A DNA stretch of 64,000 bases from Candidatus Omnitrophota bacterium. GTDB lineage: Bacteria; Omnitrophota; Gorgyraeia; 2-01-FULL-45-10. The stretch spans positions 182,814 to 246,813 of the forward strand of contig JAUYOL010000036.1 of the NCBI GenBank assembly GCA_030695905.1, read 5' to 3'. Shown one piece after another: positions 1 through 64,000 of the stretch (positions are counted from its first letter, which is position 1; the number at the start of each line of letters is the position of its first letter). The position numbers and the translations under genes were made by a program. The notes beneath the pieces were generated by a model. That model had not been told where the DNA came from, searched no databases, and worked only from the letters and a program-made list of their open reading frames with translations.

Positions 1-235
1 TTGCCGTTTCGGCATGAGCGGTCATGCATGAAAAACATGCGACATTCGCGGCCGCTATGCGTTCTGCTATAAACCGCAGGTCTTCTTTGGAGCGGATATT
101 TTTTGACGCAATATTCAGGAAATCCGCGTCCGGATAAGTCTTGCGAGCGATAGCGGCTATTTTGCGCAGCCCTATAGATATATAATCATTATCCAGGGCC
201 ACGAGGCATAGTTTTATTTTATGTGGAGCGTTCAT
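1..235 (-). CDS. Partial (N-terminal 78 aa, runs off window) B12-binding-domain radical SAM-like protein
   Basis: Own translation of the reverse strand from an ATG at 235..233: MNAPHKIKLCLVALDNDYISIGLRKIAAIARKTYPDADFLNIASKNIRSKEDLRF.... It resembles the N-terminal cobalamin-binding domain of the class B radical SAM at 4375..5886. Not in the ORF track because it is truncated by the window edge. Confidence 0.3.
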   Translation of the reverse strand, partial: MNAPHKIKLCLVALDNDYISIGLRKIAAIARKTYPDADFLNIASKNIRSKEDLRFIAERIAAANVACFSCMTAHAETA

Positions 236-266
236 CAAAAATTATTCCTTTATAGTTTTACGCAGG

Positions 267-1538
267 CTAAATAGTCGGCTCTGCTTTACTCGGAGTATCG
301 TAAGCATACTTTGGCAAACCTAATATACCCCTTATGATATTCTTGGTTCTTTTGTGCTTGTAAAAAAAGATGGAGGCCACATACCTGCAATGCATCCTGA
401 GGCTGCGAAAATTGATCTTCCGATATTTCAAAAAGAAACAAAATTCCTCGAGCGCATTTTTATATTTTCCATTTAACAGGAACAGCCCTATATATAGAAA
501 CCTGAATGTCGCATAATTTCTTATAAATTCTTTATCGACATATATGCTCGGATTCCTTTTCTCATACATATCTATATTCTCGAAGATCCTCGCAAATGCA
601 GTCCTCGCATCATAGTCCCTTACTGCCCTTTCATGCGCCCTTCTTGCAATATTTTCTCTTTCTTTTTCATTCGCCAGATAATAACGGATTTTTTGCAGCA
701 ATTCTTCTTTCGTTCGGAATACGTCTATCTCTTTCCCTATTTCGAACATGTTTTCCATGCCTGGCGCATATTCGCTTAAAACAAATCCTCCGCATAACGC
801 AATTTCTATAGGCCGCCCCTTGGACTGTTTGACCCTGTTATTAATATTCAAACCAAACAATGTCGAATCGGCGTTTATGCTGGTAAAATTCAAATTTATC
901 CTGCTTGTCCTGAATATGTCCAACATGTTGTCAAAGCCGACGTATCCATTCGAGGTGCCTTCGCCATAAGGCTGTATCTTCACGTTATTAGCGGCCAGAT
1001 AATCGATATGCTCTTTACGGTTTTTAGTCAGAAGACTGCCAACAAATGATACGTCGATATTTTTTTCGGAATCATGACTGCGCGAATACCGGTTCTTACT
1101 GAACAGGCTGAAAGTGCATATCGCATTTATGTTTAAAAGTTCATACCTGAACTTCGACAGGTAATCCGGCAGCGTTACTAAATTAGCTGCCTGCGCATAA
1201 TATTTATCGCTTGAATCAAAAAAATATTCCGTGTCAAAAAAATTCATACTTATAAATGACGAACTTGACAATTTTTTGATGAAATTAATATCAAAAGTTA
1301 AATCACTGGATCCGAGAATAAAGAAAATATAATTAATCCTTTTTTCAATAATCATGCCCTCGATTCTTTTCTCAAAAAGATTCTTCCCTGTCTGGATATA
1401 CAGATCCATATAGTCTACAAAGCAATAGTTATCGCTGTTTTCTTTTATACCATCGCAATAGTTTTCGCATATTGTGTTGGTTTTCCATAAATGAGATATT
1501 ACCATTGCATTACGCTCGGGCATCGGGATATCCTTCAT
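267..1538 (-). CDS. CgeB-like glycosyltransferase (Glyco_trans_1_2 / DUF3880-type)
   Basis: C-terminal segment IALCGGFVLSEYAPGMENMFEIGKEIDVFRTKEELLQKIRYYLANEKERENIARRAHERAVRDY is typical of the CgeB family GT-B C-terminal domain. Start chosen at the internal Met (MKDIPMP) to abut the upstream gene. Confidence 0.6.
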   Translation of the reverse strand: MKDIPMPERNAMVISHLWKTNTICENYCDGIKENSDNYCFVDYMDLYIQTGKNLFEKRIEGMIIEKRINYIFFILGSSDLTFDINFIKKLSSSSFISMNFFDTEYFFDSSDKYYAQAANLVTLPDYLSKFRYELLNINAICTFSLFSKNRYSRSHDSEKNIDVSFVGSLLTKNRKEHIDYLAANNVKIQPYGEGTSNGYVGFDNMLDIFRTSRINLNFTSINADSTLFGLNINNRVKQSKGRPIEIALCGGFVLSEYAPGMENMFEIGKEIDVFRTKEELLQKIRYYLANEKERENIARRAHERAVRDYDARTAFARIFENIDMYEKRNPSIYVDKEFIRNYATFRFLYIGLFLLNGKYKNALEEFCFFLKYRKINFRSLRMHCRYVASIFFYKHKRTKNIIRGILGLPKYAYDTPSKAEPTI

Positions 1539-2803
1539 GCAAATACACTTTTGCGCCGCCTGTATTTGAAAACAAGAATTACGGCGCATGTTGCGATCAT
1601 TTCTGAGATCAATAATGCGATCGAAATGCCTATATCTTTGTATAAAGGGGTTAAGATAAAAGCCAGTATCACGTTGATTACCCCCACGAATATAACTATT
1701 GAAGAGAACGCCTTATTCATGCTAAAGGTCAGCAATCCCTGTACAGCCACGATGCTGCTGGTTCCAAGAAGAAATGGCAGCGGCGAAAGTATCCTCAGGA
1801 TTATCACTGACCGAGTATATTGAGGGCCTAAAAGTATTTTCACGATATAGGGTGCGAAAATAAAAATAGTCGCCCCCATGATAATAGTCGCCACGCCGAC
1901 ACCAATAAGCAGTTTTTTGATGATAGCGACAGCTTTCTTTTTCGAGTCGACTACCAGCCGGCTTATATATGGATACATAGACTGCGAAACAGGGCTTAAC
2001 AACGCCACAAACGCCTTTACTATAGAGTCGGCTGCCTTATAATAGCCGACGATCTCATTTCTGCAAAACAGGCCTAAAATGAATATATTGCTTGTGGTAT
2101 AAACACTGACGGAAGCCATCCCTAAAAAAACATGCCATCCTTCCTTCAATTCCGAATAAATCGAAGTTTTCAAAGGAGCTTTTATTCTTATGCCGAATTT
2201 TTTTATAATGAGCCACAAGCTGATCACGCTGGCTGTAAAAGTCCCTATCAGATTTGATAAAGGCACATAAATATAGTCCGACTGTGCTTTTACAAAACTG
2301 AAGATGGCTACTATGAATATTACCCTCGATAACATGCTCAAATAACTAATATACTTCATTTTTTCCATTCCCTGAAAAAACCAGGTAGGGAAAAGGATAT
2401 TACACATGATAGCCAGATAAGACACTAAATAAAGGTCCCAGTCTCTCCTGAATTTGGAGAATACGGCTACTATCACGGTTAAAGCAACAAGGCATACGAA
2501 AAAGAGGATGGTTTTTATCAACATTATGGAATTAAAAACCTGCACAAGCCCCTCGTTGGTATCTCTGCTAACAGCGATCTTTTTCGATGCGGTATGTATA
2601 AAACCGTACTCGGCTATGACCATAAAATAGTAGACAAATGCCTGGGCGAATGCGACTAACCCGAATTTTTCAGGGCCCAGCACGCGGACAAGATAAGGTA
2701 ATGTAATGAGCGGCAATATATAGGTCGACCCCTGAAAAATGAACAACGATATGATATTCTCTATTATCTGTTTCTTTTCTCCGGAAATCGGCATATTTAT
2801 CAT
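1535..2803 (-). CDS. Wzx-like oligosaccharide flippase (MOP/polysaccharide biosynthesis protein family)
   Basis: About 420 aa polytopic membrane protein with the Wzx-type N-terminus (…ISLFIFQGSTYILPLITLPYLVRVLGPEKFGLVAFAQAF…) and 12 or more hydrophobic segments. Confidence 0.7.
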   Translation of the reverse strand: MINMPISGEKKQIIENIISLFIFQGSTYILPLITLPYLVRVLGPEKFGLVAFAQAFVYYFMVIAEYGFIHTASKKIAVSRDTNEGLVQVFNSIMLIKTILFFVCLVALTVIVAVFSKFRRDWDLYLVSYLAIMCNILFPTWFFQGMEKMKYISYLSMLSRVIFIVAIFSFVKAQSDYIYVPLSNLIGTFTASVISLWLIIKKFGIRIKAPLKTSIYSELKEGWHVFLGMASVSVYTTSNIFILGLFCRNEIVGYYKAADSIVKAFVALLSPVSQSMYPYISRLVVDSKKKAVAIIKKLLIGVGVATIIMGATIFIFAPYIVKILLGPQYTRSVIILRILSPLPFLLGTSSIVAVQGLLTFSMNKAFSSIVIFVGVINVILAFILTPLYKDIGISIALLISEMIATCAVILVFKYRRRKSVFA

Positions 2804-3561
2804 TTCATTCGCCGCAGAAAAGCGCCCGGCCAATAGGTAACGCGCTCTTTTATCTGCCCCTCATTAAACTGAAACACCGGTTCTTCCTGAACAAAATCAT
2901 CCCGCTCCGACAGAAAATTCTTAATAGCCGATTGTGGGTTGTCCGTAGCCCATTCAGGCTTGGTGCGCGGCGCCCCCACAAGCTCTTTCGTAATACCGTC
3001 GCATGCGACGATATATGAATCTACCGCTACAAATTCAGAATAGGCCCGTAATTCGGCCAGGACATGCTCTTTTGTGTGATTGGCATCTAAAATGACCAGG
3101 CCTTTTTCACCGCGTTTTACCTGAGAGCGGACCTTGCCGATTATCTTATTGTCAACAGACGACCCTTCGATCATGGTGATTAGGCTATACATATCATGCG
3201 CCTCGATAGCCTTGCGGTTGTGCGGCCGGATCTCAATATCTACGCCTATCACCCGTCCTTTACCCATCGCCTTAAAAAGGCTAGCGTAGAATATCAAGCT
3301 GCCTCCATGCGCTATACCGGTTTCGATCAATACATCCGGTTTCACGCGATAGATGACCTCCTGGATACGCATGACATCTTCAGGCAGCTGTATTATCGGA
3401 CGGCCCATCCATGTAAAGGAGTAGACGTGTTTTGTGTCCCACCCTGACCGTAGCCATAAAGAAGAGAGTAATTTAAACGCTTCGGGCGTGCCGATGTCAA
3501 ACTCGCGCTTGACGCCATTTTCAGTTACGGTGATATTATCGCCGTTAATACGTATATCCAT
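2800..3561 (-). CDS. Cephalosporin hydroxylase (CmcI)-family class I SAM-dependent methyltransferase, likely sugar O-methyltransferase
   Basis: 253 aa. The segment WMGRPIIQLPEDVMRIQEVIYRVKPDVLIETGIAHGGSLIFYA…VIGVDIEIR matches the CmcI / rhamnosyl O-methyltransferase family that is common in O-antigen loci. Confidence 0.7.
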   Translation of the reverse strand: MDIRINGDNITVTENGVKREFDIGTPEAFKLLSSLWLRSGWDTKHVYSFTWMGRPIIQLPEDVMRIQEVIYRVKPDVLIETGIAHGGSLIFYASLFKAMGKGRVIGVDIEIRPHNRKAIEAHDMYSLITMIEGSSVDNKIIGKVRSQVKRGEKGLVILDANHTKEHVLAELRAYSEFVAVDSYIVACDGITKELVGAPRTKPEWATDNPQSAIKNFLSERDDFVQEEPVFQFNEGQIKERVTYWPGAFLRRMK

Positions 3562-4378
3562 GTTCTACATCTTTCTTTTCCCTATAGCGGCGTACCATGC
3601 CCGCCAGAGAGCCCAGAACATCGCCGGGCGTCAGGCCGAGGTCCTTTCGCGCGCGTGAAATGTCGATCTCGGGGAAATCCAACAGCCGCGCGTCCGGGAC
3701 CACTTCCCACTTACAGTGTTCGACCGCGGTAATCGCCTCACAGACCTGCCTGTTGCTCAGGTTCCGGCCCGATGCGATATTGTATATGGGCCCGGACCGG
3801 GGCAGTTCCCCCAAAGCGATTATCGCCCCTACTGCGTCCTCCAGGAGAATGAAGTCCTTAGCGCTCTGGGCCATTGAATGCAGGAGTATCGATTTTTCTT
3901 CGCATGCCTCGCGCATAAGGACGGATATGAAATTATCGGATGAGAAGTCCGGCCCTATTACATTGGACAGGCGCGCAACGACCGCATTCCGCCCGGAATG
4001 CAGGCAAGCCGATTCGCCCATGAGTTTCGATATATTGTAAAGATCGGAAGGATCATTCGGATCCGCTAAAAGCACGCTATCCTCGTTCACGCATCCCTTA
4101 AGCCCCGCGTATACCCTTGTAGATGAAAGATAGACCAGTTTTTCATAACTTGTTTCGCGCAGGACGCGATTTAACACACATACATGCGCATCCACCGTAT
4201 CAAGTGGCCGTTGGCGGAAATCGGCGGTAAGGCCGATACAGTAAAACGCTACGCCCAGGTCGCGGCCCGACAGCTTCTCTTCGCGGGCCGGACAGAACAC
4301 GGAGTGGCCGCGCCGGCCCAGCGCCGCAGCTACGTGTTTGCCTATAAAACCGTTGACGCCGAGTACGGTATAGTTCAT
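3545..4378 (-). CDS. NAD(P)-dependent epimerase/dehydratase-family SDR (sugar reductase/epimerase)
   Basis: N-terminal VLGVNGFIGKHVAAAL Rossmann motif, 277 aa. Lies in a visibly GC-richer block than its neighbours. Confidence 0.7.
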   Translation of the reverse strand: MNYTVLGVNGFIGKHVAAALGRRGHSVFCPAREEKLSGRDLGVAFYCIGLTADFRQRPLDTVDAHVCVLNRVLRETSYEKLVYLSSTRVYAGLKGCVNEDSVLLADPNDPSDLYNISKLMGESACLHSGRNAVVARLSNVIGPDFSSDNFISVLMREACEEKSILLHSMAQSAKDFILLEDAVGAIIALGELPRSGPIYNIASGRNLSNRQVCEAITAVEHCKWEVVPDARLLDFPEIDISRARKDLGLTPGDVLGSLAGMVRRYREKKDVEHGYTY

Positions 4379-5886
4379 ATCTTGACCCCGTCGCTGTATT
4401 CAAGCGCTTCGTCCGACCACGAACGCTGTACAAGATCGGCGAAGAGAGATCTATTATTCTCGAAATCGCGCTCGCAGCGCTCTACTTTGGAAAGGTACTT
4501 TTCGGGCAGCTTCGTATACAACCTGAAACATCTCCGTATTCCCTCAACCTCCTCCGGGCTCATCGGCTGGCCCCGCAAAACGGTCTTTCCGGTAAAGGTC
4601 CGCGCAGCTTCATCGCCTTTTATATAACCATGGTCCATACAGAACTTCCTTAAGGGGACTCCAGTAAAAGGATAAAAGACGCTCATGATAGCCACGGTAG
4701 GCCGGATCTCGCGAATCAAACCTATCGTCTGAAAGGCCTCCCGGCGTGTTTCGGTAGGAAAGCCTATCATACAGTATGCGCTGGAACGCAACCCATAACG
4801 GTGTATCAAGGCAAAAGCATTATATATGGAATCGACCGTCATGTGCCGGCCGCATATATTCCGCAATATACGCGAGCTTCCCGATTCAACCCCTAAAGAT
4901 ATCTGCACCGGGACCCGCATCCCGGAGACCAGACGCATCTTGTCTTCAGTAATCGACTCGGGCCGGGTCTGTAAAATAAGCGGCAGGCGGATCTCTTTAC
5001 CGTACCAGCCGCAAAACCGTTCAATATCCCCGGTATTGTTATGAAAGAAGCACTCGTCCTGAAGCTGCAGTATCTCTGCTCCGCGATCCTTAAACTGCTT
5101 TACACCGCGCTGAAAATTTTCAAACGGGCGCACTCGAAAGAATTGACCAAGGCCCCTAAAGCTGTTTTTAAGCGCGGCATTGACGCAATAGCTGCACGAA
5201 AACGGGCATCCGCGGGAATACTCGATTAAAGCGCGGCGACGCATCCGGCCGTCATACGGCTTCAGTAGGTGCCTATTATCAAAAAGAGAGTGGTCGGGGC
5301 AGATATCCCAAAGCCTATCGGCCGGGATCAGCGGGCGCCTTGGATTTCTATTAATACCCTTTGGTGTGCGTACCCATAGGCCTGCTATACCGGAAACATC
5401 GTTTCCATCGCAAATTGCGCGTATCAGCTCCGCCCACGTATCTTCACCTTCGCCTACACATACGGCATTCACAAAAGGTTCGGCCATAACCGAATCCGGA
5501 TCGATGGTAGCATGCACCCCGCCTACAACAACAAGCGGCGAGACTTCCGGCAACTGAACATTTTCCATGACATCTTTGAACAGCTCCCATTCTAAAGAAT
5601 TGGCATGCACAGCCAGCACATCCGGATGAAATGAATTTAACTCATCCTTAAAGTCCGTGTAAAAACTCTGCAAAGGCGGATACTCTGATTTCTCACGCCC
5701 CTTTACGGGCATGAACTCTCCGGTAGATTCATGATCCTCGGTGGCGGTGTTGCTTTTGTTATAAAAGGTTGTTTCGACATAGCGCACCTCACATCCGGCG
5801 TCCTTTGCGATCGAAGAAAGTATTCCTACTGCCAGAGGTATTACTCCATCACTGCCGGTATTGGGGAACAGTATCATTATGCGCAT
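4375..5886 (-). CDS. Cobalamin (B12)-binding domain radical SAM protein (class B radical SAM, candidate C-methyltransferase)
   Basis: N-terminal B12-binding-like domain (MRIMILFPNTGSDGVIPLAVGILSSIAKDAGCEVRYV…) and a radical SAM CxxxCxxC motif (RGCPFSCSYC). 503 aa, GC-rich. Confidence 0.85.
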   Translation of the reverse strand: MRIMILFPNTGSDGVIPLAVGILSSIAKDAGCEVRYVETTFYNKSNTATEDHESTGEFMPVKGREKSEYPPLQSFYTDFKDELNSFHPDVLAVHANSLEWELFKDVMENVQLPEVSPLVVVGGVHATIDPDSVMAEPFVNAVCVGEGEDTWAELIRAICDGNDVSGIAGLWVRTPKGINRNPRRPLIPADRLWDICPDHSLFDNRHLLKPYDGRMRRRALIEYSRGCPFSCSYCVNAALKNSFRGLGQFFRVRPFENFQRGVKQFKDRGAEILQLQDECFFHNNTGDIERFCGWYGKEIRLPLILQTRPESITEDKMRLVSGMRVPVQISLGVESGSSRILRNICGRHMTVDSIYNAFALIHRYGLRSSAYCMIGFPTETRREAFQTIGLIREIRPTVAIMSVFYPFTGVPLRKFCMDHGYIKGDEAARTFTGKTVLRGQPMSPEEVEGIRRCFRLYTKLPEKYLSKVERCERDFENNRSLFADLVQRSWSDEALEYSDGVKI

Positions 5887-6395
5887 TTTTTATCCTTCTT
5901 CGATATCACCTTAACGTCAAGGGGCCATTTTATAGAAAATAACGGGTCATCCCACCTTACGCCCTTAGCGCACTCTGGATGATAAAATTCGGACATCTGG
6001 TAAAAAACAACTGAATCATCTTCCAGTGTCTGGTATCCATGCGCAAAACCTTTCGGGATATACAACATTCTGTAATCTTCCCCGCCTAACTCCAGCGCAT
6101 ACGATTTACGATAAGTGCAGGAGTCTTCCCGCAGATCTATTATAACGTCGTATATCCTGCCCTTTATACAGCTGACCAGCTTGGCCTGCTCGAACGGAGT
6201 AGACTGATAATGCATGCCGCGCAGCGTACCCCTGGCCTTGTTATAAGAGACATTGCACTGGACTATATTGAGGTCTATACCGTGCTCCTGAAATTCCTTC
6301 TGACAATAGGAGTAAGCAAAGAAACCGCGTTCGTCTTGGGCCTTCTCTAATTCTATGACATATGCGCCCTTTAATTTTGTTTCTTTGAATATCAT
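5877..6395 (-). CDS. RmlC-family NDP-4-keto-6-deoxyhexose 3,5-epimerase
   Basis: 172 aa cupin with the motifs RGMHYQ, IDLREDSCTY and IPKGFAHGYQ, matching the dTDP-4-dehydrorhamnose 3,5-epimerase family. Second RmlC paralog in the window. Confidence 0.75.
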   Translation of the reverse strand: MIFKETKLKGAYVIELEKAQDERGFFAYSYCQKEFQEHGIDLNIVQCNVSYNKARGTLRGMHYQSTPFEQAKLVSCIKGRIYDVIIDLREDSCTYRKSYALELGGEDYRMLYIPKGFAHGYQTLEDDSVVFYQMSEFYHPECAKGVRWDDPLFSIKWPLDVKVISKKDKKCA

Positions 6396-7636
6396 CGGAT
6401 CACCTCTAATTCCGGAATGGGAATAATGAAACTTCCTCCCCAGTCTCTTACATAAGAAAGCTGCCGCATTATTTCTTCTTTAATATTCCAGGGCAATATC
6501 AGGATGTAATCCGGCTTTGTCTGGCGTATCCTGTCCGGCGATACTATTGGTATGCGGCTGCCGGGCATAAACCGGCCTTGCTTATGCGGGCTTATATCCG
6601 CGACATAATCTATCAGGTCATTTTTTATGCCGCAGTAGTTAAGCATGGTGTTGCCCTTGGCTGCCGCGCCGTATCCGACAATAGTTTTTCCGTCATACCT
6701 TATCTTGCCTAAAAAACTGAGGAGTTCACATCTTGCCTTCTTAACCTTCTCGTCAAAAGCAAAATAATTTGTGATATCGGCATAGCCTGATTTGGTTTCT
6801 TTATCCAACATTTTGTGAACACGTTCACTAATCGGTTTTGTACCGTCATTTTTGTGTTTGACGTAAATTCTTAAGGAACCGCCATGCGTAGGCAGTTCTT
6901 CAACGTCAAAGATAACAAGAGAGTGGGAGAAAAAAACCTTTTCCGCCGTTAAAAACGAGAAATAGGAAAAATGTTCGTGATAAATGGTATCGAACTGCCT
7001 GCCCTCTATCAACCTTGCCAGATGCGGGAATTCCATTGTAATCATCCCATTCGGGTTCAGCAGTATGCTTAAGCCTTGGACAAAATCGTTTAGGTCCGGT
7101 ACATGCGCCAGGACATTATTCCCGATCAACAGGTCCGCTGTTTTACCCTCGCACGCCAGCCGCTTCGCGGTCCTGGCCCCAAAGAATGCCGTTTCAGTAG
7201 GTACATTTTTCTTCCGGGCCGTTTCGGCAACATTAACGGCCGGCTCAATACCTAACACGTTAGCACCTTTTCTCATAAAATACTGCAGCAAACAGCCATC
7301 GTTACTCGCTATTTCAACAATGCGGGATTTTTTATTTATCCCGTAATCCTTAAACATCTTATCGGCATACTCTTCGCAGTGTCTCATCCACGTTTCGGAA
7401 CAAGAGGAAAAATACGCATAATCGCTGAATATATTCTCCGGGCTCTCGAACTCGGGCAATTGGACTAGAAGACAATTATCGCAAACGTAAACATCTAGAG
7501 GATACAACGGTTCTTTACGAGCCAACTGCTCTTTCTTAATATAGGCGTTCGACAAAGGCGCAGAGCCTAAAGATACGAACAATTGCCTAAGCTCTTTATT
7601 GCAAAATCTGCATCTCATTTTTACCAGACCTTCCAC
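6392..7636 (-). CDS. Zn-ribbon / class I SAM methyltransferase / C-methyltransferase-C-terminal-domain protein (TylCIII/NovU-like NDP-sugar C-methyltransferase family)
   Basis: N-terminal CxxC…CxxC (CRFCNKE…CDNC), central methyltransferase fold (IVEIASNDGCLLQYF), and the C-terminal domain typical of sugar C-methyltransferases. Confidence 0.7.
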   Translation of the reverse strand: MEGLVKMRCRFCNKELRQLFVSLGSAPLSNAYIKKEQLARKEPLYPLDVYVCDNCLLVQLPEFESPENIFSDYAYFSSCSETWMRHCEEYADKMFKDYGINKKSRIVEIASNDGCLLQYFMRKGANVLGIEPAVNVAETARKKNVPTETAFFGARTAKRLACEGKTADLLIGNNVLAHVPDLNDFVQGLSILLNPNGMITMEFPHLARLIEGRQFDTIYHEHFSYFSFLTAEKVFFSHSLVIFDVEELPTHGGSLRIYVKHKNDGTKPISERVHKMLDKETKSGYADITNYFAFDEKVKKARCELLSFLGKIRYDGKTIVGYGAAAKGNTMLNYCGIKNDLIDYVADISPHKQGRFMPGSRIPIVSPDRIRQTKPDYILILPWNIKEEIMRQLSYVRDWGGSFIIPIPELEVIR

Positions 7637-8391
7637 GGCGCTTTATCGGCATCCCATAACCGCTCTAATTCCAACTTATCCCGCAGGGTATCCATCGGTT
7701 TCCAAAATCCCGTATGTTTATAAGCGACCAGATGACCCTTCTTCGCCAGATTTTCGAGCGGTTCCTTTTCCCAGTGCGTACTATCGCCTTCGATGTAATC
7801 AAAGATACCGGCCTCGAGGACGAAAAAACCCGCGTTGATCCAGTTATTATCTCCTCGCGGTTTTTCCAGGAATGAATTGACCTTGCCTGATCTTCCTACA
7901 TCCAGGCTGCCGAATCTGCCGAGCGGCTGTACCGCAGTTACCGTAGCCATCTTTTTGTGCTTACGATGAAAACGTACCAGCTCCCTTATATCGATCCGTC
8001 CCACCCCGTCGCCGTATGTCATTAAAAACGGCTCTTTCCCGATATATTTTTTAATCCTTTTTATCCGGCCGCCAGTGATAGTTTCCATGCCCGTATCGAC
8101 CAGCGTAACCTTCCACGGCTCTGAAGAGCTTGAATGAACGCTCACTTTATTTTTTTTCATGTCTATCGTTACATCGCTTGTGTGCAAAAAATAGTGTGAA
8201 AAATATTCCTTGATGATATAGCCCTTGTATCCCAAACAGACTATAAAATCGTTGAAACCGTAATGCGAATAGATCTTCATGATATGCCATAGTATTGGTT
8301 TGCCTCCGACCTCTATCATGGGTTTGGGTATCACGCTTGTCTCTTCGCTGATCCTCGTCCCCATGCCACCCGCAAGGATAACTACCTTCAT
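7621..8391 (-). CDS. rfbF: Glucose-1-phosphate cytidylyltransferase (CDP-glucose pyrophosphorylase)
   Basis: MKVVILAGGMGTRISEETSVIPKPMIEVGGKPILWHIMKIYSHYGFNDFIVCLGYKGY is the RfbF/DdhA signature. Start placed at the internal Met (MKVVILAGG), which abuts the upstream gene. Confidence 0.85.
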   Translation of the reverse strand: MKVVILAGGMGTRISEETSVIPKPMIEVGGKPILWHIMKIYSHYGFNDFIVCLGYKGYIIKEYFSHYFLHTSDVTIDMKKNKVSVHSSSSEPWKVTLVDTGMETITGGRIKRIKKYIGKEPFLMTYGDGVGRIDIRELVRFHRKHKKMATVTAVQPLGRFGSLDVGRSGKVNSFLEKPRGDNNWINAGFFVLEAGIFDYIEGDSTHWEKEPLENLAKKGHLVAYKHTGFWKPMDTLRDKLELERLWDADKAPWKVW

Positions 8392-10469
8392 ATGCCTACC
8401 TCCTCTTTCCGGCCAGTTAATCGTAACCAAAATAAAAATATCGCGACTACCACCGTCAATGCCCAGGCCAAGAAAACATATCTAAAATATACGGCAAAAA
8501 TGAACAGGTTGATAAAGTGAAGGCTAAGGCAAACGACGGCTATCATCCTCATATCAGGCGGCATCTTTCTTTTAAGAAAAGCCGCATAAAATACCAGCCC
8601 CAGAAATATCGCACGATACCATGGAGCTATCATGATCTTTAAATGCGCCGCAATCCTTGCGATACTCCCGCCGGATAAATTGAATGCCAATAATTCTTTA
8701 AAGGCGTCCAGATATAGCGACGGCGGCGTAGAAAGAGCCGTCCGGGCAAAAGCCGTGAAGACACAAAACTTGTGCCCGAAAAAATAATTATGTAAAAGCG
8801 TAAATAAGACCGGGGTGAAACCCAGCCACGAAAATAATACTTCTTTAAAGCGTCCGGCCAGCATCAATTTGCCCGCAAAATAACACAGGACTATCAACGC
8901 GGCGATCGAGAACTGGGGGCGCATAAATACCGTTACAAAAAGCAAAAGATGCGCCAGGAACCCGTACCAGTAATACGCGCCATTTCGGATTTTTGCGTAT
9001 CTTAATAAAAGGGTGAGCGCCCCGAGAAAGGCGGTATATGCCAAAGTATCGGGCCATCCTCCCCGCACCACCATCACATAGATATAGTATGTGAAACCAA
9101 GCCTATCTATTGTATGAGACTGCAAAAATACGCCAAATAAAAAAAACATTGTTATCCAGAAAGACCATCTTCTTGATATAAAATTCTCCAGAAATCCGAA
9201 AAGGACATAAGGCAATATTAAAACAACGGCCAGATATCCGAAATTGGTATCGCCAAAAAATAATTTCTCTACCGCTCGAAAATACCGGAATCCGGGCGTA
9301 TTCCAGAAAATATCCTCTCCCCCGCGCAGGGCCTGTTTCCAATTCCCGGATAAAGCGTTGACCAGCACCTGTCTGCCCAGGGTTTCATGGGTTGGGCCGT
9401 CTTCGCCGCCTTCATGAATAAAATACTGCCCGAACAGGTGCGGACAATATATATAAGTTATGGCCGCTGCAATAAGTATTATTGAGCATGCAAGAAGAAA
9501 GCGCTTTCTGTCTATCTTGATCATCAGATTGAGGATGAATAACGCCCCTAAGGCCTCCGGTATCCTTTTTAAAAGAGCTGAAAATTTCAGCATGGGCGAT
9601 AAGACCAGGCTCATGGAAAGAGGAATCTCTTTGTTTTCTTCCGGCGCATGTATAGGCTTTTTGCCGGATAAGAAAAGCCTTATTCTCGATTTTAAATCTT
9701 TAAACCTGCCCCAGAAACCCGGCTGCTCCTTATTATTTATGGCTACCCCGAAAACTTTTTTACCGATATCCAGATCCGCTATCTTTCTACAGCCTCTGGT
9801 CTCGTTGTATATGGCCTCATAATGCCCATCCGCGCCTTCCCATAAGAGATACCCGGTCCAGCATAACGAACTATTAACAGAAGAAGGTGATAACTCATAC
9901 ATTACAAAAAATGGCATGCTATCCCGCCTGATATCGGACGCCCCGAACCAGCCATAGGCGCTATCATTCGCAAAGCCGCCCCTGAATTCTGTAAGATTGT
10001 TAAAGTTTATACTATCGACTATGCGGCTGTATTTCGGCTTTGAGAGGGCCGAATCCGCCGAAAAAACAAAGAGAGATTGAGGCGGCCGGCATTGCCAGCA
10101 TCCGCTGTCGCTGGAAGTCCTTTTATCCAAAGGATACTTTTTTAAGAATTGCTGCTTCATAAAAGCGAAGGCTTCAGGAGGCAGCCCCTTCTCCAGTGTC
10201 TCGTTGTCGCCTTTTGTGAAAAAGATATTGTGCCCTTCCTGGATAGCCGCATGAGGAATAATACCCTTGATAATAAGGACGAAAATGGCTATAAATGAGG
10301 CGACGACCAATCGCTTATAAGAACAGCTGATCTTGCTGTTCACTATAGCTAATCCGGATATAAAAATGACCACGAAGCTGAAAACACTTATAACAGGCAA
10401 TCCGACACAGATCACTATCAGGACAAAACAAGCGATCTTCTTCAAGATTTCGTAAAAATTAAACTCCAT
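8388..10469 (-). CDS. Large polytopic membrane protein, GT-C-like (PMT_2/ArnT-like) glycosyltransferase candidate with an extra N-terminal soluble/periplasmic region
   Basis: 693 aa. N-terminal TM segments, then a ~250 aa hydrophilic region, then 10 or more TM helices. The FWNTPGFRYFRAVEKLFFGD segment resembles the R-x-PGYP loop motif of GT-C family 39/83 transferases. Assignment is tentative. Confidence 0.4.
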   Translation of the reverse strand: MEFNFYEILKKIACFVLIVICVGLPVISVFSFVVIFISGLAIVNSKISCSYKRLVVASFIAIFVLIIKGIIPHAAIQEGHNIFFTKGDNETLEKGLPPEAFAFMKQQFLKKYPLDKRTSSDSGCWQCRPPQSLFVFSADSALSKPKYSRIVDSINFNNLTEFRGGFANDSAYGWFGASDIRRDSMPFFVMYELSPSSVNSSLCWTGYLLWEGADGHYEAIYNETRGCRKIADLDIGKKVFGVAINNKEQPGFWGRFKDLKSRIRLFLSGKKPIHAPEENKEIPLSMSLVLSPMLKFSALLKRIPEALGALFILNLMIKIDRKRFLLACSIILIAAAITYIYCPHLFGQYFIHEGGEDGPTHETLGRQVLVNALSGNWKQALRGGEDIFWNTPGFRYFRAVEKLFFGDTNFGYLAVVLILPYVLFGFLENFISRRWSFWITMFFLFGVFLQSHTIDRLGFTYYIYVMVVRGGWPDTLAYTAFLGALTLLLRYAKIRNGAYYWYGFLAHLLLFVTVFMRPQFSIAALIVLCYFAGKLMLAGRFKEVLFSWLGFTPVLFTLLHNYFFGHKFCVFTAFARTALSTPPSLYLDAFKELLAFNLSGGSIARIAAHLKIMIAPWYRAIFLGLVFYAAFLKRKMPPDMRMIAVVCLSLHFINLFIFAVYFRYVFLAWALTVVVAIFLFWLRLTGRKEEVGI

Positions 10470-10472
10470 CTA

Positions 10473-11819
10473 CTAATCTCCTACTATCCTCGGTGATGGC
10501 AGCGGTACTATGTACCTTCCCTTAAATCCTTTTTCTCTCAACTTGGGCATTAATTCATCGGCTATGTGCCACGAGAGCAAAAGCGCATATTCCGGCTGGT
10601 ACTTGAAAAGCAACGATTCTTCCAATATTGGTATAAGTGTCCCGGGCATATATTTGCCGATCTTGTATGAACCCTTGATCTCCAAAACGCAATCCAGTAT
10701 ACCGTCATCGATCCCGGTATAATTTATAAGCGTGCTTGCTCTTGAGGGCGCGCTTATACCATATATCCTTCCGCCATTCTTTTTAATGTCTTTTAATAAA
10801 GAGCTTAACTCCAGTTTGGACAATACGACCTTGTCCTTGAACTTCATCAGGCTTTCTTTGCTAAGAACAACCGGGGCCTCTTCCTTCAGGAGCGCGACAA
10901 CCGTATCCCTCACCTTATATTGCCCCTTCCTTGCCGCATATACTCTTATTGAACCTCCGTGAGTAGGGATGCGCTTGGCATGGAATATCTCCAGGCCGTG
11001 CGCCTTAAGAAGATACTGCAGGCTATGCAGCGAATAATAGCGCAGGTGTTCATGGTAGATAGTATCATATTGCAGCGTTTCGATAAGAGGCAAAAGATAG
11101 TGTGACTCTGAAATAAATACGCCGTTTTTTGACAATAACCGGAGGATGCATTCTACTATTTCATTGATATCTTCAATATGGGCAAAGACGTTGGTTGCCG
11201 TAATAACCTTTGCCTGGCCGCTCTTTGTCAAAATATTCTCTACAACATCTTTTGTAAAGTAATCGATGACGGTAGGTATGCCCCGCTTGATCGCGATCTT
11301 GCCGATATCTTCCGGTGTAATGCCGAGAACGTTATGGAGGCCCTTGAAGTTGCTTAAAAGGTTTCCGTCGTTTGAGCCGATATCCACGACCAGGTCGCTT
11401 GATTTCAGGTCTATCAGGCCAATGCATTCTTTGTAAAGTTCGGCAAAGTTTTCTCTCAATATTTTGGTCGTGCTACTGGTATAAGGGTATTCCGAAGGAA
11501 ACAATATACCGGCGTCAACGATGAGGCCGAGCTGTACCAGGCGGCATTTAGCGCAATATAATAACTGAGCAGGGTAACTATTTTCTTCCTTTGGCATTTC
11601 ACCGATCTTGTGCATCTTATTTACCGGAGGCAGATACCCTAGAAAAAGAATCGGTTCCAGTTTAGGGTTGTCACATATCTGACAACGTTCGACAACAACG
11701 CTTGAGCCTGTCTTGAAAGTAAGATTAGCGGTATTATTCAAGTGTGTCCCCCTTATATTGTTTATCGTACCATACGGCCGTAAGATCCAACCCCTTGGCA
11801 AAAAAGGTTTTTGGCACAT
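10473..11819 (-). CDS. Second Zn-ribbon C-methyltransferase-family protein (paralog of 6392..7636)
   Basis: CQICDNP…CAKC ribbon, methyltransferase core (VVDIGSNDGNLLSNF), and a C-terminal C-methyltransferase domain. Same architecture as 6392..7636. The start is uncertain: the ORF overlaps the upstream gene by ~86 nt and has no internal alternative start before the ribbon. Confidence 0.7.
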   Translation of the reverse strand: MCQKPFLPRGWILRPYGTINNIRGTHLNNTANLTFKTGSSVVVERCQICDNPKLEPILFLGYLPPVNKMHKIGEMPKEENSYPAQLLYCAKCRLVQLGLIVDAGILFPSEYPYTSSTTKILRENFAELYKECIGLIDLKSSDLVVDIGSNDGNLLSNFKGLHNVLGITPEDIGKIAIKRGIPTVIDYFTKDVVENILTKSGQAKVITATNVFAHIEDINEIVECILRLLSKNGVFISESHYLLPLIETLQYDTIYHEHLRYYSLHSLQYLLKAHGLEIFHAKRIPTHGGSIRVYAARKGQYKVRDTVVALLKEEAPVVLSKESLMKFKDKVVLSKLELSSLLKDIKKNGGRIYGISAPSRASTLINYTGIDDGILDCVLEIKGSYKIGKYMPGTLIPILEESLLFKYQPEYALLLSWHIADELMPKLREKGFKGRYIVPLPSPRIVGD

Positions 11820-12708
11820 ACCCCAGTTTCTTTAATTTCGAAATATCGGGGCAGCGGTGCAACGTTCCCCCTTCAGCCGGCTTGCCCGGCCTGACGATGA
11901 TCTTCCTGTTAAAATACCTTCCCACTTCCGCGGCTAATTTTTTAATCGTCACCTCTTCCATGGTCCCGATGTTGTAGATGCCCAGATGTTCTCCCTTTTT
12001 AATAACCATCATGAGCCCGTCAATAAAATCGTCTATAAAAACAAATGATCGTGTCTCTTGGCCGGTCCCCTGTATGGGGAACTGTATCTGTTTCGAACTG
12101 TTTTTTCCGCAAAGCTCTTTCATCCTGAGAATAAACTGCGGGATGACATGTTCTTTGCCCATATCGGGCCCATATACATTATGCGGCCTGAATATAATTA
12201 CCCTGTCAAAATGCTTCCGTCCGTAATTTATAGCCATGAGCTCGCTGATTATCTTGCCTCCGCCGTAAGAATAGCGCGGGTTAAGCGGATCGGGAATACT
12301 CAGCGGCACCTTTTCGTCAGTGGGGATATTCGGCGGCGTCTGATATACTTCCGAACTGGAGGCTACTATTAATTCACGCACGCCCTCTTTGATACATGCG
12401 TCTATAATATTGACTATGCCTTTCACTCCGATCTCAAGTACCAGTTCCGGTTTGGTATAGAAAAATTCCGTGCCATTCAAATATGCAAGATGGCATACGG
12501 CATCCACTCCCTTACATGCTTCTTGAACAGCTTTTGGTTCACGTATATCTGCCTTGATCACCTCTATTTGAGACGATATATTCTTGAGCCTGTCGAATCC
12601 TCCCCTGGAACCGTTATCTAAAACCCTTACCCGGCACCCGTCTTTTAAAAGACTGCGCACGAGGGCACTGCCTATAAAACCCGTTCCGCCGGTTACCAGA
12701 TATTTCAT
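11734..12708 (-). CDS. NAD-dependent NDP-sugar epimerase/dehydratase (extended SDR). Candidate 4,6-dehydratase or 4-reductase of the CDP-sugar branch
   Basis: MKYLVTGGTGFIGSALVRSLL Rossmann motif, SxnYxxxK-type catalytic region (YSYGGGK), 324 aa. Confidence 0.8.
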   Translation of the reverse strand: MKYLVTGGTGFIGSALVRSLLKDGCRVRVLDNGSRGGFDRLKNISSQIEVIKADIREPKAVQEACKGVDAVCHLAYLNGTEFFYTKPELVLEIGVKGIVNIIDACIKEGVRELIVASSSEVYQTPPNIPTDEKVPLSIPDPLNPRYSYGGGKIISELMAINYGRKHFDRVIIFRPHNVYGPDMGKEHVIPQFILRMKELCGKNSSKQIQFPIQGTGQETRSFVFIDDFIDGLMMVIKKGEHLGIYNIGTMEEVTIKKLAAEVGRYFNRKIIVRPGKPAEGGTLHRCPDISKLKKLGYVPKTFFAKGLDLTAVWYDKQYKGDTLE

Positions 12709-12709
12709 C

Positions 12710-13777
12710 TTAAGCCTTCCTTATAAACATCTTCGTTAATTGTGCCGCATTAAAAAGGATGTTAGTCGTAATGGCGCATTCGTAGGTGCAATAGCACTTG
12801 GTATCCTTGATAAAGCTCCTGAGCTTTGCCGCCCGGGCAGAACGCCATAGTTTTTTAAAATCATAATCTGCGTCTTTTATATTGCCGATCTTCTTGTCAA
12901 GCATTTCGCAGGGGTATAGGTCTCCGGTCTGGGTCATGACACAGCTGATATTTCCTGCTCGGCAGGGGATCACGAATCTATCCTCTTTAAATACGGTGGA
13001 TATGACCTGTTTCTGCAGCAGTTCTCTGCGCTTGATAAAGGTTTTGCCCAGCAAATTAAAATGCCCGAGATCTCCCGTGGCCCATCCTTCTTTCTGGATC
13101 TTTATGAACTCGAAATAATGCTTCAGGTCCACTTCGCCCAGGTCGGTGGAGCGCGGTTTACCTCTTATAAGATTGATCGAAATAGTGTCCGGTTTAACCT
13201 CGCTCCTCAGGAACAACGCTAAGGCCCCCATCTCCTTTTGATTTTCTGCGCTGCAGGTAGTAATGGTCGCTACATTCAGATTCTTAAAGTCTTTTTTGAG
13301 CTTCTTAAGCTCCCGTACCGTGCCCAGGGCCTTTTCAAACCCGCCCTGAAGGCCCCTGATCCGGTCATGAGTCTCCTTCATACCGTCCAGTGAGACGTAT
13401 AGTATTACGCGTGAGCCTTTGCATGCCTTGCATATATCGGAAACCGAACGAATGACATGATCCTGCAAAATGCCGTTTGTACATATGGTCAGGAGGTTGA
13501 ATCTGTTGTTATCATAAAAGATCCTGGCGATCTGGGCGATATCCTCTCTTAAAAAAGGCTCGCCACCGGTCAGGGAGAGCCAGAGCAGTTCACCCATTCC
13601 CTGCGAGAGCTTCTCTATCTCTTTTAAGGATAATTCGTCTTTCGGGCCGTGCAGGTTCTCGAGGTAAAAGCAGTGCCTGCACCTGAGGTTGCATCTGGAA
13701 GTAATGAAAAAAATGAACTGGAGCGGGTCACCTTTAGAGAAAAATATTCTTGGCAGAAATTTGAGCAGATTAGCCAT
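12710..13777 (-). CDS. Radical SAM protein with C-terminal SPASM/twitch-like Cys-rich domain
   Basis: N-terminal CNLRCRHC (CxxxCxxC), plus a C-terminal cluster PCRAGNISC…C…CYCTYEC. 355 aa. Confidence 0.8.
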   Translation of the reverse strand: MANLLKFLPRIFFSKGDPLQFIFFITSRCNLRCRHCFYLENLHGPKDELSLKEIEKLSQGMGELLWLSLTGGEPFLREDIAQIARIFYDNNRFNLLTICTNGILQDHVIRSVSDICKACKGSRVILYVSLDGMKETHDRIRGLQGGFEKALGTVRELKKLKKDFKNLNVATITTCSAENQKEMGALALFLRSEVKPDTISINLIRGKPRSTDLGEVDLKHYFEFIKIQKEGWATGDLGHFNLLGKTFIKRRELLQKQVISTVFKEDRFVIPCRAGNISCVMTQTGDLYPCEMLDKKIGNIKDADYDFKKLWRSARAAKLRSFIKDTKCYCTYECAITTNILFNAAQLTKMFIRKA

Positions 13778-14735
13778 GAGTACCCCTTTTCAGGATGCCG
13801 TAAGACAGCCCGGCAAGGAAAACCGGATAGATCTCGAACAGGACAACGTAAGACCTTAAGCCAAAAAGAAGGCCCCTGGCTTTGACCAGATACGATAAAA
13901 AAGGCGCTATCGAAATATTGTATACACCAAAAAACAGCAAAAAAGGGACGAATGTGATCTTGAGCAGGCTGATGGAAAATAAAAGACAAAGGCCCGATAA
14001 TGCCGCTATCTTAATCGAAAGGGGCCACGCATTATCCTTTACCTTTCCTGAAAAACCTTCGCGTTTTACGTAAAGCCCCACTTCGGCGCTTTTCTTAAGA
14101 TAGTCTTTTATCAGGCCTAGATGATTATAATATTTCAGATGCGTTACCCTGAGCTTAGGGTCAATTTTACAATGGTAGCCCCCCTTGGCAAGCCTTTTGC
14201 CGAGCTCAATATCTTCGTAATAAGACATCTCTTCGTTATATTCCCCGATAGCCTCAAAAACGCTCTTTTTTATGGCAAAGAAAAAAGAACAGGTGATGTC
14301 CGTAGGGCTGGACAATCTTTCATATCTGTACACTATGAATAAGTTTTGGAACTGGCTGAAAAAACCGGGCTGAGGGGTATCTTCTGCATATATACCGAAA
14401 ACCGAGTCCGTACCAGGCGCGGATATCGCATTAATAATTTCCTCCACTGAGTCCGGATTAAGCATGACATCCGCATCAACAAATACAAGGATATCTCCGG
14501 AAGCATTTTTTGCCCCGTAGTTCCTTACCTTGGCCGGAGAAATACGCTTTCCGGTCTTGATTATCTTAAACGGATAACTTTGCGCTTTTTGAACAGTGTC
14601 ATCCGTAGAGCAATCGTCTACCAGTAGAACCTCGAGATCCCCGGCCGTCTGTCTTGATACAGCCGACAGACAGCTCTCGATGCAGCCGGAGGCATTATAC
14701 ATCGGTATAATTACAGATACTTTTTTACCTGACAT
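13770..14735 (-). CDS. Family 2 glycosyltransferase with C-terminal membrane anchor
   Basis: VSVIIPMYNASGCIESCLSAVSRQT…LLVDDCSTD…FVDADV is GT-A/GT2 (DxD). The C-terminal ~90 aa are hydrophobic. Confidence 0.8.
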   Translation of the reverse strand: MSGKKVSVIIPMYNASGCIESCLSAVSRQTAGDLEVLLVDDCSTDDTVQKAQSYPFKIIKTGKRISPAKVRNYGAKNASGDILVFVDADVMLNPDSVEEIINAISAPGTDSVFGIYAEDTPQPGFFSQFQNLFIVYRYERLSSPTDITCSFFFAIKKSVFEAIGEYNEEMSYYEDIELGKRLAKGGYHCKIDPKLRVTHLKYYNHLGLIKDYLKKSAEVGLYVKREGFSGKVKDNAWPLSIKIAALSGLCLLFSISLLKITFVPFLLFFGVYNISIAPFLSYLVKARGLLFGLRSYVVLFEIYPVFLAGLSYGILKRGTHG

Positions 14736-14740
14736 GATTA

Positions 14741-15514
14741 TTACCCTTTTAACTTAACAGCTGCCGGAACTTTTCTAAGATACGTGGTGATAAACCCGTA
14801 AAAATACCAGCGCAAATAATATGGAAGCCACTTAAACAGGCGAAAATGGCTCTTCCCCTTTTCACGCTGATACCAGGAAGACGGCACTTCGGCGATCTTC
14901 CAGCACAAACGGTGGCATTTAACTAAAAACTCCAGCGAATATGTAAAACCCTGGCTCGACTCGATCGGGACAGTATCGAGAATCCTTCTGGAGAATAACC
15001 TGAAACCGTTGCTGGCATCTTTTATCGGAATGCTTGCCAGCCAATAAAGCGTAAATGAAGCGGAGCGTACCAGGAATGATTTTAGCCAGGGGCAGCCTTT
15101 CATACAGCCGCCTTTCATGAAACGGCTGGCGGCAACAATATCATTTCCCTCTTTGAATTTTTCGTACATCCTGTCTATTATCCTGGTATTATCGTTATCG
15201 TCCGCCGGGAATACCAATACTGCCGGCGCGTCGCTGGCATTGAATCCCGCGATAACCGCGTTATGCACTCCTCCGGCGTTATTCTTAACGAATATCACCT
15301 TATATGGCAGCTCCCTGGCGGCATCTTTAGCCACGGGCAGCGTATTATCATCATCGCGATCGTAACAAATCAAAACGCGGAAAGGCGTGGAAACATCTTT
15401 TTTAAGCAGCCTAAAGACTGTCGCAATATTTTCGCCTTCGTTATAAACAGGAATGACTATATCTAATCTATCCATTAGAAGTTTTTTAACAATCCTCGCT
15501 CTATTTTTTTCCAT
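14741..15514 (-). CDS. GT2 polyprenyl-phosphate sugar transferase-like (ArnC/DPM1-like)
   Basis: DIVIPVYNEGENIATV…ICYDRDDDNT…VFPADD is a GT2 fold. Size and motif layout match ArnC / dolichyl-phosphate-sugar synthase-like enzymes. Confidence 0.7.
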   Translation of the reverse strand: MEKNRARIVKKLLMDRLDIVIPVYNEGENIATVFRLLKKDVSTPFRVLICYDRDDDNTLPVAKDAARELPYKVIFVKNNAGGVHNAVIAGFNASDAPAVLVFPADDNDNTRIIDRMYEKFKEGNDIVAASRFMKGGCMKGCPWLKSFLVRSASFTLYWLASIPIKDASNGFRLFSRRILDTVPIESSQGFTYSLEFLVKCHRLCWKIAEVPSSWYQREKGKSHFRLFKWLPYYLRWYFYGFITTYLRKVPAAVKLKG

Positions 15515-16254
15515 TGTCCATAATTTAAAGAAGCGTCCTTTGCAAGATCAAGGCCTATGCTTTTAGATATATCGGTACCCCTGCATGGCCGTAAAGAGGG
15601 CTTGAATTCCTTATACCTCTGGTAATCAGATTGCCTTTGACTGCCGATATTTATTGTGCCGATAAATTTACTTTCAAGCAATACCATAATCGCCCTGGCC
15701 AGATAGTCTATTGTGACTTTGGATGAATACAGGTCTGTAGCGGAACGGTCAAAGCTAATCTTGCCCGGATTAAAAAAACTGGTACGTATAATACAGAAAT
15801 TTTTGAGCAAATGCACGGCACACTCGGCGCCAAGCTTCGTCCATCCATAAATATTATATGGAATGGTTTCGTCTTTTTCGGAATAATTACCTTTTGTGCC
15901 GGGATATACCCCATCGGTAGAGATCTGTATAAATCTAAAGGGCCTCTTCAATCGCGTCTCCTCGCTTATTACCGCCATCACAAGATTGGCCGTCCCCTTT
16001 ATATTTGTTTCAATGGCCGCTATCGGATGCTTTTCACATTCGGTCATGCGCGCGAGAGCGGCGCAATGTATGATAGCGTCGAACTTGTGTTTATTAAAAT
16101 ATCCTTCGACTGAAGAATATCTCGTTATATCTAAAAGATCCTTCCCGGGAGTCAAAAAATATCCGCGGACACCTTCTTTTAATATAGCCGTGCCCAGCTG
16201 GCCGTAGGCCCCTGTTAGAAGCACCTTCTTATACTTTTGCATTTTTTCTTTCAA
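15475..16254 (-). CDS. RmlD-like NDP-4-keto-sugar reductase (SDR, RmlD substrate-binding-domain type)
   Basis: KVLLTGAYGQLGTAI, catalytic YGWTKLGAE, 259 aa, matching the dTDP-4-dehydrorhamnose reductase family. Confidence 0.65.
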   Translation of the reverse strand: MKEKMQKYKKVLLTGAYGQLGTAILKEGVRGYFLTPGKDLLDITRYSSVEGYFNKHKFDAIIHCAALARMTECEKHPIAAIETNIKGTANLVMAVISEETRLKRPFRFIQISTDGVYPGTKGNYSEKDETIPYNIYGWTKLGAECAVHLLKNFCIIRTSFFNPGKISFDRSATDLYSSKVTIDYLARAIMVLLESKFIGTINIGSQRQSDYQRYKEFKPSLRPCRGTDISKSIGLDLAKDASLNYGQWKKIERGLLKNF

Positions 16255-17443
16255 TTATTCCCCATAAATCGATAACATCTACTTTTTCCGGAATATGTAT
16301 TTTTTTATAGGCGGAATGAGGAGCCCCGACTATTATCACATCGCAGGATTTTAACAGCTTTTCTTTCGTAACAAAATCCGAATTTTTAGCATATTCATCG
16401 GAATAGTAGACCGTCGCTCCGTGAAACCTTAAGATCTTACCGAGTTTATACGAAAGTGAATCTCTTATATCATCAGTATCGGCCTTGAAGGCCATCCCGA
16501 GTATGCCTATCATGGTTTTATGCAGGTCGCGCTTTTCCCTTAATTTCTCCACCAAGAAATTAGGCAGGCCCTCATTGATCATCATCGCCGCATGGCCTAA
16601 AATAAAATTATTGCTGCTGAATGCGGCCAGCTGCATCGTATCTTTCAGAAGGCAAGGGCCTGCAGCAAAACCTGCTGTCGGCAAGGTCGCCATCCTGCCA
16701 TACCCTTCGGTCATCGCTTTGCGCACATTGTTATAGTCAACCCCGAAATTCCTGGTGATCATATAGAATTGATTGGTCATGGCAAATTGCATGTATCTCC
16801 AGGAATTAGTAAACAGCTTGACCAGCTCCGCCTCTCCCATAGAGGTCTTAATGATCTTGGGCGAAATAACGCCGAACAGTCTCGCGGCCTCATCAACCGC
16901 TTCATCGCTCATGCCGGCAACTATCTGGGGCAATTCATTCAATTCTTTAACGGCATATCCCTGGACTATCCGCTCCGGACAATACGCTATGCGCCATCCG
17001 GCATTCCGGCCCAATATCTTTAAGACCTGCTGGCAGGTGTGAGGATAGACCGTACTGCGAATGATAATGACCTGTCTTTTGTTCAGATATCTCTTTAATT
17101 TAAGAAAAAGCTCCAGAAAGGCGCGTGTCTTCGGGGTGAGGTGTTCGTCTACGGGCGTCCCTATAGCTATGATGACATACCTTCCTTTTGAAACGACCTT
17201 TTCATCCAACGATACTTTAAGTTTCTCATTTTTCAGAACTTCTCTTAATATCGGTTCGGCGCCATGCTCCATAAAGGGCATGATGCCTTTTTTTACCATG
17301 CCTGCCTTGGCCGGGTCGATATCGCACAGGCACGTCCTAAGGCCCTTGTTGGCCAGCACCAGGCCAAGGGGTAATCCGACATGCCCCAGGCCGCCTATGA
17401 TCACCACATCGAAAGAAAAGCGCTCATTATCCTTCTTTTTCAT
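16229..17443 (-). CDS. Nucleotide-sugar dehydrogenase (UDP-glucose/GDP-mannose dehydrogenase family; possibly UDP-ManNAc/GlcNAc dehydrogenase)
   Basis: N-terminal VVIIGGLGHVGLPLGLVLA NAD-binding motif, a central dimerisation helix, and a C-terminal UDP-binding domain (…GILGMAFKADTDDIRDS…). 404 aa. Confidence 0.8.
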   Translation of the reverse strand: MKKKDNERFSFDVVIIGGLGHVGLPLGLVLANKGLRTCLCDIDPAKAGMVKKGIMPFMEHGAEPILREVLKNEKLKVSLDEKVVSKGRYVIIAIGTPVDEHLTPKTRAFLELFLKLKRYLNKRQVIIIRSTVYPHTCQQVLKILGRNAGWRIAYCPERIVQGYAVKELNELPQIVAGMSDEAVDEAARLFGVISPKIIKTSMGEAELVKLFTNSWRYMQFAMTNQFYMITRNFGVDYNNVRKAMTEGYGRMATLPTAGFAAGPCLLKDTMQLAAFSSNNFILGHAAMMINEGLPNFLVEKLREKRDLHKTMIGILGMAFKADTDDIRDSLSYKLGKILRFHGATVYYSDEYAKNSDFVTKEKLLKSCDVIIVGAPHSAYKKIHIPEKVDVIDLWGIIERKNAKV

Positions 17444-17798
17444 CTAAAGAGTCTCCTTTTAGTACGCTACTATTGCCATTGGCGTTAAGACTTTCCCACT
17501 CCTGTCTTATCTTGTTATACTCTTCTTCCTTGATCTTCAAAAAAAGGTGCATAAGCCGTATCCTCTCTTCCAGGCCTTTTTTGGTAAGGCTATACTGGAT
17601 CTTACTGATCTTCCCTGGGTTTTCGGAAAAACTTTTATATTTGACTATGCCCTTTTCGATGAGGGCATTGAGCAGATAATTCGTCTTACCGAGAGATATT
17701 CCAAGCTTATCTGAAATATTCCTCTGGGTAATGGCTGAATTACTGTCTATTTCCTTGATTATATGCAGAATTTCTTCTTTTGGGGGATGTTCATTCAT
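17427..17798 (-). CDS. MarR-family EPS-associated winged-helix transcriptional regulator
   Basis: 123 aa with the HTH segment ITQRNISDKLGISLGKTNYLLNALIEKGIV. The size, sequence pattern and location inside a polysaccharide locus match the MarR_EPS-type regulators. A near-palindrome TTGATATAATCAA lies in its upstream region at ~17840. Confidence 0.6.
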   Translation of the reverse strand: MNEHPPKEEILHIIKEIDSNSAITQRNISDKLGISLGKTNYLLNALIEKGIVKYKSFSENPGKISKIQYSLTKKGLEERIRLMHLFLKIKEEEYNKIRQEWESLNANGNSSVLKGDSLDEKEG

Positions 17799-17890
17799 TG
17801 AACAAAAATTCTACCAGAAGGACTTGATATAATCAACAAAAATCGCTTGTGGCGTTGGTGTCCAGAAGCATCTTTTACTGCTGTATTCAC

Positions 17891-18937
17891 CTATATTTGT
17901 GCCAAATACCAGTTCTTTTGTATATTATAGGTCGGGTGCATCATAAAATTCCGCCTGACATCGCTTATAGAGGCCCCTACCATGCCGTTAATAGAATAAT
18001 CCCCCAGCCCTTCTTCATGCAGATAATAGAGATAACCTATATCCTCTGGCTCAAGCCCCATTAATCTGGCCCCGACCCCGTCCGCTTTCAGGGCATCCGT
18101 TGACGCGACCGCCGCATCCAGCTTTACAGGAAAACCGTCTACGGGGCCGTTTCCGTCCATGCAATCAAACGCGTCCAATACCACTAGATCCGGCCAGGTA
18201 AGTTTGGCCAGATCGACAATATTTCTATGAATAACCTTTGTAGATCTCATGTACGCAACCGACTTTTTAAAAATAAGGTTTACCAGGCCCGGAAGCCTTC
18301 TCCTCATCCAAGCTATGGCAGACGTGGGAATATATGTGAATATAGTTTTGGCGTCGGGCGCACTTGGAGTACGGAGGCCGTGAAGCAGCGACTTGTCTTC
18401 CTGCCTGATCAGGCCCGCCATATTTTTTATACCGAATGTAGCTATGGCGTAGTTATGAGTTTTGGGCACCCCTATGGATATCCTGAAGTCAAAGGCGGAT
18501 AAACGCTTTACGATCCGTATCTTTTCAGGGCCCGCTATAGACATGATCATATGCTCGGAATAATCCGCATGATCTTCAATGCATTCTATACTTACGTTAT
18601 CGTATTTTTTTATGAGGTCAAAATACCCGAATTTTCTGAAGACTTCATTCGTGGATGTCTTTTCATAATGCGCACTTCCGCTCCCTTCCAGGATAACGAA
18701 CCGGCTGTGGCGCAGCTCGGCAAAATTACCCAGCAAGAAATCTATTACGGCCTCTACCGCCTCCCGGTGCGTATTAGCAGTTTTATTGTTGGTAGCAGTC
18801 AGATTGGGCTTTATTAGTATCTCTTTTTTACTGCGGATCACTTCCAGGTCCGGCTTTATGAGGTCCAGGGATTTTTGTATATTGCCATACCTGCCGGAGC
18901 CTTTGACTAAAGAAACTTTTTTAATATAGTTATCCAT
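17891..18937 (-). CDS. DUF362 domain protein
   Basis: The N-terminus (…KVSLVKGSGRYGNIQKSLDLI…KEILIKPNLTATNN…) matches the conserved start of the DUF362 family. About 350 aa. Start set at the internal Met (MDNYIKK). Confidence 0.5.
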   Translation of the reverse strand: MDNYIKKVSLVKGSGRYGNIQKSLDLIKPDLEVIRSKKEILIKPNLTATNNKTANTHREAVEAVIDFLLGNFAELRHSRFVILEGSGSAHYEKTSTNEVFRKFGYFDLIKKYDNVSIECIEDHADYSEHMIMSIAGPEKIRIVKRLSAFDFRISIGVPKTHNYAIATFGIKNMAGLIRQEDKSLLHGLRTPSAPDAKTIFTYIPTSAIAWMRRRLPGLVNLIFKKSVAYMRSTKVIHRNIVDLAKLTWPDLVVLDAFDCMDGNGPVDGFPVKLDAAVASTDALKADGVGARLMGLEPEDIGYLYYLHEEGLGDYSINGMVGASISDVRRNFMMHPTYNIQKNWYLAQI

Positions 18938-19424
18938 TGCCGGGCCTATTCTTTTGCACTCGTTCAATCATTAAACACCATCCATAGGCTGAAATTATGG
19001 CTATAAAGGGCATCATCGGCACTCGCAGCCTTTCGCAGACATCCCACATAAGGGCGCTTAATAAAGCTATTTTCTGATCTATCTCCAATGTCGCTCTATA
19101 AACTATGAAAGCCATAATAAAAGTCATCGCTATCTGCAAAAGGACTACTCCGTCGAGCGGGATCTTCAATATACCGTTAAGAATGGCGAGAAATAGCGGA
19201 TAACCGGGGGTTCTGAACATTTCATATGTCAATGCTCCATTTTCATTTTGCGTAGCAAAAACACCCTTAGTTGTAAGCATATCAGATAATTTCAAATATC
19301 CATAAGAGTCGGGTAATAATTTTCCTTGTGGGGCATGAATTGCGGCAAACAGGAAGAGCGAAAGCTTTATTACTAAAGCTATAGCAATGATAATAAGAAT
19401 GTAGCGCTTATTTTGAGCCTTCAA
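18930..19424 (-). pseudogene. Truncated N-terminal fragment of a GT-C (PMT_2/ArnT-like) glycosyltransferase
   Basis: 164 aa with TM1 and a first-loop motif YEMFRTPGYPLFLAIL characteristic of GT family 39/83. Full-length members are 450-600 aa. The ORF ends where the DUF362 gene begins. Confidence 0.4.
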
Positions 19425-20514
19425 TGATTTTTTCTACTATAAGTTTCAGCTCTTTGGTTCCCAACTCAGGATATATCGGTATGGAAAAAGTTTGGGAGGC
19501 GGCGGATTCAGATTCAGGAATAGCGCCTTTTTTGTAATTTAGGTCTTTGTAACACTCTTGCAGGTGTAACGGAACAGGATAGTAGGTCCGGGCCTCAATA
19601 CCTGCGTCATTAAGAAATTTTGCTAATTTCTCTGGACTTGGCTTGACCCGCAAAGTGTAAAGATGGTAAGTATGCGTATTATAAGAAGGTGCAAATGGTG
19701 CCATAATAGCGCTTATATCTTTCAAATGATCATTATAGTACTGGGCGGCCCTGCGTCGGCCATCCAGCCACTTGTTCAAATATTTGAGCTTTATCCTTAG
19801 AATAGCCGCCTGGAGAGCATCGAGGCGGGAATTAGCGCCTATCTCTGAATGAATATATCTTATCGTGCTGCCATGAACGCGCAGCATCTTTATTTTGTCG
19901 GCAATTGCCTTATTATTTGTGACAACCATGCCGCCGTCACCGAAACCGCCCAAATTCTTGCTCGGGAAAAAACTTAAAGCTCCCGCATCGCCCATTGATC
20001 CAGCCTGCCTGTCTTTATAGGTTGCGCCCATGGCTTGAGCCGTATCTTCGATCACTTTTAAATTATTGATCTTAGCGATTTCTAAAATTCTGTCCATATC
20101 GGCACATTGGCCAAACAAGTGCACAGGGATAATCGCCTTAGTGCGTTTGGTTATCTTATCTTCTATCAATTCCGGATTAATGCAGTAAGTCTTCGGGTCG
20201 ATATCAACAAATATCGGCTTCGCGCCCAATATAGACACCGATTCGGCCGTAGCGAAAAATGTAAATGGAGTTGTAATGACTTCATCGCCGGGGCCTATGC
20301 CAAGAGCCTTGAGCGATAATATAAGCGCATCCGTGCCTGAGGCAACGCCTACCGCGTATTTTGTCCCGCAATATACGGCAACTTCGCGTTCGAATGCCTC
20401 CACCTCCGGCCCAAGTATAAAATGCTGGCTTCCGACAACTTTCATTAAAGCTGCGTCTATCTCATTTTTTATGCTCTTATACTGCGCTTGCAAATCTAAA
20501 ATAGGTATCTTCAT
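19408..20514 (-). CDS. DegT/DnrJ/EryC1/StrS-family PLP-dependent NDP-sugar aminotransferase (ArnB/WecE-like)
   Basis: 368 aa. The GTDALILSLKALGIGPGDEVITTPFTFFAT…IPVHLFGQCADMD…FFPSKNLGGFGDGGMV pattern, with the Lys-bearing SFFPSKNLG region, is a classic sugar aminotransferase. Confidence 0.9.
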   Translation of the reverse strand: MKIPILDLQAQYKSIKNEIDAALMKVVGSQHFILGPEVEAFEREVAVYCGTKYAVGVASGTDALILSLKALGIGPGDEVITTPFTFFATAESVSILGAKPIFVDIDPKTYCINPELIEDKITKRTKAIIPVHLFGQCADMDRILEIAKINNLKVIEDTAQAMGATYKDRQAGSMGDAGALSFFPSKNLGGFGDGGMVVTNNKAIADKIKMLRVHGSTIRYIHSEIGANSRLDALQAAILRIKLKYLNKWLDGRRRAAQYYNDHLKDISAIMAPFAPSYNTHTYHLYTLRVKPSPEKLAKFLNDAGIEARTYYPVPLHLQECYKDLNYKKGAIPESESAASQTFSIPIYPELGTKELKLIVEKIIEGSK

Positions 20515-21500
20515 TACTCTCCCCTAAAATAACTTATCGTCTTCTTCAATCCAGTTTCGAGATCTACTTTTGGTTTCCAATTGAGAAATTTTCTCGCTTT
20601 AGTTATATTTGGCCGCCTTACCTTGGGGTCATCCGTTGGCAGCCCTTTAAACACAATCTTGCTCTTGCTTCCGGTCAGCTTGATTATGGTTTTAGCAAGA
20701 TCTATCAACTTCATCTCATTAGGGTTGCCTATATTCACAGGATCATGTTCTTCTGACATCAATAACCTGTATATGCCATCCACGAGATCCGAAACATAAC
20801 AAAAACTTCGCGTCTGAGACCCGGTGCCATAAACCGTAATAGCCTTATTATTCAAAGCCTGATTTATAAAATTAGGTATTGCCCTGCCGTCTTTTTCCCT
20901 CATTCTCACGCCATAGGTATTGAATATACGGACTATCTTTGTATCTACCTTATGAACACGATGGTAAGCCATGGTAATTGCCTCCGCGAATCTCTTGGCT
21001 TCATCGTAAACTCCCCGCGGCCCGACGCTATTAACATTTCCCCAGTAGCTTTCGGGCTGAGGATTCACAAGAGGATCCCCATATACTTCGCTTGTGGATG
21101 CCAGTAAAAATCTTGCTTTTTTCACCTTGGCTACACCTAAGGCATTGTGAGTCCCCAAAGAACCGACTTTAAGTGTTTGGATAGGATACTTAAGATAGTC
21201 TATAGGGCTTGCGGGAGAGGCGAAGTGCAGGACATAATGAACAGGCCCTTTGATTTTAATGGGCTCGGAAATATTATGTTTCATGAATCTGAAATTTCTG
21301 TCTTTAAGCAGATGAGATATGTTGGAGAGCTTGCCGGTTATGAGATTATCAACACAGATGACGTTGTAGCTATTTTTGTTAGAGACAGTCTCCTTCAACG
21401 AGTATTCAACTTTTTGGAGACAGTCTCTTCCTAAAAATAATTCGCATAAATGCGAACCTATAAATCCTGCTCCGCCGGTAATTAAAACTGTTTTTCTCAT
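20514..21500 (-). CDS. UDP-glucuronate decarboxylase-family SDR (UXS / ArnA C-terminal-domain-like)
   Basis: [16 protein letters not shown]…[12 protein letters not shown]…YDEAKR is the UXS/ArnA-decarboxylase signature. It has a ~15 aa insertion after the first Rossmann strand. Confidence 0.8.
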
Positions 21501-22471
21501 GCAACGCTTTCTTTAGAGACAGTCCCATTCTGGGACAGTCTCTTCAACTTGAACCAATCTATCGTTGACTTAAGCCCCTCTTTAAATCCCACTATCTTTT
21601 TCACACCTAACATATTTTTCATCTTACTGATGTCGGCGTAGGTTTTTCTGACATCACCTTGTCTTTTCGGCCCATATACAGGTTTAAGTTTTAATCCCAA
21701 TATTTTATTTGTTTCTCTTATTATATCCAGTATAGATGTAGTGGACCCACATGCTATATTAAAAACCTCTCCTGATATTTTCGGAACAATGCATGCTCTC
21801 AAATTCGCCTCAACCACATTTGCAACATAAGTAAAGTCCCGCGACTGTTTACCGTCCCATTCCGCTATAGGAGATTCGCTTCCCAGCATCTTGGCAAGAA
21901 TAGCGGGTATGGCCGCGGAATATTTGCTTTCGGGGTTTTGTCTGGGGCCAAAGACATTAAAATATCTTAAGCTGACAGTCTCTAATCCGAAGGTCTTCGC
22001 GAATGTAACGCAATAATGTTCCGCCGCCAATTTTGAAACGCCATATGGTGATATGGGCACGGGAAGGTCTGTTTCTTTTTGAGGAAAGCTCTTGGCGTCT
22101 CCATATGCTGAACTCGAAGAAGCGTAGACCACTCTTTTTATTCCGGCTTCCTTAGCCACAACTAAAATATTCAGTGTTCCAAATACGTTTGTATCATTTG
22201 TGGCAATTGGATCTTCAACCGATTTGGCGACAGAGCGCAACGCCGCCTGGTGAATGACATAATCCATGCCCTTCATCGCATCCTTAACTACAGCCGCATC
22301 CCTGATATCGCCTTCGATCAGCTCGATTTTATTTAAAAAAGTTTTAAGATTATCACGATTACCGGTAATAAAGCTATCCAGAACGCGGACTCTTTCCCCG
22401 CGCTTAACCAACTCTTCGGTAATATTCGATCCGATAAATCCCGCTCCGCCTGTAACAAGATATTTAGCCAT
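21497..22471 (-). CDS. UDP-GlcNAc / UDP-GlcNAcA C4-epimerase (WbpP/TviC-like extended SDR)
   Basis: [20 protein letters not shown]…[10 protein letters not shown]…[10 protein letters not shown], 324 aa. Sits immediately downstream of the TviB-like dehydrogenase, as in tviBC/wbpOP pairs. Confidence 0.75.
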
Positions 22472-22475
22472 ATTT

Positions 22476-25244
22476 TTATAGTTTTATGATATTTGACCTA
22501 TTTTTGATACCCTTCAACGCGTTTCTGGTATCGATAATAACTTTTGAATTCTTCGCTATAAACTGGTAGTCAATATTAGAGTGATCGGTTACTATAACAA
22601 CGCAATCGGCCGAAGCCAACACCTCTTTGGTAAATTTCGCGCGTTTCAAATTAATACCGTCTACTTTAATATATGGAAAATAAGGATCATAATATAAAAC
22701 GTTCGCCTCATTCCTTTCCAATAGTTCGATTATCTCAAACGCCGGTGACTCTCTCAAATCCTGGACGTCTTTCTTATATGCCACTCCTATAAGCAATACC
22801 TTGGCACCTTTAAGCGCTTTCTTCTTTTTATTAAGCGCGCTGATTATCTTTTCCACTACATAGTGCGGCATGCGGCCGTTTATTTCCGACGCTAAATCTA
22901 TAAATCTCGCTTCAAAACCATGCGCTCTTGCCTTCCACGATAGATACAAAGGATCTATGGGAATGCAATTATGAGTAAGTATGCCATATGATGTTACAAA
23001 AGTATTGGTATCCCGCACTTCCATAGAATAGACTTTGCTTGCTTTAGAGTAGGATATGTCTTTAATTTTTGTAGTCGCGAAATTTGTATATAAATTGAAG
23101 TTTTTGTTTGGTATTATTTTCCTGCTTTTTTCAAGATAAGACTTAATTCGCCCCGCTTTCTCTCCAAGAAACATGCTTCTCAATCTTTTAAGTTGACCGT
23201 ACCCGAACATGTTTAACAGATTTTTTCTTTTCTTGAAGCTTGGCATAAAGCCTAAATCCTGTAGTAGAAGCACCATTTGATTAAACAGGGTATCGCTTAT
23301 TGTGAAATAATTTACTGTGGCCGAATTAAAATTATGCTTATATATTTTCCCGTTCTTACAATAGGCTCTCTTTCCGCTAGAACTGTCTACGCCGCCGTCT
23401 CCTCTCAATAACCCCATAATTAGATGAAGCTTCAATTTTTTCGGCAAGAGCATAAATCGCTGAGGAATTTTCATAGAGTAAGAATCAACGCCGCAGCCCA
23501 GTATATCTCTTAAGAGGTAACCGAAAATATTTGACGATATCTTAATGCAGGTGCTGTTCCATTTCTTTGAATTATATTCTGAGTAACAGATACCCTTCTC
23601 TTTAAGGAACAACCTGATATCGTTAAGGTATTGCGATTCATTCCTGTTAAATGTTAATCTCGTTCTTATAGATTTATCTACCGTTATACAGCCTTCGCTT
23701 AAATAATAACCGATAAACCTTAGGAAATCTTCGTCAACATCCATAACCGCCGGAATGCTTTGGTATGAAGGCCCGCGACCTGTACAAAGCATGAGATCTT
23801 CTCTATTAACCGGCCAGCTCATCTTGCCTTCCAGCGATAGATATACATTTAACGGAAGATAGCCGGCTTTAAAATAGTCATCCAGACTGGCTTTTGCGCC
23901 GGGTGCCGACCTTTGCTTTATTTCTTTCTTAAAATCGCGCCATTCAAAATATGTTCCCTTGACTCTTATACCGCTTACAAAATTCCGCTGTTTTAGAAAT
24001 TCTATCAAATCTATCCATGAGTCCTCTTTTTTGACAGATTCTTCCGGAAGATTGAGGATAACAGGTATCTCATCGTTTAATTCAAGCTCGTCGGCAAATT
24101 TGACGCCCAATTGACCGCCCTTGTTAACTATCATCGGATGCTTGGATGTAACGGATATAGCGCGGCTATCCTGCGTCTTAATATTGATTATATCCCCATT
24201 ATAGGGCCTTTCCGAAAGCATGCTGACTTCTTTAAAGCATGATCCATTGCCTATCGGGTCATAAGATAGCACCTTTTTAGAAATAGGCCTTATAAATGTT
24301 GCCCCTTTAACTCTATGCAGTCTCGAATTTGGGTTTTTCCCCGATTCGCTGACAAAATCAGATATCTTTATAGGCCTGAATCCCGAGGCTTCCTTATCCT
24401 TCACGAATATGTATTCATCCTTTGTTAAACAGTGGCCGCCTACGCCGGGCCCTGGATAGAATGGCATAAAGCCATACGGTTTCGTCTTTGCCGCTTCGAT
24501 GACTTCCCAAATGTTGATGCCGAGCTTATCACACATCAACGCAAGCTCGTTCACAAGGCCCAAATTAACTATCCTGAATGTATTTTCAAGCAGCTTAGTC
24601 ATCTCTGCTGCCTTAGCCGAAGAGACAGGCATGACTTTATCTATTATTTGATTATATAAAATGGTTCCGATTTGTGTGGAGCTTTCGGATATGCCGCCCA
24701 AAACCTTAGGAATATTTGTGACAAAATATTTCGCGTTACCCGGATCTATCCTCTCCGGCGAAAATGCCAGATAAAAATCTTTGCATTCTTTAAGCCCTGT
24801 CGATTCTAAAATAGGCAACATAACTTCTTCGGTAGTGCCGGGATATGTGGTAGACTCCAATACGACTATCTGTCCGTGCTTCATGTGCTTCTTTATCATC
24901 TGGGTCGCGGAAACTATAAAAGAAACATCCGGCTCTTTGGTCTTTAATAAAGGTGTCGGCACGCATACTATAAAAGCGTCCAATCTTTTGATATTACTCA
25001 AATCCGTTGTTACAGTCAGCGAACCGTCTTTCTGTAACGCGACTATCTCCCGGGGCTTTAAGTCCAATATATAAGACTGCCCTTTCTTTAATCTTGCGAC
25101 ACGGTCCTTGTCGACATCTATGCCCCACACCTTAAACCCTTTTTTGGCAAATGCCATGGCAAGCGGCAGCCCTACATAGCCTAAGCCTATCACGCCTATC
25201 TTTGCTTTCTTGGTAAGAATTTTATTCTTCAAGGTATCAAACAT
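22476..25244 (-). CDS. UDP-N-acetyl-D-glucosamine 6-dehydrogenase-like (TviB/WbpO/Cap5O family) interrupted by an intein
   Basis: N-extein (271 aa) and C-extein (163 aa) together form a normal ~434 aa TviB-type dehydrogenase: KIGVIGLGYVGLPLAMAFA … GPGVGGH|CIPIDP … LLIGVAYKKDVQDLRESP. The 922 aa ORF carries a 488 aa insertion exactly before the catalytic Cys. Confidence 0.85.
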   Translation of the reverse strand: MFDTLKNKILTKKAKIGVIGLGYVGLPLAMAFAKKGFKVWGIDVDKDRVARLKKGQSYILDLKPREIVALQKDGSLTVTTDLSNIKRLDAFIVCVPTPLLKTKEPDVSFIVSATQMIKKHMKHGQIVVLESTTYPGTTEEVMLPILESTGLKECKDFYLAFSPERIDPGNAKYFVTNIPKVLGGISESSTQIGTILYNQIIDKVMPVSSAKAAEMTKLLENTFRIVNLGLVNELALMCDKLGINIWEVIEAAKTKPYGFMPFYPGPGVGGHCLTKDEYIFVKDKEASGFRPIKISDFVSESGKNPNSRLHRVKGATFIRPISKKVLSYDPIGNGSCFKEVSMLSERPYNGDIINIKTQDSRAISVTSKHPMIVNKGGQLGVKFADELELNDEIPVILNLPEESVKKEDSWIDLIEFLKQRNFVSGIRVKGTYFEWRDFKKEIKQRSAPGAKASLDDYFKAGYLPLNVYLSLEGKMSWPVNREDLMLCTGRGPSYQSIPAVMDVDEDFLRFIGYYLSEGCITVDKSIRTRLTFNRNESQYLNDIRLFLKEKGICYSEYNSKKWNSTCIKISSNIFGYLLRDILGCGVDSYSMKIPQRFMLLPKKLKLHLIMGLLRGDGGVDSSSGKRAYCKNGKIYKHNFNSATVNYFTISDTLFNQMVLLLQDLGFMPSFKKRKNLLNMFGYGQLKRLRSMFLGEKAGRIKSYLEKSRKIIPNKNFNLYTNFATTKIKDISYSKASKVYSMEVRDTNTFVTSYGILTHNCIPIDPLYLSWKARAHGFEARFIDLASEINGRMPHYVVEKIISALNKKKKALKGAKVLLIGVAYKKDVQDLRESPAFEIIELLERNEANVLYYDPYFPYIKVDGINLKRAKFTKEVLASADCVVIVTDHSNIDYQFIAKNSKVIIDTRNALKGIKNRSNIIKL
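22968..24431 (-). mobile_element. Intein with LAGLIDADG homing-endonuclease domain inserted at the catalytic Cys of the UDP-GlcNAc dehydrogenase
   Basis: Begins with Cys (CLTKDEYIF, block A). Has a block B TxxH (ISVTSKHPMIV) and two LAGLIDADG-like motifs (FLRFIGYYLSEGCI and LIMGLLRGDGGV). Ends …VYSMEVRDTNTFVTSYGILTHN (blocks F/G, terminal HN), followed by extein Cys+1 (CIPIDP). Excising it leaves an in-frame GVGGHCIPIDP active site. Confidence 0.8.
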
Positions 25245-26145
25245 AATCTTTTAATGCCTCCTGCCAATTGCGCATCCTATAACCTGTAAATTTCATGAAC
25301 TTTGAATTATCCAATATCGACATCGCCGGACGTTTCGCGGGGGAGTTTAATTCTTTTGAAGATATCGGAAGAACTCTCGTCTTTGATCCCGCCAATTTCA
25401 ATATTTTTCTGGCATAACTAAACCACGAAACGCTTCCCGAATTCGAAACATGATAAACACCAGCCCACCGCTGCGGTGTAGTCAGCGAAAACAACTTGTC
25501 ATCGCGGCGGTGCAACAATACGTGTATCGCTTTGCTTAAATCCTTCGTGTACGTCGGCGATCCCACCTGGTCATCAACGACTTTCAAGGCCTTTTCACTC
25601 TTTGCCTTCGCAATAATAGTATCCACAAAATTTTTGCCATGCTTACCATAAAGCCAACTGGTGCGAAGAATAAAATATTTTTTAAGCGTATTTCTTATAG
25701 ATTCTTCGCCTTTCAGCTTTGAATCTCCATATATGCTTAAGGGGTTTACCTTGTCCGTTTCTTTATATAGATTTTTCTTTTTACCGTCGAATACGAAATC
25801 GGTGCTGATGTATATTAAAACGGCGTCCGCCTCTTTACAGGCCAACGCGACATTTTTTGCACCTTCGGCGTTTACCTTATACGCCTTTTTCGGATTAAGC
25901 TCGCAGCCATCGACATCCGTCATCGCCGCTGTGTGTATAATAATATCGGGATGAAGCTTATTCATAACCTTGGAAATGCTACGTTTATCGGTTATGTCGC
26001 ACCTTGTGAAGCTGTAAGCTGTAAGCTTTAAGCTATAAGCTAAATCCGCCCCATACACTTGATAGTCTTTTTTCAGCTCCTGACAAAGATCGGTCCCTAG
26101 CATTCCGCTCGAGCCTGTAACTAATATTTTATATCTTTTCGGCAT
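25237..26145 (-). CDS. rfbD: dTDP-4-dehydrorhamnose reductase
   Basis: ILVTGSSGMLG…YGDSKLKGE…RTSWLYG…DQVGSPTYTKDLS are the hallmark RmlD motifs. 302 aa. Confidence 0.9.
   Translation of the reverse strand: MPKRYKILVTGSSGMLGTDLCQELKKDYQVYGADLAYSLKLTAYSFTRCDITDKRSISKVMNKLHPDIIIHTAAMTDVDGCELNPKKAYKVNAEGAKNVALACKEADAVLIYISTDFVFDGKKKNLYKETDKVNPLSIYGDSKLKGEESIRNTLKKYFILRTSWLYGKHGKNFVDTIIAKAKSEKALKVVDDQVGSPTYTKDLSKAIHVLLHRRDDKLFSLTTPQRWAGVYHVSNSGSVSWFSYARKILKLAGSKTRVLPISSKELNSPAKRPAMSILDNSKFMKFTGYRMRNWQEALKDYV
26007..26043. repeat. Imperfect tandem heptanucleotide repeat (NNTAAGC x5) inside rfbD
   Basis: gtgaagc tgtaagc tgtaagc tttaagc tataagc read directly. It encodes an insertion-like LAYSLKLTAYSF segment near the RmlD N-terminus. 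Confidence 0.5.
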
Positions 26146-27101
26146 TTAATTAATTTCTGCCACCAGGCTGTGTTCTTCTTGTACCACTCTATAGTAAGTT
26201 CAAGCGCGTATTTAAAATCATGCTTTGGTTTCCAACCGAGCGCTTTTAGCTTCGTTATATCAAGCGCGTACCTCTTATCATGGCCGGGCCTGTCTTTGAC
26301 ATACTCTATCATGCTTTCATCTTTTCCTAAAAGCGCAAGCATCGCGTGCGTCAATTCGATATTTGTAGTCTCGCCGCCGACACCTATATTATAAATTTCT
26401 CCGACTTTCCCCTTATGCATGACAACATCTATGGCCTCGCAATTATCCACTACATAGAGCCAGTCCCGCACATTCATCCCGTCGGCATATAAAGGAATCT
26501 TCTTATCCTGCAATAGATTCGTTACAAACAGAGGTATTACTTTTTCCGGATACTGGTACGGCCCGAAATTATTAGAGCTTCTCGTTATGATCACCGGCAA
26601 GCCATAAGTAACAAAATAGGACCTTGCTAATAAGTCCGCGCCGGCTTTACTCGCTGAATATGGGCTGTTGGGCTCCAAAGGATCCGTCTCTTTAGAATAA
26701 CCTTTGGGAATACTTCCATATACCTCATCGGTAGAGATCTGAATATACAATTCCGCCCCGACTTTCTTTACCATTTCCAATAAAGTATATGTACCAAATA
26801 CATTCGTCTTGATAAAGACCGAAGGGTCTTTTATCGACCTGTCCACATGTGTTTCTGCCGCGAAATTTACTACGCAATCGCTGCCTTTAACCAGCTTTTC
26901 AACGACTTTTGCGTCTGTAATGTCACCCTTTACGAATTTATATCGCTTATTCTTTTTAATGTCTTTCAGGTTTTCGAGATTGCCGCAATAGGTGAGATTA
27001 TCAATATTGGTAATACGATAGTCCTCGTATTTACCTAACATATAACGTATGAAGTTTGAACCGATAAATCCGGCTCCGCCAGTCACAAGTAGTTTTTTCA
27101 T
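26121..27101 (-). CDS. rfbB: dTDP-glucose 4,6-dehydratase
   Basis: [20 protein letters not shown]…STDEVYG…YSASKAGADLL…DGMNVRDWLYV is the RmlB signature. Start set at the internal MKKLL (the ORF track extends 23 codons further upstream into rfbA). Confidence 0.9.
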   Translation of the reverse strand: MKKLLVTGGAGFIGSNFIRYMLGKYEDYRITNIDNLTYCGNLENLKDIKKNKRYKFVKGDITDAKVVEKLVKGSDCVVNFAAETHVDRSIKDPSVFIKTNVFGTYTLLEMVKKVGAELYIQISTDEVYGSIPKGYSKETDPLEPNSPYSASKAGADLLARSYFVTYGLPVIITRSSNNFGPYQYPEKVIPLFVTNLLQDKKIPLYADGMNVRDWLYVVDNCEAIDVVMHKGKVGEIYNIGVGGETTNIELTHAMLALLGKDESMIEYVKDRPGHDKRYALDITKLKALGWKPKHDFKYALELTIEWYKKNTAWWQKLIKCRKDIKY

Positions 27102-27826
27102 TTGGTCAATTTCTTCGCTACTAATATATTCGCCCTTAACAGTGAATCGAAAGTTCCCGAATCCGTCCACCAGCCGTCGAGAATATTGTAAGTAAGTTCG
27201 CCGCGCCTTATATATTCATTATTAACATCAGTTATCTCGAGCTCGCCGCGCCTGGACGGCTTCAGTGTCTTAGCTATCTCAAATACTTTTGAATCATACA
27301 TATAGATACCGGTAATGGCGTAATCGGATTTGGGCTTTTTGGGCTTTTCCTCTATAGACACTACATTCTTACCCCTAAACTCGGCGACTCCGAATCTCTC
27401 CGGATCCTCAACCTTCTTCAAGAGTATCTTCGCGCCCTTCGGCTGTTTTCTAAAATCTTCTACGGCCTTTTTTATACCCTTTTCGATTATATTGTCACCC
27501 AGGATCACCACTATCTTGTCATTGTCGGCAAAGTGTTCGGCAAGTTTCAGCGCCTCGGCTATCCCGCCCTCGCCTTCTTGATAAGTGTAATTTATATGCT
27601 TCAGGCCGAAATCCTTGCCATTACCGAGAAGGCGCAGAAATTCTCCCGCATGATTTCCGCCGGTCACTATCAATATATCCTTAATACCGGCATCGACGAG
27701 CGTCTGTATGGGATAATAGATCATCGGCTTATTAAAAACAGGCAGTAGATGCTTATTGGAGATCCTCGTCAAAGGATAGAGCCGCTTTCCCAAGCCCCCG
27801 GCTAAGATTACGCCTTTCAATCCCAT
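27098..27826 (-). CDS. rfbA: Glucose-1-phosphate thymidylyltransferase (short form)
   Basis: MGLKGVILAGGLGKRLYPLTRISNKHLLPVFNKPMIYYPIQTLVDAGIKDILIV…EGGIAEAL; 242 aa. Confidence 0.85.
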   Translation of the reverse strand: MGLKGVILAGGLGKRLYPLTRISNKHLLPVFNKPMIYYPIQTLVDAGIKDILIVTGGNHAGEFLRLLGNGKDFGLKHINYTYQEGEGGIAEALKLAEHFADNDKIVVILGDNIIEKGIKKAVEDFRKQPKGAKILLKKVEDPERFGVAEFRGKNVVSIEEKPKKPKSDYAITGIYMYDSKVFEIAKTLKPSRRGELEITDVNNEYIRRGELTYNILDGWWTDSGTFDSLLRANILVAKKLTK

Positions 27827-27829
27827 GTA

Positions 27830-28276
27830 TTACTTTCTCCAGTCGTAGTTAATATCATTATCATAAGCATCCAAACGCTCTTCATCCGGTTTTTTGTAAT
27901 TATAAGGAAGCGTAGGAGTATTGATAACTATAGACTCGCAATCTGCTATGCCCTTAAATCCGTGGTAAACCATTTTGGGGATAGTAACGAGTATCGGGTC
28001 ATCTGTGGATAATATGAATTCATTAACTTCTTTATAGGTAGGCGATTTTTCCCGCGCGTCGTATAACGCAAGTCTTATCTTGCCGTGCACACAGGCAAAA
28101 TTATCATTCTGTTTCTGATGAAAATGCCACGCCTTTACCACGCCCGGATAAGTAGTCGTCATATATACTTGCCCGAATTTCTTGAAGACTTTGTCGTCGC
28201 AGCGCAAGATTTCCATAAGCCTGCCGCGCTTATCCGGGATAATTTTTAATTTTTTAACTTTAACGCCTTTAATCAT
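27830..28276 (-). CDS. rfbC: dTDP-4-dehydrorhamnose 3,5-epimerase (short RmlC-family cupin)
   Basis: IIPDKRGRLMEI…KAWHFHQKQ…LALYDAREKSPTY…IPKMVYHGFKG, 148 aa. Sits directly upstream of rfbA-B-D. Confidence 0.7.
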   Translation of the reverse strand: MIKGVKVKKLKIIPDKRGRLMEILRCDDKVFKKFGQVYMTTTYPGVVKAWHFHQKQNDNFACVHGKIRLALYDAREKSPTYKEVNEFILSTDDPILVTIPKMVYHGFKGIADCESIVINTPTLPYNYKKPDEERLDAYDNDINYDWRK

Positions 28277-29570
28277 GGCCCCTGCCTATCCCCTCGTATC
28301 TAAATCCAAGCTTCTTCATCTGGGCCGGATTATAAATATTTCTTCCGTCAACTATAACAGGCTGTCTCATTATTTTCTTTATCTTCTTAAAGTCCAACTC
28401 CTTAAATTCATTCCATTCCGTAGCCACAATAATACAATCGCTGTCTTTAGCGGCCTGGTAAGCGTCTTTGCAGAATTCAACGCTCGCCTTCAACCGCTCT
28501 TTGGCCTTAGCCATCGCGACAGGATCATACACTTTAACGCGCACACCTTCTTTGAGAAGCGCCTCTATGATCTCCATGGCAGGAGCTTCTCTTAAATCGT
28601 CCGTCCCCGGTTTAAAAGACAACCCTAAAACACCGACTGTTTTTTTAGGCAGGTTCCATAATAAAGCTTCTATCTTCTTTATCGCCAGCCTCTTCTGCTC
28701 CCTGTTTACATTTTGAACCTCTTTTAGTATGCCGAAATCATAACCTATCTTTCCGGCTATGTGAACAAACGCGTCGAGATCCTTCGGGAAGCATGATCCG
28801 CCAAAGCCTATCCCAGCATTTAAAAAATCTTTCGATATCCTTTTGTCGAGCCCCATGCCGCGCGCGACATCCACGATATCCGCGCCGACCTTATCACAGA
28901 TATTGGCTACAGAGTTTATGAAGGATATCTTTGTCGCAAGAAATGAATTTGAGGCGTGTTTTATCAGTTCCGCGCTCTTTATATTTGTAACGACTATCGG
29001 CGCCTTGAGAGGCTTGTATAATTCGGTAAGAATATCCGCGGCCTTTTTAGACTTGACCCCAACGACAACCCTGTCGGGATTCATGAAATCTTCGATAGCG
29101 GTCCCCTCTTTTAAAAATTCGGGGTTGGACACTACATCGAATTTTATCTTGCGCTTATTGAATATATTTATGGTATGCTCGACCCACTCGCCTGTATTTA
29201 CCGGGACGGTGGACTTATCCACAATCAGCTTATAAGAAGACATCGAAAGAGCTATCTCTCGCGCCACATTTTCGACATATGTCATATCCGCGTCGCCGTT
29301 ATCCTTGGGCGGGGTCGGCACACAGACGAAGATCACTTCAGACTTTTTTACCCCATCTTTTAAACGGCTGGTAAAAGTGATTCGGCCCTCTTTAACATTT
29401 CGCTTAACAAGTTCTTCAAGGCCGGGCTCGTAAATAGGCATTATGCCTTTTTTTAGCTTGGAGATCTTGCTTTCGTTATTATCAACACATATAACATCAT
29501 TGCCAAGATCCGCAAAGCAAGCGCCTGTGACCAAACCTACATAGCCTGAACCTACAATCGTTATATTCAT
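28269..29570 (-). CDS. ugd: UDP-glucose 6-dehydrogenase
   Basis: MNITIVGSGYVGLVTGACFADLGNDV…GFGGSCFPKD (catalytic Cys)…GLSFKPGTDDLREAP; 433 aa. Confidence 0.9.
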   Translation of the reverse strand: MNITIVGSGYVGLVTGACFADLGNDVICVDNNESKISKLKKGIMPIYEPGLEELVKRNVKEGRITFTSRLKDGVKKSEVIFVCVPTPPKDNGDADMTYVENVAREIALSMSSYKLIVDKSTVPVNTGEWVEHTINIFNKRKIKFDVVSNPEFLKEGTAIEDFMNPDRVVVGVKSKKAADILTELYKPLKAPIVVTNIKSAELIKHASNSFLATKISFINSVANICDKVGADIVDVARGMGLDKRISKDFLNAGIGFGGSCFPKDLDAFVHIAGKIGYDFGILKEVQNVNREQKRLAIKKIEALLWNLPKKTVGVLGLSFKPGTDDLREAPAMEIIEALLKEGVRVKVYDPVAMAKAKERLKASVEFCKDAYQAAKDSDCIIVATEWNEFKELDFKKIKKIMRQPVIVDGRNIYNPAQMKKLGFRYEGIGRGHD

Positions 29571-29648
29571 ATCGTAACCCCTATATTATAAGCTAAATAT
29601 TATAGCAAGAAATGTACGGTAGGTCTATAGAAAAAACTAGATTTTACG

Positions 29649-31928
29649 CTAATAGCCTGCGGAACGTCCGGCAGAAAGCCTCTGACGCTCTATAAAACCG
29701 GCATCGCCAGGTTGACCAGCCCTTGTTCTGGAATAGGCCCTACCAACTCCAAGCGGCATTTTAGGAAATGCCTTGAGACGCAACGATACCCAAAATGTCT
29801 GGGTTGAGATCGTTTTATTGTCCTCATAAGGCCTATAATCATAGGTAAACTCTAATATCCAACAGTGCAGATCTCTTGAAAGGGTGTACTGATGTTCATC
29901 TATATATCCTTTGTCCATATTAAAACGCCAATAAACCCGCGCTTTCCATTTCTCGTTAAACCTGTATATGGCATCGGTAGTTAGATAATTGACTAAATTA
30001 CCATTTGTGTCCGGGTCGACGGGTATGTCAGAATTAAATGAGTGCTCATATCTATACCCAAAAGCAAGCGACCTATCTTCTTCCTTGCCCCCGACAAAGT
30101 CTACGCTCGCAGAATCGGGCAGGCCATACTTTGTATTAATATTCATCTTTGCAAGTGTATATAGCCAAGGATAGGGCGTAAGCTCCAACTGCATAAATAC
30201 GTATTGAAATTTTTGGTCTTTAAAATCAGAGTCATCATTAAACGCGAAGACGCCCTTTTTGAGCCTGAACTGATAATCTGTCCTTATAATGTAGTCCACA
30301 AGATCGACAGACACCCCGTTTCTTTTTGTCTGAAGTTTATTTTCCACCTGGAAGACGATGTTATTCTGCTCTTTTATCGCGTCAATAGCATCAAACTGCG
30401 TAAGATTATCCATGCTGACCGTGGGCTGATGGGTATAGAAGTAGCTCACGGTCGGAGTAATTACATGCCTCAGTTTATTTATGTCCAGATCGAGCGCATT
30501 GGTATTGATGTCGTATATTTTGTACAATTTCATGGAGCTGTCGAAACCAGCGTCAAATACACCTCTTATAAAATTCGTCTGGCCGTACTTGCCTCTTGAA
30601 TAAAATGTCTGCCTCGTTCCGGCGAATGGTGTAACATAGAGCGATCTTAAGTATGGTATGGGTTTGGTATTATATAAAAGTTTATTATAAGTATCTACTC
30701 TTATGACATTAAGATCTTTGTACTGGCTCGTTTCGGAATGAGGAAAGGTGTGGTTCATATATGTAGGCGTAAAACTTGCGTTATAGTATAATGGCGAGCT
30801 TCCGCCATTGTACTTTATATTATACTGCGGTATGTTGACATTAAATTCGGGCAATATTTCGACGACATCATAGTATTTGTCCATTCGCTTGCGTACTAAA
30901 AATTCCGTAGTATAACTTTCCTTTGAGGTAATAAATGAGATATAATTATCCGGCACAGGATGCTCTTCCCACTCATTGTAGAAATAATATTTCACCATCC
31001 TGTCGTCACGGACCTTCTCAAGCTCCATAGTCATTAAGGTATCGTCCAGGACCTGCCATTTATGCCTTATCTGTAATCTATATTTTCCTTCTTCACGCGT
31101 TATAGGCTTGTATGAAAGATACTCATTATTCTCATCGGCATAATAAAAATTGGCTATGCCTTCACCCAGGCCTTCAAGTTTGTAGGAGTTATCTATGCCG
31201 ACGGCTATGCCGTTCTTCGTCCTGTAATCGAACCTATACCTGCCCTTAAAAATTTCACTGTAATCATATTTCATGGACATAAGCGCGTAATAGCCCCAGT
31301 CCCTGTCATGGCCCGGCATTATGGTTATATGAGCCGATTGTTCTTTTATGGGTTGGTAATAATAAGGCAGCCACATAATGGGGCAATTGCCGACATACGC
31401 GACTATATTCTTCGCGATAACTTTATCTTCCAGGTATATCTCTACCTTTTTAGCCTCTATCCTGTAATGCGGTTTTTCCAGGTCGCAGGTAGTCATATAA
31501 CCTTTTTCGATGCCTACCTGGCTCTCCCCAACCTTATCTATCTTCTGCCACTTACCGTAGAATGGGACATAATTTATATAAGCATCTATCGCGGTGCCGG
31601 TCCTCTTGTCAAAATTGTAATTTATTTTGTCACCGGTAAAATAAGCGTCTTTCTGCGTTATCTTGACATTGCCTTCGGCTATAGCTTCGCGTGTATCTAA
31701 ATATACCGTGACCTTCTCGCAGGTTAGCCGCACGTCTTCATAGTCGATAAATATATTTCCCGTTCCCACGACTCTCTTCTGCTCGTGGAAATACTCGACC
31801 TTATCGCCGTTGACTACGATGGGCGCTTTTTGCTTAAAGTCCTGCGCGTAGGCAGTTGAGGATAGGACGATCAAGCTGTAGGCCATAAGCTGCAGGCTAT
31901 AAAATAAATATTTATTTCTTCGGTACAC
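29649..31928 (-). CDS. lptD: LPS-assembly outer-membrane protein LptD (OstA family)
   Basis: Signal peptide (…LSSTAYAQ). N-terminal OstA/LptD_N beta-jellyroll ([39 protein letters not shown]…AEGNVKI). Long C-terminal Tyr/Asn-rich beta-barrel region. 759 aa. Confidence 0.8.
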
Positions 31929-32559
31929 TTTCCCAATCCTTTAAGAATTTCTGTATCCCGATATCTGTAAGCGGGTGTTTTACAAGAGCCATCAACGTCG
32001 CATATGGCACAGTAGCTATATCGGCCCCTATCTTAGCGGCGTCAAGTACATGCACGGGATTACGGACGCTGGCGACTATTATTTCGGTCTTAAACCCGTA
32101 ATTACCAAAGATGGTCTTTATATCGCGTATCAAATCCATCCCGACGATACTTATATCGTCGAGCCGCCCTATAAAAGGGCTTACGTAGGTAGCGCCGGCC
32201 TTTGCGGCTAAAAGTGCCTGTGTGGGCGAGAAACATAACGTAAGATTTGTCTTTATGCCTTCTTTTGATAAAATCTTCGTTGCTTTTAGTCCTTCGGGTA
32301 TCAATGGTATCTTAATTACAATATTTTTGTGTATCTTCGCAAGCGTCCTGGCCTCTTTTATCATTTCATCGGACTTTAAGCTTATGACCTCGGCGCTGAT
32401 AGGCCCGTCTACGATAGAGCATATCTCTTTTACTACAGATATAAAATCTTTGCCCTCCCTGGCTATCAACGTAGGATTTGTGGTAACTCCGTCGATTATC
32501 CCCAGAGAATTCGCCTCTTTGATTTCATTTATGTTCGCCGTATCAATAAATAACTTCAT
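31912..32559 (-). CDS. Transaldolase / fructose-6-phosphate aldolase (TalC/Fsa subfamily)
   Basis: [33 protein letters not shown]…IVIKIP (Schiff-base Lys)…; 215 aa. Confidence 0.85.
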
Positions 32560-33521
32560 ACACCCCTCTCGTATAATACTAACGTCGCGGCGCCGATAAC
32601 ACCGGCGTCATATCCTAACTTTGCCTTCACAACTTTTACCGTCTTTGCCGGCAACTTCATCGCTCTTTCGGATATCGTCCTCTTTATCGAGTCGAACAAT
32701 ATCTTTCCCGCTTCGGCAACCCCGCCGCCTATAACTATCTTCTCTATATTCAAAAGATTAACGACGCCCGCAAGGCCAATGCCTACCTTATTACCGGCGT
32801 CAATCCAAACTTGTCTTGCGAATCTATCGCCCTTACGCGCGGCTTCGTCAATCGTTTCAGGGGTGATCTTCGAAAGTTCGCCGCCTACAAGTTTCTTTAT
32901 GAGCGTCTTCTCGCCTTTTTTGATCCTTGCCTCCACGTCTTTTATTATGTAGCGGTTGCCCACATAGGCTTCAACGCATGCACGGCCTCCGCAATTACAT
33001 TTCGGGCCGTCGATACCTATCGGCACGTGGCCAAATTCCCCGGCCGCGTAGCTTGAACCGCGATATAGCGAGTTATCCAATATCAATCCTCCGCCGACTC
33101 CCGTCCCGAGCGTAATACACAGCATATTCTTAGCGCCTCGCCCTGCCCCAAAACGTAATTCGCCCAGCGCCATGACATTGACATCGTTATCGACAAAGAC
33201 CGGCACGCCCAATCTCTTCTTTAAGATGTCGCCTAACGCCACTTCGCGCCAATTCGGGATATTCGTAAGGTAGTGGACTGTGCCCGTCCTGATATCTACC
33301 GCGCCGGGCGCGCCTATGCCTATGCCTATTAACTCTTTTTTTGTGACAGAATATTCTTTGGTGAGCAGCTTTATTTCTTCTACAAGCTTATCTACGAGGG
33401 CGTCTTTACCTTTAAAACTTGCCGTGGAGAATATCCTCTTTGCCTTAAGGCGCGCTGATCGATCCATCAAAGCAAGCCTAATATTCGTACCGCCTATATC
33501 TATACCTATTAATAATCGCAT
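32556..33521 (-). CDS. ROK-family sugar kinase (glucokinase-like)
   Basis: [15 protein letters not shown]…GTGVGGGLI…[21 protein letters not shown] is the ROK Zn-binding CxCGxxGC motif. 321 aa. Confidence 0.8.
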
Positions 33522-33543
33522 AATAATTGTGTTATTATACTAT

Positions 33544-34752
33544 TTAATCTTTGTACTCACAAACAATATTTTTCCCGGAACTCTTGGCCGTATAGAGGGC
33601 TTTGTCAGCCTTCTCCACAATATCTTCCATATCGGCCGCGTCATCGGGATATATCGCAAGGCCTGCGCTTACTGTTATCCTCAATTTCTCATCATATGCC
33701 TTAAATATGTGCTCCTCTATCTTTTTACGTATTCTCTCCGCCGCAAGCATCGCGCCAATTCTCTCAGTTTCGGGTAAAATAATAGAGAACTCTTCCCCTC
33801 CGTATCTTGCCACAAGATCTATCTCCCTGACATTTTCCTTTATTAAATGCGCGATATCCTTTAAAACAACATCGCCCACCAGATGCCCGTGAGTATCATT
33901 GCATTTTTTGAAATCATCTATGTCTATCATAAGAAATGTGAATTTAAAACCGTGATTTTTCGACCTGTTTAATTCCTCATTCAGGCGTTCAAAAAAGTAT
34001 CTGCGTGTATAAAGCCCGGTAAGTGAATCTGTTATCGCCAAGCCTTCGACCGTCTCATACAAAAGCACCTTCTTTATCTCGAGGGCAAACTGCATAGCGA
34101 CTATAACGAATCTGTCAAAATCTATGCCGGGCAGGTTCTCTATAGTAAGTATTCCGACAAACTTATTTTCACTAAGTAACGGTATCGCGCCGAAACTCCC
34201 GCCGCCCGCTTTTGGGATATACACTTCTTTCTTATCATTGTCGAAGAGCGTCAGCATATCGTCGTAATTCGTTTCCGCATCCTCTTGCTTGCAGTTCTCA
34301 TCCTTATATAATTTATAGACTTTATCTACCTTTATACATCCTTCCACTTCTTTTAAGATAAGAAGTTCGCTCTTTTTGAATACAAAATATTCTTTTAAAA
34401 AAGCGCTTAACGCGCCGAATATTTCATTAAATGTAAGGTCGCTAGACATATTCTTCGTTATCTCATAAAGGCTCGATATCATCATCTCTTTGTTGCGCAG
34501 GGCATATATACGGCTGTCTTCGCTGGTAATATCTTTTTCCAATTTATTTTTTTCACTGCTGTAATTTTCAAGCTTTAAGCCCGTTTCGCTTTTCAAAATG
34601 TTTATGCTATCCCTGTATTCTTTCCAGGTCACGGCGATGCCAAATAATAAGAATGATAGGATGGGTATAAAAAATATTTTATCCGGTATAAAATGAACCA
34701 GCGCCGCGAGAAAGACCGCACAGATACATAAGTAAAGCATCATTCTGCGCAT
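33544..34752 (-). CDS. Membrane-anchored GGDEF diguanylate cyclase with GAF-like sensor region
   Basis: N-terminal TM helices. C-terminal DSLTGLYTRRYF…RYGGEEFSIILPE (intact GGEEF). Confidence 0.8.
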   Translation of the reverse strand: MRRMMLYLCICAVFLAALVHFIPDKIFFIPILSFLLFGIAVTWKEYRDSINILKSETGLKLENYSSEKNKLEKDITSEDSRIYALRNKEMMISSLYEITKNMSSDLTFNEIFGALSAFLKEYFVFKKSELLILKEVEGCIKVDKVYKLYKDENCKQEDAETNYDDMLTLFDNDKKEVYIPKAGGGSFGAIPLLSENKFVGILTIENLPGIDFDRFVIVAMQFALEIKKVLLYETVEGLAITDSLTGLYTRRYFFERLNEELNRSKNHGFKFTFLMIDIDDFKKCNDTHGHLVGDVVLKDIAHLIKENVREIDLVARYGGEEFSIILPETERIGAMLAAERIRKKIEEHIFKAYDEKLRITVSAGLAIYPDDAADMEDIVEKADKALYTAKSSGKNIVCEYKD

Positions 34753-36170
34753 ACCCTGTTTCTCCCCAATGACTTTGCCTTATATAAACGCTCGTCGGCT
34801 ATCTTGACCAGGTCCTCTTCCACCGCCGTATCTTTCGGATAAGCCGAAACGCCTATAGAAACGGTTATGCTATGCCTTTCCCTGCGCACGGTAATAGGGT
34901 GATCTTCTATCTTTTTTCTTATGCTCTCCGCCTTCTTCTGCGCCTTCCTGATATCGGCACCGGACAAAAATATCGCTATCTCTTCACCGCCGTAACGTGA
35001 CGCCATATCACCTTCGTGTAATTCACTTGCTATTGTACCGGCAATATATTTTAATACAATATCTCCGGTAGCATGGCCATATTTGTCGTTATACCATTTG
35101 AATCGGTCTATATCCAGCATCAGAAGCGCGATAGAGCCGTCCTTCTTCCTGGCGGCGCGTTTTGCCTCCTCATGCAGACGTTTTAGAAAGAAACGCCGCA
35201 CAGATAGGCCGGTCAGTGAGTCGTGTATAGCAAGATCCTGGACCCATGAATACAGGAAAGCGTTCTGTATGGCAACTGAACCTAATCCCCCCAATATGTC
35301 GAGAAGGCGCAGGTCATCCTGCGTATAAAAATTTTCGGTCGGAGAATCCATCCTCAATATACCTATGACCTTATTGCCGCTTAAAAGCGGCACAGCGATA
35401 AGTGACTTAAAATATTCTTTGGCTTCTTCCGCTTCTTTGCTAGGGAAGCGAAAATCCTGCATAGAGTCTTCGATTATAAGCGGCGTACCGTGTTTCAACA
35501 CCCACTTATCAAATATATCTCCGGCCTTCGCTTTCACTTTAAGCGGCCCCTGCGATGCCGAAAGCATAAGCTCCTGTTTCTGCACATCTACGAGGAAAAG
35601 CATTATGCGCCCTGATTTTTTTATCGTCACTGTGGATTTTTCTATGATAAGCCTGGCTATCTCCTCTATAGTAAGCGTAGTGGTGAGAGACTCCGCTACA
35701 TCTTTTAGCATGCTATAGCGAAGTAGTTTTTCCTCAAGATGTTTTGTGTCGATCCTCTTTTTATTAAGTTCGTCAGACAGTATATTGATACCCTCTTCGA
35801 CTTTTTCCGAATCCAGTCCCGCAAAATACTTTATACTCTTTGTAGCTTTCCAATTTCTGTATCCTATAAGCGCCGTCAAGATAAAGCTCCACGAGAGGAA
35901 AGCCGCGCTATAATAACCGCTTTTTAAAACACCTGTCAGCGCGATGAATAAAGAGATGATAGTGATCGCTATGCCTGTGAATATACCGAACCCTATCCAT
36001 AAAAGAATTATCGGTATGTTAAAACAGAGGACCGCTACAGAAATTACCGAGGAGTCGGGCGAAAGAATGGGGTCTATTTTAGGATGAATTGAAAATAAAA
36101 GATGCGATAGGGCGAGGAATACTATTAAAGAAGTAATTCCGAGTATTGAGCGAGTGCTCGGATTAGACAA
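34740..36170 (-). CDS. Membrane-anchored GAF-GGDEF protein (paralog; GGEEI variant of the active-site motif)
   Basis: Six N-terminal TM helices, a GAF-like segment, then DSLTGLSVRRFF…RYGGEEIAIFL. Tandem with 33544..34752. Confidence 0.75.
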   Translation of the reverse strand: MSNPSTRSILGITSLIVFLALSHLLFSIHPKIDPILSPDSSVISVAVLCFNIPIILLWIGFGIFTGIAITIISLFIALTGVLKSGYYSAAFLSWSFILTALIGYRNWKATKSIKYFAGLDSEKVEEGINILSDELNKKRIDTKHLEEKLLRYSMLKDVAESLTTTLTIEEIARLIIEKSTVTIKKSGRIMLFLVDVQKQELMLSASQGPLKVKAKAGDIFDKWVLKHGTPLIIEDSMQDFRFPSKEAEEAKEYFKSLIAVPLLSGNKVIGILRMDSPTENFYTQDDLRLLDILGGLGSVAIQNAFLYSWVQDLAIHDSLTGLSVRRFFLKRLHEEAKRAARKKDGSIALLMLDIDRFKWYNDKYGHATGDIVLKYIAGTIASELHEGDMASRYGGEEIAIFLSGADIRKAQKKAESIRKKIEDHPITVRRERHSITVSIGVSAYPKDTAVEEDLVKIADERLYKAKSLGRNRVCAE

Positions 36171-37266
36171 TTGTTATATCCGTATCCTTATCAAAAAAGT
36201 GGATTTTGGCCATATCGAATACAAGATCCATGTCCTGATTTATGGTAGGCCGGTCGTGGCCGCCGACCCTCGCTATCAGTGAATTGCGGCCCGTATTAAG
36301 ATGCAGATAAACCTCCGAACCCATAGGTTCGATAACCTCGCAGTTTGCCTTTATGGTATTTTCGGAAGGAGCGTATGATACGAAGAGTTTATCGTATATA
36401 TCTTCGGGCCTTATGCCGAATATGACTTCCTTGTTGAGGAAGGATATGATCTTGGGCACCATAGCGTCAACTATCTTGACCTGGAAATTGCCTTCGTTGA
36501 AATAAAACTTGCCTTCCTTATTTAATATAGTTCCTTTTATGAAATTCATCGGAGGAGAACCGATAAACCCGGCCACAAATTTATTTACAGGGTTATCATA
36601 AAGTCCTATCGGGTCGGCGATCTGCTGGATTATACCGTCTTTCATAACGACTATCCTGTCGCCCATCGTCATGGCTTCGGTCTGGTCATGCGTAACATAT
36701 ATCATCGTGGTCTGAAGACGTATGTGAAGCTTCTTTATCTCGGTCCTCATCTGCACGCGCATCTTGGCGTCGAGATTTGACAGCGGTTCGTCAAAAAGAA
36801 ACACGAGGGGCTTTCTCACTATGGCTCTTCCCACCGCGACCCTCTGCCTCTGTCCTCCGGATAGTTCCCTGGGCCGCCTGTGAAGGAGTTTTTCTATTCC
36901 AAGAATATTAGCGGCCTCTTTTACTCTGGCTTCTATCTCCTGCCTCGGGTATTTTCTTAATTTCAATCCGAACGCCATGTTCTCATAGACCGTCATGTGG
37001 GGATAGAGCGCATAATTCTGGAATACCATGGCGATGTTTCTATCTTTGGGCGGGATATCATTGACCTTCTGGTCGCCGATATAGACATTTCCGTTTGTCG
37101 CTTCTTCCAATCCGGCTATTATTCTCAATGTGGTAGACTTACCGCATCCGGAAGGCCCTACGAAAACGACAAATTCCTTACTCTCTATGCCCAGATTGAT
37201 ATCGCGTATCGCCCAGACATTACCGGAGAATACCTTGGAAACATTCTGTAAGCTTACCTGTGCCAT
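36163..37266 (-). CDS. Sugar ABC transporter ATP-binding protein (MalK/UgpC/MsmX family) with C-terminal TOBE domain
   Basis: Walker A GPSGCGKST, signature LSGGQRQRVA, Walker B LFDEPLSNLD; 367 aa. No permease or binding protein is adjacent. Confidence 0.85.
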   Translation of the reverse strand: MAQVSLQNVSKVFSGNVWAIRDINLGIESKEFVVFVGPSGCGKSTTLRIIAGLEEATNGNVYIGDQKVNDIPPKDRNIAMVFQNYALYPHMTVYENMAFGLKLRKYPRQEIEARVKEAANILGIEKLLHRRPRELSGGQRQRVAVGRAIVRKPLVFLFDEPLSNLDAKMRVQMRTEIKKLHIRLQTTMIYVTHDQTEAMTMGDRIVVMKDGIIQQIADPIGLYDNPVNKFVAGFIGSPPMNFIKGTILNKEGKFYFNEGNFQVKIVDAMVPKIISFLNKEVIFGIRPEDIYDKLFVSYAPSENTIKANCEVIEPMGSEVYLHLNTGRNSLIARVGGHDRPTINQDMDLVFDMAKIHFFDKDTDITIV

Positions 37267-37267
37267 A

Positions 37268-38113
37268 TTAGAAGTAGGTTAAAAGCTTCGAAAGACTTTC
37301 TTTCATATTTTTTCTGTGAATGATCATATCTATAAGCCCGTGCTCAAGCAAAAATTCCGACTTCTGAAAACCAGGCGGAAGCTTCTGCCTTATCGTCTGC
37401 TCTATAACACGCGGGCCGGTAAAACCTATCAATGCTTTAGGCTCGGCGATTATCAGGTCGCCTAAAGAGGCGAAACTCGCCATAATGCCGGCCATCGTAG
37501 GATTGGTAAGTATCGATATAAAAACACATCCGGCCTTATTGTGCTTACTTAACGCTGCGGATGTCTTGGCCATCTGCATTAAAGAATATAGGCCTTCATA
37601 CATTCTGGCGCCGCCGCCCGAACCGGAAATTATTATCAGGGGATATTTTGTTTCTATGGAACGCTCTATAGCGCGTGTAAGTTTTTCGCCCACGACGGAT
37701 CCCATAGAGCCCATTATAAAACGCGAATCTGTAACGCCGATGACGACCTTCCTGCCGTATATCGTGCCTTCGCCGGTAATAACAGCTTCTTTAAGCCCTG
37801 TAAGCTCCTGGTCTTTTTTATATTTCTCTTTGTATGTCTTCGGCCCTTCAAACGAAAGAGGATCGAGCGACTCCATGTCCGGATCCATCTCCTTGAAACT
37901 TCCTTCATCAAGAGTTAGTCTTACTCTATCGGGGGCGTTGAGGCTGAAGTGAAAATTACATTTGGGGCAGACGCGCAGGTTTTCATCGAGTTTCTTATTA
38001 TAAATAAGCTCTTTGCAATCCTCGCACTTTGTCCAGAGGTCGCTGGGGATATCGCCGCGTTTCTTGGCGACTTTTACTATGGTATACTTTGGTTTTTTTG
38101 GAAAAAAAGGCAT
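37268..38113 (-). CDS. accD: Acetyl-CoA carboxylase carboxyltransferase beta subunit
   Basis: Zn ribbon CEDCKELIY…CPKCNFH followed by the carboxyltransferase domain (…IISGSGGGARMYEG…); 281 aa. Confidence 0.9.
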   Translation of the reverse strand: MPFFPKKPKYTIVKVAKKRGDIPSDLWTKCEDCKELIYNKKLDENLRVCPKCNFHFSLNAPDRVRLTLDEGSFKEMDPDMESLDPLSFEGPKTYKEKYKKDQELTGLKEAVITGEGTIYGRKVVIGVTDSRFIMGSMGSVVGEKLTRAIERSIETKYPLIIISGSGGGARMYEGLYSLMQMAKTSAALSKHNKAGCVFISILTNPTMAGIMASFASLGDLIIAEPKALIGFTGPRVIEQTIRQKLPPGFQKSEFLLEHGLIDMIIHRKNMKESLSKLLTYF

Positions 38114-38114
38114 C

Positions 38115-38756
38115 CTAAACCTTTAGCAGTTCTTTTGCCTTATCGACCGCCGTTGCGGCGTCCTTCGCGTAGCCGTCCGCTCCTATAAAGTCCGCGAAGC
38201 TTTGAGTAATCGGCGCTCCTCCGACGATGATCTTTACTTTATCACGCACTCCCAAATCCTTCAACATTTTTATAGTATCTTTCATGGCACCCATTGAAGT
38301 GGTCAATAGCGACGACATCGCTATTATATCCGCTCCTTTAGCCTGGACTATCTCCACGAATTTACCGGGTGGGACGTCTATGCCTAAGTCCATTACCTCA
38401 AAGCACGCGCCTTTTAGCATCATGCTGACTATATTCTTGCCTATATCATGAAGATCGCCTTTGACGGTACCTATTATGACTTTCCCCATCGGCTTAATGC
38501 CCGACGAAGCGAAGAGCGGCTCAAGCACCGCGATCCCTGCATGCATCGCTTTTGCGGCGATAAGAACTTCCGGAATAAATATTTCATTGGCCTTAAACTT
38601 CTCGCCTATGGCGTTCATGCTCGCTATAAGGCCATCTTCGAGGATCGTCTTTACGCCAATGCCCCTATCAAGCGCTTCCTTGGTAAGCTTAGCGACGGTA
38701 GCCCTATCGCCCTTTGCCAGAGCGATCCCTATATCTTTTAAAATAGCATCTGCCAT
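38115..38756 (-). CDS. Cobalamin-binding corrinoid protein (B12-binding_2 + B12-binding domains, MtbC/MttC-like)
   Basis: GTVKGDLHDIGKNIVSMML carries the DxHxxG cobalamin-ligand motif. 213 aa. No cognate methyltransferase is adjacent. Confidence 0.75.
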   Translation of the reverse strand: MADAILKDIGIALAKGDRATVAKLTKEALDRGIGVKTILEDGLIASMNAIGEKFKANEIFIPEVLIAAKAMHAGIAVLEPLFASSGIKPMGKVIIGTVKGDLHDIGKNIVSMMLKGACFEVMDLGIDVPPGKFVEIVQAKGADIIAMSSLLTTSMGAMKDTIKMLKDLGVRDKVKIIVGGAPITQSFADFIGADGYAKDAATAVDKAKELLKV

Positions 38757-38764
38757 CTTTACCT

Positions 38765-40024
38765 CTAAATTTTTCTGATAACAAGCCCCGACAGCGGCTT
38801 AGGATAAAAATATGTGGCCTTTCTGGGCATCTTTTCCCCGTGTTCGGCCACCTTCTTCATCTGCGAAACTTTTGTAGGATTAAGCAGGAAAGCTATTTTA
38901 AACTTTCCCTTGCCTGCTAAGGTAAGCGCCTCATCCGCATCTTTGACAAACTCTATATTATCATCTTCATCGCGAATATCCAACACATTTTGTATGATAA
39001 ACTTGTGCAATATCGCCACGTCCAGGCTCTTCCAATCTTGCGAACCTTCTCCCATAAAGGTCCTTGCCGCGTTCTCTTTGTTTAATTTTAAACAATAGAA
39101 CTTTTTGCCGCCCATATACATTCCAAAAGCATGGTAATCCCTGAGCTCCTTGGGCCTGGAAATACATTTTTTGGCGGAAGGGTATTCCTCGACAATAAAA
39201 TATCTGTTTAATTTTTCCAATATATCGTTTTTTGTTAATTTGCCTATATCTTTTATTAATCGATGGGTGGGTAATATTGTGAGGGAATCGTCATCGAGCT
39301 TGCAGAAGTACGCTAATGTGTATTTTGAATTTTCACTGCCTGTCTCATTGGCATAATTTATCGCGGTCTCATAACGGTGATGCCCGTCGGCGATAAATAC
39401 GTTTTTATCTGTCATAAAACGCTCTATCTTTTCTATGGCGTCTGAGCGCGATATCTTCCAAGCTCTATTACGGATACCGTCTATACTGATATCTATAAAA
39501 GGCTTCGTAGCCTTCATAACTTTTTTTAATATAGCGCCGACTTCGTCTTTATCGTCCTGATATAGCATAAATACCGGGCTCAAGTTCGCCGAGACGCTTC
39601 TCATGAGATTCAATCTGTCTGCCTTAGGCGCCTGAAGGGTGTTTTCATGAGGCAGTACAGCTTTTTTGTCAGAGAGCTCAAGCTTTAGCGCGCTTATAAA
39701 GCCTATTCTCTCGATTATCTTGCCGTCATATTTGTACTTTTGCGAATATATGTATATTGCTTCTCCATCATCTTCAATGAGGATATCTTTATTGAGCCAT
39801 GCATCAAAAAATTCTTTTGCGCGCGTGTATCTGTTACTAGACACATCGTCAGACTTTTTTATCTTTCCCAGAATTAGCCTTACGATATTATTCTCATGCT
39901 TCTTATAAAGCGCGGATTGCATTGCCGGCGGGATGACATCATAAGGCGGCGCCACCACCTTAGTAAAATCCTTTACCTTCTTCTTATTATATATAATTGC
40001 TTTAAACGGTCTTATCGATGGCAC
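38765..40024 (-). CDS. DUF1015 family protein
   Basis: MPSIRPFKAIIYNKKKVKDFTKVVAPPYDVIPP… is the characteristic DUF1015 N-terminus. 419 aa. Confidence 0.7.
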   Translation of the reverse strand: MPSIRPFKAIIYNKKKVKDFTKVVAPPYDVIPPAMQSALYKKHENNIVRLILGKIKKSDDVSSNRYTRAKEFFDAWLNKDILIEDDGEAIYIYSQKYKYDGKIIERIGFISALKLELSDKKAVLPHENTLQAPKADRLNLMRSVSANLSPVFMLYQDDKDEVGAILKKVMKATKPFIDISIDGIRNRAWKISRSDAIEKIERFMTDKNVFIADGHHRYETAINYANETGSENSKYTLAYFCKLDDDSLTILPTHRLIKDIGKLTKNDILEKLNRYFIVEEYPSAKKCISRPKELRDYHAFGMYMGGKKFYCLKLNKENAARTFMGEGSQDWKSLDVAILHKFIIQNVLDIRDEDDNIEFVKDADEALTLAGKGKFKIAFLLNPTKVSQMKKVAEHGEKMPRKATYFYPKPLSGLVIRKI

Positions 40025-40403
40025 TTTTAACCCTTTCTTTATATAAAGATAACCCGGCGCCGATAGCGGATCCTATAAGATCGGATAATAAATCTATTAT
40101 ATCGCAACTCCTGCCGGAAACAAAACGCTGATGAATCTCATCCGAGGCCCCGTATAACAAAGCTATCGCGACTGCCGCGATAAAGATTAATTTATAGTTA
40201 GGTTTGACTGAAGAATGGACGAATGCCCTGGCAAGAAGGAAGCCTAAGACAAGATATTCTACAAGATGAAATAACTTATCTATGTTCCGTATATCAAACT
40301 TCGGCATCTGGTCGGATACGATAGAAGAAGCGTAAAAAATTATCCCCATCCATAGAAAGACAGGGGTCCAGAACCATAGCAATACGCCTACTCTTTTGAA
40401 CAC
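40002..40403 (-). CDS. VanZ-like family membrane protein
   Basis: 133 aa, 4 TM, with a conserved …LLYGASDEIHQRFVSGRSCDIIDLLSDLIGSAIG C-terminal segment typical of VanZ. Confidence 0.65.
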   Translation of the reverse strand: MFKRVGVLLWFWTPVFLWMGIIFYASSIVSDQMPKFDIRNIDKLFHLVEYLVLGFLLARAFVHSSVKPNYKLIFIAAVAIALLYGASDEIHQRFVSGRSCDIIDLLSDLIGSAIGAGLSLYKERVKSAIDKTV

Positions 40404-40642
40404 GACTTACCTTTATTCGACGGGCAGTGTTTACAGGCGTCCGAATGTGGATGGCCCTTCTTTTTCTTATAATCCGTCTCGTAAAAACCTGTGCCCTTAA
40501 ATATTATCCCCGAACCTCCTCCTATGAGCCGGTGCACCTTACCGCCGCACTTCGGGCACTTTTTTATAGGCTCATCTTTCATATTCTGGAACAGGTCAAA
40601 ATTCTTTTTACATTTGTCACATGAATATTCGTATGTCGGCAT
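40388..40642 (-). CDS. FmdB-family zinc-ribbon protein
   Basis: MPTYEYSCDKC…CPKCGG…; 84 aa. Confidence 0.7.
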   Translation of the reverse strand: MPTYEYSCDKCKKNFDLFQNMKDEPIKKCPKCGGKVHRLIGGGSGIIFKGTGFYETDYKKKKGHPHSDACKHCPSNKGKSCSKE

Positions 40643-40643
40643 T

Positions 40644-41813
40644 TTATTTGAGCATCCTCCTCATCTTTTCCATAAATGACTGCCCTAACGGCCCCGGATG
40701 TTTGTCCGATACCTTGGCAAATTCTTTCAACAGCCTCTTCTGCTCCGCAGTCAAATCTGTCGGTACATCTACCTGCATTTTTACCAGCTGATCGCCCCTG
40801 CCATAATCATGCAGGCGAGCTATTCCTCTTCCTCTTAACCTGAATACTTTTCCACTCTGGGTGCCGGCGGGTATCTTCATCTTTATCTTACCCTCAAGCG
40901 TCGGGACCTCTACTTCCCCGCCAAGCACGGCGACGACGAACTCCACAGGGACTTCACAATATACGTCAGATTCGTGCCTTTCAAATATTTCATGCGGCTT
41001 AACATGTATGACAAGATATAGATCGCCGCGGCGTCCGCCTTTTTCTCCCGCTTCGCCCTGGCCCTGAAGCCTTAGGCGCGAACCGGAATCTACGCCAGCC
41101 GGTATATTTACCTCTATCTCTTTTTTGGCCCTTATACGCCCCCTACCGCTGCACTCCTGACAGGGTGTCTTTGTTATAACTCCTTCACCGGCGCATTTAT
41201 CGCAGGTTCTTACTATATTAAAGAAACCATTTGATGAGCTTACCTGCCCACGCCCTCCGCAGGCAGGGCACCTTTCCTGTTTCGAACCGGGCTTGGCCCC
41301 TGTACCACCACATTCTTCGCAGGACTCAAATCGAGGTATAGATATAGTCTTCTTCCCGCCAAAAGCGGCGTCTTCAAAATTTATCTCTATCTTATATTCA
41401 AGGTCGTGACCACGCTGAGGCCCCCCACGCCTTCCAGCGCCGCCGAAGCCTGCGCCGAATATGTCGCCGCCAAAACCGAATCCCTGAAGTATGTCATTTA
41501 AATTGACACCCCAGTCACGCAGGTCATCAAAATGGTGGAAGTCCTGATTAAAGTCGAAACCGCCACCCTTAAAGGAACTATCCACACCGGCGTGGCCGTA
41601 TTGATCGTACGTAGCCTTCTTATTGGGGTCCATCAGGACTTCGTACGCTTCCGACATCTCCTTAAACTTCTCTTCCGCTTCCTTCTTCTTGTCGGCGCCT
41701 ACCCTGTCCGGATGGTACTTTAAGGCGAGATTTCTGTAAGCTTTCTTTATCTCATCGGCCGTGGCGGACCTGCTCAAGCCGAGTATGTCATAGTAGTCTC
41801 TTTTAGTAGTCAT
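40644..41813 (-). CDS. dnaJ: Molecular chaperone DnaJ
   Basis: J-domain (YYDILGLSRSATADEIKKAYRNLALKYHPDR), G/F region, and four CxxCxGxG repeats. Confidence 0.95.
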   Translation of the reverse strand: MTTKRDYYDILGLSRSATADEIKKAYRNLALKYHPDRVGADKKKEAEEKFKEMSEAYEVLMDPNKKATYDQYGHAGVDSSFKGGGFDFNQDFHHFDDLRDWGVNLNDILQGFGFGGDIFGAGFGGAGRRGGPQRGHDLEYKIEINFEDAAFGGKKTISIPRFESCEECGGTGAKPGSKQERCPACGGRGQVSSSNGFFNIVRTCDKCAGEGVITKTPCQECSGRGRIRAKKEIEVNIPAGVDSGSRLRLQGQGEAGEKGGRRGDLYLVIHVKPHEIFERHESDVYCEVPVEFVVAVLGGEVEVPTLEGKIKMKIPAGTQSGKVFRLRGRGIARLHDYGRGDQLVKMQVDVPTDLTAEQKRLLKEFAKVSDKHPGPLGQSFMEKMRRMLK

Positions 41814-41831
41814 TCAATTCTTTCTTGCCTT

Positions 41832-42086
41832 CTATCGATAAACATCTTTGCGATGTTTTATTCTATAAATAATTACTTCTCTTGCCTTATCATCTATGCG
41901 ATATACTATTCTGAAATCTCCTGACCGAAGCCTGTAACCTTCGTCAGCGGTTAATTTTTTACACCCAAAAGGCCTGGGATTTTCCGACAGTGCCAATATT
42001 TTCTTCTTGATAGCATCAAAATCATGCATTGTAATAGTATCGAGGTCTTTTTCGGCCTTTGAAACTATCTTGATGCTATATTTCAT
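41832..42086 (-). CDS. Type II toxin RelE/ParE family
   Basis: 84 aa: …FDAIKKKILALSENPRPFGCKKL…RLRSGDFRIVYRIDDKAREVIIYRIKHRKDVY. 4 nt overlap with the upstream small gene. Confidence 0.7.
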   Translation of the reverse strand: MKYSIKIVSKAEKDLDTITMHDFDAIKKKILALSENPRPFGCKKLTADEGYRLRSGDFRIVYRIDDKAREVIIYRIKHRKDVYR

Positions 42087-42307
42087 GCTTTTCTTTTCTT
42101 AAGATAATCATCGAACGTTATAGCGATTTTTTCCTGCGGACGCAACTCCTTGAGTTCAACGATATCCTCTATCATCTCTTCGCGCTCAAGCTGGCTCTTT
42201 AATGCCTTTTCGACAAAAAAGCCCTGCTTCAACCCATGCAACTGACAGAATTCCTTAATCTGCTGTATAAGAGACTTTTCAATTTTTATGGATAATACGC
42301 TCTTCAT
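42083..42307 (-). CDS. Putative antitoxin (small helical/RHH-like protein) of the RelE/ParE pair
   Basis: 74 aa, precedes and overlaps the toxin gene, preceded by a strong sigma70-like promoter and a GGAGG RBS. Confidence 0.5.
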   Translation of the reverse strand: MKSVLSIKIEKSLIQQIKEFCQLHGLKQGFFVEKALKSQLEREEMIEDIVELKELRPQEKIAITFDDYLKKRKA

Positions 42308-42324
42308 TCTTCACCTCCAAAACA

Positions 42325-42353
42325 AGTATATATCAAAAAACTTACTTTGTCAA
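42325..42353 (-). promoter_or_regulatory. Sigma70-like promoter of the toxin-antitoxin module (TTGACA-N17-TATACT on the minus strand) with GGAGG RBS
   Basis: Read directly on the reverse strand: ttgacaaagtaagttttttgatatatacttgttttggaggtgaagaATG. Confidence 0.45.
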
Positions 42354-42741
42354 TATAAAAGTATGTAAAATATTACTTTTGTAATTATAGCCTACATCTA
42401 TAATTTTACGGGTCCAGGCCCATCAGCAGAAGATCTCAAACCTAATCCTTCGTTACGTTCGCACAAATATGATAAATTTTTTGCTTCCAGATGTAGGCGG
42501 TCGCTTTTGTAGCCGCCTTCCGCTGACATAAAAGGGTGTCCCCTTCTATGATGGCCCCTACCTCTTCCATGTGTTGCCCTTCTTTGTAAAACTTTTTCGC
42601 TTATGTCGCGGGCGGGGCTTGTGGGGTTCCGCCTGAAGCGGCGTTGAAAATTTTGATTCCTTTTGGCGATTCAGAACGGCCGGACAAACTGGGCCATTGT
42701 ATACTGGTTGCCAGGTTGAACGGCCATCAAAATTTTCCCGA

Positions 42742-42770
42742 GCAAATTTACATGCCTAATGTAAATTTGC
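42742..42770. other. Perfect 12-bp inverted repeat with 5-nt loop (GCAAATTTACAT gccta ATGTAAATTTGC) ~50 nt downstream of dnaK stop
   Basis: Read directly. Candidate terminator or attenuator hairpin, or a protein-binding palindrome, inside the 510-bp dnaK-antitoxin gap. Confidence 0.35.
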
Positions 42771-42821
42771 ACCCGCTGAAGGCGAGCCCCGCAAGGACCG
42801 CCATACAGCGTGCGGAAAGTT

Positions 42822-44738
42822 TTACTTCTTGCCCTTTTCGTCATCCGATGTAAATTCTGCGTCGATGACGTCGTCCTTTTTGCCGCCGGCTTCGCCTTCT
42901 GCTTCAGCTCCGCCCTTGGGACTTTGCTGCTGTCCTGCGCCGGGACCCTTACCCTGCTGTTCCTTCGCCGACGTCTTCTTATATATCTCTTCGGCCAACT
43001 TATGCGAAACTTTTGTGAGCTCTTCGGTGCCGCGCTTTATACTGTCGACATTCTTATCCTTCATCGCCTGCTTCAGATCATTGATCCTCGACTCTATGTC
43101 GGCGCGCTCCTGTGAGCTGACCTTATCGCCGAACTCCTTCAGGGATTTTTCGGTAGCGTATACTAAGGTGTCGGCCTGGTTTATGACCTCGACCTCTTCT
43201 TTTCTCTTTTCATCTTCGGCAGCAAATTTTTCCGCTTGTTTAACGAATTTTTCTATCTCTTCCTTTGAAAGCTTCGTTGAGGCGGTTATCTTTATTGACT
43301 GCTCTTTTCCTGTACCGAGATCTTTCGCTCCGACATGAACTATACCGTCCTGGTTAATGTCGAACGAAACTTCTATCTGGGGTATGCCTCTTGGAGCAGG
43401 CGGAATTCCCACAAGATCAAATCTTCCGAGCTCGACGTTATCGTCGGCCATCTTGCGTTCGCCCTGAAGAACCCTTATCGTAACGGCCGTCTGATTATCC
43501 GCGGCGGTAGAAAATACCTGCTTCTTCTGTGTTGGAATGGTAGAGTTCCTCTCGATCAGGCGAGTACATACGCCTCCCAGAGTTTCAATGCCGAGCGACA
43601 GAGGCGTAACGTCGAGTAATAATACGTCTTTCGCCTCGCCGGTCATTATAGCCGCCTGTATTGCCGCTCCTAAAGCGACGCACTCCATAGGATCGACCCC
43701 GCGCTCTATCTTCTTGCCGACATAATCCTCGACGAACTTCTGGACTATAGGCATCCTGGTAGGGCCTCCGACCAATATTACTTTATCGACATTCTTCGCC
43801 GTTATCTTCGCGTCGGACAGTGCCAGTTCCATCGGGTGCTTGCATCTGTCGATAATAGGAGATATAAGCTCTTCGAGCTTTGCCCTGTTCAAAGACGTAG
43901 TCAAATGCTTCGGACCAGACTGATCGGCCGTGATGAACGGAAGATTCAGGTCCGTCGACATCGTGCTCGATAGTTCCACCTTAGCCTTTTCGGCGGCTTC
44001 CCTGACTCTCTGCATCGCCATCTTGTCATTCTTTAGATCTATACCGGTATCTTTCTTAAATTCTTTCGTAATATAATCAACGAGCGTATTATCCATGTCT
44101 GTACCGCCGAGTTGCGTATCGCCGCTTGTCGATATGACCTCGAATGTCGCCGCCTTATGTTCATCATCCCAGCCCATTTCGAGCACTGTAACATCGAGCG
44201 TCCCGCCCCCAAGGTCGAATACCATTATCTTCTGCTCCTTGCCGGCCTTATCGATACCATAAGCAAGGCACGCCGCCGTCGGCTCATTGATTATTCTCAA
44301 TACCTTTAATCCCGCTATCTCGCCCGCGTCCTTTGTCGCCTGGCGCTGGTTATCATTAAAATACGCGGGGCAGGTTATGACTGCTTCGTTTACCGTATCA
44401 CCCAGATAGTTTTCCGCATCCTGTTTGATCTTTGCCAATATAAATGCTGATATCTGCTGCGGCGTATATTCCTTCCCGTATACCTTATACTTGAAGTCGG
44501 TGCCCATCTTCCGCTTTGCCGCGAAGACCGTGCCTTCCGGATTTATCGATGCCTGGCGCCTTGCAGGTTCTCCGACCAGCTTTTGCCCGTCTTTGGTAAA
44601 AGCTACGAATGACGGAAACGCCTTGCCGCTGGCGACTCCCGCGCCTTCCGCTGATGGAATTATTACGGGCCTGCCCGCTTCCATGTGAGCAGCGGCTGAA
44701 TTTGATGTTCCTAAGTCTATACCTATTACCTTTGCCAT
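42822..44738 (-). CDS. dnaK: Molecular chaperone DnaK (Hsp70)
   Basis: [17 protein letters not shown]…[13 protein letters not shown]…; 638 aa. Confidence 0.95.
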
Positions 44739-44740
44739 AC

Positions 44741-45280
44741 TTAACCTCCGTGTTTTACTATTTTTACCGACGCCGGACGCAATAACCTGCCGTTAAATGT
44801 ATAGCCCGGCTTCAATTCATCTACAATTAAACCTTCTTCCTTATCTTTTATATCGACCGAGTCTATAGGTTCGTGCAGATTGGGATCGAACTTCCCGCCG
44901 ACAGCCTTTATCCTATCCAGTCCAATATCTTTTAAGAATTTCTGGATCTGCAGATGGATCATGTCGACTCCTTCCTGCACAGCCTTAAAGTCCTTGGCCT
45001 CCTTTATATGTTTTTCCGATATTTCGAGTGAGTCTACTATCGGCAATAGATCTATAACAAACGACTCGTTGGCATACTTTAAATAATCACCTTTTTCTTT
45101 TTCGATACGGCGCTTGGCATTTTCAAATTCAGCGTGAGCCCTTACATACTTATCATAGTACGCGTCGCGCTCATCATGCTTTACTTTAAGAGCTTCGTAC
45201 TCCTTCTTGGGGATAGTCACCATCTCTTCGAGCAGGGGTATATCTTTCCCCTTATTATCATTTTCTTTGGGCATTATCAT
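44741..45280 (-). CDS. grpE: Nucleotide exchange factor GrpE
   Basis: 179 aa with a coiled-coil N-terminus and a C-terminal …[24 protein letters not shown] beta-sheet domain. Sits between hrcA and dnaK. Confidence 0.9.
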
Positions 45281-46014
45281 TACTCCATATCATCTATTAT
45301 TATGGAAACAGTATCAGCAAGAAGCTCAACCATCGGCACGACCCTCTCATAGACCATTCTCTTTGGCCCTATTACTCCTACCTTGCCGCTTTTTTTGCCT
45401 CTGACTTTATAGCCTCTGGTAACTACGCTGCATTCGGATAGCTGGTTTGATTTATTCTCTTTACCTATATGTATGGTTAGCGAGTCGTCCTCTGTCTCGC
45501 CACACAAAATTTTTAATATGCTGACTTTATCTTCAAGGCATTTGAAGATACTTTGCAGCTTCTTAATATCGTGGAATTCGGGCTGTTCTATAAGATGGCT
45601 CGCCCCATCAAGATATACCCTGTCTATATCCGGCAACAAAGTTATACCGACATAATTTGTGAGGCTCGACATAAGATGCGACGTCTTTTCCAGGATATCC
45701 TCAAGAGACCTTATCTTCTGGTGGTACTGCTCTTCCACCATATGCAGTATATTATCATTGATGCTTCGTTTATGCATGAGGCTGTTGACATAATAGCGAT
45801 AACCTTTATCTGTAGGGATCCTTCCCGCGGAAGTGTGCGGGTGCATGAGAAAGCCCTCTTCCTCCAGGTCGCTCATGACGTTACGGATAGTCGCGCTGGA
45901 TAGTCCGAGCTTGCGGGCAACGAATCGCGAGCCGACCGGCTCTGCGGATTCAGTATAGTTCCTCACGATTATCTCTAAAACCGCTTCTTCTCTTCTCTTA
46001 GCGCTCTTTGGCAT
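45280..46014 (-). CDS. hrcA: Heat-inducible transcriptional repressor HrcA (short form, 244 aa)
   Basis: N-terminal wHTH (LEIIVRNYTESAEPVGSRFVARKLGLSSATIRNVMSDLEEEGFLMHPHTSAGRIPT). CIRCE lies immediately upstream. Confidence 0.8.
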   Translation of the reverse strand: MPKSAKRREEAVLEIIVRNYTESAEPVGSRFVARKLGLSSATIRNVMSDLEEEGFLMHPHTSAGRIPTDKGYRYYVNSLMHKRSINDNILHMVEEQYHQKIRSLEDILEKTSHLMSSLTNYVGITLLPDIDRVYLDGASHLIEQPEFHDIKKLQSIFKCLEDKVSILKILCGETEDDSLTIHIGKENKSNQLSECSVVTRGYKVRGKKSGKVGVIGPKRMVYERVVPMVELLADTVSIIIDDME

Positions 46015-46038
46015 AACACGTTTCCTTCGTCAGACAAA

Positions 46039-46089
46039 TTAGCACTCTTTATTTAAGAGTGCTAATATAGCAGTCTATCATAACTCAAT
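46039..46089 (-). promoter_or_regulatory. CIRCE operator (TTAGCACTC-N9-GAGTGCTAA, perfect) with adjacent sigma70-like -35 TTGACA. Heat-shock promoter of hrcA-grpE-dnaK
   Basis: ttagcactctttatttaagagtgctaa at 46039..46065 is a perfect CIRCE consensus. TTGACA is at 46084..46089 on the minus strand, 16 nt upstream of a TAGACT -10-like hexamer. Confidence 0.8.
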
Positions 46090-46095
46090 TTTTTG

Positions 46096-47184
46096 TCAAG
46101 CAAATTTGACGGTATTTTGCGCATCCGATATCATCCTGATCAGAGAGTCGAATCCTTCTCTTTTTAATGCCGATATCGCCACAGAATTAGGAAAATATTC
46201 TACTGCCCTATCTACCGCTATCTGATTCTCCACCTTATCTATCTTATTAAGGACAGTGATGATCTTTTTATCTTTGGCGCCTATCTCCTCCAATACCTTA
46301 TATACGGCGTTAGACTGCTCCTTCGCTTTCGGATGACTCACATCTACTATGTGCAGGAGCAGGTCCGCCTCGACCACTTCTTCGAGAGTCGCTTTGAACG
46401 CTTCCACGAGGTTGTGAGGCAGGTTATCTATAAATCCTACCGTATCGACAAAAAGAATATTTCTTCTGTCCGGCAGCGTATACCTGCGCACGGTGGGGTC
46501 CAGAGTGGAGAAAAGTTTATTCTGAACGACTACATCTGATTTTGTAAGCGCATTTATTAAAGTAGACTTACCTACATTCGTATATCCTATAATGGCTATG
46601 GTCGGAAGAGAAAATCTGTCTCTTTTTTTACGCATCATGCCGCGCCTGGCGCTTAAGTTCTCAAGCTCTTTTTCAAGCCTGAATATCCTGGACCTGATAC
46701 GGCGCCGGTCAACCTCGAGCTTCTTTTCACCCGGCCCTACTGTACCTATACCGCCTCCGAGCCTTGACATCTGTATGCCCTTGCCTGTCAGCCGCGGCAG
46801 TAAATACATCAATTGCGCCAACTCAACCTGCGCCTTACCTTCATTAGAATGGGCTCGTCTGGCGAATATATCAAGTATCAGCTGCGTCCTGTCTATAACC
46901 TTCTTACCTATTATCTCTTCCAGATTCCTCTGTTGGGTGCCGCTAAGATCATTATTGAATACAACAATACTTATATTTTTCTCCGCGCACAGGCGTCCGA
47001 TCTCTTCGGCCTTGCCCTTGCCTATATAACAGGCAGGTTCTATCTTTTCTCTGCGGACGATAAGCTCTTCCACGACCTTCGCGCCGCAGGAAGAGGCAAG
47101 CTCAACAAGCTCCTTCGAGCGTTCTTTCGGAGTCCACTCTTCGCGTCTTTTAAGATCAATGGTTACGGTTATTGCCAATTCCAA
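46096..47184 (-). CDS. hflX: GTPase HflX
   Basis: HflX N-terminal domain, G-domain GYTNVGKST…DTVGF…NKID; 362 aa. Confidence 0.9.
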   Translation of the reverse strand: MELAITVTIDLKRREEWTPKERSKELVELASSCGAKVVEELIVRREKIEPACYIGKGKAEEIGRLCAEKNISIVVFNNDLSGTQQRNLEEIIGKKVIDRTQLILDIFARRAHSNEGKAQVELAQLMYLLPRLTGKGIQMSRLGGGIGTVGPGEKKLEVDRRRIRSRIFRLEKELENLSARRGMMRKKRDRFSLPTIAIIGYTNVGKSTLINALTKSDVVVQNKLFSTLDPTVRRYTLPDRRNILFVDTVGFIDNLPHNLVEAFKATLEEVVEADLLLHIVDVSHPKAKEQSNAVYKVLEEIGAKDKKIITVLNKIDKVENQIAVDRAVEYFPNSVAISALKREGFDSLIRMISDAQNTVKFA

Positions 47185-47185
47185 T

Positions 47186-48109
47186 TTACGATACCCCTTT
47201 CGCGATTGCGCTTATTATCCTGCCCTGCGAAATCTTGCTGACGTCGAACCACTTTATCCTTTTATCAGGCCTGTGCCATGTAAGCTGCCGCTTCGCAAAG
47301 CGCCTTGTATTCATCTTCATCAGCTCCTTCGCCGCGTTAAGGCCGTATTCGCCTTTTAGAAAACCGGACAACTCTCTTAGTCCTATCACGGCATTTGCGG
47401 TCTTGCTCAATTTCTTTTTGTATATATTTTTAACTTCTTTTAAGGCTCCGGCATTAATCATATCATCAACCCTATCGTTTATATTCGAATAGATAAGGTC
47501 TCTGGGGGCCGTCAGGCCGAATATCTTTACTTTGTAGCTACCCGCTATGCCTTTTGTGCTCTTCTTTAATTCGGTCATAGTCTTACCGGTACTATTATAT
47601 ATCTCAAGAGCTCTTATTACACGCCTGATATCATTTTTATGGATAAGACGCGCGGACTGCGGATCAACCTTCTGTAATTTTTTATACAGATACTCATTTC
47701 CATAACGCGCGGCAAGGCCATACATCTTTTTCCTGAAATTTTGATCCGCTTCCGGTGAGGGAAAAAGGCCGTCTACCAGCGCCCTTACATACAGCCCGGT
47801 ACCTCCGAGAACTATCGGTATCTTTTTGCGTTTTAATATATCTTTTATTAAATGTTCGGCGCGTCCGGCAAATTGCGCGGCTGAAAATTCACTTTGTGGA
47901 TTTAAGAATTTTATCAGGTGATATCGCGTATTTTTTGTCTCTTTGACGCCCGGAGCCTGGCTTAGGATATTTACACCTTTATATACCTGCATGGAGTCGC
48001 AGGATATTATTTCACCTTCGATCTTTTTGGCGAGTCTGACACCAAGCGCTGTCTTGCCTATCGCCGTCGGCCCAACAATAATTATAATGAAGGGCTTAGT
48101 TAGCGGCAT
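47186..48109 (-). CDS. miaA: tRNA dimethylallyltransferase
   Basis: IIIVGPTAIGKTALGVRLAKK…ISCDSMQVYKG…; 307 aa. Confidence 0.9.
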   Translation of the reverse strand: MPLTKPFIIIIVGPTAIGKTALGVRLAKKIEGEIISCDSMQVYKGVNILSQAPGVKETKNTRYHLIKFLNPQSEFSAAQFAGRAEHLIKDILKRKKIPIVLGGTGLYVRALVDGLFPSPEADQNFRKKMYGLAARYGNEYLYKKLQKVDPQSARLIHKNDIRRVIRALEIYNSTGKTMTELKKSTKGIAGSYKVKIFGLTAPRDLIYSNINDRVDDMINAGALKEVKNIYKKKLSKTANAVIGLRELSGFLKGEYGLNAAKELMKMNTRRFAKRQLTWHRPDKRIKWFDVSKISQGRIISAIAKGVS

Positions 48110-48906
48110 ACCTTCGTCTTGTATCCATCAGTTTTCAGCTTCTTCGCTGTTTTTTCAGCTTCAGCCGCCGACTCATAAGAACCTACTTTTACCCTATAAA
48201 ACGTCATTTTTAATTTGTAAGCAGTTTCTATGGAGCTATCGTAACCTTTTTGTGTCAATCTGTCCTTCATGCGCTGGGCATTACTCTTATCGCGGAAATA
48301 ACCTACCTGCACATAGTACTTGCCGCTTATTTTAACATCGGATATTCCGCCGCTTTTTACGGGAGAAAGTTTTTCATCAGGAACGGCCGCCATATTAGCT
48401 TCAAAGCTCAAAGGCGCCGCCTGTTTCACCCTGCCAAGATATTCTCTTGCCTTATCATTTATCCCCAACTTTTGATAGGAATTGCCCATCTTGTAATATA
48501 CTATCGAGCTATTCTTATGGTCGGGGAAATTTTTGAGCGCTTCATTATACGCGACTACCGCTTCATTGAACTTACCCTCGAGAAAATACGAGTCCCCAAT
48601 ACCTATATAGCCGTCGAATGCCCTCTTGCCTCTCGGATAACGCTCTACCATATACTCAAAAGTCTGCCGAGCCTCGGAGTATCTATTTAATTGTAATAGG
48701 CTTAAACCTTTCAGATAATTTAATTCTTCGCGACCATGCGCTCCGGCATCGATCAATTTTCCGGCTTCGGCAACGACCCTATCGTACTTAGCCTCCATAA
48801 ATAATTTCTCGACCCCCGCGAGGCTCTCTACGCCAGTCCGCGCGTAAGACAGATTAATAAAAGAGACCGTTATGATAATTGTAAAAACTACACTCCTTAT
48901 CTTCAT
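48100..48906 (-). CDS. Secreted TPR-repeat protein with C-terminal SPOR (peptidoglycan-binding) domain
   Basis: Signal peptide, 3-4 TPR units (…AYNEALKNFPDH…YYKMGNSYQKLG…), and C-terminal YYVQVGYFRDKSNAQRMKDRL…YRVKVGSYES (SPOR-like). Confidence 0.6.
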   Translation of the reverse strand: MKIRSVVFTIIITVSFINLSYARTGVESLAGVEKLFMEAKYDRVVAEAGKLIDAGAHGREELNYLKGLSLLQLNRYSEARQTFEYMVERYPRGKRAFDGYIGIGDSYFLEGKFNEAVVAYNEALKNFPDHKNSSIVYYKMGNSYQKLGINDKAREYLGRVKQAAPLSFEANMAAVPDEKLSPVKSGGISDVKISGKYYVQVGYFRDKSNAQRMKDRLTQKGYDSSIETAYKLKMTFYRVKVGSYESAAEAEKTAKKLKTDGYKTKVCR

Positions 48907-50009
48907 TTCACACCTTTCTTTAGAGCGGTAAGCGCCTTTTCATGCCTTCTTTCTTTTTCTTCTTTTGACACATCATCTTTCAATAAATGGGACTTTGCCG
49001 GAGGCCGGGGCGAGTATTTAAATACAAACCCACCCTCGAAACCGCATTTTTTTATCACTTTTAGTGTATCATTAAAATCTTTTTCGGTCTCTGATGGAAA
49101 TCCTACGATTATATCAGTTGTTACAGAGCCTTTCGGAACATATTTTTTGAATAATTTGATTACGTCCATATACTTTTTTTGTGTATATCCGCGATTCATA
49201 AGTTTTAATACCCTATCGGATCCGGACTGAAGAGGAAGGTGAAGGCGCTTATCCACTTTTTTTAGCCTGCCGATAGCCTTAAATAATTCCTCCGAAGCGT
49301 CCTTTGGATGGCTCGTCATAAATCGTATAAGTTTGATACCTTTAATTTTATTCAACCTCTCAAGTAATTTAACAAAACCCGAATACGAATTTACGTTCTG
49401 CCCTAACAACATGACTTCGGTAAATCCGCGCTTTGCCAGGCCTTCGATTTCTTTTACAATATCCTTTTGCTCCCTCGAGCGCTCTCTGCCGCGCACATAT
49501 GGCACTATGCAATATGAACAAAAGTTGTTACATCCCTCGCCTATCGAAACAAGTGCCTTCGGCTTAGTATCACGATATCGAGGATTAAGCTCCGGCCTCT
49601 TCTCGCTTACTTTATCAATAGCGACTATGGGGCACCTGTGTTTCAATATATTCTTCACTATTCCAGGGAGGTCGCCTTCATTGCCGGGCCCGCAGACAAA
49701 ATCAACAAGCGGGATATTCTCGAGGAGCTTTTCCTTATAACTCTGGGCGGTGCATCCCATAACGCCGATGACAAGCTCGGGCTTCTTCTTTTTAAGTTTC
49801 TTCAATTGCCATATGTTATTAAAAAGACGTTCTTCGGCATGCCCTCGGACCGAACATGAATTAAATATAATGACATCGGCATCCTCCATAGAAGATGCCT
49901 TGCGAAAACCTTCTTTAATCAGAATGCCAAGCACGAACTCCGAATCCCGGACATTCATCTGACATCCGAAGGTTTTAATATAAACTTTATTCTTATTCAT
50001 AGCTGGCAT
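48903..50009 (-). CDS. MiaB-like tRNA methylthiotransferase (MTTase N-domain + radical SAM, no TRAM domain)
   Basis: VYIKTFGCQMNVRDSE (MTTase N-terminus), radical SAM CNNFCSYC, ends …FVFKYSPRPPAK shortly after the radical SAM core. 368 aa versus ~440 aa for canonical MiaB. Confidence 0.7.
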   Translation of the reverse strand: MPAMNKNKVYIKTFGCQMNVRDSEFVLGILIKEGFRKASSMEDADVIIFNSCSVRGHAEERLFNNIWQLKKLKKKKPELVIGVMGCTAQSYKEKLLENIPLVDFVCGPGNEGDLPGIVKNILKHRCPIVAIDKVSEKRPELNPRYRDTKPKALVSIGEGCNNFCSYCIVPYVRGRERSREQKDIVKEIEGLAKRGFTEVMLLGQNVNSYSGFVKLLERLNKIKGIKLIRFMTSHPKDASEELFKAIGRLKKVDKRLHLPLQSGSDRVLKLMNRGYTQKKYMDVIKLFKKYVPKGSVTTDIIVGFPSETEKDFNDTLKVIKKCGFEGGFVFKYSPRPPAKSHLLKDDVSKEEKERRHEKALTALKKGVK

Positions 50010-50012
50010 ATA

Positions 50013-50225
50013 TCAACCCTGCCCCACAACAGTAATCGTATTTGCGCCAAACTCAACTAAATCTCCTGAGCGAAGTTTGCGGCGGATACGTGATTCAACT
50101 AGTCCGTTAACTTTAACTGCACCCGCCTGTATCTGTTGCTTGGCTTGGGCGCTGTTAATAACGAGTTCCAGCAGCTTTAAGAGATTATCCAGCTCAATAA
50201 ATTCAGTCTTTAGTTTAAATTCCAT
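50013..50225 (-). CDS. Small S4-like RNA-binding domain protein
   Basis: 70 aa: …AGAVKVNGLVESRIRRKLRSGDLVEFG… resembles an S4 fold. Confidence 0.45.
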   Translation of the reverse strand: MEFKLKTEFIELDNLLKLLELVINSAQAKQQIQAGAVKVNGLVESRIRRKLRSGDLVEFGANTITVVGQG

Positions 50226-50544
50226 TTAATTTTTGCAATCCATGAATTAAGGTTAAAATGGGGTGCTTTGATATCATCCGCGGCCCCGCGTATTTCATAA
50301 CTGCGGTAACCTTGGCCCTCATAGACGGGTTATAACAATGTATGGCGCACTTTGAACATGCCGGCTTATCTTCACCAAAAGGGCATCTATCAAGACGCAG
50401 CCTTGCATAACCCAGGAGACCGGCGCATTCTTGACAAAGATTCTCCCCCGATTTATGGCGACCGGAACAGTATATCCCGATCATTGCTTCGATAGTCCTC
50501 TTTTCTCTATCCATCTTGGAAAAGCTTTTCTTCTGTCTTACCAT
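50215..50544 (-). CDS. Nitrous-oxide-stimulated-promoter (YgbA-like) family Cys-rich protein
   Basis: 109 aa: …CQECAGLLGYARLRLDRCPFGEDKPACSKCAIHCYNPSMRAKVTAVMKYAGPRM…. Confidence 0.55.
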   Translation of the reverse strand: MVRQKKSFSKMDREKRTIEAMIGIYCSGRHKSGENLCQECAGLLGYARLRLDRCPFGEDKPACSKCAIHCYNPSMRAKVTAVMKYAGPRMISKHPILTLIHGLQKLNGI

Positions 50545-50645
50545 TAGGGTAACATCTCGGCTGCATGATGCGCGGCAGCCAGTTGACGGCTATTCAGGCG
50601 CTGTCGAGCTATCCACTGCTGACGCACAACTTTTAAGACTGCTCC

Positions 50646-51398
50646 TTATTCCAGGAATAATAAGAGGGCCATCACCGAAACCCCTAATATTATCGCGACA
50701 AACTGGCCCAGGGCGTGCGATATTTTAATACCGCAGCTTTGATGTAACTCAGGTATGAGATCCGAGCCGGCAATATATAAAAAGCCTCCGGCAGTCATTG
50801 GCATAAGTATAAGAGTGTAGTCCTTCATATATTTTCCGACCAGAAGAGAGATCAATACGCCGACAATCGCGCTAAGCGCGGAAACGAAATTAAACCATAG
50901 CGCTTTTTTTATCGAAAGCCCTCCATGTATAAGAACGCCGAAGTCGCCTATCTCCTGCGGTATTTCATGCATGATAACCGCCAGCGTCGTGGCGACTCCT
51001 ATGGGTATACTCACAGAAAAACTCGCGCCTATGATCATTCCGTCTACCAGATTATGAACGCCGTCGCCGATAAGATTCAGGGCAACGACAGGATGCATGT
51101 GGTTTTGCGATGTGGGGACATGGCAATGTCTCCAGCGGATGAATTTTTCCAAAACAAAGAATATGAGCATGCCTGCCATAATATAAAGAGATGTCGCAAG
51201 GCGTATACCGAGGCTTTCAAAAACTTCGGGCAAAAGATGGATAAAGACATCGCCTAACAGTCCCCCCACGGCAAAACTCACCAAAAAAAGAGTCATCTTC
51301 TGCAACCACTCTTTTTTCAGGGAAAGCGTGAATACTCCGATCAAGGAGATTAAGCCGACTAAGACCACGCTGGCGATGCTATATATCCATACATTCAT
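50646..51398 (-). CDS. zupT: ZIP-family zinc/metal transporter (ZupT-like)
   Basis: GDGVHNLVDGMIIG…HEIPQEIGDFGVL; 250 aa, 8 TM. Confidence 0.85.
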   Translation of the reverse strand: MNVWIYSIASVVLVGLISLIGVFTLSLKKEWLQKMTLFLVSFAVGGLLGDVFIHLLPEVFESLGIRLATSLYIMAGMLIFFVLEKFIRWRHCHVPTSQNHMHPVVALNLIGDGVHNLVDGMIIGASFSVSIPIGVATTLAVIMHEIPQEIGDFGVLIHGGLSIKKALWFNFVSALSAIVGVLISLLVGKYMKDYTLILMPMTAGGFLYIAGSDLIPELHQSCGIKISHALGQFVAIILGVSVMALLLFLE

Positions 51399-51418
51399 AA
51401 ACTCTGCTCCATAATATG

Positions 51419-52042
51419 CTATTCATCCAGATGCGAATTTACATAGGACGAGAACATATCCTTTACTCTTGCGGGCAGCACCACGCCTATATCCTGGTCT
51501 ACAACCGCGCGTGCCATCTCCCGGACGATAGTTGAGTCCGACAGATCTTCTTCGCAGACATATATCGTCTTGCTCTTATTTACATAAAAGGATGAGACCT
51601 CTCTGGCCTTATCGAAAATATTGTAGTACTCTTCGTCCAGCTCTTTTTTTGTTTTGAATATCTTTATATTTATGCGTAGGTCCGGATACATATCGAGAAG
51701 CTCCTTCGTCCTTATGAATAACATATCCAGCCTGTATGCTATCTTTTCGGATGAGCTTCTCACGTTATCCGGATAAGAATTGCGGCCGTACGCGGAAAGT
51801 ATCCTCGTCCTCAATTTCCTCTCTATCGATTTTAAGTCATCCTGCGGGAGATAATATACGGTAAAATAAGCGCTCTTAAATGTGCCCCAGCTCTGCGAGC
51901 CGGACACATCCGCATATCCGATCTGGCCGGTATCATTCATCTCTAATGACGTGCTTACGCTGTTTATATATTCGCTCAATAACGGCATATGGCTGAAAGA
52001 TGCCCATGCTATTAGCGCCACGCCGAAAAAACCTTTTTTCAT
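51419..52042 (-). CDS. Hypothetical secreted protein
   Basis: Signal peptide (MKKGFFGVALIAWASFSHM). No recognisable domain. Confidence 0.4.
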   Translation of the reverse strand: MKKGFFGVALIAWASFSHMPLLSEYINSVSTSLEMNDTGQIGYADVSGSQSWGTFKSAYFTVYYLPQDDLKSIERKLRTRILSAYGRNSYPDNVRSSSEKIAYRLDMLFIRTKELLDMYPDLRINIKIFKTKKELDEEYYNIFDKAREVSSFYVNKSKTIYVCEEDLSDSTIVREMARAVVDQDIGVVLPARVKDMFSSYVNSHLDE

Positions 52043-52046
52043 AAAA

Positions 52047-52595
52047 TTATACCTTGAATTTCTCCGCAACCTTCTTTAGATCTTTCGATTTTGACTTGGC
52101 CAGTTCAATATTATTGGCGTTCAAAGCTGACTCTATATCATCGGATATCTTCTTGATACCGGCAATGTCATGATCCAGGGCTTCCACCATTACGTTAAGT
52201 CCGTTGGCGAGAGATTTCATCTCATCGCCCTTGCGCAGGCCAAATCTGATCTTAAGATTACCGTTTGATATTTCCTTAATATCCTTCTCAAGACGATACA
52301 AAGGACCGGCTATTCTATGCGAAGTGATAAGCGCGACCGCTATCGTGGCCAGGCCGAGCGATACTATGACTATCGCACCCGACAAAAGGACACTCGGTAG
52401 AATAAAATCCGCCGTACTCTTTATAACCAGGCGGGAATTTTCGAAACTCGTAGTTACGGTGGACCTTGCCATAAGATATACTATTGCGCCCGATACAGCT
52501 GTAGCGATAATCACTAAAGAAGCGAATTTGACTATAAATTTAGCCTGAAATTTCTTGTTAACAAAATATTGTCTTCTTCTGTTCGGCATAATCAC
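52047..52595 (-). CDS. Small membrane protein with HAMP domain
   Basis: Two TM segments flank a short loop, followed by a HAMP-like helix HRIAGPLYRLEKDIKEISNGNL. 182 aa with no output domain. Confidence 0.5.
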   Translation of the reverse strand: MIMPNRRRQYFVNKKFQAKFIVKFASLVIIATAVSGAIVYLMARSTVTTSFENSRLVIKSTADFILPSVLLSGAIVIVSLGLATIAVALITSHRIAGPLYRLEKDIKEISNGNLKIRFGLRKGDEMKSLANGLNVMVEALDHDIAGIKKISDDIESALNANNIELAKSKSKDLKKVAEKFKV

Positions 52596-52608
52596 CTCTT
52601 TTGAAATT

Positions 52609-53214
52609 TTACCGGACCTCTATTTCATGCAGGGCCTTCTTGTCGATCTTGACAGAAGCCCTCATCCTCAACCCATCCACCCATTTCTCAAGAAGAATCT
52701 CTTTCTTTCTCCTTAGGATAATATCCTTTATTTCGCCTTCCATATTTTCGATTGACGGAAACTCGGCCTGCTTCTCGGCCGAAACTTCGCCCTTCATCTT
52801 ATTGTACTCACTCAAGATCTCATTTTTATCTACATGTATCATCTCCGATATTTCCTGCAGTTTCTTCTTAAGCAACGCCTTAACGAGAGTCTGCTCCCAG
52901 TATCTTTCTATCTGCCTCATGAAGGATCTCTCTTTATCAAAATTTTCCTTCTGCGCCTCCTGAACCAGGACTTTACGCGTTATCAGTTCCTCCAGTATAT
53001 CCTCTTTGGCGTTGACGGGATCTGTGGCGAGAAACTTATGCGCAATCGTTGTCTTAAGGCCGTCGTTGAAATCCGCTACCGTTAACTCATAGTTATTGAC
53101 CCTGGCAATCACCTTGTCTTCAGGCGACATAGCCTCTTTACTCCTACCGCATCCGGCGATCAATAAAAACGACACCGATACAATCAATAGGATATTTTTA
53201 GAATACATCAACAC
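52609..53214 (-). CDS. Lipoprotein with SurA N-terminal-like chaperone domain
   Basis: Lipobox LLIAGC, followed by a SurA_N-like helical segment (…ELITRKVLVQEAQKENF…). Confidence 0.5.
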   Translation of the reverse strand: MLMYSKNILLIVSVSFLLIAGCGRSKEAMSPEDKVIARVNNYELTVADFNDGLKTTIAHKFLATDPVNAKEDILEELITRKVLVQEAQKENFDKERSFMRQIERYWEQTLVKALLKKKLQEISEMIHVDKNEILSEYNKMKGEVSAEKQAEFPSIENMEGEIKDIILRRKKEILLEKWVDGLRMRASVKIDKKALHEIEVR

Positions 53215-53773
53215 CTGCCTTGTTTAGTATTTTGGATAATTTCGCCATCGGAAGTCCTACTACATTATAGAAGCATCCTTCTATACGGTCAATAAAAACA
53301 CTGCCGAATCCCTGTATATCGAAACTACCGGCCTTATCAAGAGGCGATACCCTGTTAAAGTAATTCTTTATCTGCTTATCGCTTAAGTGGTACATATACA
53401 CTTTCGTCTTATCAAAATCGGTATATATCTTTTTCCCGTCGATATCTATCACCGCTATGCCGGTATAAACCCATTGGGGTTTGCGTGAAAGCAGTCTAAG
53501 CGTCTCAAAGGCATCCTTCATATTTTTGGGCTTTCCGATTATCTTTTTGCCTACTAAAACTACCGTATCAGCCGATATAACTATGCCGGAATCGAATCTC
53601 TTAGCGACATCTTTCGCCTTAAGGAGAGCGTTTTCCACCACAAGTTCACCACAGGTCGTCTTTATAACCCTCTTCTCCCTGACATCCGATGTAGCTACGG
53701 TAAATTCGATACCTATATCTTTCAGTAGTTTACGACGGGCTTTGGACTTTGACGCTAATATTATCCTACGCAT
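53198..53773 (-). CDS. maf: Maf-family nucleoside triphosphate pyrophosphatase
   Basis: MRRIILASKSKARRKLL…ISADTVV… ; start set at the internal Met. Confidence 0.85.
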   Translation of the reverse strand: MRRIILASKSKARRKLLKDIGIEFTVATSDVREKRVIKTTCGELVVENALLKAKDVAKRFDSGIVISADTVVLVGKKIIGKPKNMKDAFETLRLLSRKPQWVYTGIAVIDIDGKKIYTDFDKTKVYMYHLSDKQIKNYFNRVSPLDKAGSFDIQGFGSVFIDRIEGCFYNVVGLPMAKLSKILNKAGVDVF

Positions 53774-55004
53774 TGGCCGCGCTCTCCCCCGCAAGATACC
53801 CTGTAGAAAATGCCTGCTGTAGATTATATCCGCCGCTTGGCGCGCCGCCCTCGATTACCTCGCCCGCAAAATATAACCCCGGCACTATCTTGGATTCCAT
53901 CGTCCTGGGGTTTATCTCTTTAGTAGAAACTCCGCCGCAGGTAACCATAGCCTCCTCTATAGGCAGGGTACCTGTTATAGTAAGCGGGAGAGCCTTTAAT
54001 ACCCTGGCAAGCGCTCGCCTCTCATCCTTGGATATCTGATGAACTTTTTTATTGGCATTGAGGCTGGCCATCTTTATTATAGTTGGCACAAGCCTCAAAG
54101 GAAGCATTCCTGAAAGCATATTCTTTACCTCTTTACCGCCATGCTCTTTGAATTCCCTTAAGAGCTTATCTTCCATCTCTTCCGTCTTTATCCCGGGCTT
54201 TAAATCAATAAATAGACCCATTTCTTTATGCTCATCCAACAGATGGGCTATTTCACCGCTTAAATCCAAAATGAGAGGCCCGGAAACGCCAAAATGGGTA
54301 AGAAGCAATTCCCCCACTTCCGAGCATATCTTCTTTTTTCCGGCGACAAATACTATGCTAATATTCTTTAGCGTGAGTCCTTGAAGCTCTTTTACCCATT
54401 CTTCTTTTACCTTTAGAGGAACGAGTCCCGGCCTTAGTGCTATTATTGTGTGGCCCAGTTTTTTCGCGAACTGAAAACCTTCGCCGGATGAGCCGGTGTC
54501 GCGATATGACGCTCCCCCCGTGGCGAGTATAACCTTTTTTGCGCTGTCTAAACTCTGGCCGTGAACAAGAGCAAAGCCTTCTTTGTCTTTCTTTATCTCT
54601 TCAATACGCGCTTTATATCTTATATCAACGTTGTTCTCTTTTAAACATTCCACCAGCACACTTGTTACAGAGCGCGCGCTGTCTGTTACAGGAAATACCC
54701 TGCCTTGCCTCTCTATCTTTAATTCAAGATGCCTGGACTTAAAAAATTCCATAAGATCTTCGTTTGAAAAACGCGATAATGCGGTCCTTAAGAACTGCCC
54801 CGTCTTGCCGAACTTTTCTATAAAGATATCCTGCTTACCGCTATTGGTAAGATTACACCTGCCTTTACCCGTAATAAGTATCTTACGCCCTACAGAATCG
54901 TTCTTCTCCAGCAATACTACTCTTTTATTTAGCTGTCCTGCCCTTATCGCCGCTATCATGCCTGCGGGGCCCGCCCCTATAACCGCTATGTCGTATTTGG
55001 CCAT
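53766..55004 (-). CDS. BaiN/RdsA (HI0933-like) family NAD(P)/FAD-dependent oxidoreductase
   Basis: MAKYDIAVIGAGPAGMIAAIRAG…ITGKGRCNLTN…; start set at the internal Met. Confidence 0.8.
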   Translation of the reverse strand: MAKYDIAVIGAGPAGMIAAIRAGQLNKRVVLLEKNDSVGRKILITGKGRCNLTNSGKQDIFIEKFGKTGQFLRTALSRFSNEDLMEFFKSRHLELKIERQGRVFPVTDSARSVTSVLVECLKENNVDIRYKARIEEIKKDKEGFALVHGQSLDSAKKVILATGGASYRDTGSSGEGFQFAKKLGHTIIALRPGLVPLKVKEEWVKELQGLTLKNISIVFVAGKKKICSEVGELLLTHFGVSGPLILDLSGEIAHLLDEHKEMGLFIDLKPGIKTEEMEDKLLREFKEHGGKEVKNMLSGMLPLRLVPTIIKMASLNANKKVHQISKDERRALARVLKALPLTITGTLPIEEAMVTCGGVSTKEINPRTMESKIVPGLYFAGEVIEGGAPSGGYNLQQAFSTGYLAGESAANA

Positions 55005-55005
55005 A

Positions 55006-56199
55006 TTAAGAAAAAGCCGCCTCTCCTGCGGTAAGCCCGGATGCCCAGGCCCACGCCAGATTATATCCGCCGCGTTTACCGCAGACATCTAATGCCTCTC
55101 CGGCGAAATAAAGGTTCTTTACCAATTTTGATTCCAAAGTAAGCTCATTCACTTCTTTCGTATCGACACCGCCGGAAGTAAACTCAGCCTCATTCCAGCC
55201 CCTCGTACCTAAAACTTTGAATAATCTATTCTTAAGCGACATCGCTATGTCCTCCGTATCATCCTTGTCAAGATGCTCTTTTAAGGCCGGTCCAAATTTA
55301 TTGGGCAATATCCCAACAATCAATTCTTCCGCGGGAAGAGCGCGCTCCACTCTTTTTGCTATCTCGTTTTCAAGCACTCCGGCGTCCATAAATGGCACCA
55401 TATCTATCGATATAAAAACATTATTCTTTTTATGCCTGTTTATAGCAACGGATATCTCTTCGCTTACGTCTATTATGCTCGTGCCGGAAAGCCCATATTT
55501 TGTAAATAGCAGGTCTCCCCTTGATTCACATACATCTTTTCCGTCTATAACAGCTTTAACCTTCGCAAATATCTTCTGGCCCTGCAGGAGATGGCAGAGT
55601 TTATCCTTCACAACCAGCGGCACCGCTGCCGGCACGGGCTCGATGATCTTATGGCCCAGCCTATGGGCCAGTTCGTAACAGCTGCCGTCAGAACCCAGCG
55701 CCGGGTATGACTTGCCGCCGCCGGCAATAATGAGCTTGCCGCATTCCATGCTTTTGCCGCTCTTCGACTTGACTGAAAATATTCCGGCCGAATGTGAAAT
55801 TTTATCTACCTCAAAATTTAATTCCGTCACAATGCCAAGCCTGGCAAGTTCCATCTCCAGCACTTTTAGCACGGACGAGGATTGATTTGTCGCGGGGAAT
55901 ACGCGGCCGCCTTCGGAATATGTCTCCAGGCCCAGGTCTTTGAAAAAATTTAAGATCTCTTCTTTTCCATACCTGGTAAAGACGGATTTGACGAGATTTC
56001 TCGCGGATCGGTTATAGCCGGATTCGTCCAAATTTTCGTTTGAGAGATTACATCTGCCGTTACCCGACGCTAAGACCTTCTTGCCTACCTTGGGCATCCT
56101 TTCGCAGATAACTACAGGCACGCCTTTACGTCTCGCGCCTATCGCGGCTGTGATTCCCGCCGCGCCGCCACCGATAACTAAAGTATGGGAATTTTTCAT
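55006..56199 (-). CDS. BaiN/RdsA (HI0933-like) family flavoprotein, tandem paralog
   Basis: HTLVIGGGAAGITAAIGARRKG…ASGNGRCNLSN…; same family as 53766..55004. Confidence 0.8.
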   Translation of the reverse strand: MKNSHTLVIGGGAAGITAAIGARRKGVPVVICERMPKVGKKVLASGNGRCNLSNENLDESGYNRSARNLVKSVFTRYGKEEILNFFKDLGLETYSEGGRVFPATNQSSSVLKVLEMELARLGIVTELNFEVDKISHSAGIFSVKSKSGKSMECGKLIIAGGGKSYPALGSDGSCYELAHRLGHKIIEPVPAAVPLVVKDKLCHLLQGQKIFAKVKAVIDGKDVCESRGDLLFTKYGLSGTSIIDVSEEISVAINRHKKNNVFISIDMVPFMDAGVLENEIAKRVERALPAEELIVGILPNKFGPALKEHLDKDDTEDIAMSLKNRLFKVLGTRGWNEAEFTSGGVDTKEVNELTLESKLVKNLYFAGEALDVCGKRGGYNLAWAWASGLTAGEAAFS

Positions 56200-56200
56200 A

Positions 56201-56854
56201 TTATCCTGTATTTTGTAAAAACTTTTCCATATCATCCGGCATCGGTGATTTGAATTCCATTGTCTCTTTTGTTACCGGATGCGTAAAACGCAGATATGCC
56301 GCATGCAACGCAAGCCTTTTGAACTTCAATTCAAAATCTTTTCTAAAAACATAAACGCTTTCCCCTAAAAGCGGGTGACCTATGGATTTCAAGTGTATTC
56401 GTATCTGATTGGTTCTGCCCGTTACAGGCACGGCCTCTATTACAGTAAAATTCTCATGCCTTTCTACTACGGTATACTTTGTCTGGGCGCTCTCTTTACG
56501 CCCCTTGCTCTTATTATAGATATCCCTATCTATAGTATCAAATTTTTTCTTTACCACACCATGCACAAAAGCTATGTAGGCCTTCTTTACGGCTCTTTTT
56601 TTGAATTCCTCCATCATTGCCGCCTGAATAGCCTTGCCTTTGGCATAAAGAATGAGCCCTGAAGTCTCGCGGTCTATGCGATGACATGGATAGGCATTGG
56701 CTTCTACCCCGCGTTCATCAAGCTCGCGATTTAGAAGATGGGTTAAAGTGTTGGTCTCTTTATTGGGTGTGGGTATAACGAGCATGCCGGAAGGCTTACC
56801 AACAACGATTATCTGCCCGTCTTCGTAGATTATATTGTACCGCTTACCGTCCAT
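56201..56854 (-). CDS. RluA-family pseudouridine synthase
   Basis: …HRIDRETSGLILYAKG… catalytic Asp motif; 217 aa. Confidence 0.85.
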   Translation of the reverse strand: MDGKRYNIIYEDGQIIVVGKPSGMLVIPTPNKETNTLTHLLNRELDERGVEANAYPCHRIDRETSGLILYAKGKAIQAAMMEEFKKRAVKKAYIAFVHGVVKKKFDTIDRDIYNKSKGRKESAQTKYTVVERHENFTVIEAVPVTGRTNQIRIHLKSIGHPLLGESVYVFRKDFELKFKRLALHAAYLRFTHPVTKETMEFKSPMPDDMEKFLQNTG

Positions 56855-56925
56855 AAGGACAGTATTATATCATATCGGGAGACGCTTTCCAATTCAATCG
56901 GGAAGCTGCCCCCCCACCCTGGTTA

Positions 56926-57564
56926 CTAACCAATAAACATTATGAATACACCCGTAAGCGCTATGACGATTCCCGCAAAGGCGTGGGAATACCTCTCTGC
57001 GATATCATGCCTTACCAGATGTATGCCAAAGTGAGCGAGCAGCGTCTGCGCCAACATCATAACTATAGTCACCAGAGAAAATATCAGGCTTGTCGTCAAT
57101 ATCCCTATCCAGCCATACTCTGTGGCAAGAAACATTAATGGCACTAAAGGCTCGCATGGACCAAGAACAAATATAGCGAATAAAGTCCACATAGTTATTG
57201 TCTTCTTATCGATATCTTTTGTATCGATATGCTCATGTTTATAATCGCGCGCTTTCTTTAGTCCCCACATAGTATATGCCACTCCAAAGCCTATCAAAAG
57301 CCATAGGCCTATCTCGCTCCTATGAGATTCGATCGATTTCAGGTTGGCCAGGCTAAAACCTAATAATATACCTATGCACCCCAAAAGTATCGAAGATCCT
57401 ACATGTCCAATGCCCGAAACTAAAGTTACCATCATTAATTTCGTCCTCGACCATTTTTTTGCCTTGCCGATAACGGCAAATGGCATCCAATGGTCTGGCG
57501 CCAGAGCATGTAAGAATCCTATTGAAAGAGTCGAAACCATTAATAGAAAATAGCTTTTGTTCAT
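56926..57564 (-). CDS. NiCoT/RcnA-like nickel-cobalt transporter family membrane protein
   Basis: HALAPDHW (H-x4-D-H signature) in TM1. 6 TM, 212 aa. Confidence 0.5.
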   Translation of the reverse strand: MNKSYFLLMVSTLSIGFLHALAPDHWMPFAVIGKAKKWSRTKLMMVTLVSGIGHVGSSILLGCIGILLGFSLANLKSIESHRSEIGLWLLIGFGVAYTMWGLKKARDYKHEHIDTKDIDKKTITMWTLFAIFVLGPCEPLVPLMFLATEYGWIGILTTSLIFSLVTIVMMLAQTLLAHFGIHLVRHDIAERYSHAFAGIVIALTGVFIMFIG

Positions 57565-57625
57565 ACTGCCTCCATCTCGGATAATTATACCAAAACATTC
57601 TTATCTTTTCAGCAATATTAAGTTG

Positions 57626-57634
57626 TGCTATAAT
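57626..57634 (+). promoter_or_regulatory. Extended -10 promoter element (TGcTATAAT) 6 nt upstream of the ATG of the plus-strand DMT pair, implying a leaderless or near-leaderless mRNA
   Basis: Read directly: …ttaagttgTGcTATAATcgggccATGGC…. Confidence 0.4.
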
Positions 57635-57640
57635 CGGGCC

Positions 57641-58063
57641 ATGGCAAAAAAATTCGCCGGTATATTCTTACTTAAGGTGATCGCGCTTATAATAATAAAG
57701 GATACGATTGAGTCCTTCGGCGATCTCTTCTTCAAGATGGGCACCCTCTCTACCGGTATTTCGAATGTAACGATGGCCAATGTGCTTGAATTTGCCTCAA
57801 GAGTGACATCTAATCCGTGGCTATGGGTGGGAGTCATCCTATACCTCGCCAACTTTTTCCTATGGATAGCCCTTTTATCGAGAGTAGACTTGAGCATAGC
57901 ATTCCCGATGTCGAGCCTTACATATATTATAGTGCCTTTTTTGGCAATAGCATTTCTTCAAGAAAAAGTCGCGCCTATCAGATGGGCCGGCATACTCTTT
58001 ATTATAATAGGTGTAAGCTTATCCGGGCGCGCGGCGAGTAATAATAAAGGCGGGGTAACCTGA
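57641..58063 (+). CDS. Small 4-TM DMT/EamA-like transporter subunit (ArnE/ArnF-like)
   Basis: ~140 aa from MAKKFAGIFLL; four hydrophobic helices. Its stop overlaps the start of the next gene in a TGATG junction. Confidence 0.6.
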   Translation: MAKKFAGIFLLKVIALIIIKDTIESFGDLFFKMGTLSTGISNVTMANVLEFASRVTSNPWLWVGVILYLANFFLWIALLSRVDLSIAFPMSSLTYIIVPFLAIAFLQEKVAPIRWAGILFIIIGVSLSGRAASNNKGGVT

Positions 58064-58437
58064 TGAGCCTTAAACTTATTATTCTAATAGTGCTTGCGGA
58101 GATATTCATATGCTCGGCGCAATTTCTATTTAAGACAGGCGCTAACAAGCTTAAATTCCACAATCTTAATACGATAAATGGATATATAACATTTATAAAA
58201 TCATCATTGGCTATTCCGGCAATATGGGGAGGCTTGCTGCTAAACGCATTTGCCGTGGTGGTATGGATACTGGTGCTCACGCTCGTTGACTTAAGCCTCG
58301 CGATACCCTTGGACAGCATTCACTATGTATTGATACTTATAGGCTCACATTTCTTTCTTAAAGAGCGCCTTACCTGGGAAAGAGTAGCGGCTACGCTATT
58401 TATTGCCGGCGGGATAGTGCTTGTAGCTCTTGGCTAA
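58063..58437 (+). CDS. Small 4-TM DMT/EamA-like transporter subunit (partner of 57641..58063)
   Basis: 124 aa, four TM helices. Translationally coupled to the upstream subunit. This is the paired small DMT arrangement seen in ArnE/ArnF undecaprenyl-phosphate-aminoarabinose flippases. Confidence 0.6.
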   Translation: MSLKLIILIVLAEIFICSAQFLFKTGANKLKFHNLNTINGYITFIKSSLAIPAIWGGLLLNAFAVVVWILVLTLVDLSLAIPLDSIHYVLILIGSHFFLKERLTWERVAATLFIAGGIVLVALG

Positions 58438-59363
58438 GAAGGTAGTAGAAGTTCCAATATCCTGATATTTGTCGCTTCGTTCACGGAATCTATTATAGAC
58501 TGATCTTTGTCCATAGCGCTGAAATGGCGCGGGTGGCCGATATCGTTAATGGCCGTTCTTATAAATCCTTCCGCCTTTACCAAAGAATAATCGCCTGTTA
58601 TATCGAGGCCTGCGATCTGACAATTCTCTTTTATAAAATTTAGCATGAGTAACAAGTCTCCCAAATCAAGAGCGCCCTCTTCCCAGTTGGTAAGCGAATA
58701 CCGATCGTATAGACAATCCTTATCTATCGTGACATAGACTTTTTTTGTAGGAAGGCGGCGTAATATATGCAGAAAAAATTCGGCTATATTCTTGTCTTTA
58801 AGCTCCTGCCAATATATCTCATTAAAAAATAGCCCATTTTTAACCGTTATCGATATATTTTTCGGTATATTCTTTAAAAAAACTTTTGTCGGTTTATGCT
58901 GATAAGGATATATCTCCACCCTATCGTCCTTTAATAAATCGTAGCTGCCGGTCTGGATGACGTTCGGGGAAATATCTCCGGAAGACGCTCCTAATAATAT
59001 TATTTTTTTTACGTTCTCTTTTTCCGCGATCTTCGTTACCCATGCGCCGCAACTTATCCTGGGCGGCATCATATCCCAGTCGGGATGGCGGTCAAACGAA
59101 ATTACGCTTATATCTTCGCTGAATTGATCTATCAGCAGACTTGCTACATGGTGGAAATCACCTGAACCAAGAAATGTTACGGAATGTTTTGCGGCGGGGT
59201 CGATAGATGCCCTTATCTGATTAAATGTTTTTTCATCCGAATATAACCGTGCAGCGGGTCCAAATTTTGTGAGATCTACCACAGAAGGGCTGAAGCGCTC
59301 GATTAGGCGCTTCTGCCGTGTTACACTATTATCAAAATTTAGTATCCGTACCGGTCCAACCAT
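58434..59363 (-). CDS. Divergent arginase/ureohydrolase-fold family protein (tentative)
   Basis: Motif spacing GSGDFHH … FDRHPD … IDKDCLYD … GLDITGDY loosely parallels the arginase GGDHS / DAHxD / SxDxDxxDP / GxDxxE metal-binding motifs. Confidence 0.35.
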   Translation of the reverse strand: MVGPVRILNFDNSVTRQKRLIERFSPSVVDLTKFGPAARLYSDEKTFNQIRASIDPAAKHSVTFLGSGDFHHVASLLIDQFSEDISVISFDRHPDWDMMPPRISCGAWVTKIAEKENVKKIILLGASSGDISPNVIQTGSYDLLKDDRVEIYPYQHKPTKVFLKNIPKNISITVKNGLFFNEIYWQELKDKNIAEFFLHILRRLPTKKVYVTIDKDCLYDRYSLTNWEEGALDLGDLLLMLNFIKENCQIAGLDITGDYSLVKAEGFIRTAINDIGHPRHFSAMDKDQSIIDSVNEATNIRILELLLPS

Positions 59364-59364
59364 T

Positions 59365-60786
59365 TTATGATATCGCGGCTATGCCTTTTTTCAACGCTTC
59401 TTCGAATAACTCGACAGCGAGATCCATCTCTTTCTCGGTAATATATAGCGAAGGCGCGAGAGTGAATACATTTTTGTAATAACCGCCCACGTCGAGAACG
59501 AGCCCTCTCATCTTCCCGCCTGCGGTCAATTCCCCCGATAACCCTATCTGGGTTATCGCGTCCGTAAGCTTCTTGTTAGGCGTATATCCGTCTTTTTCGC
59601 ATATCTCCATCCTTAGCGCAAGACCAAGCCCGTCGACATCGCCTATCTGCGGATACTTCTTCATCAATTGCCTCAATCTCGACACAAAGTATTCGCCCTT
59701 CTTAGGTACTTTTACGGCAAAACCTTCTTCTTCCATTAACTTCATTGCTTCAAGGCCTACCGCTGTACCCAAAGGATTTGATGAGAACGTGGAATGGGTC
59801 GAACCTGGCCCGAAGACCTTTGGAGATATCAATTTTTCTTTGGCCCAAATACAGGATATCGGGTTTAGCCCGTTAGTCAGCGCCTTGCCCATTACAACAA
59901 TATCCGGCACCACGCCAAAGTGTTCGATCGCCCATAGTTTTCCTGTCCTGTAGAAGCCCATCTGTATTTCATCGTCAACCATAAGAATATTATATCTATC
60001 CAGGACCTCTTTTAATTGAGAAAAATAATCAAGAGGCGGTACCACATACCCGCCTGTGCCCTGCACAGCCTCGATATAGAAAGCACCGAATTCACACTTA
60101 CCCGTCTTTGTATTAAGAACGGAGTGGTACTCTGTTTCAAAAAGTTTCTCGAATTGTTTCAGGCAGTACATATCGCACATGTCTTTTTTCTTGCCGTACG
60201 AGCATCTGAAACAATACGGATACGGGATAAACTGCGCCCTATCCGAAAAATGTCCGAACTTCTCCCTGTATCTATAACTTGATGTTATTGCCGACGCGCC
60301 AAGTGTCCTGCCGTGATATCCGCCCTGAAAAGCGAACATCAGGTTCCTGCCGGTATGGCTCCTGACGAGCTTCAAAGAATCTTCTACTGCGGCCGAGCCT
60401 CCTACATTGAAATGAACCCTGCCCTTCTCCTCAAATGTCATCTCGGCCTTTCTAGCTATCTTGGCGGCAAGCTGTATCTTCTCCTCATGAAGATATTGAC
60501 ATGCAAGTTGCGGCAACCTATCTATCTGTTTTTTAAGCGCATTATTCAGTCTTTCGTTTCTATATCCAAAATTCACCGCAGAGTACCACATCTGCAGATC
60601 CATATATTCAGTGCCGGCTTTGTCATACAGATATACGCCTTCTGCCGTATCGAAAATATTCAGTTTTTCCGAATAATGGACGGTATCTCCCCATGAACAA
60701 TAATCCGCTTCCAGTTTTAAAAGATCTTCGCCCTGGCTCGCCTTGGACTTTACAGGCTTATTCAAAACCTTTTCATTCTTCTTCAT
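59365..60786 (-). CDS. Class III (omega) PLP-dependent aminotransferase
   Basis: …GGSAAVEDSLKL…ILMVDDEIQMGFYRTGKLWA…VMGKALTNG (Lys)…; 473 aa. Confidence 0.8.
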   Translation of the reverse strand: MKKNEKVLNKPVKSKASQGEDLLKLEADYCSWGDTVHYSEKLNIFDTAEGVYLYDKAGTEYMDLQMWYSAVNFGYRNERLNNALKKQIDRLPQLACQYLHEEKIQLAAKIARKAEMTFEEKGRVHFNVGGSAAVEDSLKLVRSHTGRNLMFAFQGGYHGRTLGASAITSSYRYREKFGHFSDRAQFIPYPYCFRCSYGKKKDMCDMYCLKQFEKLFETEYHSVLNTKTGKCEFGAFYIEAVQGTGGYVVPPLDYFSQLKEVLDRYNILMVDDEIQMGFYRTGKLWAIEHFGVVPDIVVMGKALTNGLNPISCIWAKEKLISPKVFGPGSTHSTFSSNPLGTAVGLEAMKLMEEEGFAVKVPKKGEYFVSRLRQLMKKYPQIGDVDGLGLALRMEICEKDGYTPNKKLTDAITQIGLSGELTAGGKMRGLVLDVGGYYKNVFTLAPSLYITEKEMDLAVELFEEALKKGIAAIS

Positions 60787-61445
60787 CTATCCATCCTCCT
60801 CATAAAGTCATAAACGTTTTTTAGGCTGCTAAATGATATGAAGGGCTTGCCTTCTCTTAATAAATATTTCTTTAGATTACCTTTCGCGAATACGATATCC
60901 GAATTTTTTGACGGACATAGATCGGACAGGCCGTCGCCTATATATATTATAACCCTGTCATCGAATTTGCTTTTGGGCAGGTGGTTAGTTTTGCAATTGC
61001 CGCATATCCTGCAATTTTCATGCTGGTGCGGAAAATGCGGAACTAACTTACCGCCGGACAATTTTATCTTATTTGAATATATCTTTATGCCGTTTATTCC
61101 GTTATTACGCAGTATCGATTTTATGAAATACGAGAAACTATCGCTTAATATGACCGGCTTAACCTGGCTTTCTTTGAGCAAAGCTATTATCTTTTTGAAA
61201 TACGGGTCCACTTTTATTCTTGCCAAATACCGGTCGAGTCTTGCCTTATCAACCCTGACGCTCTTCAACTGGCCCGACAGGCAGCCTTTTGAGCCTATCT
61301 TGCCTTTTTTCCAAGCAACTTCAAACGCCATCCATTTCTTATTTACCGAAAACTTCTCCACTATACTATCGAGCACATCAAAGTGGGTTATCGTATTATC
61401 GAAATCGAAGAATACCGCGCAGTCCGACAGATTATCTTTGTGCAT
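60783..61445 (-). CDS. HAD-superfamily (subfamily IB-like) phosphatase
   Basis: AVFFDFDNTIT (motif I DxD), …ILSDSF…, …YIGDGLSD (motif IV). Start set at the internal Met (MHKDNL). Confidence 0.65.
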   Translation of the reverse strand: MHKDNLSDCAVFFDFDNTITHFDVLDSIVEKFSVNKKWMAFEVAWKKGKIGSKGCLSGQLKSVRVDKARLDRYLARIKVDPYFKKIIALLKESQVKPVILSDSFSYFIKSILRNNGINGIKIYSNKIKLSGGKLVPHFPHQHENCRICGNCKTNHLPKSKFDDRVIIYIGDGLSDLCPSKNSDIVFAKGNLKKYLLREGKPFISFSSLKNVYDFMRRMDR

Positions 61446-62319
61446 TTTGAAAGAAAGCCTCCATCTTTGCCGCGACCGTATCGCGCTCCTGATCCGCGGT
61501 AACAACGTGATAAGAATCGTATAAGAGCACTATCTCTTTCATGGATGAACCGATCTTATCATATATATATTTCGAATTTTTAACGCTCGTCATATCGTCG
61601 TCTTTAGCCTGAACGAGCTGGACGGGAATTTTTATATGCGGCAATCTCCTCGTAATGTGTCTGACCAGGTATTTCAGTTGGCATAATTGCGCCACCGGGA
61701 AATAAGGATATCCGTACTGTTCCACATTCTGCATATTGTCAAGAGTGGCTGTGGAGTAATATTTGTGGATACGGTTCTGTATCGCCTCATTCTTTATTCC
61801 GTATGGCGGCTCTTCTTTAAAATAGGCAAAATGCCTTAATGGCGTAAAATAACCAAGCGGCAGAATAAATCTTGCCCAGGGGGTATTCCAGCCGTCATAA
61901 AATAGTGTCGGCGCCAGACAACAGACGCCCTTAACTTTATCGCTGAATTCATCGGCAAGCAGAAGGGCCAAAAGGGCTCCCATGGATAATCCGCCGGTAA
62001 ATATCGGTCCCGGATGGTCCCCTAACTCGCCTTCTGTAAATATTTTGCGTACAGATTCGTAAAACTCTTCCCATTTTGCGTGTTTTAGCACGCGTATCGA
62101 ATCACCGTGATAGGCAAGCCTCGGGCATATTACCGTGTAACCCTTCTTATTAAGATAATTTGCCAGAAACCGCATCTCATTCGGTGTGCCGGTAAGGCCG
62201 TGTATCAATACCACCGTCGCGCCATTATCGCCTTTGAGAGTAAAGCCATTGCCGGACGTCCTGCCGGACGGCTCTTCTTTTTGAATCTCCTTTAAACGAA
62301 ACGACCACACAACAGACAT
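61432..62319 (-). CDS. Alpha/beta-fold hydrolase (esterase/lysophospholipase-like)
   Basis: ATVVLIHGLTGTPNEM…GGLSMGALLAL (nucleophile elbow GxSxG)…; 295 aa. Confidence 0.75.
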   Translation of the reverse strand: MSVVWSFRLKEIQKEEPSGRTSGNGFTLKGDNGATVVLIHGLTGTPNEMRFLANYLNKKGYTVICPRLAYHGDSIRVLKHAKWEEFYESVRKIFTEGELGDHPGPIFTGGLSMGALLALLLADEFSDKVKGVCCLAPTLFYDGWNTPWARFILPLGYFTPLRHFAYFKEEPPYGIKNEAIQNRIHKYYSTATLDNMQNVEQYGYPYFPVAQLCQLKYLVRHITRRLPHIKIPVQLVQAKDDDMTSVKNSKYIYDKIGSSMKEIVLLYDSYHVVTADQERDTVAAKMEAFFQNAQR

Positions 62320-62409
62320 ATTAACGCCTTTCTATCTTATGTATTAATATTACACTATATGGCATGAGAACAAGATTAAATTAAGATTAAAATATTTTAA
62401 TATTGCATT

Positions 62410-62485
62410 GGAGACGTTTTCCAAATGCATAAGGAAGCTGTCCCTACATGGGGGCAGCTTCCCGATTGACTTGGAAAGCGTCTCC
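62410..62485 (-). terminator. Nested inverted-repeat hairpin immediately 3' of the histidine-kinase gene
   Basis: Outer arms GGAGACGTTTTCCAA / TTGGAAAGCGTCTCC (15 nt, 1 mismatch). Inner arms GAAGCTG / CAGCTTC. A/T-rich sequence follows on the minus strand. Confidence 0.4.
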
Positions 62486-62488
62486 GGT

Positions 62489-63973
62489 TCAAACAGGATA
62501 CGAAAGCGGAAGGGAAACTGTGAAAGTGGCGCCTTGGTTAGGCTGACTTGTAACTGATATAACGCCTCGGTGAGACTCGACGATCGACTTTGCTATGCTA
62601 AGCCCCAGGCCGAATCCGTGATTGGTGCGCCTTGCGCGCGCAACCTGATAGAATCTGTCAAATATGTAAGGCAGTTCTTCCTCGGGGATGCCTATGCCGG
62701 TATCGCTTACCACCACTTTTATATGGCTGCCGTCTTTCTGCGCCATCACTATGACTTTGCCTTTTCTCAATGTATATTTTATGGCGTTGTCGAACAGGTT
62801 TACGAATAACCGCCTTAATTGATCCTCGTCTCCATCCAATATAAGATTATCCTGCCGCGATAGCGATGTGTCTATGTCCTTCTGTTGAGCCAATATCTTC
62901 ATGTCGTCCATAACGCGATTAAGCACGCCGCCCAGATCCACCCTTCTTATCTCGAGCGCGACCTGATTATTGTCAAATCTCGCCAATGCCAGAAGATCCT
63001 CTATTACACGCGACATCTTGCCTATCTCCTCAAGGCTGCTATTAAGCACAGCTTCATATTCCTCCGGCGATCTCAATTTTTTTAGAGTGACTTCAAGCTC
63101 ACCCTTAAGTATCGTAAGCGGTGTTCTTAACTCATGAGATATGTCCTGTATAAACTCATGCTGTGACGTAAAGGACTTGTCCAGCCGCTCTATCATGTCA
63201 TTGAATGTATCGGCAAGCCTTTTTATCTCATCCTTAGTATCGGGTAGATGTATCCTTAATTTCAAGTTTTCCGCCGTGATCTTCTTTAGAGTATCTATCA
63301 TGTGATCAACCGGACGTAATGTTAAGCGCGCTAAAAACGCTCCAGCTATTCCCGTAATAATTACAGTGATGGGCAGAAGAACGAATAGCAAAATTCTTAA
63401 CCCTTTTAAGGCGATATATATCAGGCCCTGCGCGCTTACGACCTGGATAAGATATTTGATCTTACCGTCCTGCTGCACAGGTTTGGTATAGACTCTGAAC
63501 GCTATAGGCTTGCCGGGCTGCGCCTCTCCTTTGAGCGTATCAAAACTATCTTTACCCTCCAGGATATAATCAAGATCGTCTTCGGAGAGAGTATATATCT
63601 TCGGAGCGTTTTTGGAGGATACTAATTTTTTGCCGTTAACATCAAGTATCTGGGCATAGATACTCATAAGGCTGGGGTCTTTGGACTTTTCTATAACCCA
63701 GTTACTTGCCATTGTCAAAAACTTATCTGTATCGGCCTGGGTGGCGGGCGCTGAAGACTTGCCGGATTCGGAATTCTTCATCTCTTCTATTTCCCAATAC
63801 GTAGATATGGCGCTGGCAATACCTCCCGCGCGTGAGCTTAAAAGATCGTCCAGGTCTCCATACAAGACATTTTTAAAATTCTGGTACACCAGCACGCTGA
63901 ACGCGAGAAGTGTGATGGTCAATAACCCCATATACCAGAGCACTATTTTGAAACGTATAGATTTGAAGAACAT
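62489..63973 (-). CDS. Sensor histidine kinase (TM-sensor-TM, HAMP, HisKA, HATPase_c)
   Basis: H-box ISHELRTPLTILKGELEV, N-box …LFVNLFDNAIKYT…, G-boxes …DTGIGI… / …GFGLGLSIAKS…; 494 aa. Confidence 0.85.
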   Translation of the reverse strand: MFFKSIRFKIVLWYMGLLTITLLAFSVLVYQNFKNVLYGDLDDLLSSRAGGIASAISTYWEIEEMKNSESGKSSAPATQADTDKFLTMASNWVIEKSKDPSLMSIYAQILDVNGKKLVSSKNAPKIYTLSEDDLDYILEGKDSFDTLKGEAQPGKPIAFRVYTKPVQQDGKIKYLIQVVSAQGLIYIALKGLRILLFVLLPITVIITGIAGAFLARLTLRPVDHMIDTLKKITAENLKLRIHLPDTKDEIKRLADTFNDMIERLDKSFTSQHEFIQDISHELRTPLTILKGELEVTLKKLRSPEEYEAVLNSSLEEIGKMSRVIEDLLALARFDNNQVALEIRRVDLGGVLNRVMDDMKILAQQKDIDTSLSRQDNLILDGDEDQLRRLFVNLFDNAIKYTLRKGKVIVMAQKDGSHIKVVVSDTGIGIPEEELPYIFDRFYQVARARRTNHGFGLGLSIAKSIVESHRGVISVTSQPNQGATFTVSLPLSYPV

Positions 63974-64000
63974 TTTAATCCTCTAAAATGTAACCGCGCC

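Follow-up and report, generated by a model that had tools for sequence, protein, structure and literature searches.

Three recurring modules in a predicted surface-glycan locus of an Omnitrophota bacterium, including a putative methylated CDP-deoxysugar cassette with a B12-type radical SAM enzyme

Do the glucose-1-phosphate cytidylyltransferase (RfbF), C-methyltransferases and radical SAM enzymes at one end of an Omnitrophota contig segment build a single, heavily methylated CDP-hexose, or do they belong to separate pathways? A sequence-only reading of the window (the whole 64,000-nt stretch analyzed here) had proposed the former for 1..13777, where every gene lies on the minus strand and genes are tightly packed or overlapping (Table 1). 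Pfam and NCBIfam profile searches confirm the families encoded there, i.e., RfbF, two TcaB9/MtmC-type C-methyltransferases (CMT1 and CMT2), RmlC, two SDRs, CmcI, a Wzx flippase and a glycosyltransferase (GT), as well as one class B and one SPASM radical SAM enzyme, so that the methyltransferase and radical SAM assignments of that reading all survive. The two C-methyltransferases, described as paralogues, both match PF08421 and PF08484 and share 32% identity. The second class B enzyme suspected at the window edge is also real: its translated start is the N-terminus of a protein encoded at 15652-17208 of the source contig (L001) that carries PF02310 and PF04055, is 25% identical to the first and has sub-threshold NCBIfam class B matches. 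The 693-aa membrane protein was missing from the earlier gene list.

Table 1. Features of the glycan locus and its surroundings, in window coordinates.
Feature	Position	Strand	Evidence or remark
Second B12-binding radical SAM, N-terminal 78 codons	1..235	-	518 aa; extends beyond window start
GT (Glyco_trans_1_2, CgeB-like)	267..1538	-	PF13524 90.1 bits; 84% identical in L172
Wzx-type flippase	1535..2803	-	PF01943 189 bits
CmcI/rhamnosyl-O-methyltransferase-family methyltransferase	2800..3561	-	PF04989 227.8 bits
Short SDR (277 aa), putative NDP-4-ketosugar reductase	3545..4378	-	PF01370 80.6 bits
Class B radical SAM with B12-binding domain (module A)	4375..5886	-	PF02310 40.8 bits (cutoff 32.1); PF04055 57.1 bits
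RmlC, canonical 3,5-epimerase	5877..6395	-	TIGR01221 177.5 bits (cutoff 155.75); PDB 1ep0 E 9e-42
CMT1, NDP-sugar 3-C-methyltransferase homologue	6392..7618	-	PF08421 80.6 bits; PF08484 223.1 bits
TGGTAAAAATGA, single copy at RfbF stop/CMT1 start	7615..7626	-	Footprint where relatives have a CDP-glucose 4,6-dehydratase-like gene
RfbF, glucose-1-phosphate cytidylyltransferase	7621..8391	-	TIGR02623 433.5 bits (cutoff 300)
Polytopic membrane protein (693 aa), predicted GT-C fold	8388..10469	-	No Pfam/NCBIfam match
CMT2, second sugar C-methyltransferase homologue	10473..11741	-	PF08421 46.5 bits; PF08484 127.8 bits
SDR324, extended SDR (324 aa)	11734..12708	-	Overlaps CMT2 start by 8 nt
SPASM radical SAM	12710..13777	-	PF04055 55.2 bits; PF13186 27.4 bits (cutoff 21.5)
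Membrane-anchored GT2, coupled to SPASM enzyme	13770..14735	-	PF00535 109.8 bits; NCBIfam best TIGR04283 95 bits
GT2 like polyprenyl-phosphate sugar synthases (ArnC/PpgS/AglJ-like)	14741..15475	-	Kept in L088 and L172; NCBIfam PgfS 57, PpgS 52, ArnC 43, AglJ 41 bits, all sub-threshold
Short RmlD-like SDR	15475..16254	-	PF04321 101 bits; syntenic with module B in L088
NDP-sugar dehydrogenase	16229..17443	-	TIGR03026 250.9 bits (cutoff 189.8); syntenic with module B in L088
Sole DegT protein	19408..20514		RfbH model 178 bits (cutoff 423)
rmlD, rmlB, rmlA, small cupin (weak RmlC/FdtA-like)	25237..28276	-	Second nucleotide-sugar activation route, same locus; rmlD TIGR01214 333 bits, rmlB TIGR01181 466 bits
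rmlA	27098..27826	-	TIGR01207 263 bits
Small cupin	27830..28276	-	TIGR01221 39 bits
Corrinoid protein	38115..38756		Past glycan locus end

Comparison of gene neighborhoods divides the region into three separately occurring modules: module A (RfbF–CMT1–RmlC–B12 radical SAM–SDR–CmcI; 2800..8391), module B (SDR324–CMT2–GT-C) and module C, a translationally coupled GT2–SPASM radical SAM pair. Module A is found again in Omnitrophota, in other bacterial MAGs and in Ca. Methanoperedens, and its RfbF usually adjoins a CDP-glucose 4,6-dehydratase gene. Its order is nearly the same in loci L172 (88% identity), L002/L087 (82%), L004 (Omnitrophota UBA10183), L082 (Ca. Methanoperedens), L085 and L168, the last with RmlC and CMT swapped, and partial versions occur in L003 and L089. 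It stands alone (i.e., without CMT2, GT-C and the SPASM enzyme) in L082, L004 and L168, and is also alone in L085; the GT2–SPASM pair occurs alone in L170 and L171, and SDR324–CMT2–GT-C accompanies a different, CMT1-less cassette in L088. Because the same gene sets keep a syntenic order in unrelated lineages, their clustering is not chance. The three modules are independently conserved, and we regard module A as a mobile cassette.

These patterns bear directly on the proposal that both C-methyltransferases, both B12 enzymes, the SPASM enzyme and CmcI hyper-methylate one CDP-hexose. The genes do form an unbroken, co-directional run around the sole RfbF, and 1..13777 holds no other activator. 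However, the modules are found apart elsewhere, and the locus also contains rmlA, rmlB, rmlD and three NDP-sugar dehydrogenases, so we regard a single sugar as improbable. The reported lack of a second activator is accurate inside 1..13777 but not locus-wide, as rmlA, rmlB and rmlD belong to the same co-directional locus, with rmlA 13 kb farther upstream. Similarly, of the two RmlC-like epimerases that had been counted, the cassette copy is canonical, but the other is the small cupin with its low score on the same family model. The corrinoid protein that had been tentatively tied to the cassette has housekeeping neighbors (accD-like, DUF1015, ABC ATPase) and appears unrelated to it. We instead favor, at somewhat better than even confidence for the explanation as a whole, a region built from modules A, B and C in the distal part of a long Wzx-dependent surface-glycan locus whose genes all run in one direction.

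What would module A make? CMT1 has full-length PDB matches to MtmC (4rv9, E 1.1e-80) and to KijD1 and TcaB9 (about 1e-67), and it retains the Zn-ribbon cysteines plus the 'DTIYHEH' and 'LAHV' motifs. The short SDR has GxxGxxG and YxxxK and, among solved structures, is best matched by GDP-6-deoxy-D-mannose reductase (6x3b, E 8.8e-10), and it always lies directly behind the B12 enzyme in type-1 cassettes; the CmcI-type gene is the B12 enzyme's most conserved partner (60–66% identity in L003, L004, L082, L085 and L168). From these memberships we infer substrates and an order of steps: RfbF would supply CDP-glucose, a 4-keto intermediate would arise through CDP-glucose 4,6-dehydratase in most relatives and here through SDR324 as a putative substitute, the MtmC/TcaB9-like CMT1 would C-methylate that intermediate, RmlC would epimerize it, the short SDR would reduce it and the CmcI-like enzyme would O-methylate it. 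The product would be a vinelose/nogalose-type 3-C-methyl, O-methyl 6-deoxy-L-hexose, to which the class B radical SAM enzyme may add one more modification. Known 3-C-methyl/O-methyl 6-deoxyhexose logic (mycarose/nogalose type) accounts for all module A genes but the B12 enzyme.

The dehydratase itself is missing, as are RfbH and RfbI, in agreement with the sequence-only reading. Specifically, no RfbG-type dehydratase was found in the whole 64 kb (TIGR02622 best 36–108 bits vs. a cutoff of 278; tblastn best 29%), and the sole DegT protein falls far below the RfbH cutoff. The gap is exact and flanked by a 12-nt repeat: L002, the closest dehydratase-bearing relative, has TGGTAAAAATGA twice (7236 and 8219, 983 bp apart) bracketing its dehydratase-like gene, and the window sequence around its single copy matches L002 to the left of the first copy and to the right of the second. 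So precise an absence relative to L002, with no RfbG-type gene elsewhere in the 64 kb, would fit a decaying remnant inactivated by dehydratase loss. Yet the ORFs are all intact, L172 shares the dehydratase-less layout though it comes from another sample, and all 14 genes compared between the window and L172 show dN/dS of 0.06–0.23 at unsaturated dS (0.3–1.3). RfbF is the most constrained gene (dN/dS 0.04–0.06). All genes are under purifying selection despite the missing dehydratase, and decay is hardly credible.

In relatives, the RfbF-adjacent dehydratase scores 505 bits on TIGR02622 in L004, 214 in L002 and 207 in L085, and is present also in L003 and L168. With RfbF adjoined there by a gene that is, or comes close to, a CDP-glucose 4,6-dehydratase, the cassette is by ancestry a CDP-6-deoxyhexose pathway. 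The Methanoperedens locus L082 likewise has no RfbG nearby, so RfbG may not be required, and the L085 cassette adjoins rmlA/rmlB, so the nucleotide carrier may vary.

The enzyme left over carries CxxxCxxC at residue 227, and its AF2 model (pLDDT 90.3) matches MgmA, TsrM, CysS, TokK, AprD4 and OxsB in Foldseek (E 1e-17 to 1e-21), a comparison that leaves methylases, AprD4 and OxsB undistinguished. On every NCBIfam class B model the enzyme falls far short of the cutoff. It has at least 120 homologues at 45–100% identity, and in a 50%-clustered library a single representative at 556 bits is followed by the next at 358 bits, which places the enzyme in a distinct orthogroup set off from its nearest neighbors. 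Among the 120 homologues listed, none represents a cultured organism with a solved glycan structure that carries the cassette. Homologues at 43–53% also adjoin TcaB9-like C-methyltransferases, SDRs and O-methyltransferases (L005, L084, L086, L094 and L169). All type-1 cassettes, from bacteria and an archaeon alike, have the gene of this enzyme between those for RmlC and the ketoreductase, with stop and start codons that overlap, a placement typical of enzymes sharing one soluble intermediate. Since it sits inside a nucleotide-sugar tailoring cassette and not in a peptide-maturation context—as had been anticipated—a deoxyhexose that is C- and O-methylated and passes through an additional radical-SAM step would be a reasonable product of module A. 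The most likely reaction would be cobalamin-mediated methyl transfer to an unactivated carbon (ring C-H, C6, C-methyl branch or O-methyl group), in keeping with the sugar-carbon C-methylating class B enzymes GenK, GenD1, Fms7 and MoeK5 of antibiotic pathways (PMC12931638), among which GenK methylates C-6' (PMC4039129).

Alternatively, this enzyme and the following SDR might act like AprD4/AprD3: the radical enzyme would turn a vicinal diol on the CDP-sugar into a deoxy-keto sugar by dehydration, and the SDR would then reduce that product. Such a reaction would stand in for the C3-deoxygenation that E1/E3 (RfbH/RfbI) carry out in classical CDP-dideoxyhexose pathways, and, because the enzyme would itself make the 4-keto sugar, RfbG could be dispensable. 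CDP activation is a 3,6-dideoxyhexose hallmark, yet RfbH/RfbI are absent; selection maintains dehydratase-less cassettes in two clades; in each type-1 cassette the SDR gene overlaps the end of the radical SAM gene; and AprD4 (6fd2) is the best phmmer PDB match (E 5.1e-12; Foldseek 3.8e-18, TMt 0.71). That match, however, is limited to the radical SAM core (196-443), whereas sequence alignment pairs the N-terminal domain with the true cobalamin-binding domains of TokK (87-235), CysS (79-242) and TsrM, with PF02310 above threshold, and AprD4 does not bind cobalamin (PMC12931638). The NCBIfam AprD4 model gives 50.5 bits against a cutoff of 500, a C-methyl sugar pathway would in any case need the short SDR as its 4-ketoreductase, and most relatives keep an RfbG-like gene. 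We consider an AprD4-like role distinctly unlikely and retain methyl transfer as the preferred reaction.

Module C raises the further question of whether the radical SAM enzymes act on a CDP-sugar at all. The SPASM enzyme has its CxxxCxxC at C29/C33/C36, and every NCBIfam match to it is far below cutoff; its orthologues in L170 and L171 (59–62%) likewise follow an orthologous GT2 (48–50%) with an 8-nt overlap. Coupled in this way to a GT2 and to no nucleotide-sugar enzyme, it would suit a scenario in which the radical SAM enzymes modify a lipid-linked or polymerized glycan, or a non-sugar, and share no more than a mosaic glycan locus with the CDP-sugar genes. Past the window edge, the second B12 enzyme and a fourth radical SAM have glycosyltransferases and methyltransferases as neighbors; B12-domain paralogues of about 30% identity are widespread in glycan loci of many phyla, and Clostridium sp. 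CX1 has a 45% homologue in a flagellin-glycosylation locus that has no C-methyltransferase. The invariant position of the module A enzyme between RmlC and the ketoreductase argues the other way, and we judge this scenario unlikely, though worth keeping in view.

Module B points to a second sugar. CMT2 is syntenic with SDR324 and GT-C in L002, L088 and L172. SDR324 scores 155.8 bits on LegB, 124 on RmlB and only 36 on the CDP-dehydratase model, with 8rdg, UXS (at 1e-26) and RmlB as best PDB matches; its motif is SSSEVY...YGGGK, and SSSEVY would suit GMD-type dehydratases and UXS/ArnA decarboxylases equally well. SDR324 is a candidate for the step that supplies an NDP-4-ketosugar, whether it acts as a 4,6-dehydratase or a UXS/ArnA-like decarboxylase. 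Taken with the dehydrogenase, short SDR and ArnC-like GT2 encoded upstream (order in L088: NDPDH-SDR259-GT2b-SDR324-CMT2-GT-C), module B looks like an Arn-type route, judging by sub-threshold profile matches and synteny, in which a second C-methylated sugar would be loaded on polyprenyl phosphate and transferred outside the membrane.

Among known systems, module B comes closest to Arn/Gtr-type three-component glycosylation, which combines a polyprenyl-phosphate sugar synthase GT2, a flippase and a GT-C (e.g., ArnT), but no detectable similarity in sequence links its GT-C to known GT-C families, and the route includes an additional C-methyltransferase. The B12 enzyme shares domain architecture and fold with GenK, GenD1, Fms7 and MoeK5, precedents for methylation of unactivated sugar carbons that act on intermediates of aminoglycosides or moenomycin instead of nucleotide sugars or surface glycans (PMC12931638; PMC4039129; PMC4340712). 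AprD4/AprD3 resembles it in the radical SAM core and in the adjacent SDR, which mirrors AprD3, but differs in the cobalamin-binding domain.

Module A as a whole is a widely shared cassette for a putative methylated CDP-deoxysugar, always with an uncharacterized B12-type radical enzyme. Its enzyme set is that of dTDP-L-mycarose/nogalose-type pathways (TylC3/MtmC/TcaB9/KijD1 with an RmlC-like epimerase, a 4-ketoreductase and O-methyltransferases), and it shares the logic of antibiotic 3-C-methyl-6-deoxyhexose pathways, i.e., 4-keto sugar, C-methylation, epimerization, reduction and O-methylation. In those pathways, however, the carrier is dTDP instead of CDP; module A also has an extra class B radical SAM enzyme and a CmcI-type O-methyltransferase, and it lies in Wzx-type surface-glycan loci of uncultivated anaerobes and an archaeon, not in a secondary-metabolite cluster. 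The claim that such branched sugars are not described for CDP carriers was overstated: CDP-yersiniose is one, and CDP-vinelose (CDP-6-deoxy-3-C-methyl-2-O-methyl-L-talose) was described from Azotobacter vinelandii in the 1960s. To our knowledge the biosynthesis genes of CDP-vinelose have not been established. Vinelose requires no radical SAM step, but it is otherwise the kind of CDP-linked, 3-C-methyl, O-methyl 6-deoxy-L-hexose that RfbF, a dehydratase, a C-methyltransferase, RmlC, a reductase and an O-methyltransferase would be expected to produce.

Read from sequence alone, the start of the window (1..13777) had been taken as one CDP-hexose branch, and a comparison of gene neighbourhoods shows a mosaic of modules instead (see table). 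The family assignments made in that reading were all borne out by Pfam and NCBIfam profile searches—RfbF, for example, scores 433.5 bits against a cutoff of 300.25 as a glucose-1-phosphate cytidylyltransferase (TIGR02623), and the CmcI-type methyltransferase 227.8 bits—though it had passed over a 693-aa ORF without a family match that lies between RfbF and CMT2, one of the two C-methyltransferase homologues. We refer to the cassette of RfbF, CMT1 (the other homologue), RmlC, a B12-domain class B radical SAM enzyme ("the B12 enzyme"), a short SDR (SDR277) and CmcI as module A; to SDR324, CMT2 and the 693-aa protein as module B; and to a GT2 glycosyltransferase with a SPASM radical SAM enzyme as module C.

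Neighbourhoods were gathered singly, from look-ups of exact proteins and from tblastn searches in which window proteins were run against the fetched loci. A set of NDP-transferase, C-methyltransferase, RmlC, B12 enzyme, SDR of about 275 aa and CmcI recurs in relatives at 88% (locus L172) and 82% (L002/L087), in the Omnitrophota lineage UBA10183 (L004), in the archaeon Ca. Methanoperedens (L082), and in loci L085 and L168. Partial sets occur in L003 and L089; L088 and L167 have no CMT1 and still carry RmlC, SDR, CmcI and the B12 enzyme, and L169 has a TylF-type O-methyltransferase in place of CmcI. More distant homologues of the B12 enzyme (43–49%) sit in a second cassette type, with a C-methyltransferase, a DegT aminotransferase and SDRs (L005, L084, L086, L094). 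Across these loci its partners are almost always a TcaB9-like C-methyltransferase, an SDR and an O-methyltransferase, and these recurring neighbourhoods argue that the family is dedicated to nucleotide-sugar tailoring. Separately, a 45% homologue occurs in Clostridium sp. CX1 (GCA_025398335.1; L083), the only cultured carrier among the matches listed, within a flagellin-glycosylation locus of two flagellins, two large glycosyltransferases, an SDR, the B12 enzyme and a UDP-GlcNAc 2-epimerase-type gene.

Most of module A can be placed in known chemistry. CMT1 and CMT2, which share 32% identity, both exceed the cutoffs for the N-terminal domain PF08421 (80.6 and 46.5 bits) and the C-terminal domain PF08484 (223.1 and 127.8 bits), and a four-Cys zinc ribbon (CxxC...CxxC) is visible in each. 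CMT1 can be aligned over its full length to MtmC, KijD1 and TcaB9, 3-C-methyltransferases of solved structure, with active-site motifs kept ("NVLAHV" and "DTIYHEH" against MtmC; "NVFAHI" and "DTIYHEH" in CMT2), motifs that we take to hold the TcaB9 active-site residues H181, Y222, E224 and H225. The cassette RmlC, previously labelled a second, RmlC-like epimerase, is the canonical one (TIGR01221 177.5 bits, cutoff 155.75, equivalog level), the small cupin beside rmlA reaching only 39 bits; aligned with 1ep0 it retains the segments "RGxH(F/Y)Q", "KLV" and "YHPE" as well as "WDDP", presumably the site of the catalytic His, Lys, Tyr and Asp. The closest solved relative of the short SDR is GDP-4-keto-6-deoxymannose reductase. 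From the CMT1, RmlC and short SDR assignments and the established logic of branched 6-deoxyhexoses, module A would yield a CDP-6-deoxy-3-C-methyl-O-methyl-L-hexose. The earlier idea of a methylated deoxysugar made with a radical-SAM step is plausible, though not as the product of a single branch, and the B12 enzyme is the only module A member without a place in the predicted route.

The B12 enzyme carries its cluster motif as C227-x3-C231-x2-C234 (PF04055 57.1 bits, cutoff 29.5), with CxxxCxxC invariant among 13 homologues, and an N-terminal B12-binding domain of Rossmann type (PF02310 40.8 bits, cutoff 32.1). Residues 79-242 align by phmmer with the cobalamin domains of TokK, CysS and TsrM; the alignment with AprD4 covers the core only, not the N-terminal domain, and NF033070, the AprD4-family model, gives 50.5 bits where its cutoff is 500. 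The predicted fold (pLDDT 90.3) retrieved MgmA, TsrM, CysS and TokK with Foldseek at E about 1e-20; it also resembles AprD4 and OxsB, and Foldseek did not separate the methylases from either. As AprD4 and ArsL illustrate, the fold by itself is no proof of cobalamin binding (PMC12931638). At least 120 homologues at 45–100% identity occur in Omnitrophota, Thermodesulfobacteriota, Ca. Methanoperedens and a Clostridium; in a 50%-clustered library they collapse to one representative at 556 bits, with the next protein at 358 bits, and therefore form a distinct orthogroup. Among the matches listed, genome and metagenome scans with the B12 enzyme as query turned up paralogues for the most part, at about 30% identity. 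A review from 2026 counts GenK, GenD1, Fms7 and MoeK5 as sugar-carbon methylases and names no nucleotide sugar or cell-surface glycan as the substrate of any class B enzyme (PMC12931638); the sugar-methylating members known so far belong to antibiotic pathways. Our literature search returned nothing tying radical SAM enzymes to CDP-glucose or C-methyltransferases, cobalamin-dependent radical SAM enzymes to nucleotide sugars or polysaccharide, or B12-binding proteins to a cytidylyltransferase. Given the N-terminal match to the TokK, CysS and TsrM cobalamin domains, the fold and these precedents, we favour an extra methylation at an unactivated carbon as the predicted reaction; candidate targets are a ring carbon, C6, the C-methyl branch and, as in CysS, the O-methyl group.

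A second puzzle concerns the 4-keto sugar on which such a route would draw. The rfbG/H/I-type genes, reported as not apparent, were found in the window neither by profile searches nor by tblastn: the best TIGR02622 scores for a CDP-glucose 4,6-dehydratase are 36–108 bits (cutoff 278), the L002 and L004 dehydratases match at no more than 29% identity, the sole DegT-family protein scores 178 bits as RfbH (E1; cutoff 423) and better as PseC, and no ferredoxin-reductase-type protein (E3, RfbI) is among the Pfam matches at 1-32 kb. In L004 the gene between RfbF and the C-methyltransferase encodes a true CDP-glucose 4,6-dehydratase (505 bits). A shorter relative, for which TIGR02622 is the best model, occurs in L002 (214 bits), L085 (207 bits) and L168, and L003 has a dehydratase relative after RfbF. 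In the window, CMT1 starts directly after the RfbF stop. Aligned with L002, the window lacks exactly the 983 bp that separate two copies of a 12-nt repeat; in L002 these copies bracket the dehydratase-like gene, and L172, like the window, has one copy. The repeat is a clear microhomology trace left by loss or gain of the gene. Deletion in the window is favoured over insertion in L002, since five other lineages have a dehydratase beside RfbF, though its absence there from Ca. Methanoperedens and L088 counts against this polarity.

Neither misassembly nor ongoing decay accounts for the dehydratase-less layout. Specifically, L172, which comes from a different sample and whose B12 enzyme is 88% identical, shares the junction and the same 20-gene order, and dN/dS is low against both L172 (0.06–0.23 in all fourteen genes, dS 0.3–1.3) and L002 (0.04–0.13); we accordingly rejected both an artefactual junction and a pseudogenised module A. 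The 4-keto sugar comes either from another enzyme or from a dehydratase encoded elsewhere, and SDR324, its gene translationally coupled to CMT2, is a candidate supplier. The B12 enzyme, as a radical dehydratase paired with the SDR, is a live rival to the methylase reading: if it made the deoxy-4-keto sugar itself, the stable dehydratase-less cassettes here and in Ca. Methanoperedens would be explained. We nevertheless think it unlikely that it is a radical dehydratase or oxidase rather than a methylase, acting directly on the CDP-hexose to make the deoxy-4-keto intermediate and, in anaerobes, replacing RfbG and/or the E1/E3 pair of the classical CDP-dideoxyhexose route.

The block of dehydrogenase, short SDR, ArnC-like GT2, SDR324, CMT2 and GT-C protein is syntenic in L088, L172 and L002, which suggests an Arn-like route loading a second C-methylated sugar on polyprenyl phosphate. 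The 693-aa protein has a predicted polytopic GT-C membrane fold and belongs to no described family (PMT_2, ArnT, STT3 or others) by Pfam or NCBIfam match; none of its 88 homologues has a Pfam match on the shared membrane region, and two carry a fused methyltransferase domain.

The SPASM enzyme of module C (PF04055 55.2 bits; PF13186 27.4 bits, cutoff 21.5; Cys-rich C-terminus at positions 272-334) matched no named maturase family, the best NCBIfam scores being AhbD 86, WgkB 82 and NirJ 78 bits against cutoffs of 500–650. Its conserved neighbour is the GT2, neither a peptide nor a protease, and on this context we rejected a peptide maturase. Orthologues at 59–62% in L170 and in a Patescibacteria MAG (L171) overlap the end of the orthologous GT2 exactly as in the window, and the pair is kept in different phyla, where its glycan loci also encode PMT_2-type GT-C proteins and B12-domain radical SAMs. 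By conserved context, the SPASM enzyme is a GT2-coupled radical SAM.

Position of features in the window and in comparison loci
Feature	Position	Strand	Remarks
CmcI-type methyltransferase	2800..3561	-	module A
B12 enzyme	4375..5886	-	module A
RmlC	5877..6395	-	module A
CMT1	6392..7618	-	module A
12-nt repeat TGGT(A/T)AAAATGA	7615..7626 (one copy); L002 7236-7247 and 8219-8230	-	spans stop/start junctions
RfbF	7621..8391	-	module A
GT-C protein, 693 aa	8388..10469	-	module B
CMT2	10473..11741	-	module B
SDR324	11734..12708	-	module B
SPASM radical SAM	12710..13777	-	module C
GT2 (about 320 aa) + SPASM pair	12710..14735; L170 6046-8080; L171 6058-8071	-	8-nt overlap
DUF362 protein + 164-aa ORF	17891..19424	-	
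DegT aminotransferase	19408..20514	-	
Dehydrogenase with intein, 922 aa	22476..25244	-	
rmlA, rmlB, rmlD	25.2-27.8 kb	-	
Cupin, 148 aa	27830..28276	-	
Two tandem GGDEF diguanylate cyclases	33544..36170	-	one with GAF
Corrinoid protein, stand-alone	38115..38756	-	B12-binding + B12-binding_2
Two tandem HI0933-like flavoproteins	53766..56235	-	
Remainder of second B12-binding radical SAM, GT2, methyltransferase, protein without assigned family, GT1	beyond window start		
Fourth radical SAM	beyond window start		281 aa, CxxxCxxC at residue 48

The modules lie in a larger glycan locus. The minus strand carries every gene from ~29.6 kb to the window start, with short gaps or overlaps, and on the source contig the locus extends past that start, a stretch we read on the 171.5-kb Logan contig (SRR13727529) that matches the window. 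That no second sugar activator is evident holds inside 1..13777 and fails for the locus: rmlA, rmlB and rmlD and three NDP-sugar dehydrogenases are present, so other activated sugars feed it. One UDP-glucose/GDP-mannose dehydrogenase is split by an intein (Intein_splicing and LAGLIDADG_3 domains between the central and C-terminal dehydrogenase domains). The cupin adjoining rmlA also matches Polysacc_synt_C, proteins like it (137–155 aa) in L086, L168 and L169 have FdtA or RmlC-type (dTDP_sugar_isom) matches, and it may be a 3,4-ketoisomerase partner of the DegT aminotransferase. Between that aminotransferase and a MarR_EPS regulator sit a DUF362 protein and an ORF without a family match. Scans for promoters and terminators gave background-level signal, and tRNA and Rfam searches found no tRNA and no Rfam family. 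The stand-alone corrinoid protein, tentatively linked to the sugar genes in the sequence-only reading, was rejected as a cassette partner: it lies about 6–8 kb past the last glycan gene, beside an accD-like carboxyltransferase, a DUF1015 protein and an ABC ATPase. Apart from the diguanylate cyclases and flavoproteins, the remaining 32-64 kb is housekeeping (hrcA-grpE-dnaK-dnaJ, hflX, miaA and a MiaB-like radical SAM among others).

What is new here is a conserved class B radical SAM enzyme in a nucleotide-sugar cassette, a dehydratase-less variant of that cassette, and two previously unannotated partners, a GT-C family and a GT2–SPASM pair. Because the cassette is compact, well conserved in bacteria and an archaeon, and has the radical SAM enzyme as its sole unexplained step, an assay with CDP-glucose and five or six recombinant enzymes can address that step directly, and would reveal either a deoxysugar new to microbial envelopes, branched or alkylated, or the formation of deoxy-keto sugars by a radical route. 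The by-products, a GT-C glycosyltransferase family without an existing profile and the conserved GT2–SPASM pair, are starting points for work on the little-known envelope glycans of Omnitrophota, Patescibacteria and DPANN-type organisms. The sugar had been held to be of a kind not described for CDP-linked sugars, a claim that goes too far: a literature search for vinelose returned nothing, yet CDP-vinelose, of the older literature, and CDP-yersiniose are branched CDP-sugars, and the predicted module A product shares the chemistry of CDP-vinelose.

What the first reader, a model, noticed from the sequence alone, without database searches (positions are those of the whole stretch)
22476..25244. 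LAGLIDADG intein precisely at the catalytic cysteine of a TviB/WbpO-type UDP-GlcNAc 6-dehydrogenase
The 922 aa ORF resolves into a 271 aa N-extein and a 163 aa C-extein. Joined, they reconstitute a canonical ~434 aa dehydrogenase with the active-site string GVGGH-C-IPIDP. The 488 aa insert (nt 22968..24431) has all intein hallmarks: N-terminal Cys, block B TxxH, two LAGLIDADG-like motifs (FIGYYLSEG and GLLRGDGG), and a C-terminal …YGILTHN followed by Cys+1. The enzyme therefore needs protein splicing to be made. Because the +1 nucleophile for splicing is the enzyme's own catalytic Cys, the intein sits in a position that point mutation can hardly remove. Inteins in nucleotide-sugar dehydrogenases are known from a few archaea, but one embedded in a bacterial surface-glycan locus next to a TviC-like epimerase is uncommon. 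The endonuclease domain also makes this a mobile element.
Basis: partly seen in the sequence, partly recalled or inferred. Interest (0 to 1): 0.7.

Follow-up and report, generated by a model that had tools for sequence, protein, structure and literature searches.

The report
Homing intein splitting a sugar dehydrogenase
A surface-sugar enzyme gene in an uncultured Omnitrophota bacterium is interrupted, exactly before its catalytic cysteine, by a self-splicing mobile protein element (an intein with a homing endonuclease); the call is correct, but this element is common in metagenomes and of a kind already known from archaea.

Summary
ORF 22476..25244 (minus strand, 922 aa) splits into a 271-aa N-extein, a 488-aa intein (22968..24431) and a 163-aa C-extein. 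Intein and LAGLIDADG profiles pass their curated cut-offs. The joined exteins match the nucleotide-sugar dehydrogenase model end to end. An AlphaFold model of the insert (pLDDT 89) matches solved intein endonucleases such as PI-TkoII and PI-PfuI.

The host is an Omnitrophota MAG, and the exact protein is already in NCBI. The element is not rare. At least 118 distinct homologs carry it at the same site. It occurs in MAGs labelled as five bacterial phyla, DPANN archaea and two IMG/VR contigs. Homologous inteins sit at the equivalent Cys of TviB-like and Ugd-type dehydrogenases, including a Methanothermococcus protein, which is the known archaeal "UDP GD" type.

The closest orthologs (up to 88% identity, same operon) lack the intein. 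Intein and extein trees conflict (997 to 1000 of 1000 bootstraps). The endonuclease acidic residues are 97–98% conserved. Together this points to a homing element.

"TviB/WbpO-type" is not met (249 vs 592 bits). Orthologs are named UDP-GlcNAc dehydrogenase by automated annotation. Verdict: real, well called, a new member of a known kind.

The parts
22476..25244 (-). Precursor gene: 922-aa nucleotide-sugar dehydrogenase interrupted by an intein (stop codon 22476..22478).
   Evidence: It is identical to NCBI protein P0001, 'MAG: nucleotide sugar dehydrogenase [Candidatus Omnitrophota bacterium]'.
24432..25244 (-). N-extein, aa 1-271: the NAD-binding domain and most of the central domain. It ends ...PGPGVGGH.
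   Evidence: Pfam PF03721 and PF00984; junction.
22968..24431 (-). Intein, 488 aa (55.9 kDa): a Hint splicing domain with a nested LAGLIDADG homing endonuclease.
   Evidence: Pfam and NCBIfam intein models pass their cut-offs. A family HMM scores 702 bits. The AF2 model has pLDDT 89.2, and the top Foldseek hits are PI-TkoII, TliVMA and PI-PfuI.
24429..24431 (-). Intein Cys1 (block A), the nucleophile for the first N-S acyl shift.
   Evidence: Invariant in 118 of 118 homologs.
24138..24149 (-). Block B, T-S-K-H (intein T95..H98).
   Evidence: H is present in 118 of 118 and T in 115 of 118 homologs. TIGR01445 match.
23688..23717 (-). First LAGLIDADG motif, FIGYYLSEGC. The catalytic acidic residue is E246 (nt 23694..23696).
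   Evidence: E is present in 116 of 118 homologs. Pfam LAGLIDADG_3 match.
23391..23414 (-). Second LAGLIDADG motif, GLLRGDGG. The catalytic acidic residue is D345 (nt 23397..23399).
   Evidence: D is present in 115 of 118 homologs.
22968..23033 (-). Blocks F and G, VYSMEVRDTNTFVTSYGILTHN, ending in the His-Asn where Asn cyclises.
   Evidence: V467, Y468, S469, E471, H487 and N488 are invariant in 118 of 118 homologs. TIGR01443 match.
22479..22967 (-). C-extein, aa 760-922. It starts with Cys+1 (22965..22967), which is both the splicing nucleophile and the enzyme's catalytic thiol. The general-base Asp is 4 residues on (22953..22955). The UDP-binding domain follows.
   Evidence: Pfam PF03720. 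The roles of the Cys and Asp in the GG(H/S)CxxxD motif come from PMC4794789.
25237..26145 (-). Upstream rmlD gene. Its ORF overlaps the dehydrogenase start codon by 8 nt, which suggests one operon (rmlA 27098..27826, rmlB 26121..27170).
   Evidence: TIGR01214 scores 333 bits against a cut-off of 224; coordinates.
21497..22471 (-). Downstream SDR epimerase, 4 nt after the dehydrogenase stop. TviC is its closest model, but it scores below the cut-off. A second SDR (20514..21500) and a DegT-type aminotransferase (19408..20514) follow.
   Evidence: TviC 236 bits against a cut-off of 760. The same gene order is found in the intein-free ortholog locus L021.

Best explanation
This is a canonical (class 1) protein-splicing intein with a nested double-motif LAGLIDADG homing endonuclease. 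It is inserted between His271 and the catalytic Cys of a nucleotide-sugar dehydrogenase, probably a UDP-GlcNAc 6-dehydrogenase, in a surface-glycan operon (rmlA-rmlB-rmlD-DH-epimerase-SDR-aminotransferase) of an Omnitrophota bacterium.

The gene is translated as a 104-kDa precursor. In it, the active-site motif GGH-C-x-x-x-D is split: Gly-Gly-His lies on the N-extein, and the Cys nucleophile and Asp general base lie on the C-extein. The precursor should therefore be inactive (inferred).

The inferred splicing path follows the standard class 1 scheme. Cys1 forms a thioester at the N-junction, helped by block B Thr/His. Cys+1 attacks it to form the branched intermediate. Asn488 cyclises, helped by His487, and releases the 55.9-kDa intein. 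An S-N shift then yields the 48.4-kDa enzyme with the native sequence GGHCIPIDP.

The freed intein is expected to act as a site-specific DNA endonuclease. It would cut intein-free alleles at the joined sequence (about ...GGCGGCCAC|TGCATTCCC...) and copy itself in by repair (homing). Family-wide evidence supports such movement on an evolutionary timescale.

Shown here: the anatomy, the family memberships, the fold, the conservation, the presence/absence polymorphism and the intein-extein incongruence. Inferred: splicing, the inactive precursor, and nuclease activity with its target.
For: Boundaries and motifs. Curated intein, LAGLIDADG and dehydrogenase profiles all pass their cut-offs, and the spliced extein is contiguous over TIGR03026 positions 2-413 of 413.

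118 homologs carry the insert at the identical site. Cys1, block B His, S469, E471, His-Asn and Cys+1 are invariant. The endonuclease residues E246, D345 and K297 are 97-98% conserved.

The AF2 model (pLDDT 89.2, pTM 0.89) best matches PI-TkoII (E = 5.5e-26), TliVMA, PI-PfuI, PhoVMA and PI-SceI.

The closest extein relatives are intein-free 434-aa proteins with a contiguous GGHCIPxDPxY motif, at 68-88% identity. One of them (L021) lies in the same operon, with neighbours 67-86% identical.

Quartet test on P0001-P0004: the extein topology (1,3)(2,4) appears in 1000 of 1000 bootstraps and the intein topology (1,2)(3,4) in 997 of 1000. Sliding-window DNA identity gives the same mosaic.

Mini-intein derivatives at the same site (182-222 aa) show the expected decay stage of a homing cycle.

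The Cys in GGHC is the covalent catalyst and the Asp four residues on is the general base in this enzyme family: PMC4794789.
Against: There is no experimental evidence for splicing or cleavage of this protein or of any close relative.

Block F carries Ser where I recall many class 1 inteins having Asp (from memory, not tested here). The Ser is invariant in 118 of 118 family members. The window's intein has Asn where 72 of 118 relatives have His (block F position 476); 45 of 118 share the Asn, so it is a normal variant.

The nearest intein relatives are only 70-79% identical in protein and at most about 82% in DNA. Transfer is therefore ancient rather than demonstrably ongoing.

The intein's GC and GC3 (0.385 and 0.414) are not foreign to the locus, which fits long residence.

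The sequence is from a metagenome-assembled genome.
Confidence: 0.85

Rival explanations
1. The intein splices, but its endonuclease is no longer active. The element would then be inherited vertically and persist only because imprecise loss would destroy the active site.
For: No near-identical intein was found in a divergent extein. The best intein relative is 79% identical. The intein's composition is ameliorated to the locus. Extein and intein divergences are correlated overall (Pearson 0.80). HE-less mini-inteins exist in the family.
Against: The two catalytic acidic residues and K297 are kept in 97-98% of 118 diverged homologs, along with many other endonuclease-domain positions. An inert domain would not be expected to show this. 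Intein and extein topologies conflict strongly. Some pairs have inteins far more alike than their exteins, for example 91% against 73%. Intein-free alleles are interleaved among the closest relatives.
Confidence: 0.15
2. The intein has been co-opted as a post-translational switch. Because Cys1 and the catalytic Cys+1 lie next to each other in the precursor, oxidising conditions or metals could trap the precursor, for example through a Cys1-Cys+1 disulfide. That would hold back UDP-sugar-acid synthesis until conditions allow splicing.
For: Both junction residues are Cys in every family member. The insertion splits the catalytic motif, so activity depends strictly on splicing. The element is retained across many lineages. 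[quoted passage not shown] A disulfide involving the catalytic Cys has been reported for Cap5O (PMC4794789).
Against: Nothing in the sequence is specific to regulation. Close orthologs in the same operon do without the intein. The distribution is patchy, as expected of a selfish element. Cys/Cys junctions are, to my knowledge, the commonest kind in inteins generally.
Confidence: 0.1
3. The insert is a decayed, non-splicing remnant or an assembly artefact, and the gene is a pseudogene. Its function would be covered by other dehydrogenases such as the Ugd paralog at 28269..29570.
For: A second nucleotide-sugar dehydrogenase is encoded 3 kb away. The sequence comes from a MAG.
Against: The reading frame is open over 922 codons, and every splicing residue is intact and invariant across 118 independent assemblies. 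The paralog belongs to a different subfamily, the Ugd/TuaD type with GGSCFPKD, and shares only 29 of 60 nt at the site. The same architecture appears in many independent samples and in MAGs labelled as several phyla.
Confidence: 0.03

Closest known systems
The archaeal 'UDP GD' intein: the UDP-glucose dehydrogenase intein listed in InBase. Novikova et al. 2016 count UDP-GlcDH (COG1004) inteins as 10 in Euryarchaeota.
   Same: The host superfamily is the same, and in the relative I could examine the insertion point is equivalent. Methanothermococcus sp. Ax23 WP_421077467.1 (P0301, 901 aa) reads GYGGS|C...(460-aa intein)...HN|CFPKD. Its intein is homologous to this one (E = 3e-34, 31% identity) and contains a LAGLIDADG endonuclease. 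The literature basis is.
   Different: The archaeal host is a Ugd-type enzyme (GGSC, CFPKD; TuaD and AglM are its best models). The window's host is a different subfamily (GGHC, CIPxDP) in a bacterium. I could not retrieve the M. jannaschii MJ1054 sequence itself. Its site identity is therefore inferred from the Methanococcales relative and from my recollection that its N-extein is about 260 aa.
Structurally characterised intein homing endonucleases: PI-TkoII (2cw7), PI-PfuI (1dq3), TliVMA and PhoVMA (7qss, 7qst), PI-SceI (1vde).
   Same: The architecture is the same: a Hint splicing domain interrupted by a two-motif LAGLIDADG endonuclease. Foldseek gives E = 5.5e-26 to 1e-10 at probability 1.0. 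phmmer also finds PI-PkoII directly (E = 1.5e-9).
   Different: Sequence identity is only 10-17%. The host proteins differ (DNA polymerase, RNR, V-ATPase). TM-scores of 0.5-0.6 indicate a different domain arrangement or extra elements.
Intein-free orthologs named UDP-N-acetyl-D-glucosamine dehydrogenase in Omnitrophica MAGs (for example P0122).
   Same: They are 68-88% identical to the spliced extein and exactly 434 aa long. The GGHCIPxDPxY motif is the same, and so is the operon.
   Different: They have no intein; they are the empty homing sites. Their name comes from automated annotation, not from an assay.
TviB / WbpO (Vi antigen and O6 O-antigen dehydrogenases) with TviC / WbpP epimerases.
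   Same: The enzyme superfamily is the same and the gene-pair logic is similar: a dehydrogenase followed by an SDR 4-epimerase-like gene. TviC is the best-scoring model for the neighbour.
   Different: The extein scores 249 bits against a TviB cut-off of 592, and the neighbour scores 236 bits against a TviC cut-off of 760. The motif after the Cys is CIPIDP here. The intein-bearing relative that is closest to TviB has CIGVDPYYL.

Membership tests
Canonical (class 1) intein | Cys, Ser or Thr nucleophile at intein position 1 | tested here: met
   Cys272 of the ORF. It is invariant in 118 of 118 homologs.
Canonical (class 1) intein | Block B TxxH motif | tested here: met
   T95-S-K-H98. H is present in 118 of 118 and T in 115 of 118 homologs. 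TIGR01445 scores 36.7 bits against a cut-off of 24.5.
Canonical (class 1) intein | C-terminal His-Asn followed by a Cys, Ser or Thr at +1 | tested here: met
   ...THN|C. H, N and C+1 are invariant. TIGR01443 is above its cut-off.
Canonical (class 1) intein | Hint fold | tested here: met
   Pfam Intein_splicing scores 45.5 bits against a cut-off of 35.8. The AF2 model matches mini-intein and full intein structures at probability 1.0.
Canonical (class 1) intein | The exteins join into a contiguous homolog of intein-free proteins | tested here: met
   TIGR03026 positions 2-413 of 413 are matched in one stretch. There are 120 intein-free 434-aa relatives at 68-88% identity.
Canonical (class 1) intein | Autocatalytic protein splicing | not testable with these tools
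   Needs expression and detection of the 48.4-kDa and 55.9-kDa products.
LAGLIDADG homing endonuclease (double-motif, intein-nested) | Two LAGLIDADG motifs, each ending in a catalytic acidic residue | tested here: met
   FIGYYLSEGC (E246) and GLLRGDGG (D345), 98% and 97% conserved. Pfam LAGLIDADG_3 scores 30.7 bits against a cut-off of 22.5.
LAGLIDADG homing endonuclease (double-motif, intein-nested) | LAGLIDADG alpha-beta-beta-alpha-beta-beta-alpha fold nested in the Hint domain | tested here: met
   Foldseek matches PI-TkoII, PI-PfuI, PI-SceI, I-Tsp061I, I-DmoI and I-SmaMI.
LAGLIDADG homing endonuclease (double-motif, intein-nested) | Evidence of mobility: a patchy distribution and a history discordant with the host gene | tested here: met
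   Intein-free alleles are interleaved among the closest exteins. Quartet incongruence is 1000 of 1000 against 997 of 1000.
LAGLIDADG homing endonuclease (double-motif, intein-nested) | Site-specific cleavage of the intein-free allele | not testable with these tools
   Candidate target sequences are given (window joined site and L021 empty site).
UDP-glucose/GDP-mannose dehydrogenase family (TIGR03026) | Three domains plus the GG(H/S)CxxxD catalytic motif | tested here: met
   PF03721, PF00984 and PF03720 are all above their cut-offs. TIGR03026 scores 466 bits against a cut-off of 190. The motif GGH-C-IPI-D is restored only after splicing.
TviB (NF011729 equivalog) | Score at or above the curated equivalog cut-off (592 bits) | tested here: not met
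   249 bits. The intein-free ortholog P0122 scores 253 bits. The CIGVDPYYL-type relative P0248 scores 417 bits with TviB as its top hit, still below the cut-off.
UDP-ManNAc dehydrogenase (WecC NF008286; archaeal NF040825) | Score at or above the curated equivalog cut-offs (459 and 750 bits) | tested here: not met
   279 and 311 bits. These are the best-ranked equivalogs, but both are well below their cut-offs.
UDP-GlcNAc 6-dehydrogenase of the WbpA kind (EC 1.1.1.136) | Orthology to a characterised UDP-GlcNAc 6-dehydrogenase, or a substrate assay | tested here: inconclusive
   NCBI and JGI name the intein-free orthologs 'UDP-N-acetyl-D-glucosamine dehydrogenase', but this is automated naming. 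None of the NCBIfam models that matched is a UDP-GlcNAc dehydrogenase of this kind, and no WbpA sequence was available to compare.
InBase 'UDP GD' intein allele | The same insertion point (before the catalytic Cys) and a homologous intein | tested here: met
   Met for a Methanococcales representative (P0301: GGS|C...HN|CFPKD, E = 3e-34). The M. jannaschii protein itself was not retrieved.
Bacterial intein-like (BIL) domain | A Hint domain in variable, non-conserved hosts, without a conserved +1 nucleophile or an endonuclease | tested here: not met
   This insert lies in the most conserved motif of a conserved enzyme. It has an invariant Cys+1 and a nested endonuclease.

The most novel reading that the evidence does not exclude
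One homing-intein lineage has colonised the catalytic-Cys codon across the whole nucleotide-sugar dehydrogenase superfamily (UDP-GlcNAc-type, TviB-type and Ugd-type hosts). It is found in MAGs labelled as at least five bacterial phyla, in archaea and in large IMG/VR contigs. In Omnitrophota it has been kept because it does something for the cell: it acts as a thiol/redox- or metal-gated switch that ties activation of surface-glycan precursor synthesis to splicing at the enzyme's own catalytic cysteine. That would make it a widespread bacterial intein outside the replication/nucleotide-metabolism niche with an adaptive role.
Probability: 0.1. Interest if true: 0.6.

Novelty: new member of a known kind. 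Interest (0 to 1): 0.3.

Why it matters
For annotation, this gene should be read as a 434-aa dehydrogenase plus a 488-aa intein, not as a 922-aa 'nucleotide sugar dehydrogenase'. The enzyme is made only after splicing.

For intein biology, the family offers a large natural data set. It includes occupied and empty sites in the same operon, mini-intein derivatives, and one intein lineage at the equivalent Cys of three paralogous enzyme subfamilies. The host is a cell-envelope gene, a class that the 2016 survey did not list among the top bacterial intein hosts. That makes it useful for studying homing cycles and target-site breadth, and as a possible source of a new meganuclease specificity and of splicing domains that tolerate a His(-1)/Cys(+1) junction.

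It does not change any established concept.

Tried and rejected
(1) Literature search for a description of this intein, or of the exact Mja UDP GD insertion site. I found only generic mentions (InBase lists a UDP-glucose dehydrogenase intein; Novikova 2016 counts 10 in Euryarchaeota). There was nothing on Omnitrophota and no site sequence. The supplements of Novikova 2016 are not held.

(2) The genome-contig scan was saturated at 600 rows by the extein pattern PGPGxGGHCL. Its 13 intein-bearing loci are therefore a lower bound. Six further loci (L014-L019) were intein-free false leads.

(3) tblastn of the intein against GenBank phages and PLSDB plasmids gave only distant intein fragments in phage portal and terminase genes, and nothing in plasmids. 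No vector for spread was identified.

(4) A foreign-DNA signature was rejected. The intein's GC and GC3 lie within the range of the neighbouring genes.

(5) A search for other inteins of this family in the window, using a family HMM against the six-frame translation, found none. There are also no tRNA or Rfam features in the window.

(6) I considered active-site mimicry by the intein N-terminus, because phmmer aligned CLTKDEYIF with CLPKDPYLL. I rejected it: position 5 is not conserved in the family.

(7) A co-conversion tract next to the junction: the 30 codons upstream are slightly more similar to the intein's closest relative (0.88 against 0.80). The region is too conserved to interpret.

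(8) Default blastn of the extein DNA against the empty-site ortholog gave no hit, so the comparison was done by codon position instead.


Full report
**1. The observation**

The ORF is real. It spans 22476..25244 on the minus strand, starts with ATG and encodes 922 aa.
- N-extein: aa 1-271 (nt 24432..25244), ending PGPGVGGH.
- Insert: aa 272-759 (488 aa, nt 22968..24431), running from CLTKDEY... to ...SYGILTHN.
- C-extein: aa 760-922 (163 aa, nt 22479..22967), beginning CIPIDPLY.

The insert alone passes the curated cut-offs of four models:
- Pfam Intein_splicing: 45.5 bits against 35.8.
- Pfam LAGLIDADG_3: 30.7 bits against 22.5.
- NCBIfam intein_Nterm: 36.7 bits against 24.5.
- NCBIfam intein_Cterm: 19.8 bits against 15.6.

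The in-silico spliced 434-aa protein matches the nucleotide-sugar dehydrogenase model TIGR03026 over positions 2-413 of 413 in a single stretch (E = 1e-139). In the unspliced ORF the same match is broken in two.

**2. What the insert is**

An alignment of 118 homologous inserts shows the pattern expected of a working intein with a working endonuclease. These positions are invariant:
- Cys1.
- The block B His (T95-x-x-H98; the Thr is present in 115 of 118).
- The block F core V-Y-S-x-E.
- The terminal His-Asn.
- Cys+1.

In the endonuclease, the two LAGLIDADG motifs (GYYLSEGC and GLLRGDG) keep their acidic residues in 116 and 115 of 118 sequences. A Lys at position 297 is kept in 116 of 118.

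Two departures from what I recall as the textbook consensus (recollection, not a test) are family traits rather than damage. Ser is invariant at a block F position where many class 1 inteins have Asp. Asn and His alternate at block F position 476 (45 against 72); the window has Asn.

An AlphaFold2 model built from a 17-sequence alignment is confident (mean pLDDT 89.2, pTM 0.89). Its best matches among solved structures are intein homing endonucleases: PI-TkoII (E = 5.5e-26), TliVMA, PI-PfuI, PhoVMA and PI-SceI. Mini-inteins and free-standing LAGLIDADG enzymes follow.

**3. Where it sits in the enzyme**

In this enzyme family the Cys of the GG(H/S)C motif is the covalent catalyst, forming the thiohemiacetal and thioester intermediates. 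It is Cys260 in the S. pyogenes enzyme and Cys258 in Cap5O. The Asp four residues on is the general base, and the His of 'GGHC' is a signature of the acetamido-sugar group (PMC4794789).

The intein lies between that His and that Cys. The N-extein therefore carries G-G-H, and the C-extein carries the nucleophile (22965..22967) and the base (22953..22955). That the precursor is inactive is an inference from this geometry.

**4. Organism and context**

The exact protein is on record as 'MAG: nucleotide sugar dehydrogenase [Candidatus Omnitrophota bacterium]' on a 252-kb contig. 'Bacterial' is therefore right.

The gene lies in a co-directional operon:
- rmlA (27098..27826).
- rmlB (26121..27170).
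- rmlD (25237..26145), which overlaps the dehydrogenase start by 8 nt.
- The dehydrogenase itself.
- An SDR epimerase (21497..22471) whose best model is TviC, at 236 bits against a cut-off of 760.
- A second SDR of the UXS/ArnA kind (20514..21500).
- A DegT/PseC-type aminotransferase (19408..20514).

A second dehydrogenase at 28269..29570 is of the Ugd/TuaD type and has no intein.

**5. Which dehydrogenase**

The extein does not reach any equivalog cut-off. It scores 311 bits against the archaeal UDP-ManNAc dehydrogenase model (cut-off 750), 279 against WecC (459) and 249 against TviB (592). 'TviB/WbpO-type' is thus a tested and unmet membership.

The intein-free orthologs are named 'UDP-N-acetyl-D-glucosamine dehydrogenase' by NCBI and JGI. 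An intein-bearing relative with a CIGVDPYYL C-extein is much closer to TviB (417 bits, top hit). That shows the window's enzyme (CIPIDP) belongs to a different subfamily.

**6. How common it is**

A search of 5.8 billion proteins returned 120 listed full-length homologs at 44-79% identity. In 118 of them I could locate the insert at the identical GGH|C...HN|C(I/L)PxDP site. Those that carry a source name are mostly Omnitrophota; others are labelled Planctomycetes and Dictyoglomus. Some are already annotated by JGI as 'UDP-N-acetyl-D-mannosaminuronate dehydrogenase/intein/homing endonuclease'.

- Full inteins in MAGs labelled Anaerolineales and Chloroflexi, Planctomycetota, Gemmatimonadota and several Acidobacteriota.
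- Mini-inteins in a Pyrinomonadaceae MAG (182 aa) and a Woesearchaeota archaeon (187 aa).

Two IMG/VR contigs of 340 and 442 kb also carry it.

At the 50%-cluster level the intein has 64 representative relatives at E <= 1e-30. Their flanks show the same lineage at the equivalent Cys of two more dehydrogenase subfamilies:
- xPGLVGGH|C...HN|CIGVDPYYL, a motif I recall as typical of TviB and WbpO; the one member I scored (P0248, from an 'archaeon') has TviB as its best model.
- GYGGS|C...HN|CFPKD (Ugd type), including WP_421077467.1 from Methanothermococcus sp. Ax23.

The Ugd-type allele is the euryarchaeal 'UDP-glucose dehydrogenase intein' kind already listed in InBase and counted by Novikova et al. 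2016 (10 in Euryarchaeota). Related inteins also occur in a protein named phosphoribosylformylglycinamidine synthase. The claim of rarity is therefore not supported. What is true is that the 2016 survey did not list this host among the top 15 bacterial intein hosts.

**7. Evidence for mobility**

- Ranked by extein identity to the window, one intein-bearing allele (P0003, 90%) comes first. About 18 intein-free 434-aa alleles follow (82-88%), and only then the next intein-bearing ones.
- One intein-free allele (L021) sits in the same operon, with neighbours 67-86% identical, so it is an orthologous empty site. Its DNA matches the window's joined site at 46 of 60 nt. The in-window Ugd paralog matches at 29 of 60.
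- For the four closest intein-bearing alleles, exteins group (P0001, P0003) in 1000 of 1000 bootstraps. Inteins group (P0001, P0002) in 997 of 1000. Sliding-window DNA identity shows the same switch inside the intein.
- Family-wide, extein and intein divergence correlate (r = 0.80). Several pairs nevertheless have inteins far more alike than their exteins, for example 91% against 73%.
- Mini-inteins represent endonuclease loss.

Together these fit the gain, fixation, decay and loss cycle of homing elements. The transfers visible here are old: DNA identity is at most about 82% within the intein, and the intein's GC content is not foreign. Current activity of this particular copy is therefore inferred, not shown.

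**8. Mechanism, with status**

Shown:
- The anatomy and family memberships.
- The fold.
- Conservation of all catalytic residues.
- Operon context.
- Empty-site orthologs.
- Discordant intein and extein histories.

Inferred from the established class 1 splicing scheme and from LAGLIDADG enzymology:
- An N-S shift at Cys1.
- Trans-thioesterification to Cys+1.
- Asn488 cyclisation.
- An S-N shift giving GGHCIPIDP.
- Release of a 55.9-kDa endonuclease that cuts intein-free alleles around ...GGCGGCCAC|TGCATTCCC... and is copied in by repair.

Predicted products are 48.4 and 55.9 kDa.

**9. Rivals**

- A splicing-only intein with a dead nuclease (0.15) is disfavoured by the conservation of the nuclease site and by the incongruence.
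- A co-opted redox or metal switch (0.10) is possible. It is compatible with the main explanation, but nothing specific supports it, and close orthologs do without the intein.
- A pseudogene or assembly artefact (0.03) is contradicted by the intact frame and by 118 independent assemblies.

**10. Verdict**

The finding is accurate and well delimited. It is an ordinary, if attractive, example of a known phenomenon. The protein is already in public databases, relatives are already machine-annotated as intein-containing, and the insertion point matches the known archaeal UDP-sugar dehydrogenase intein type.

Its modest added value has three parts: the breadth of the bacterial family, the same lineage at the catalytic Cys of three paralogous subfamilies, and clean occupied and empty ortholog pairs.

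Novelty: new member of a known kind. Interest: 0.3.

Noticed in passing
window 28269..29570 (-): A second nucleotide-sugar dehydrogenase of the Ugd/TuaD type (580 bits against a cut-off of 700; motif GFGGS-C-FPKD) lies 3 kb upstream and has no intein. Ugd-type alleles carrying a homologous intein at the same Cys exist elsewhere, for example in Methanothermococcus. Its site shares only 29 of 60 nt with the occupied gene's joined site.
   Followed up: partly
L021 689..1621 (intein-free ortholog locus, ENA ERZ27254845 k141_2781479): An extra 310-aa ORF with faint NUMOD3 and weak MTES_1575 Pfam hits sits between an rmlC-like gene and rmlA. It may be a free-standing homing-type endonuclease in the same glycan operon. 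It is absent from the window.
   Followed up: no
P0281, P0293, P0298, P0309, P0318 (about 1180-1260 aa; intein at about aa 195-640): Inteins related to this one (26-37% identity, E = 6e-57 to 2e-22) lie in a different host and end HN|C(V/I)GVPTVGGE. JGI names P0281 phosphoribosylformylglycinamidine synthase.
   Followed up: partly
L023 5001..6479 and L024 5001..6473 (IMG/VR UViG_3300012931_000759, 340 kb; UViG_3300029288_005873, 442 kb): Two very large contigs classed as viral carry a full same-site intein in a dehydrogenase with C-extein CIGLDPHY or CISLDPHY. I did not examine whether these are giant viruses or phages, or misbinned cellular DNA.
   Followed up: partly
L012 6001..6600; L013 2808..3419; P0118: Mini-inteins of 182, 187 and 222 aa occupy the identical site in a Pyrinomonadaceae MAG, a Woesearchaeota archaeon and an unnamed metagenome protein. 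These are endonuclease-loss derivatives.
   Followed up: partly
window 24393..24431 (-), intein residues 1-13: The intein N-terminus CLTKDEYIFV resembles the native post-Cys sequence of relatives (CLPKDPYLL). As a result, phmmer extends the extein alignment about 13 residues into the intein. Position 5 is not conserved in the family, so this is chance, but it could mislead automated boundary calls.
   Followed up: yes
window 26121..27170 (-) and 27098..27826 (-): The listed rmlB ORF starts at a GTG and overlaps rmlA by 73 nt. The TIGR01181 match begins at residue 26, so the true start is probably the internal ATG ([15 protein letters not shown]...).
   Followed up: no
window 1..64000: Nearly all ORFs of 150 aa or more are on the minus strand. 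No tRNA or Rfam feature is present in the 64 kb. The region reads as one long co-directional block that includes the envelope/glycan-biosynthesis operon.
   Followed up: no
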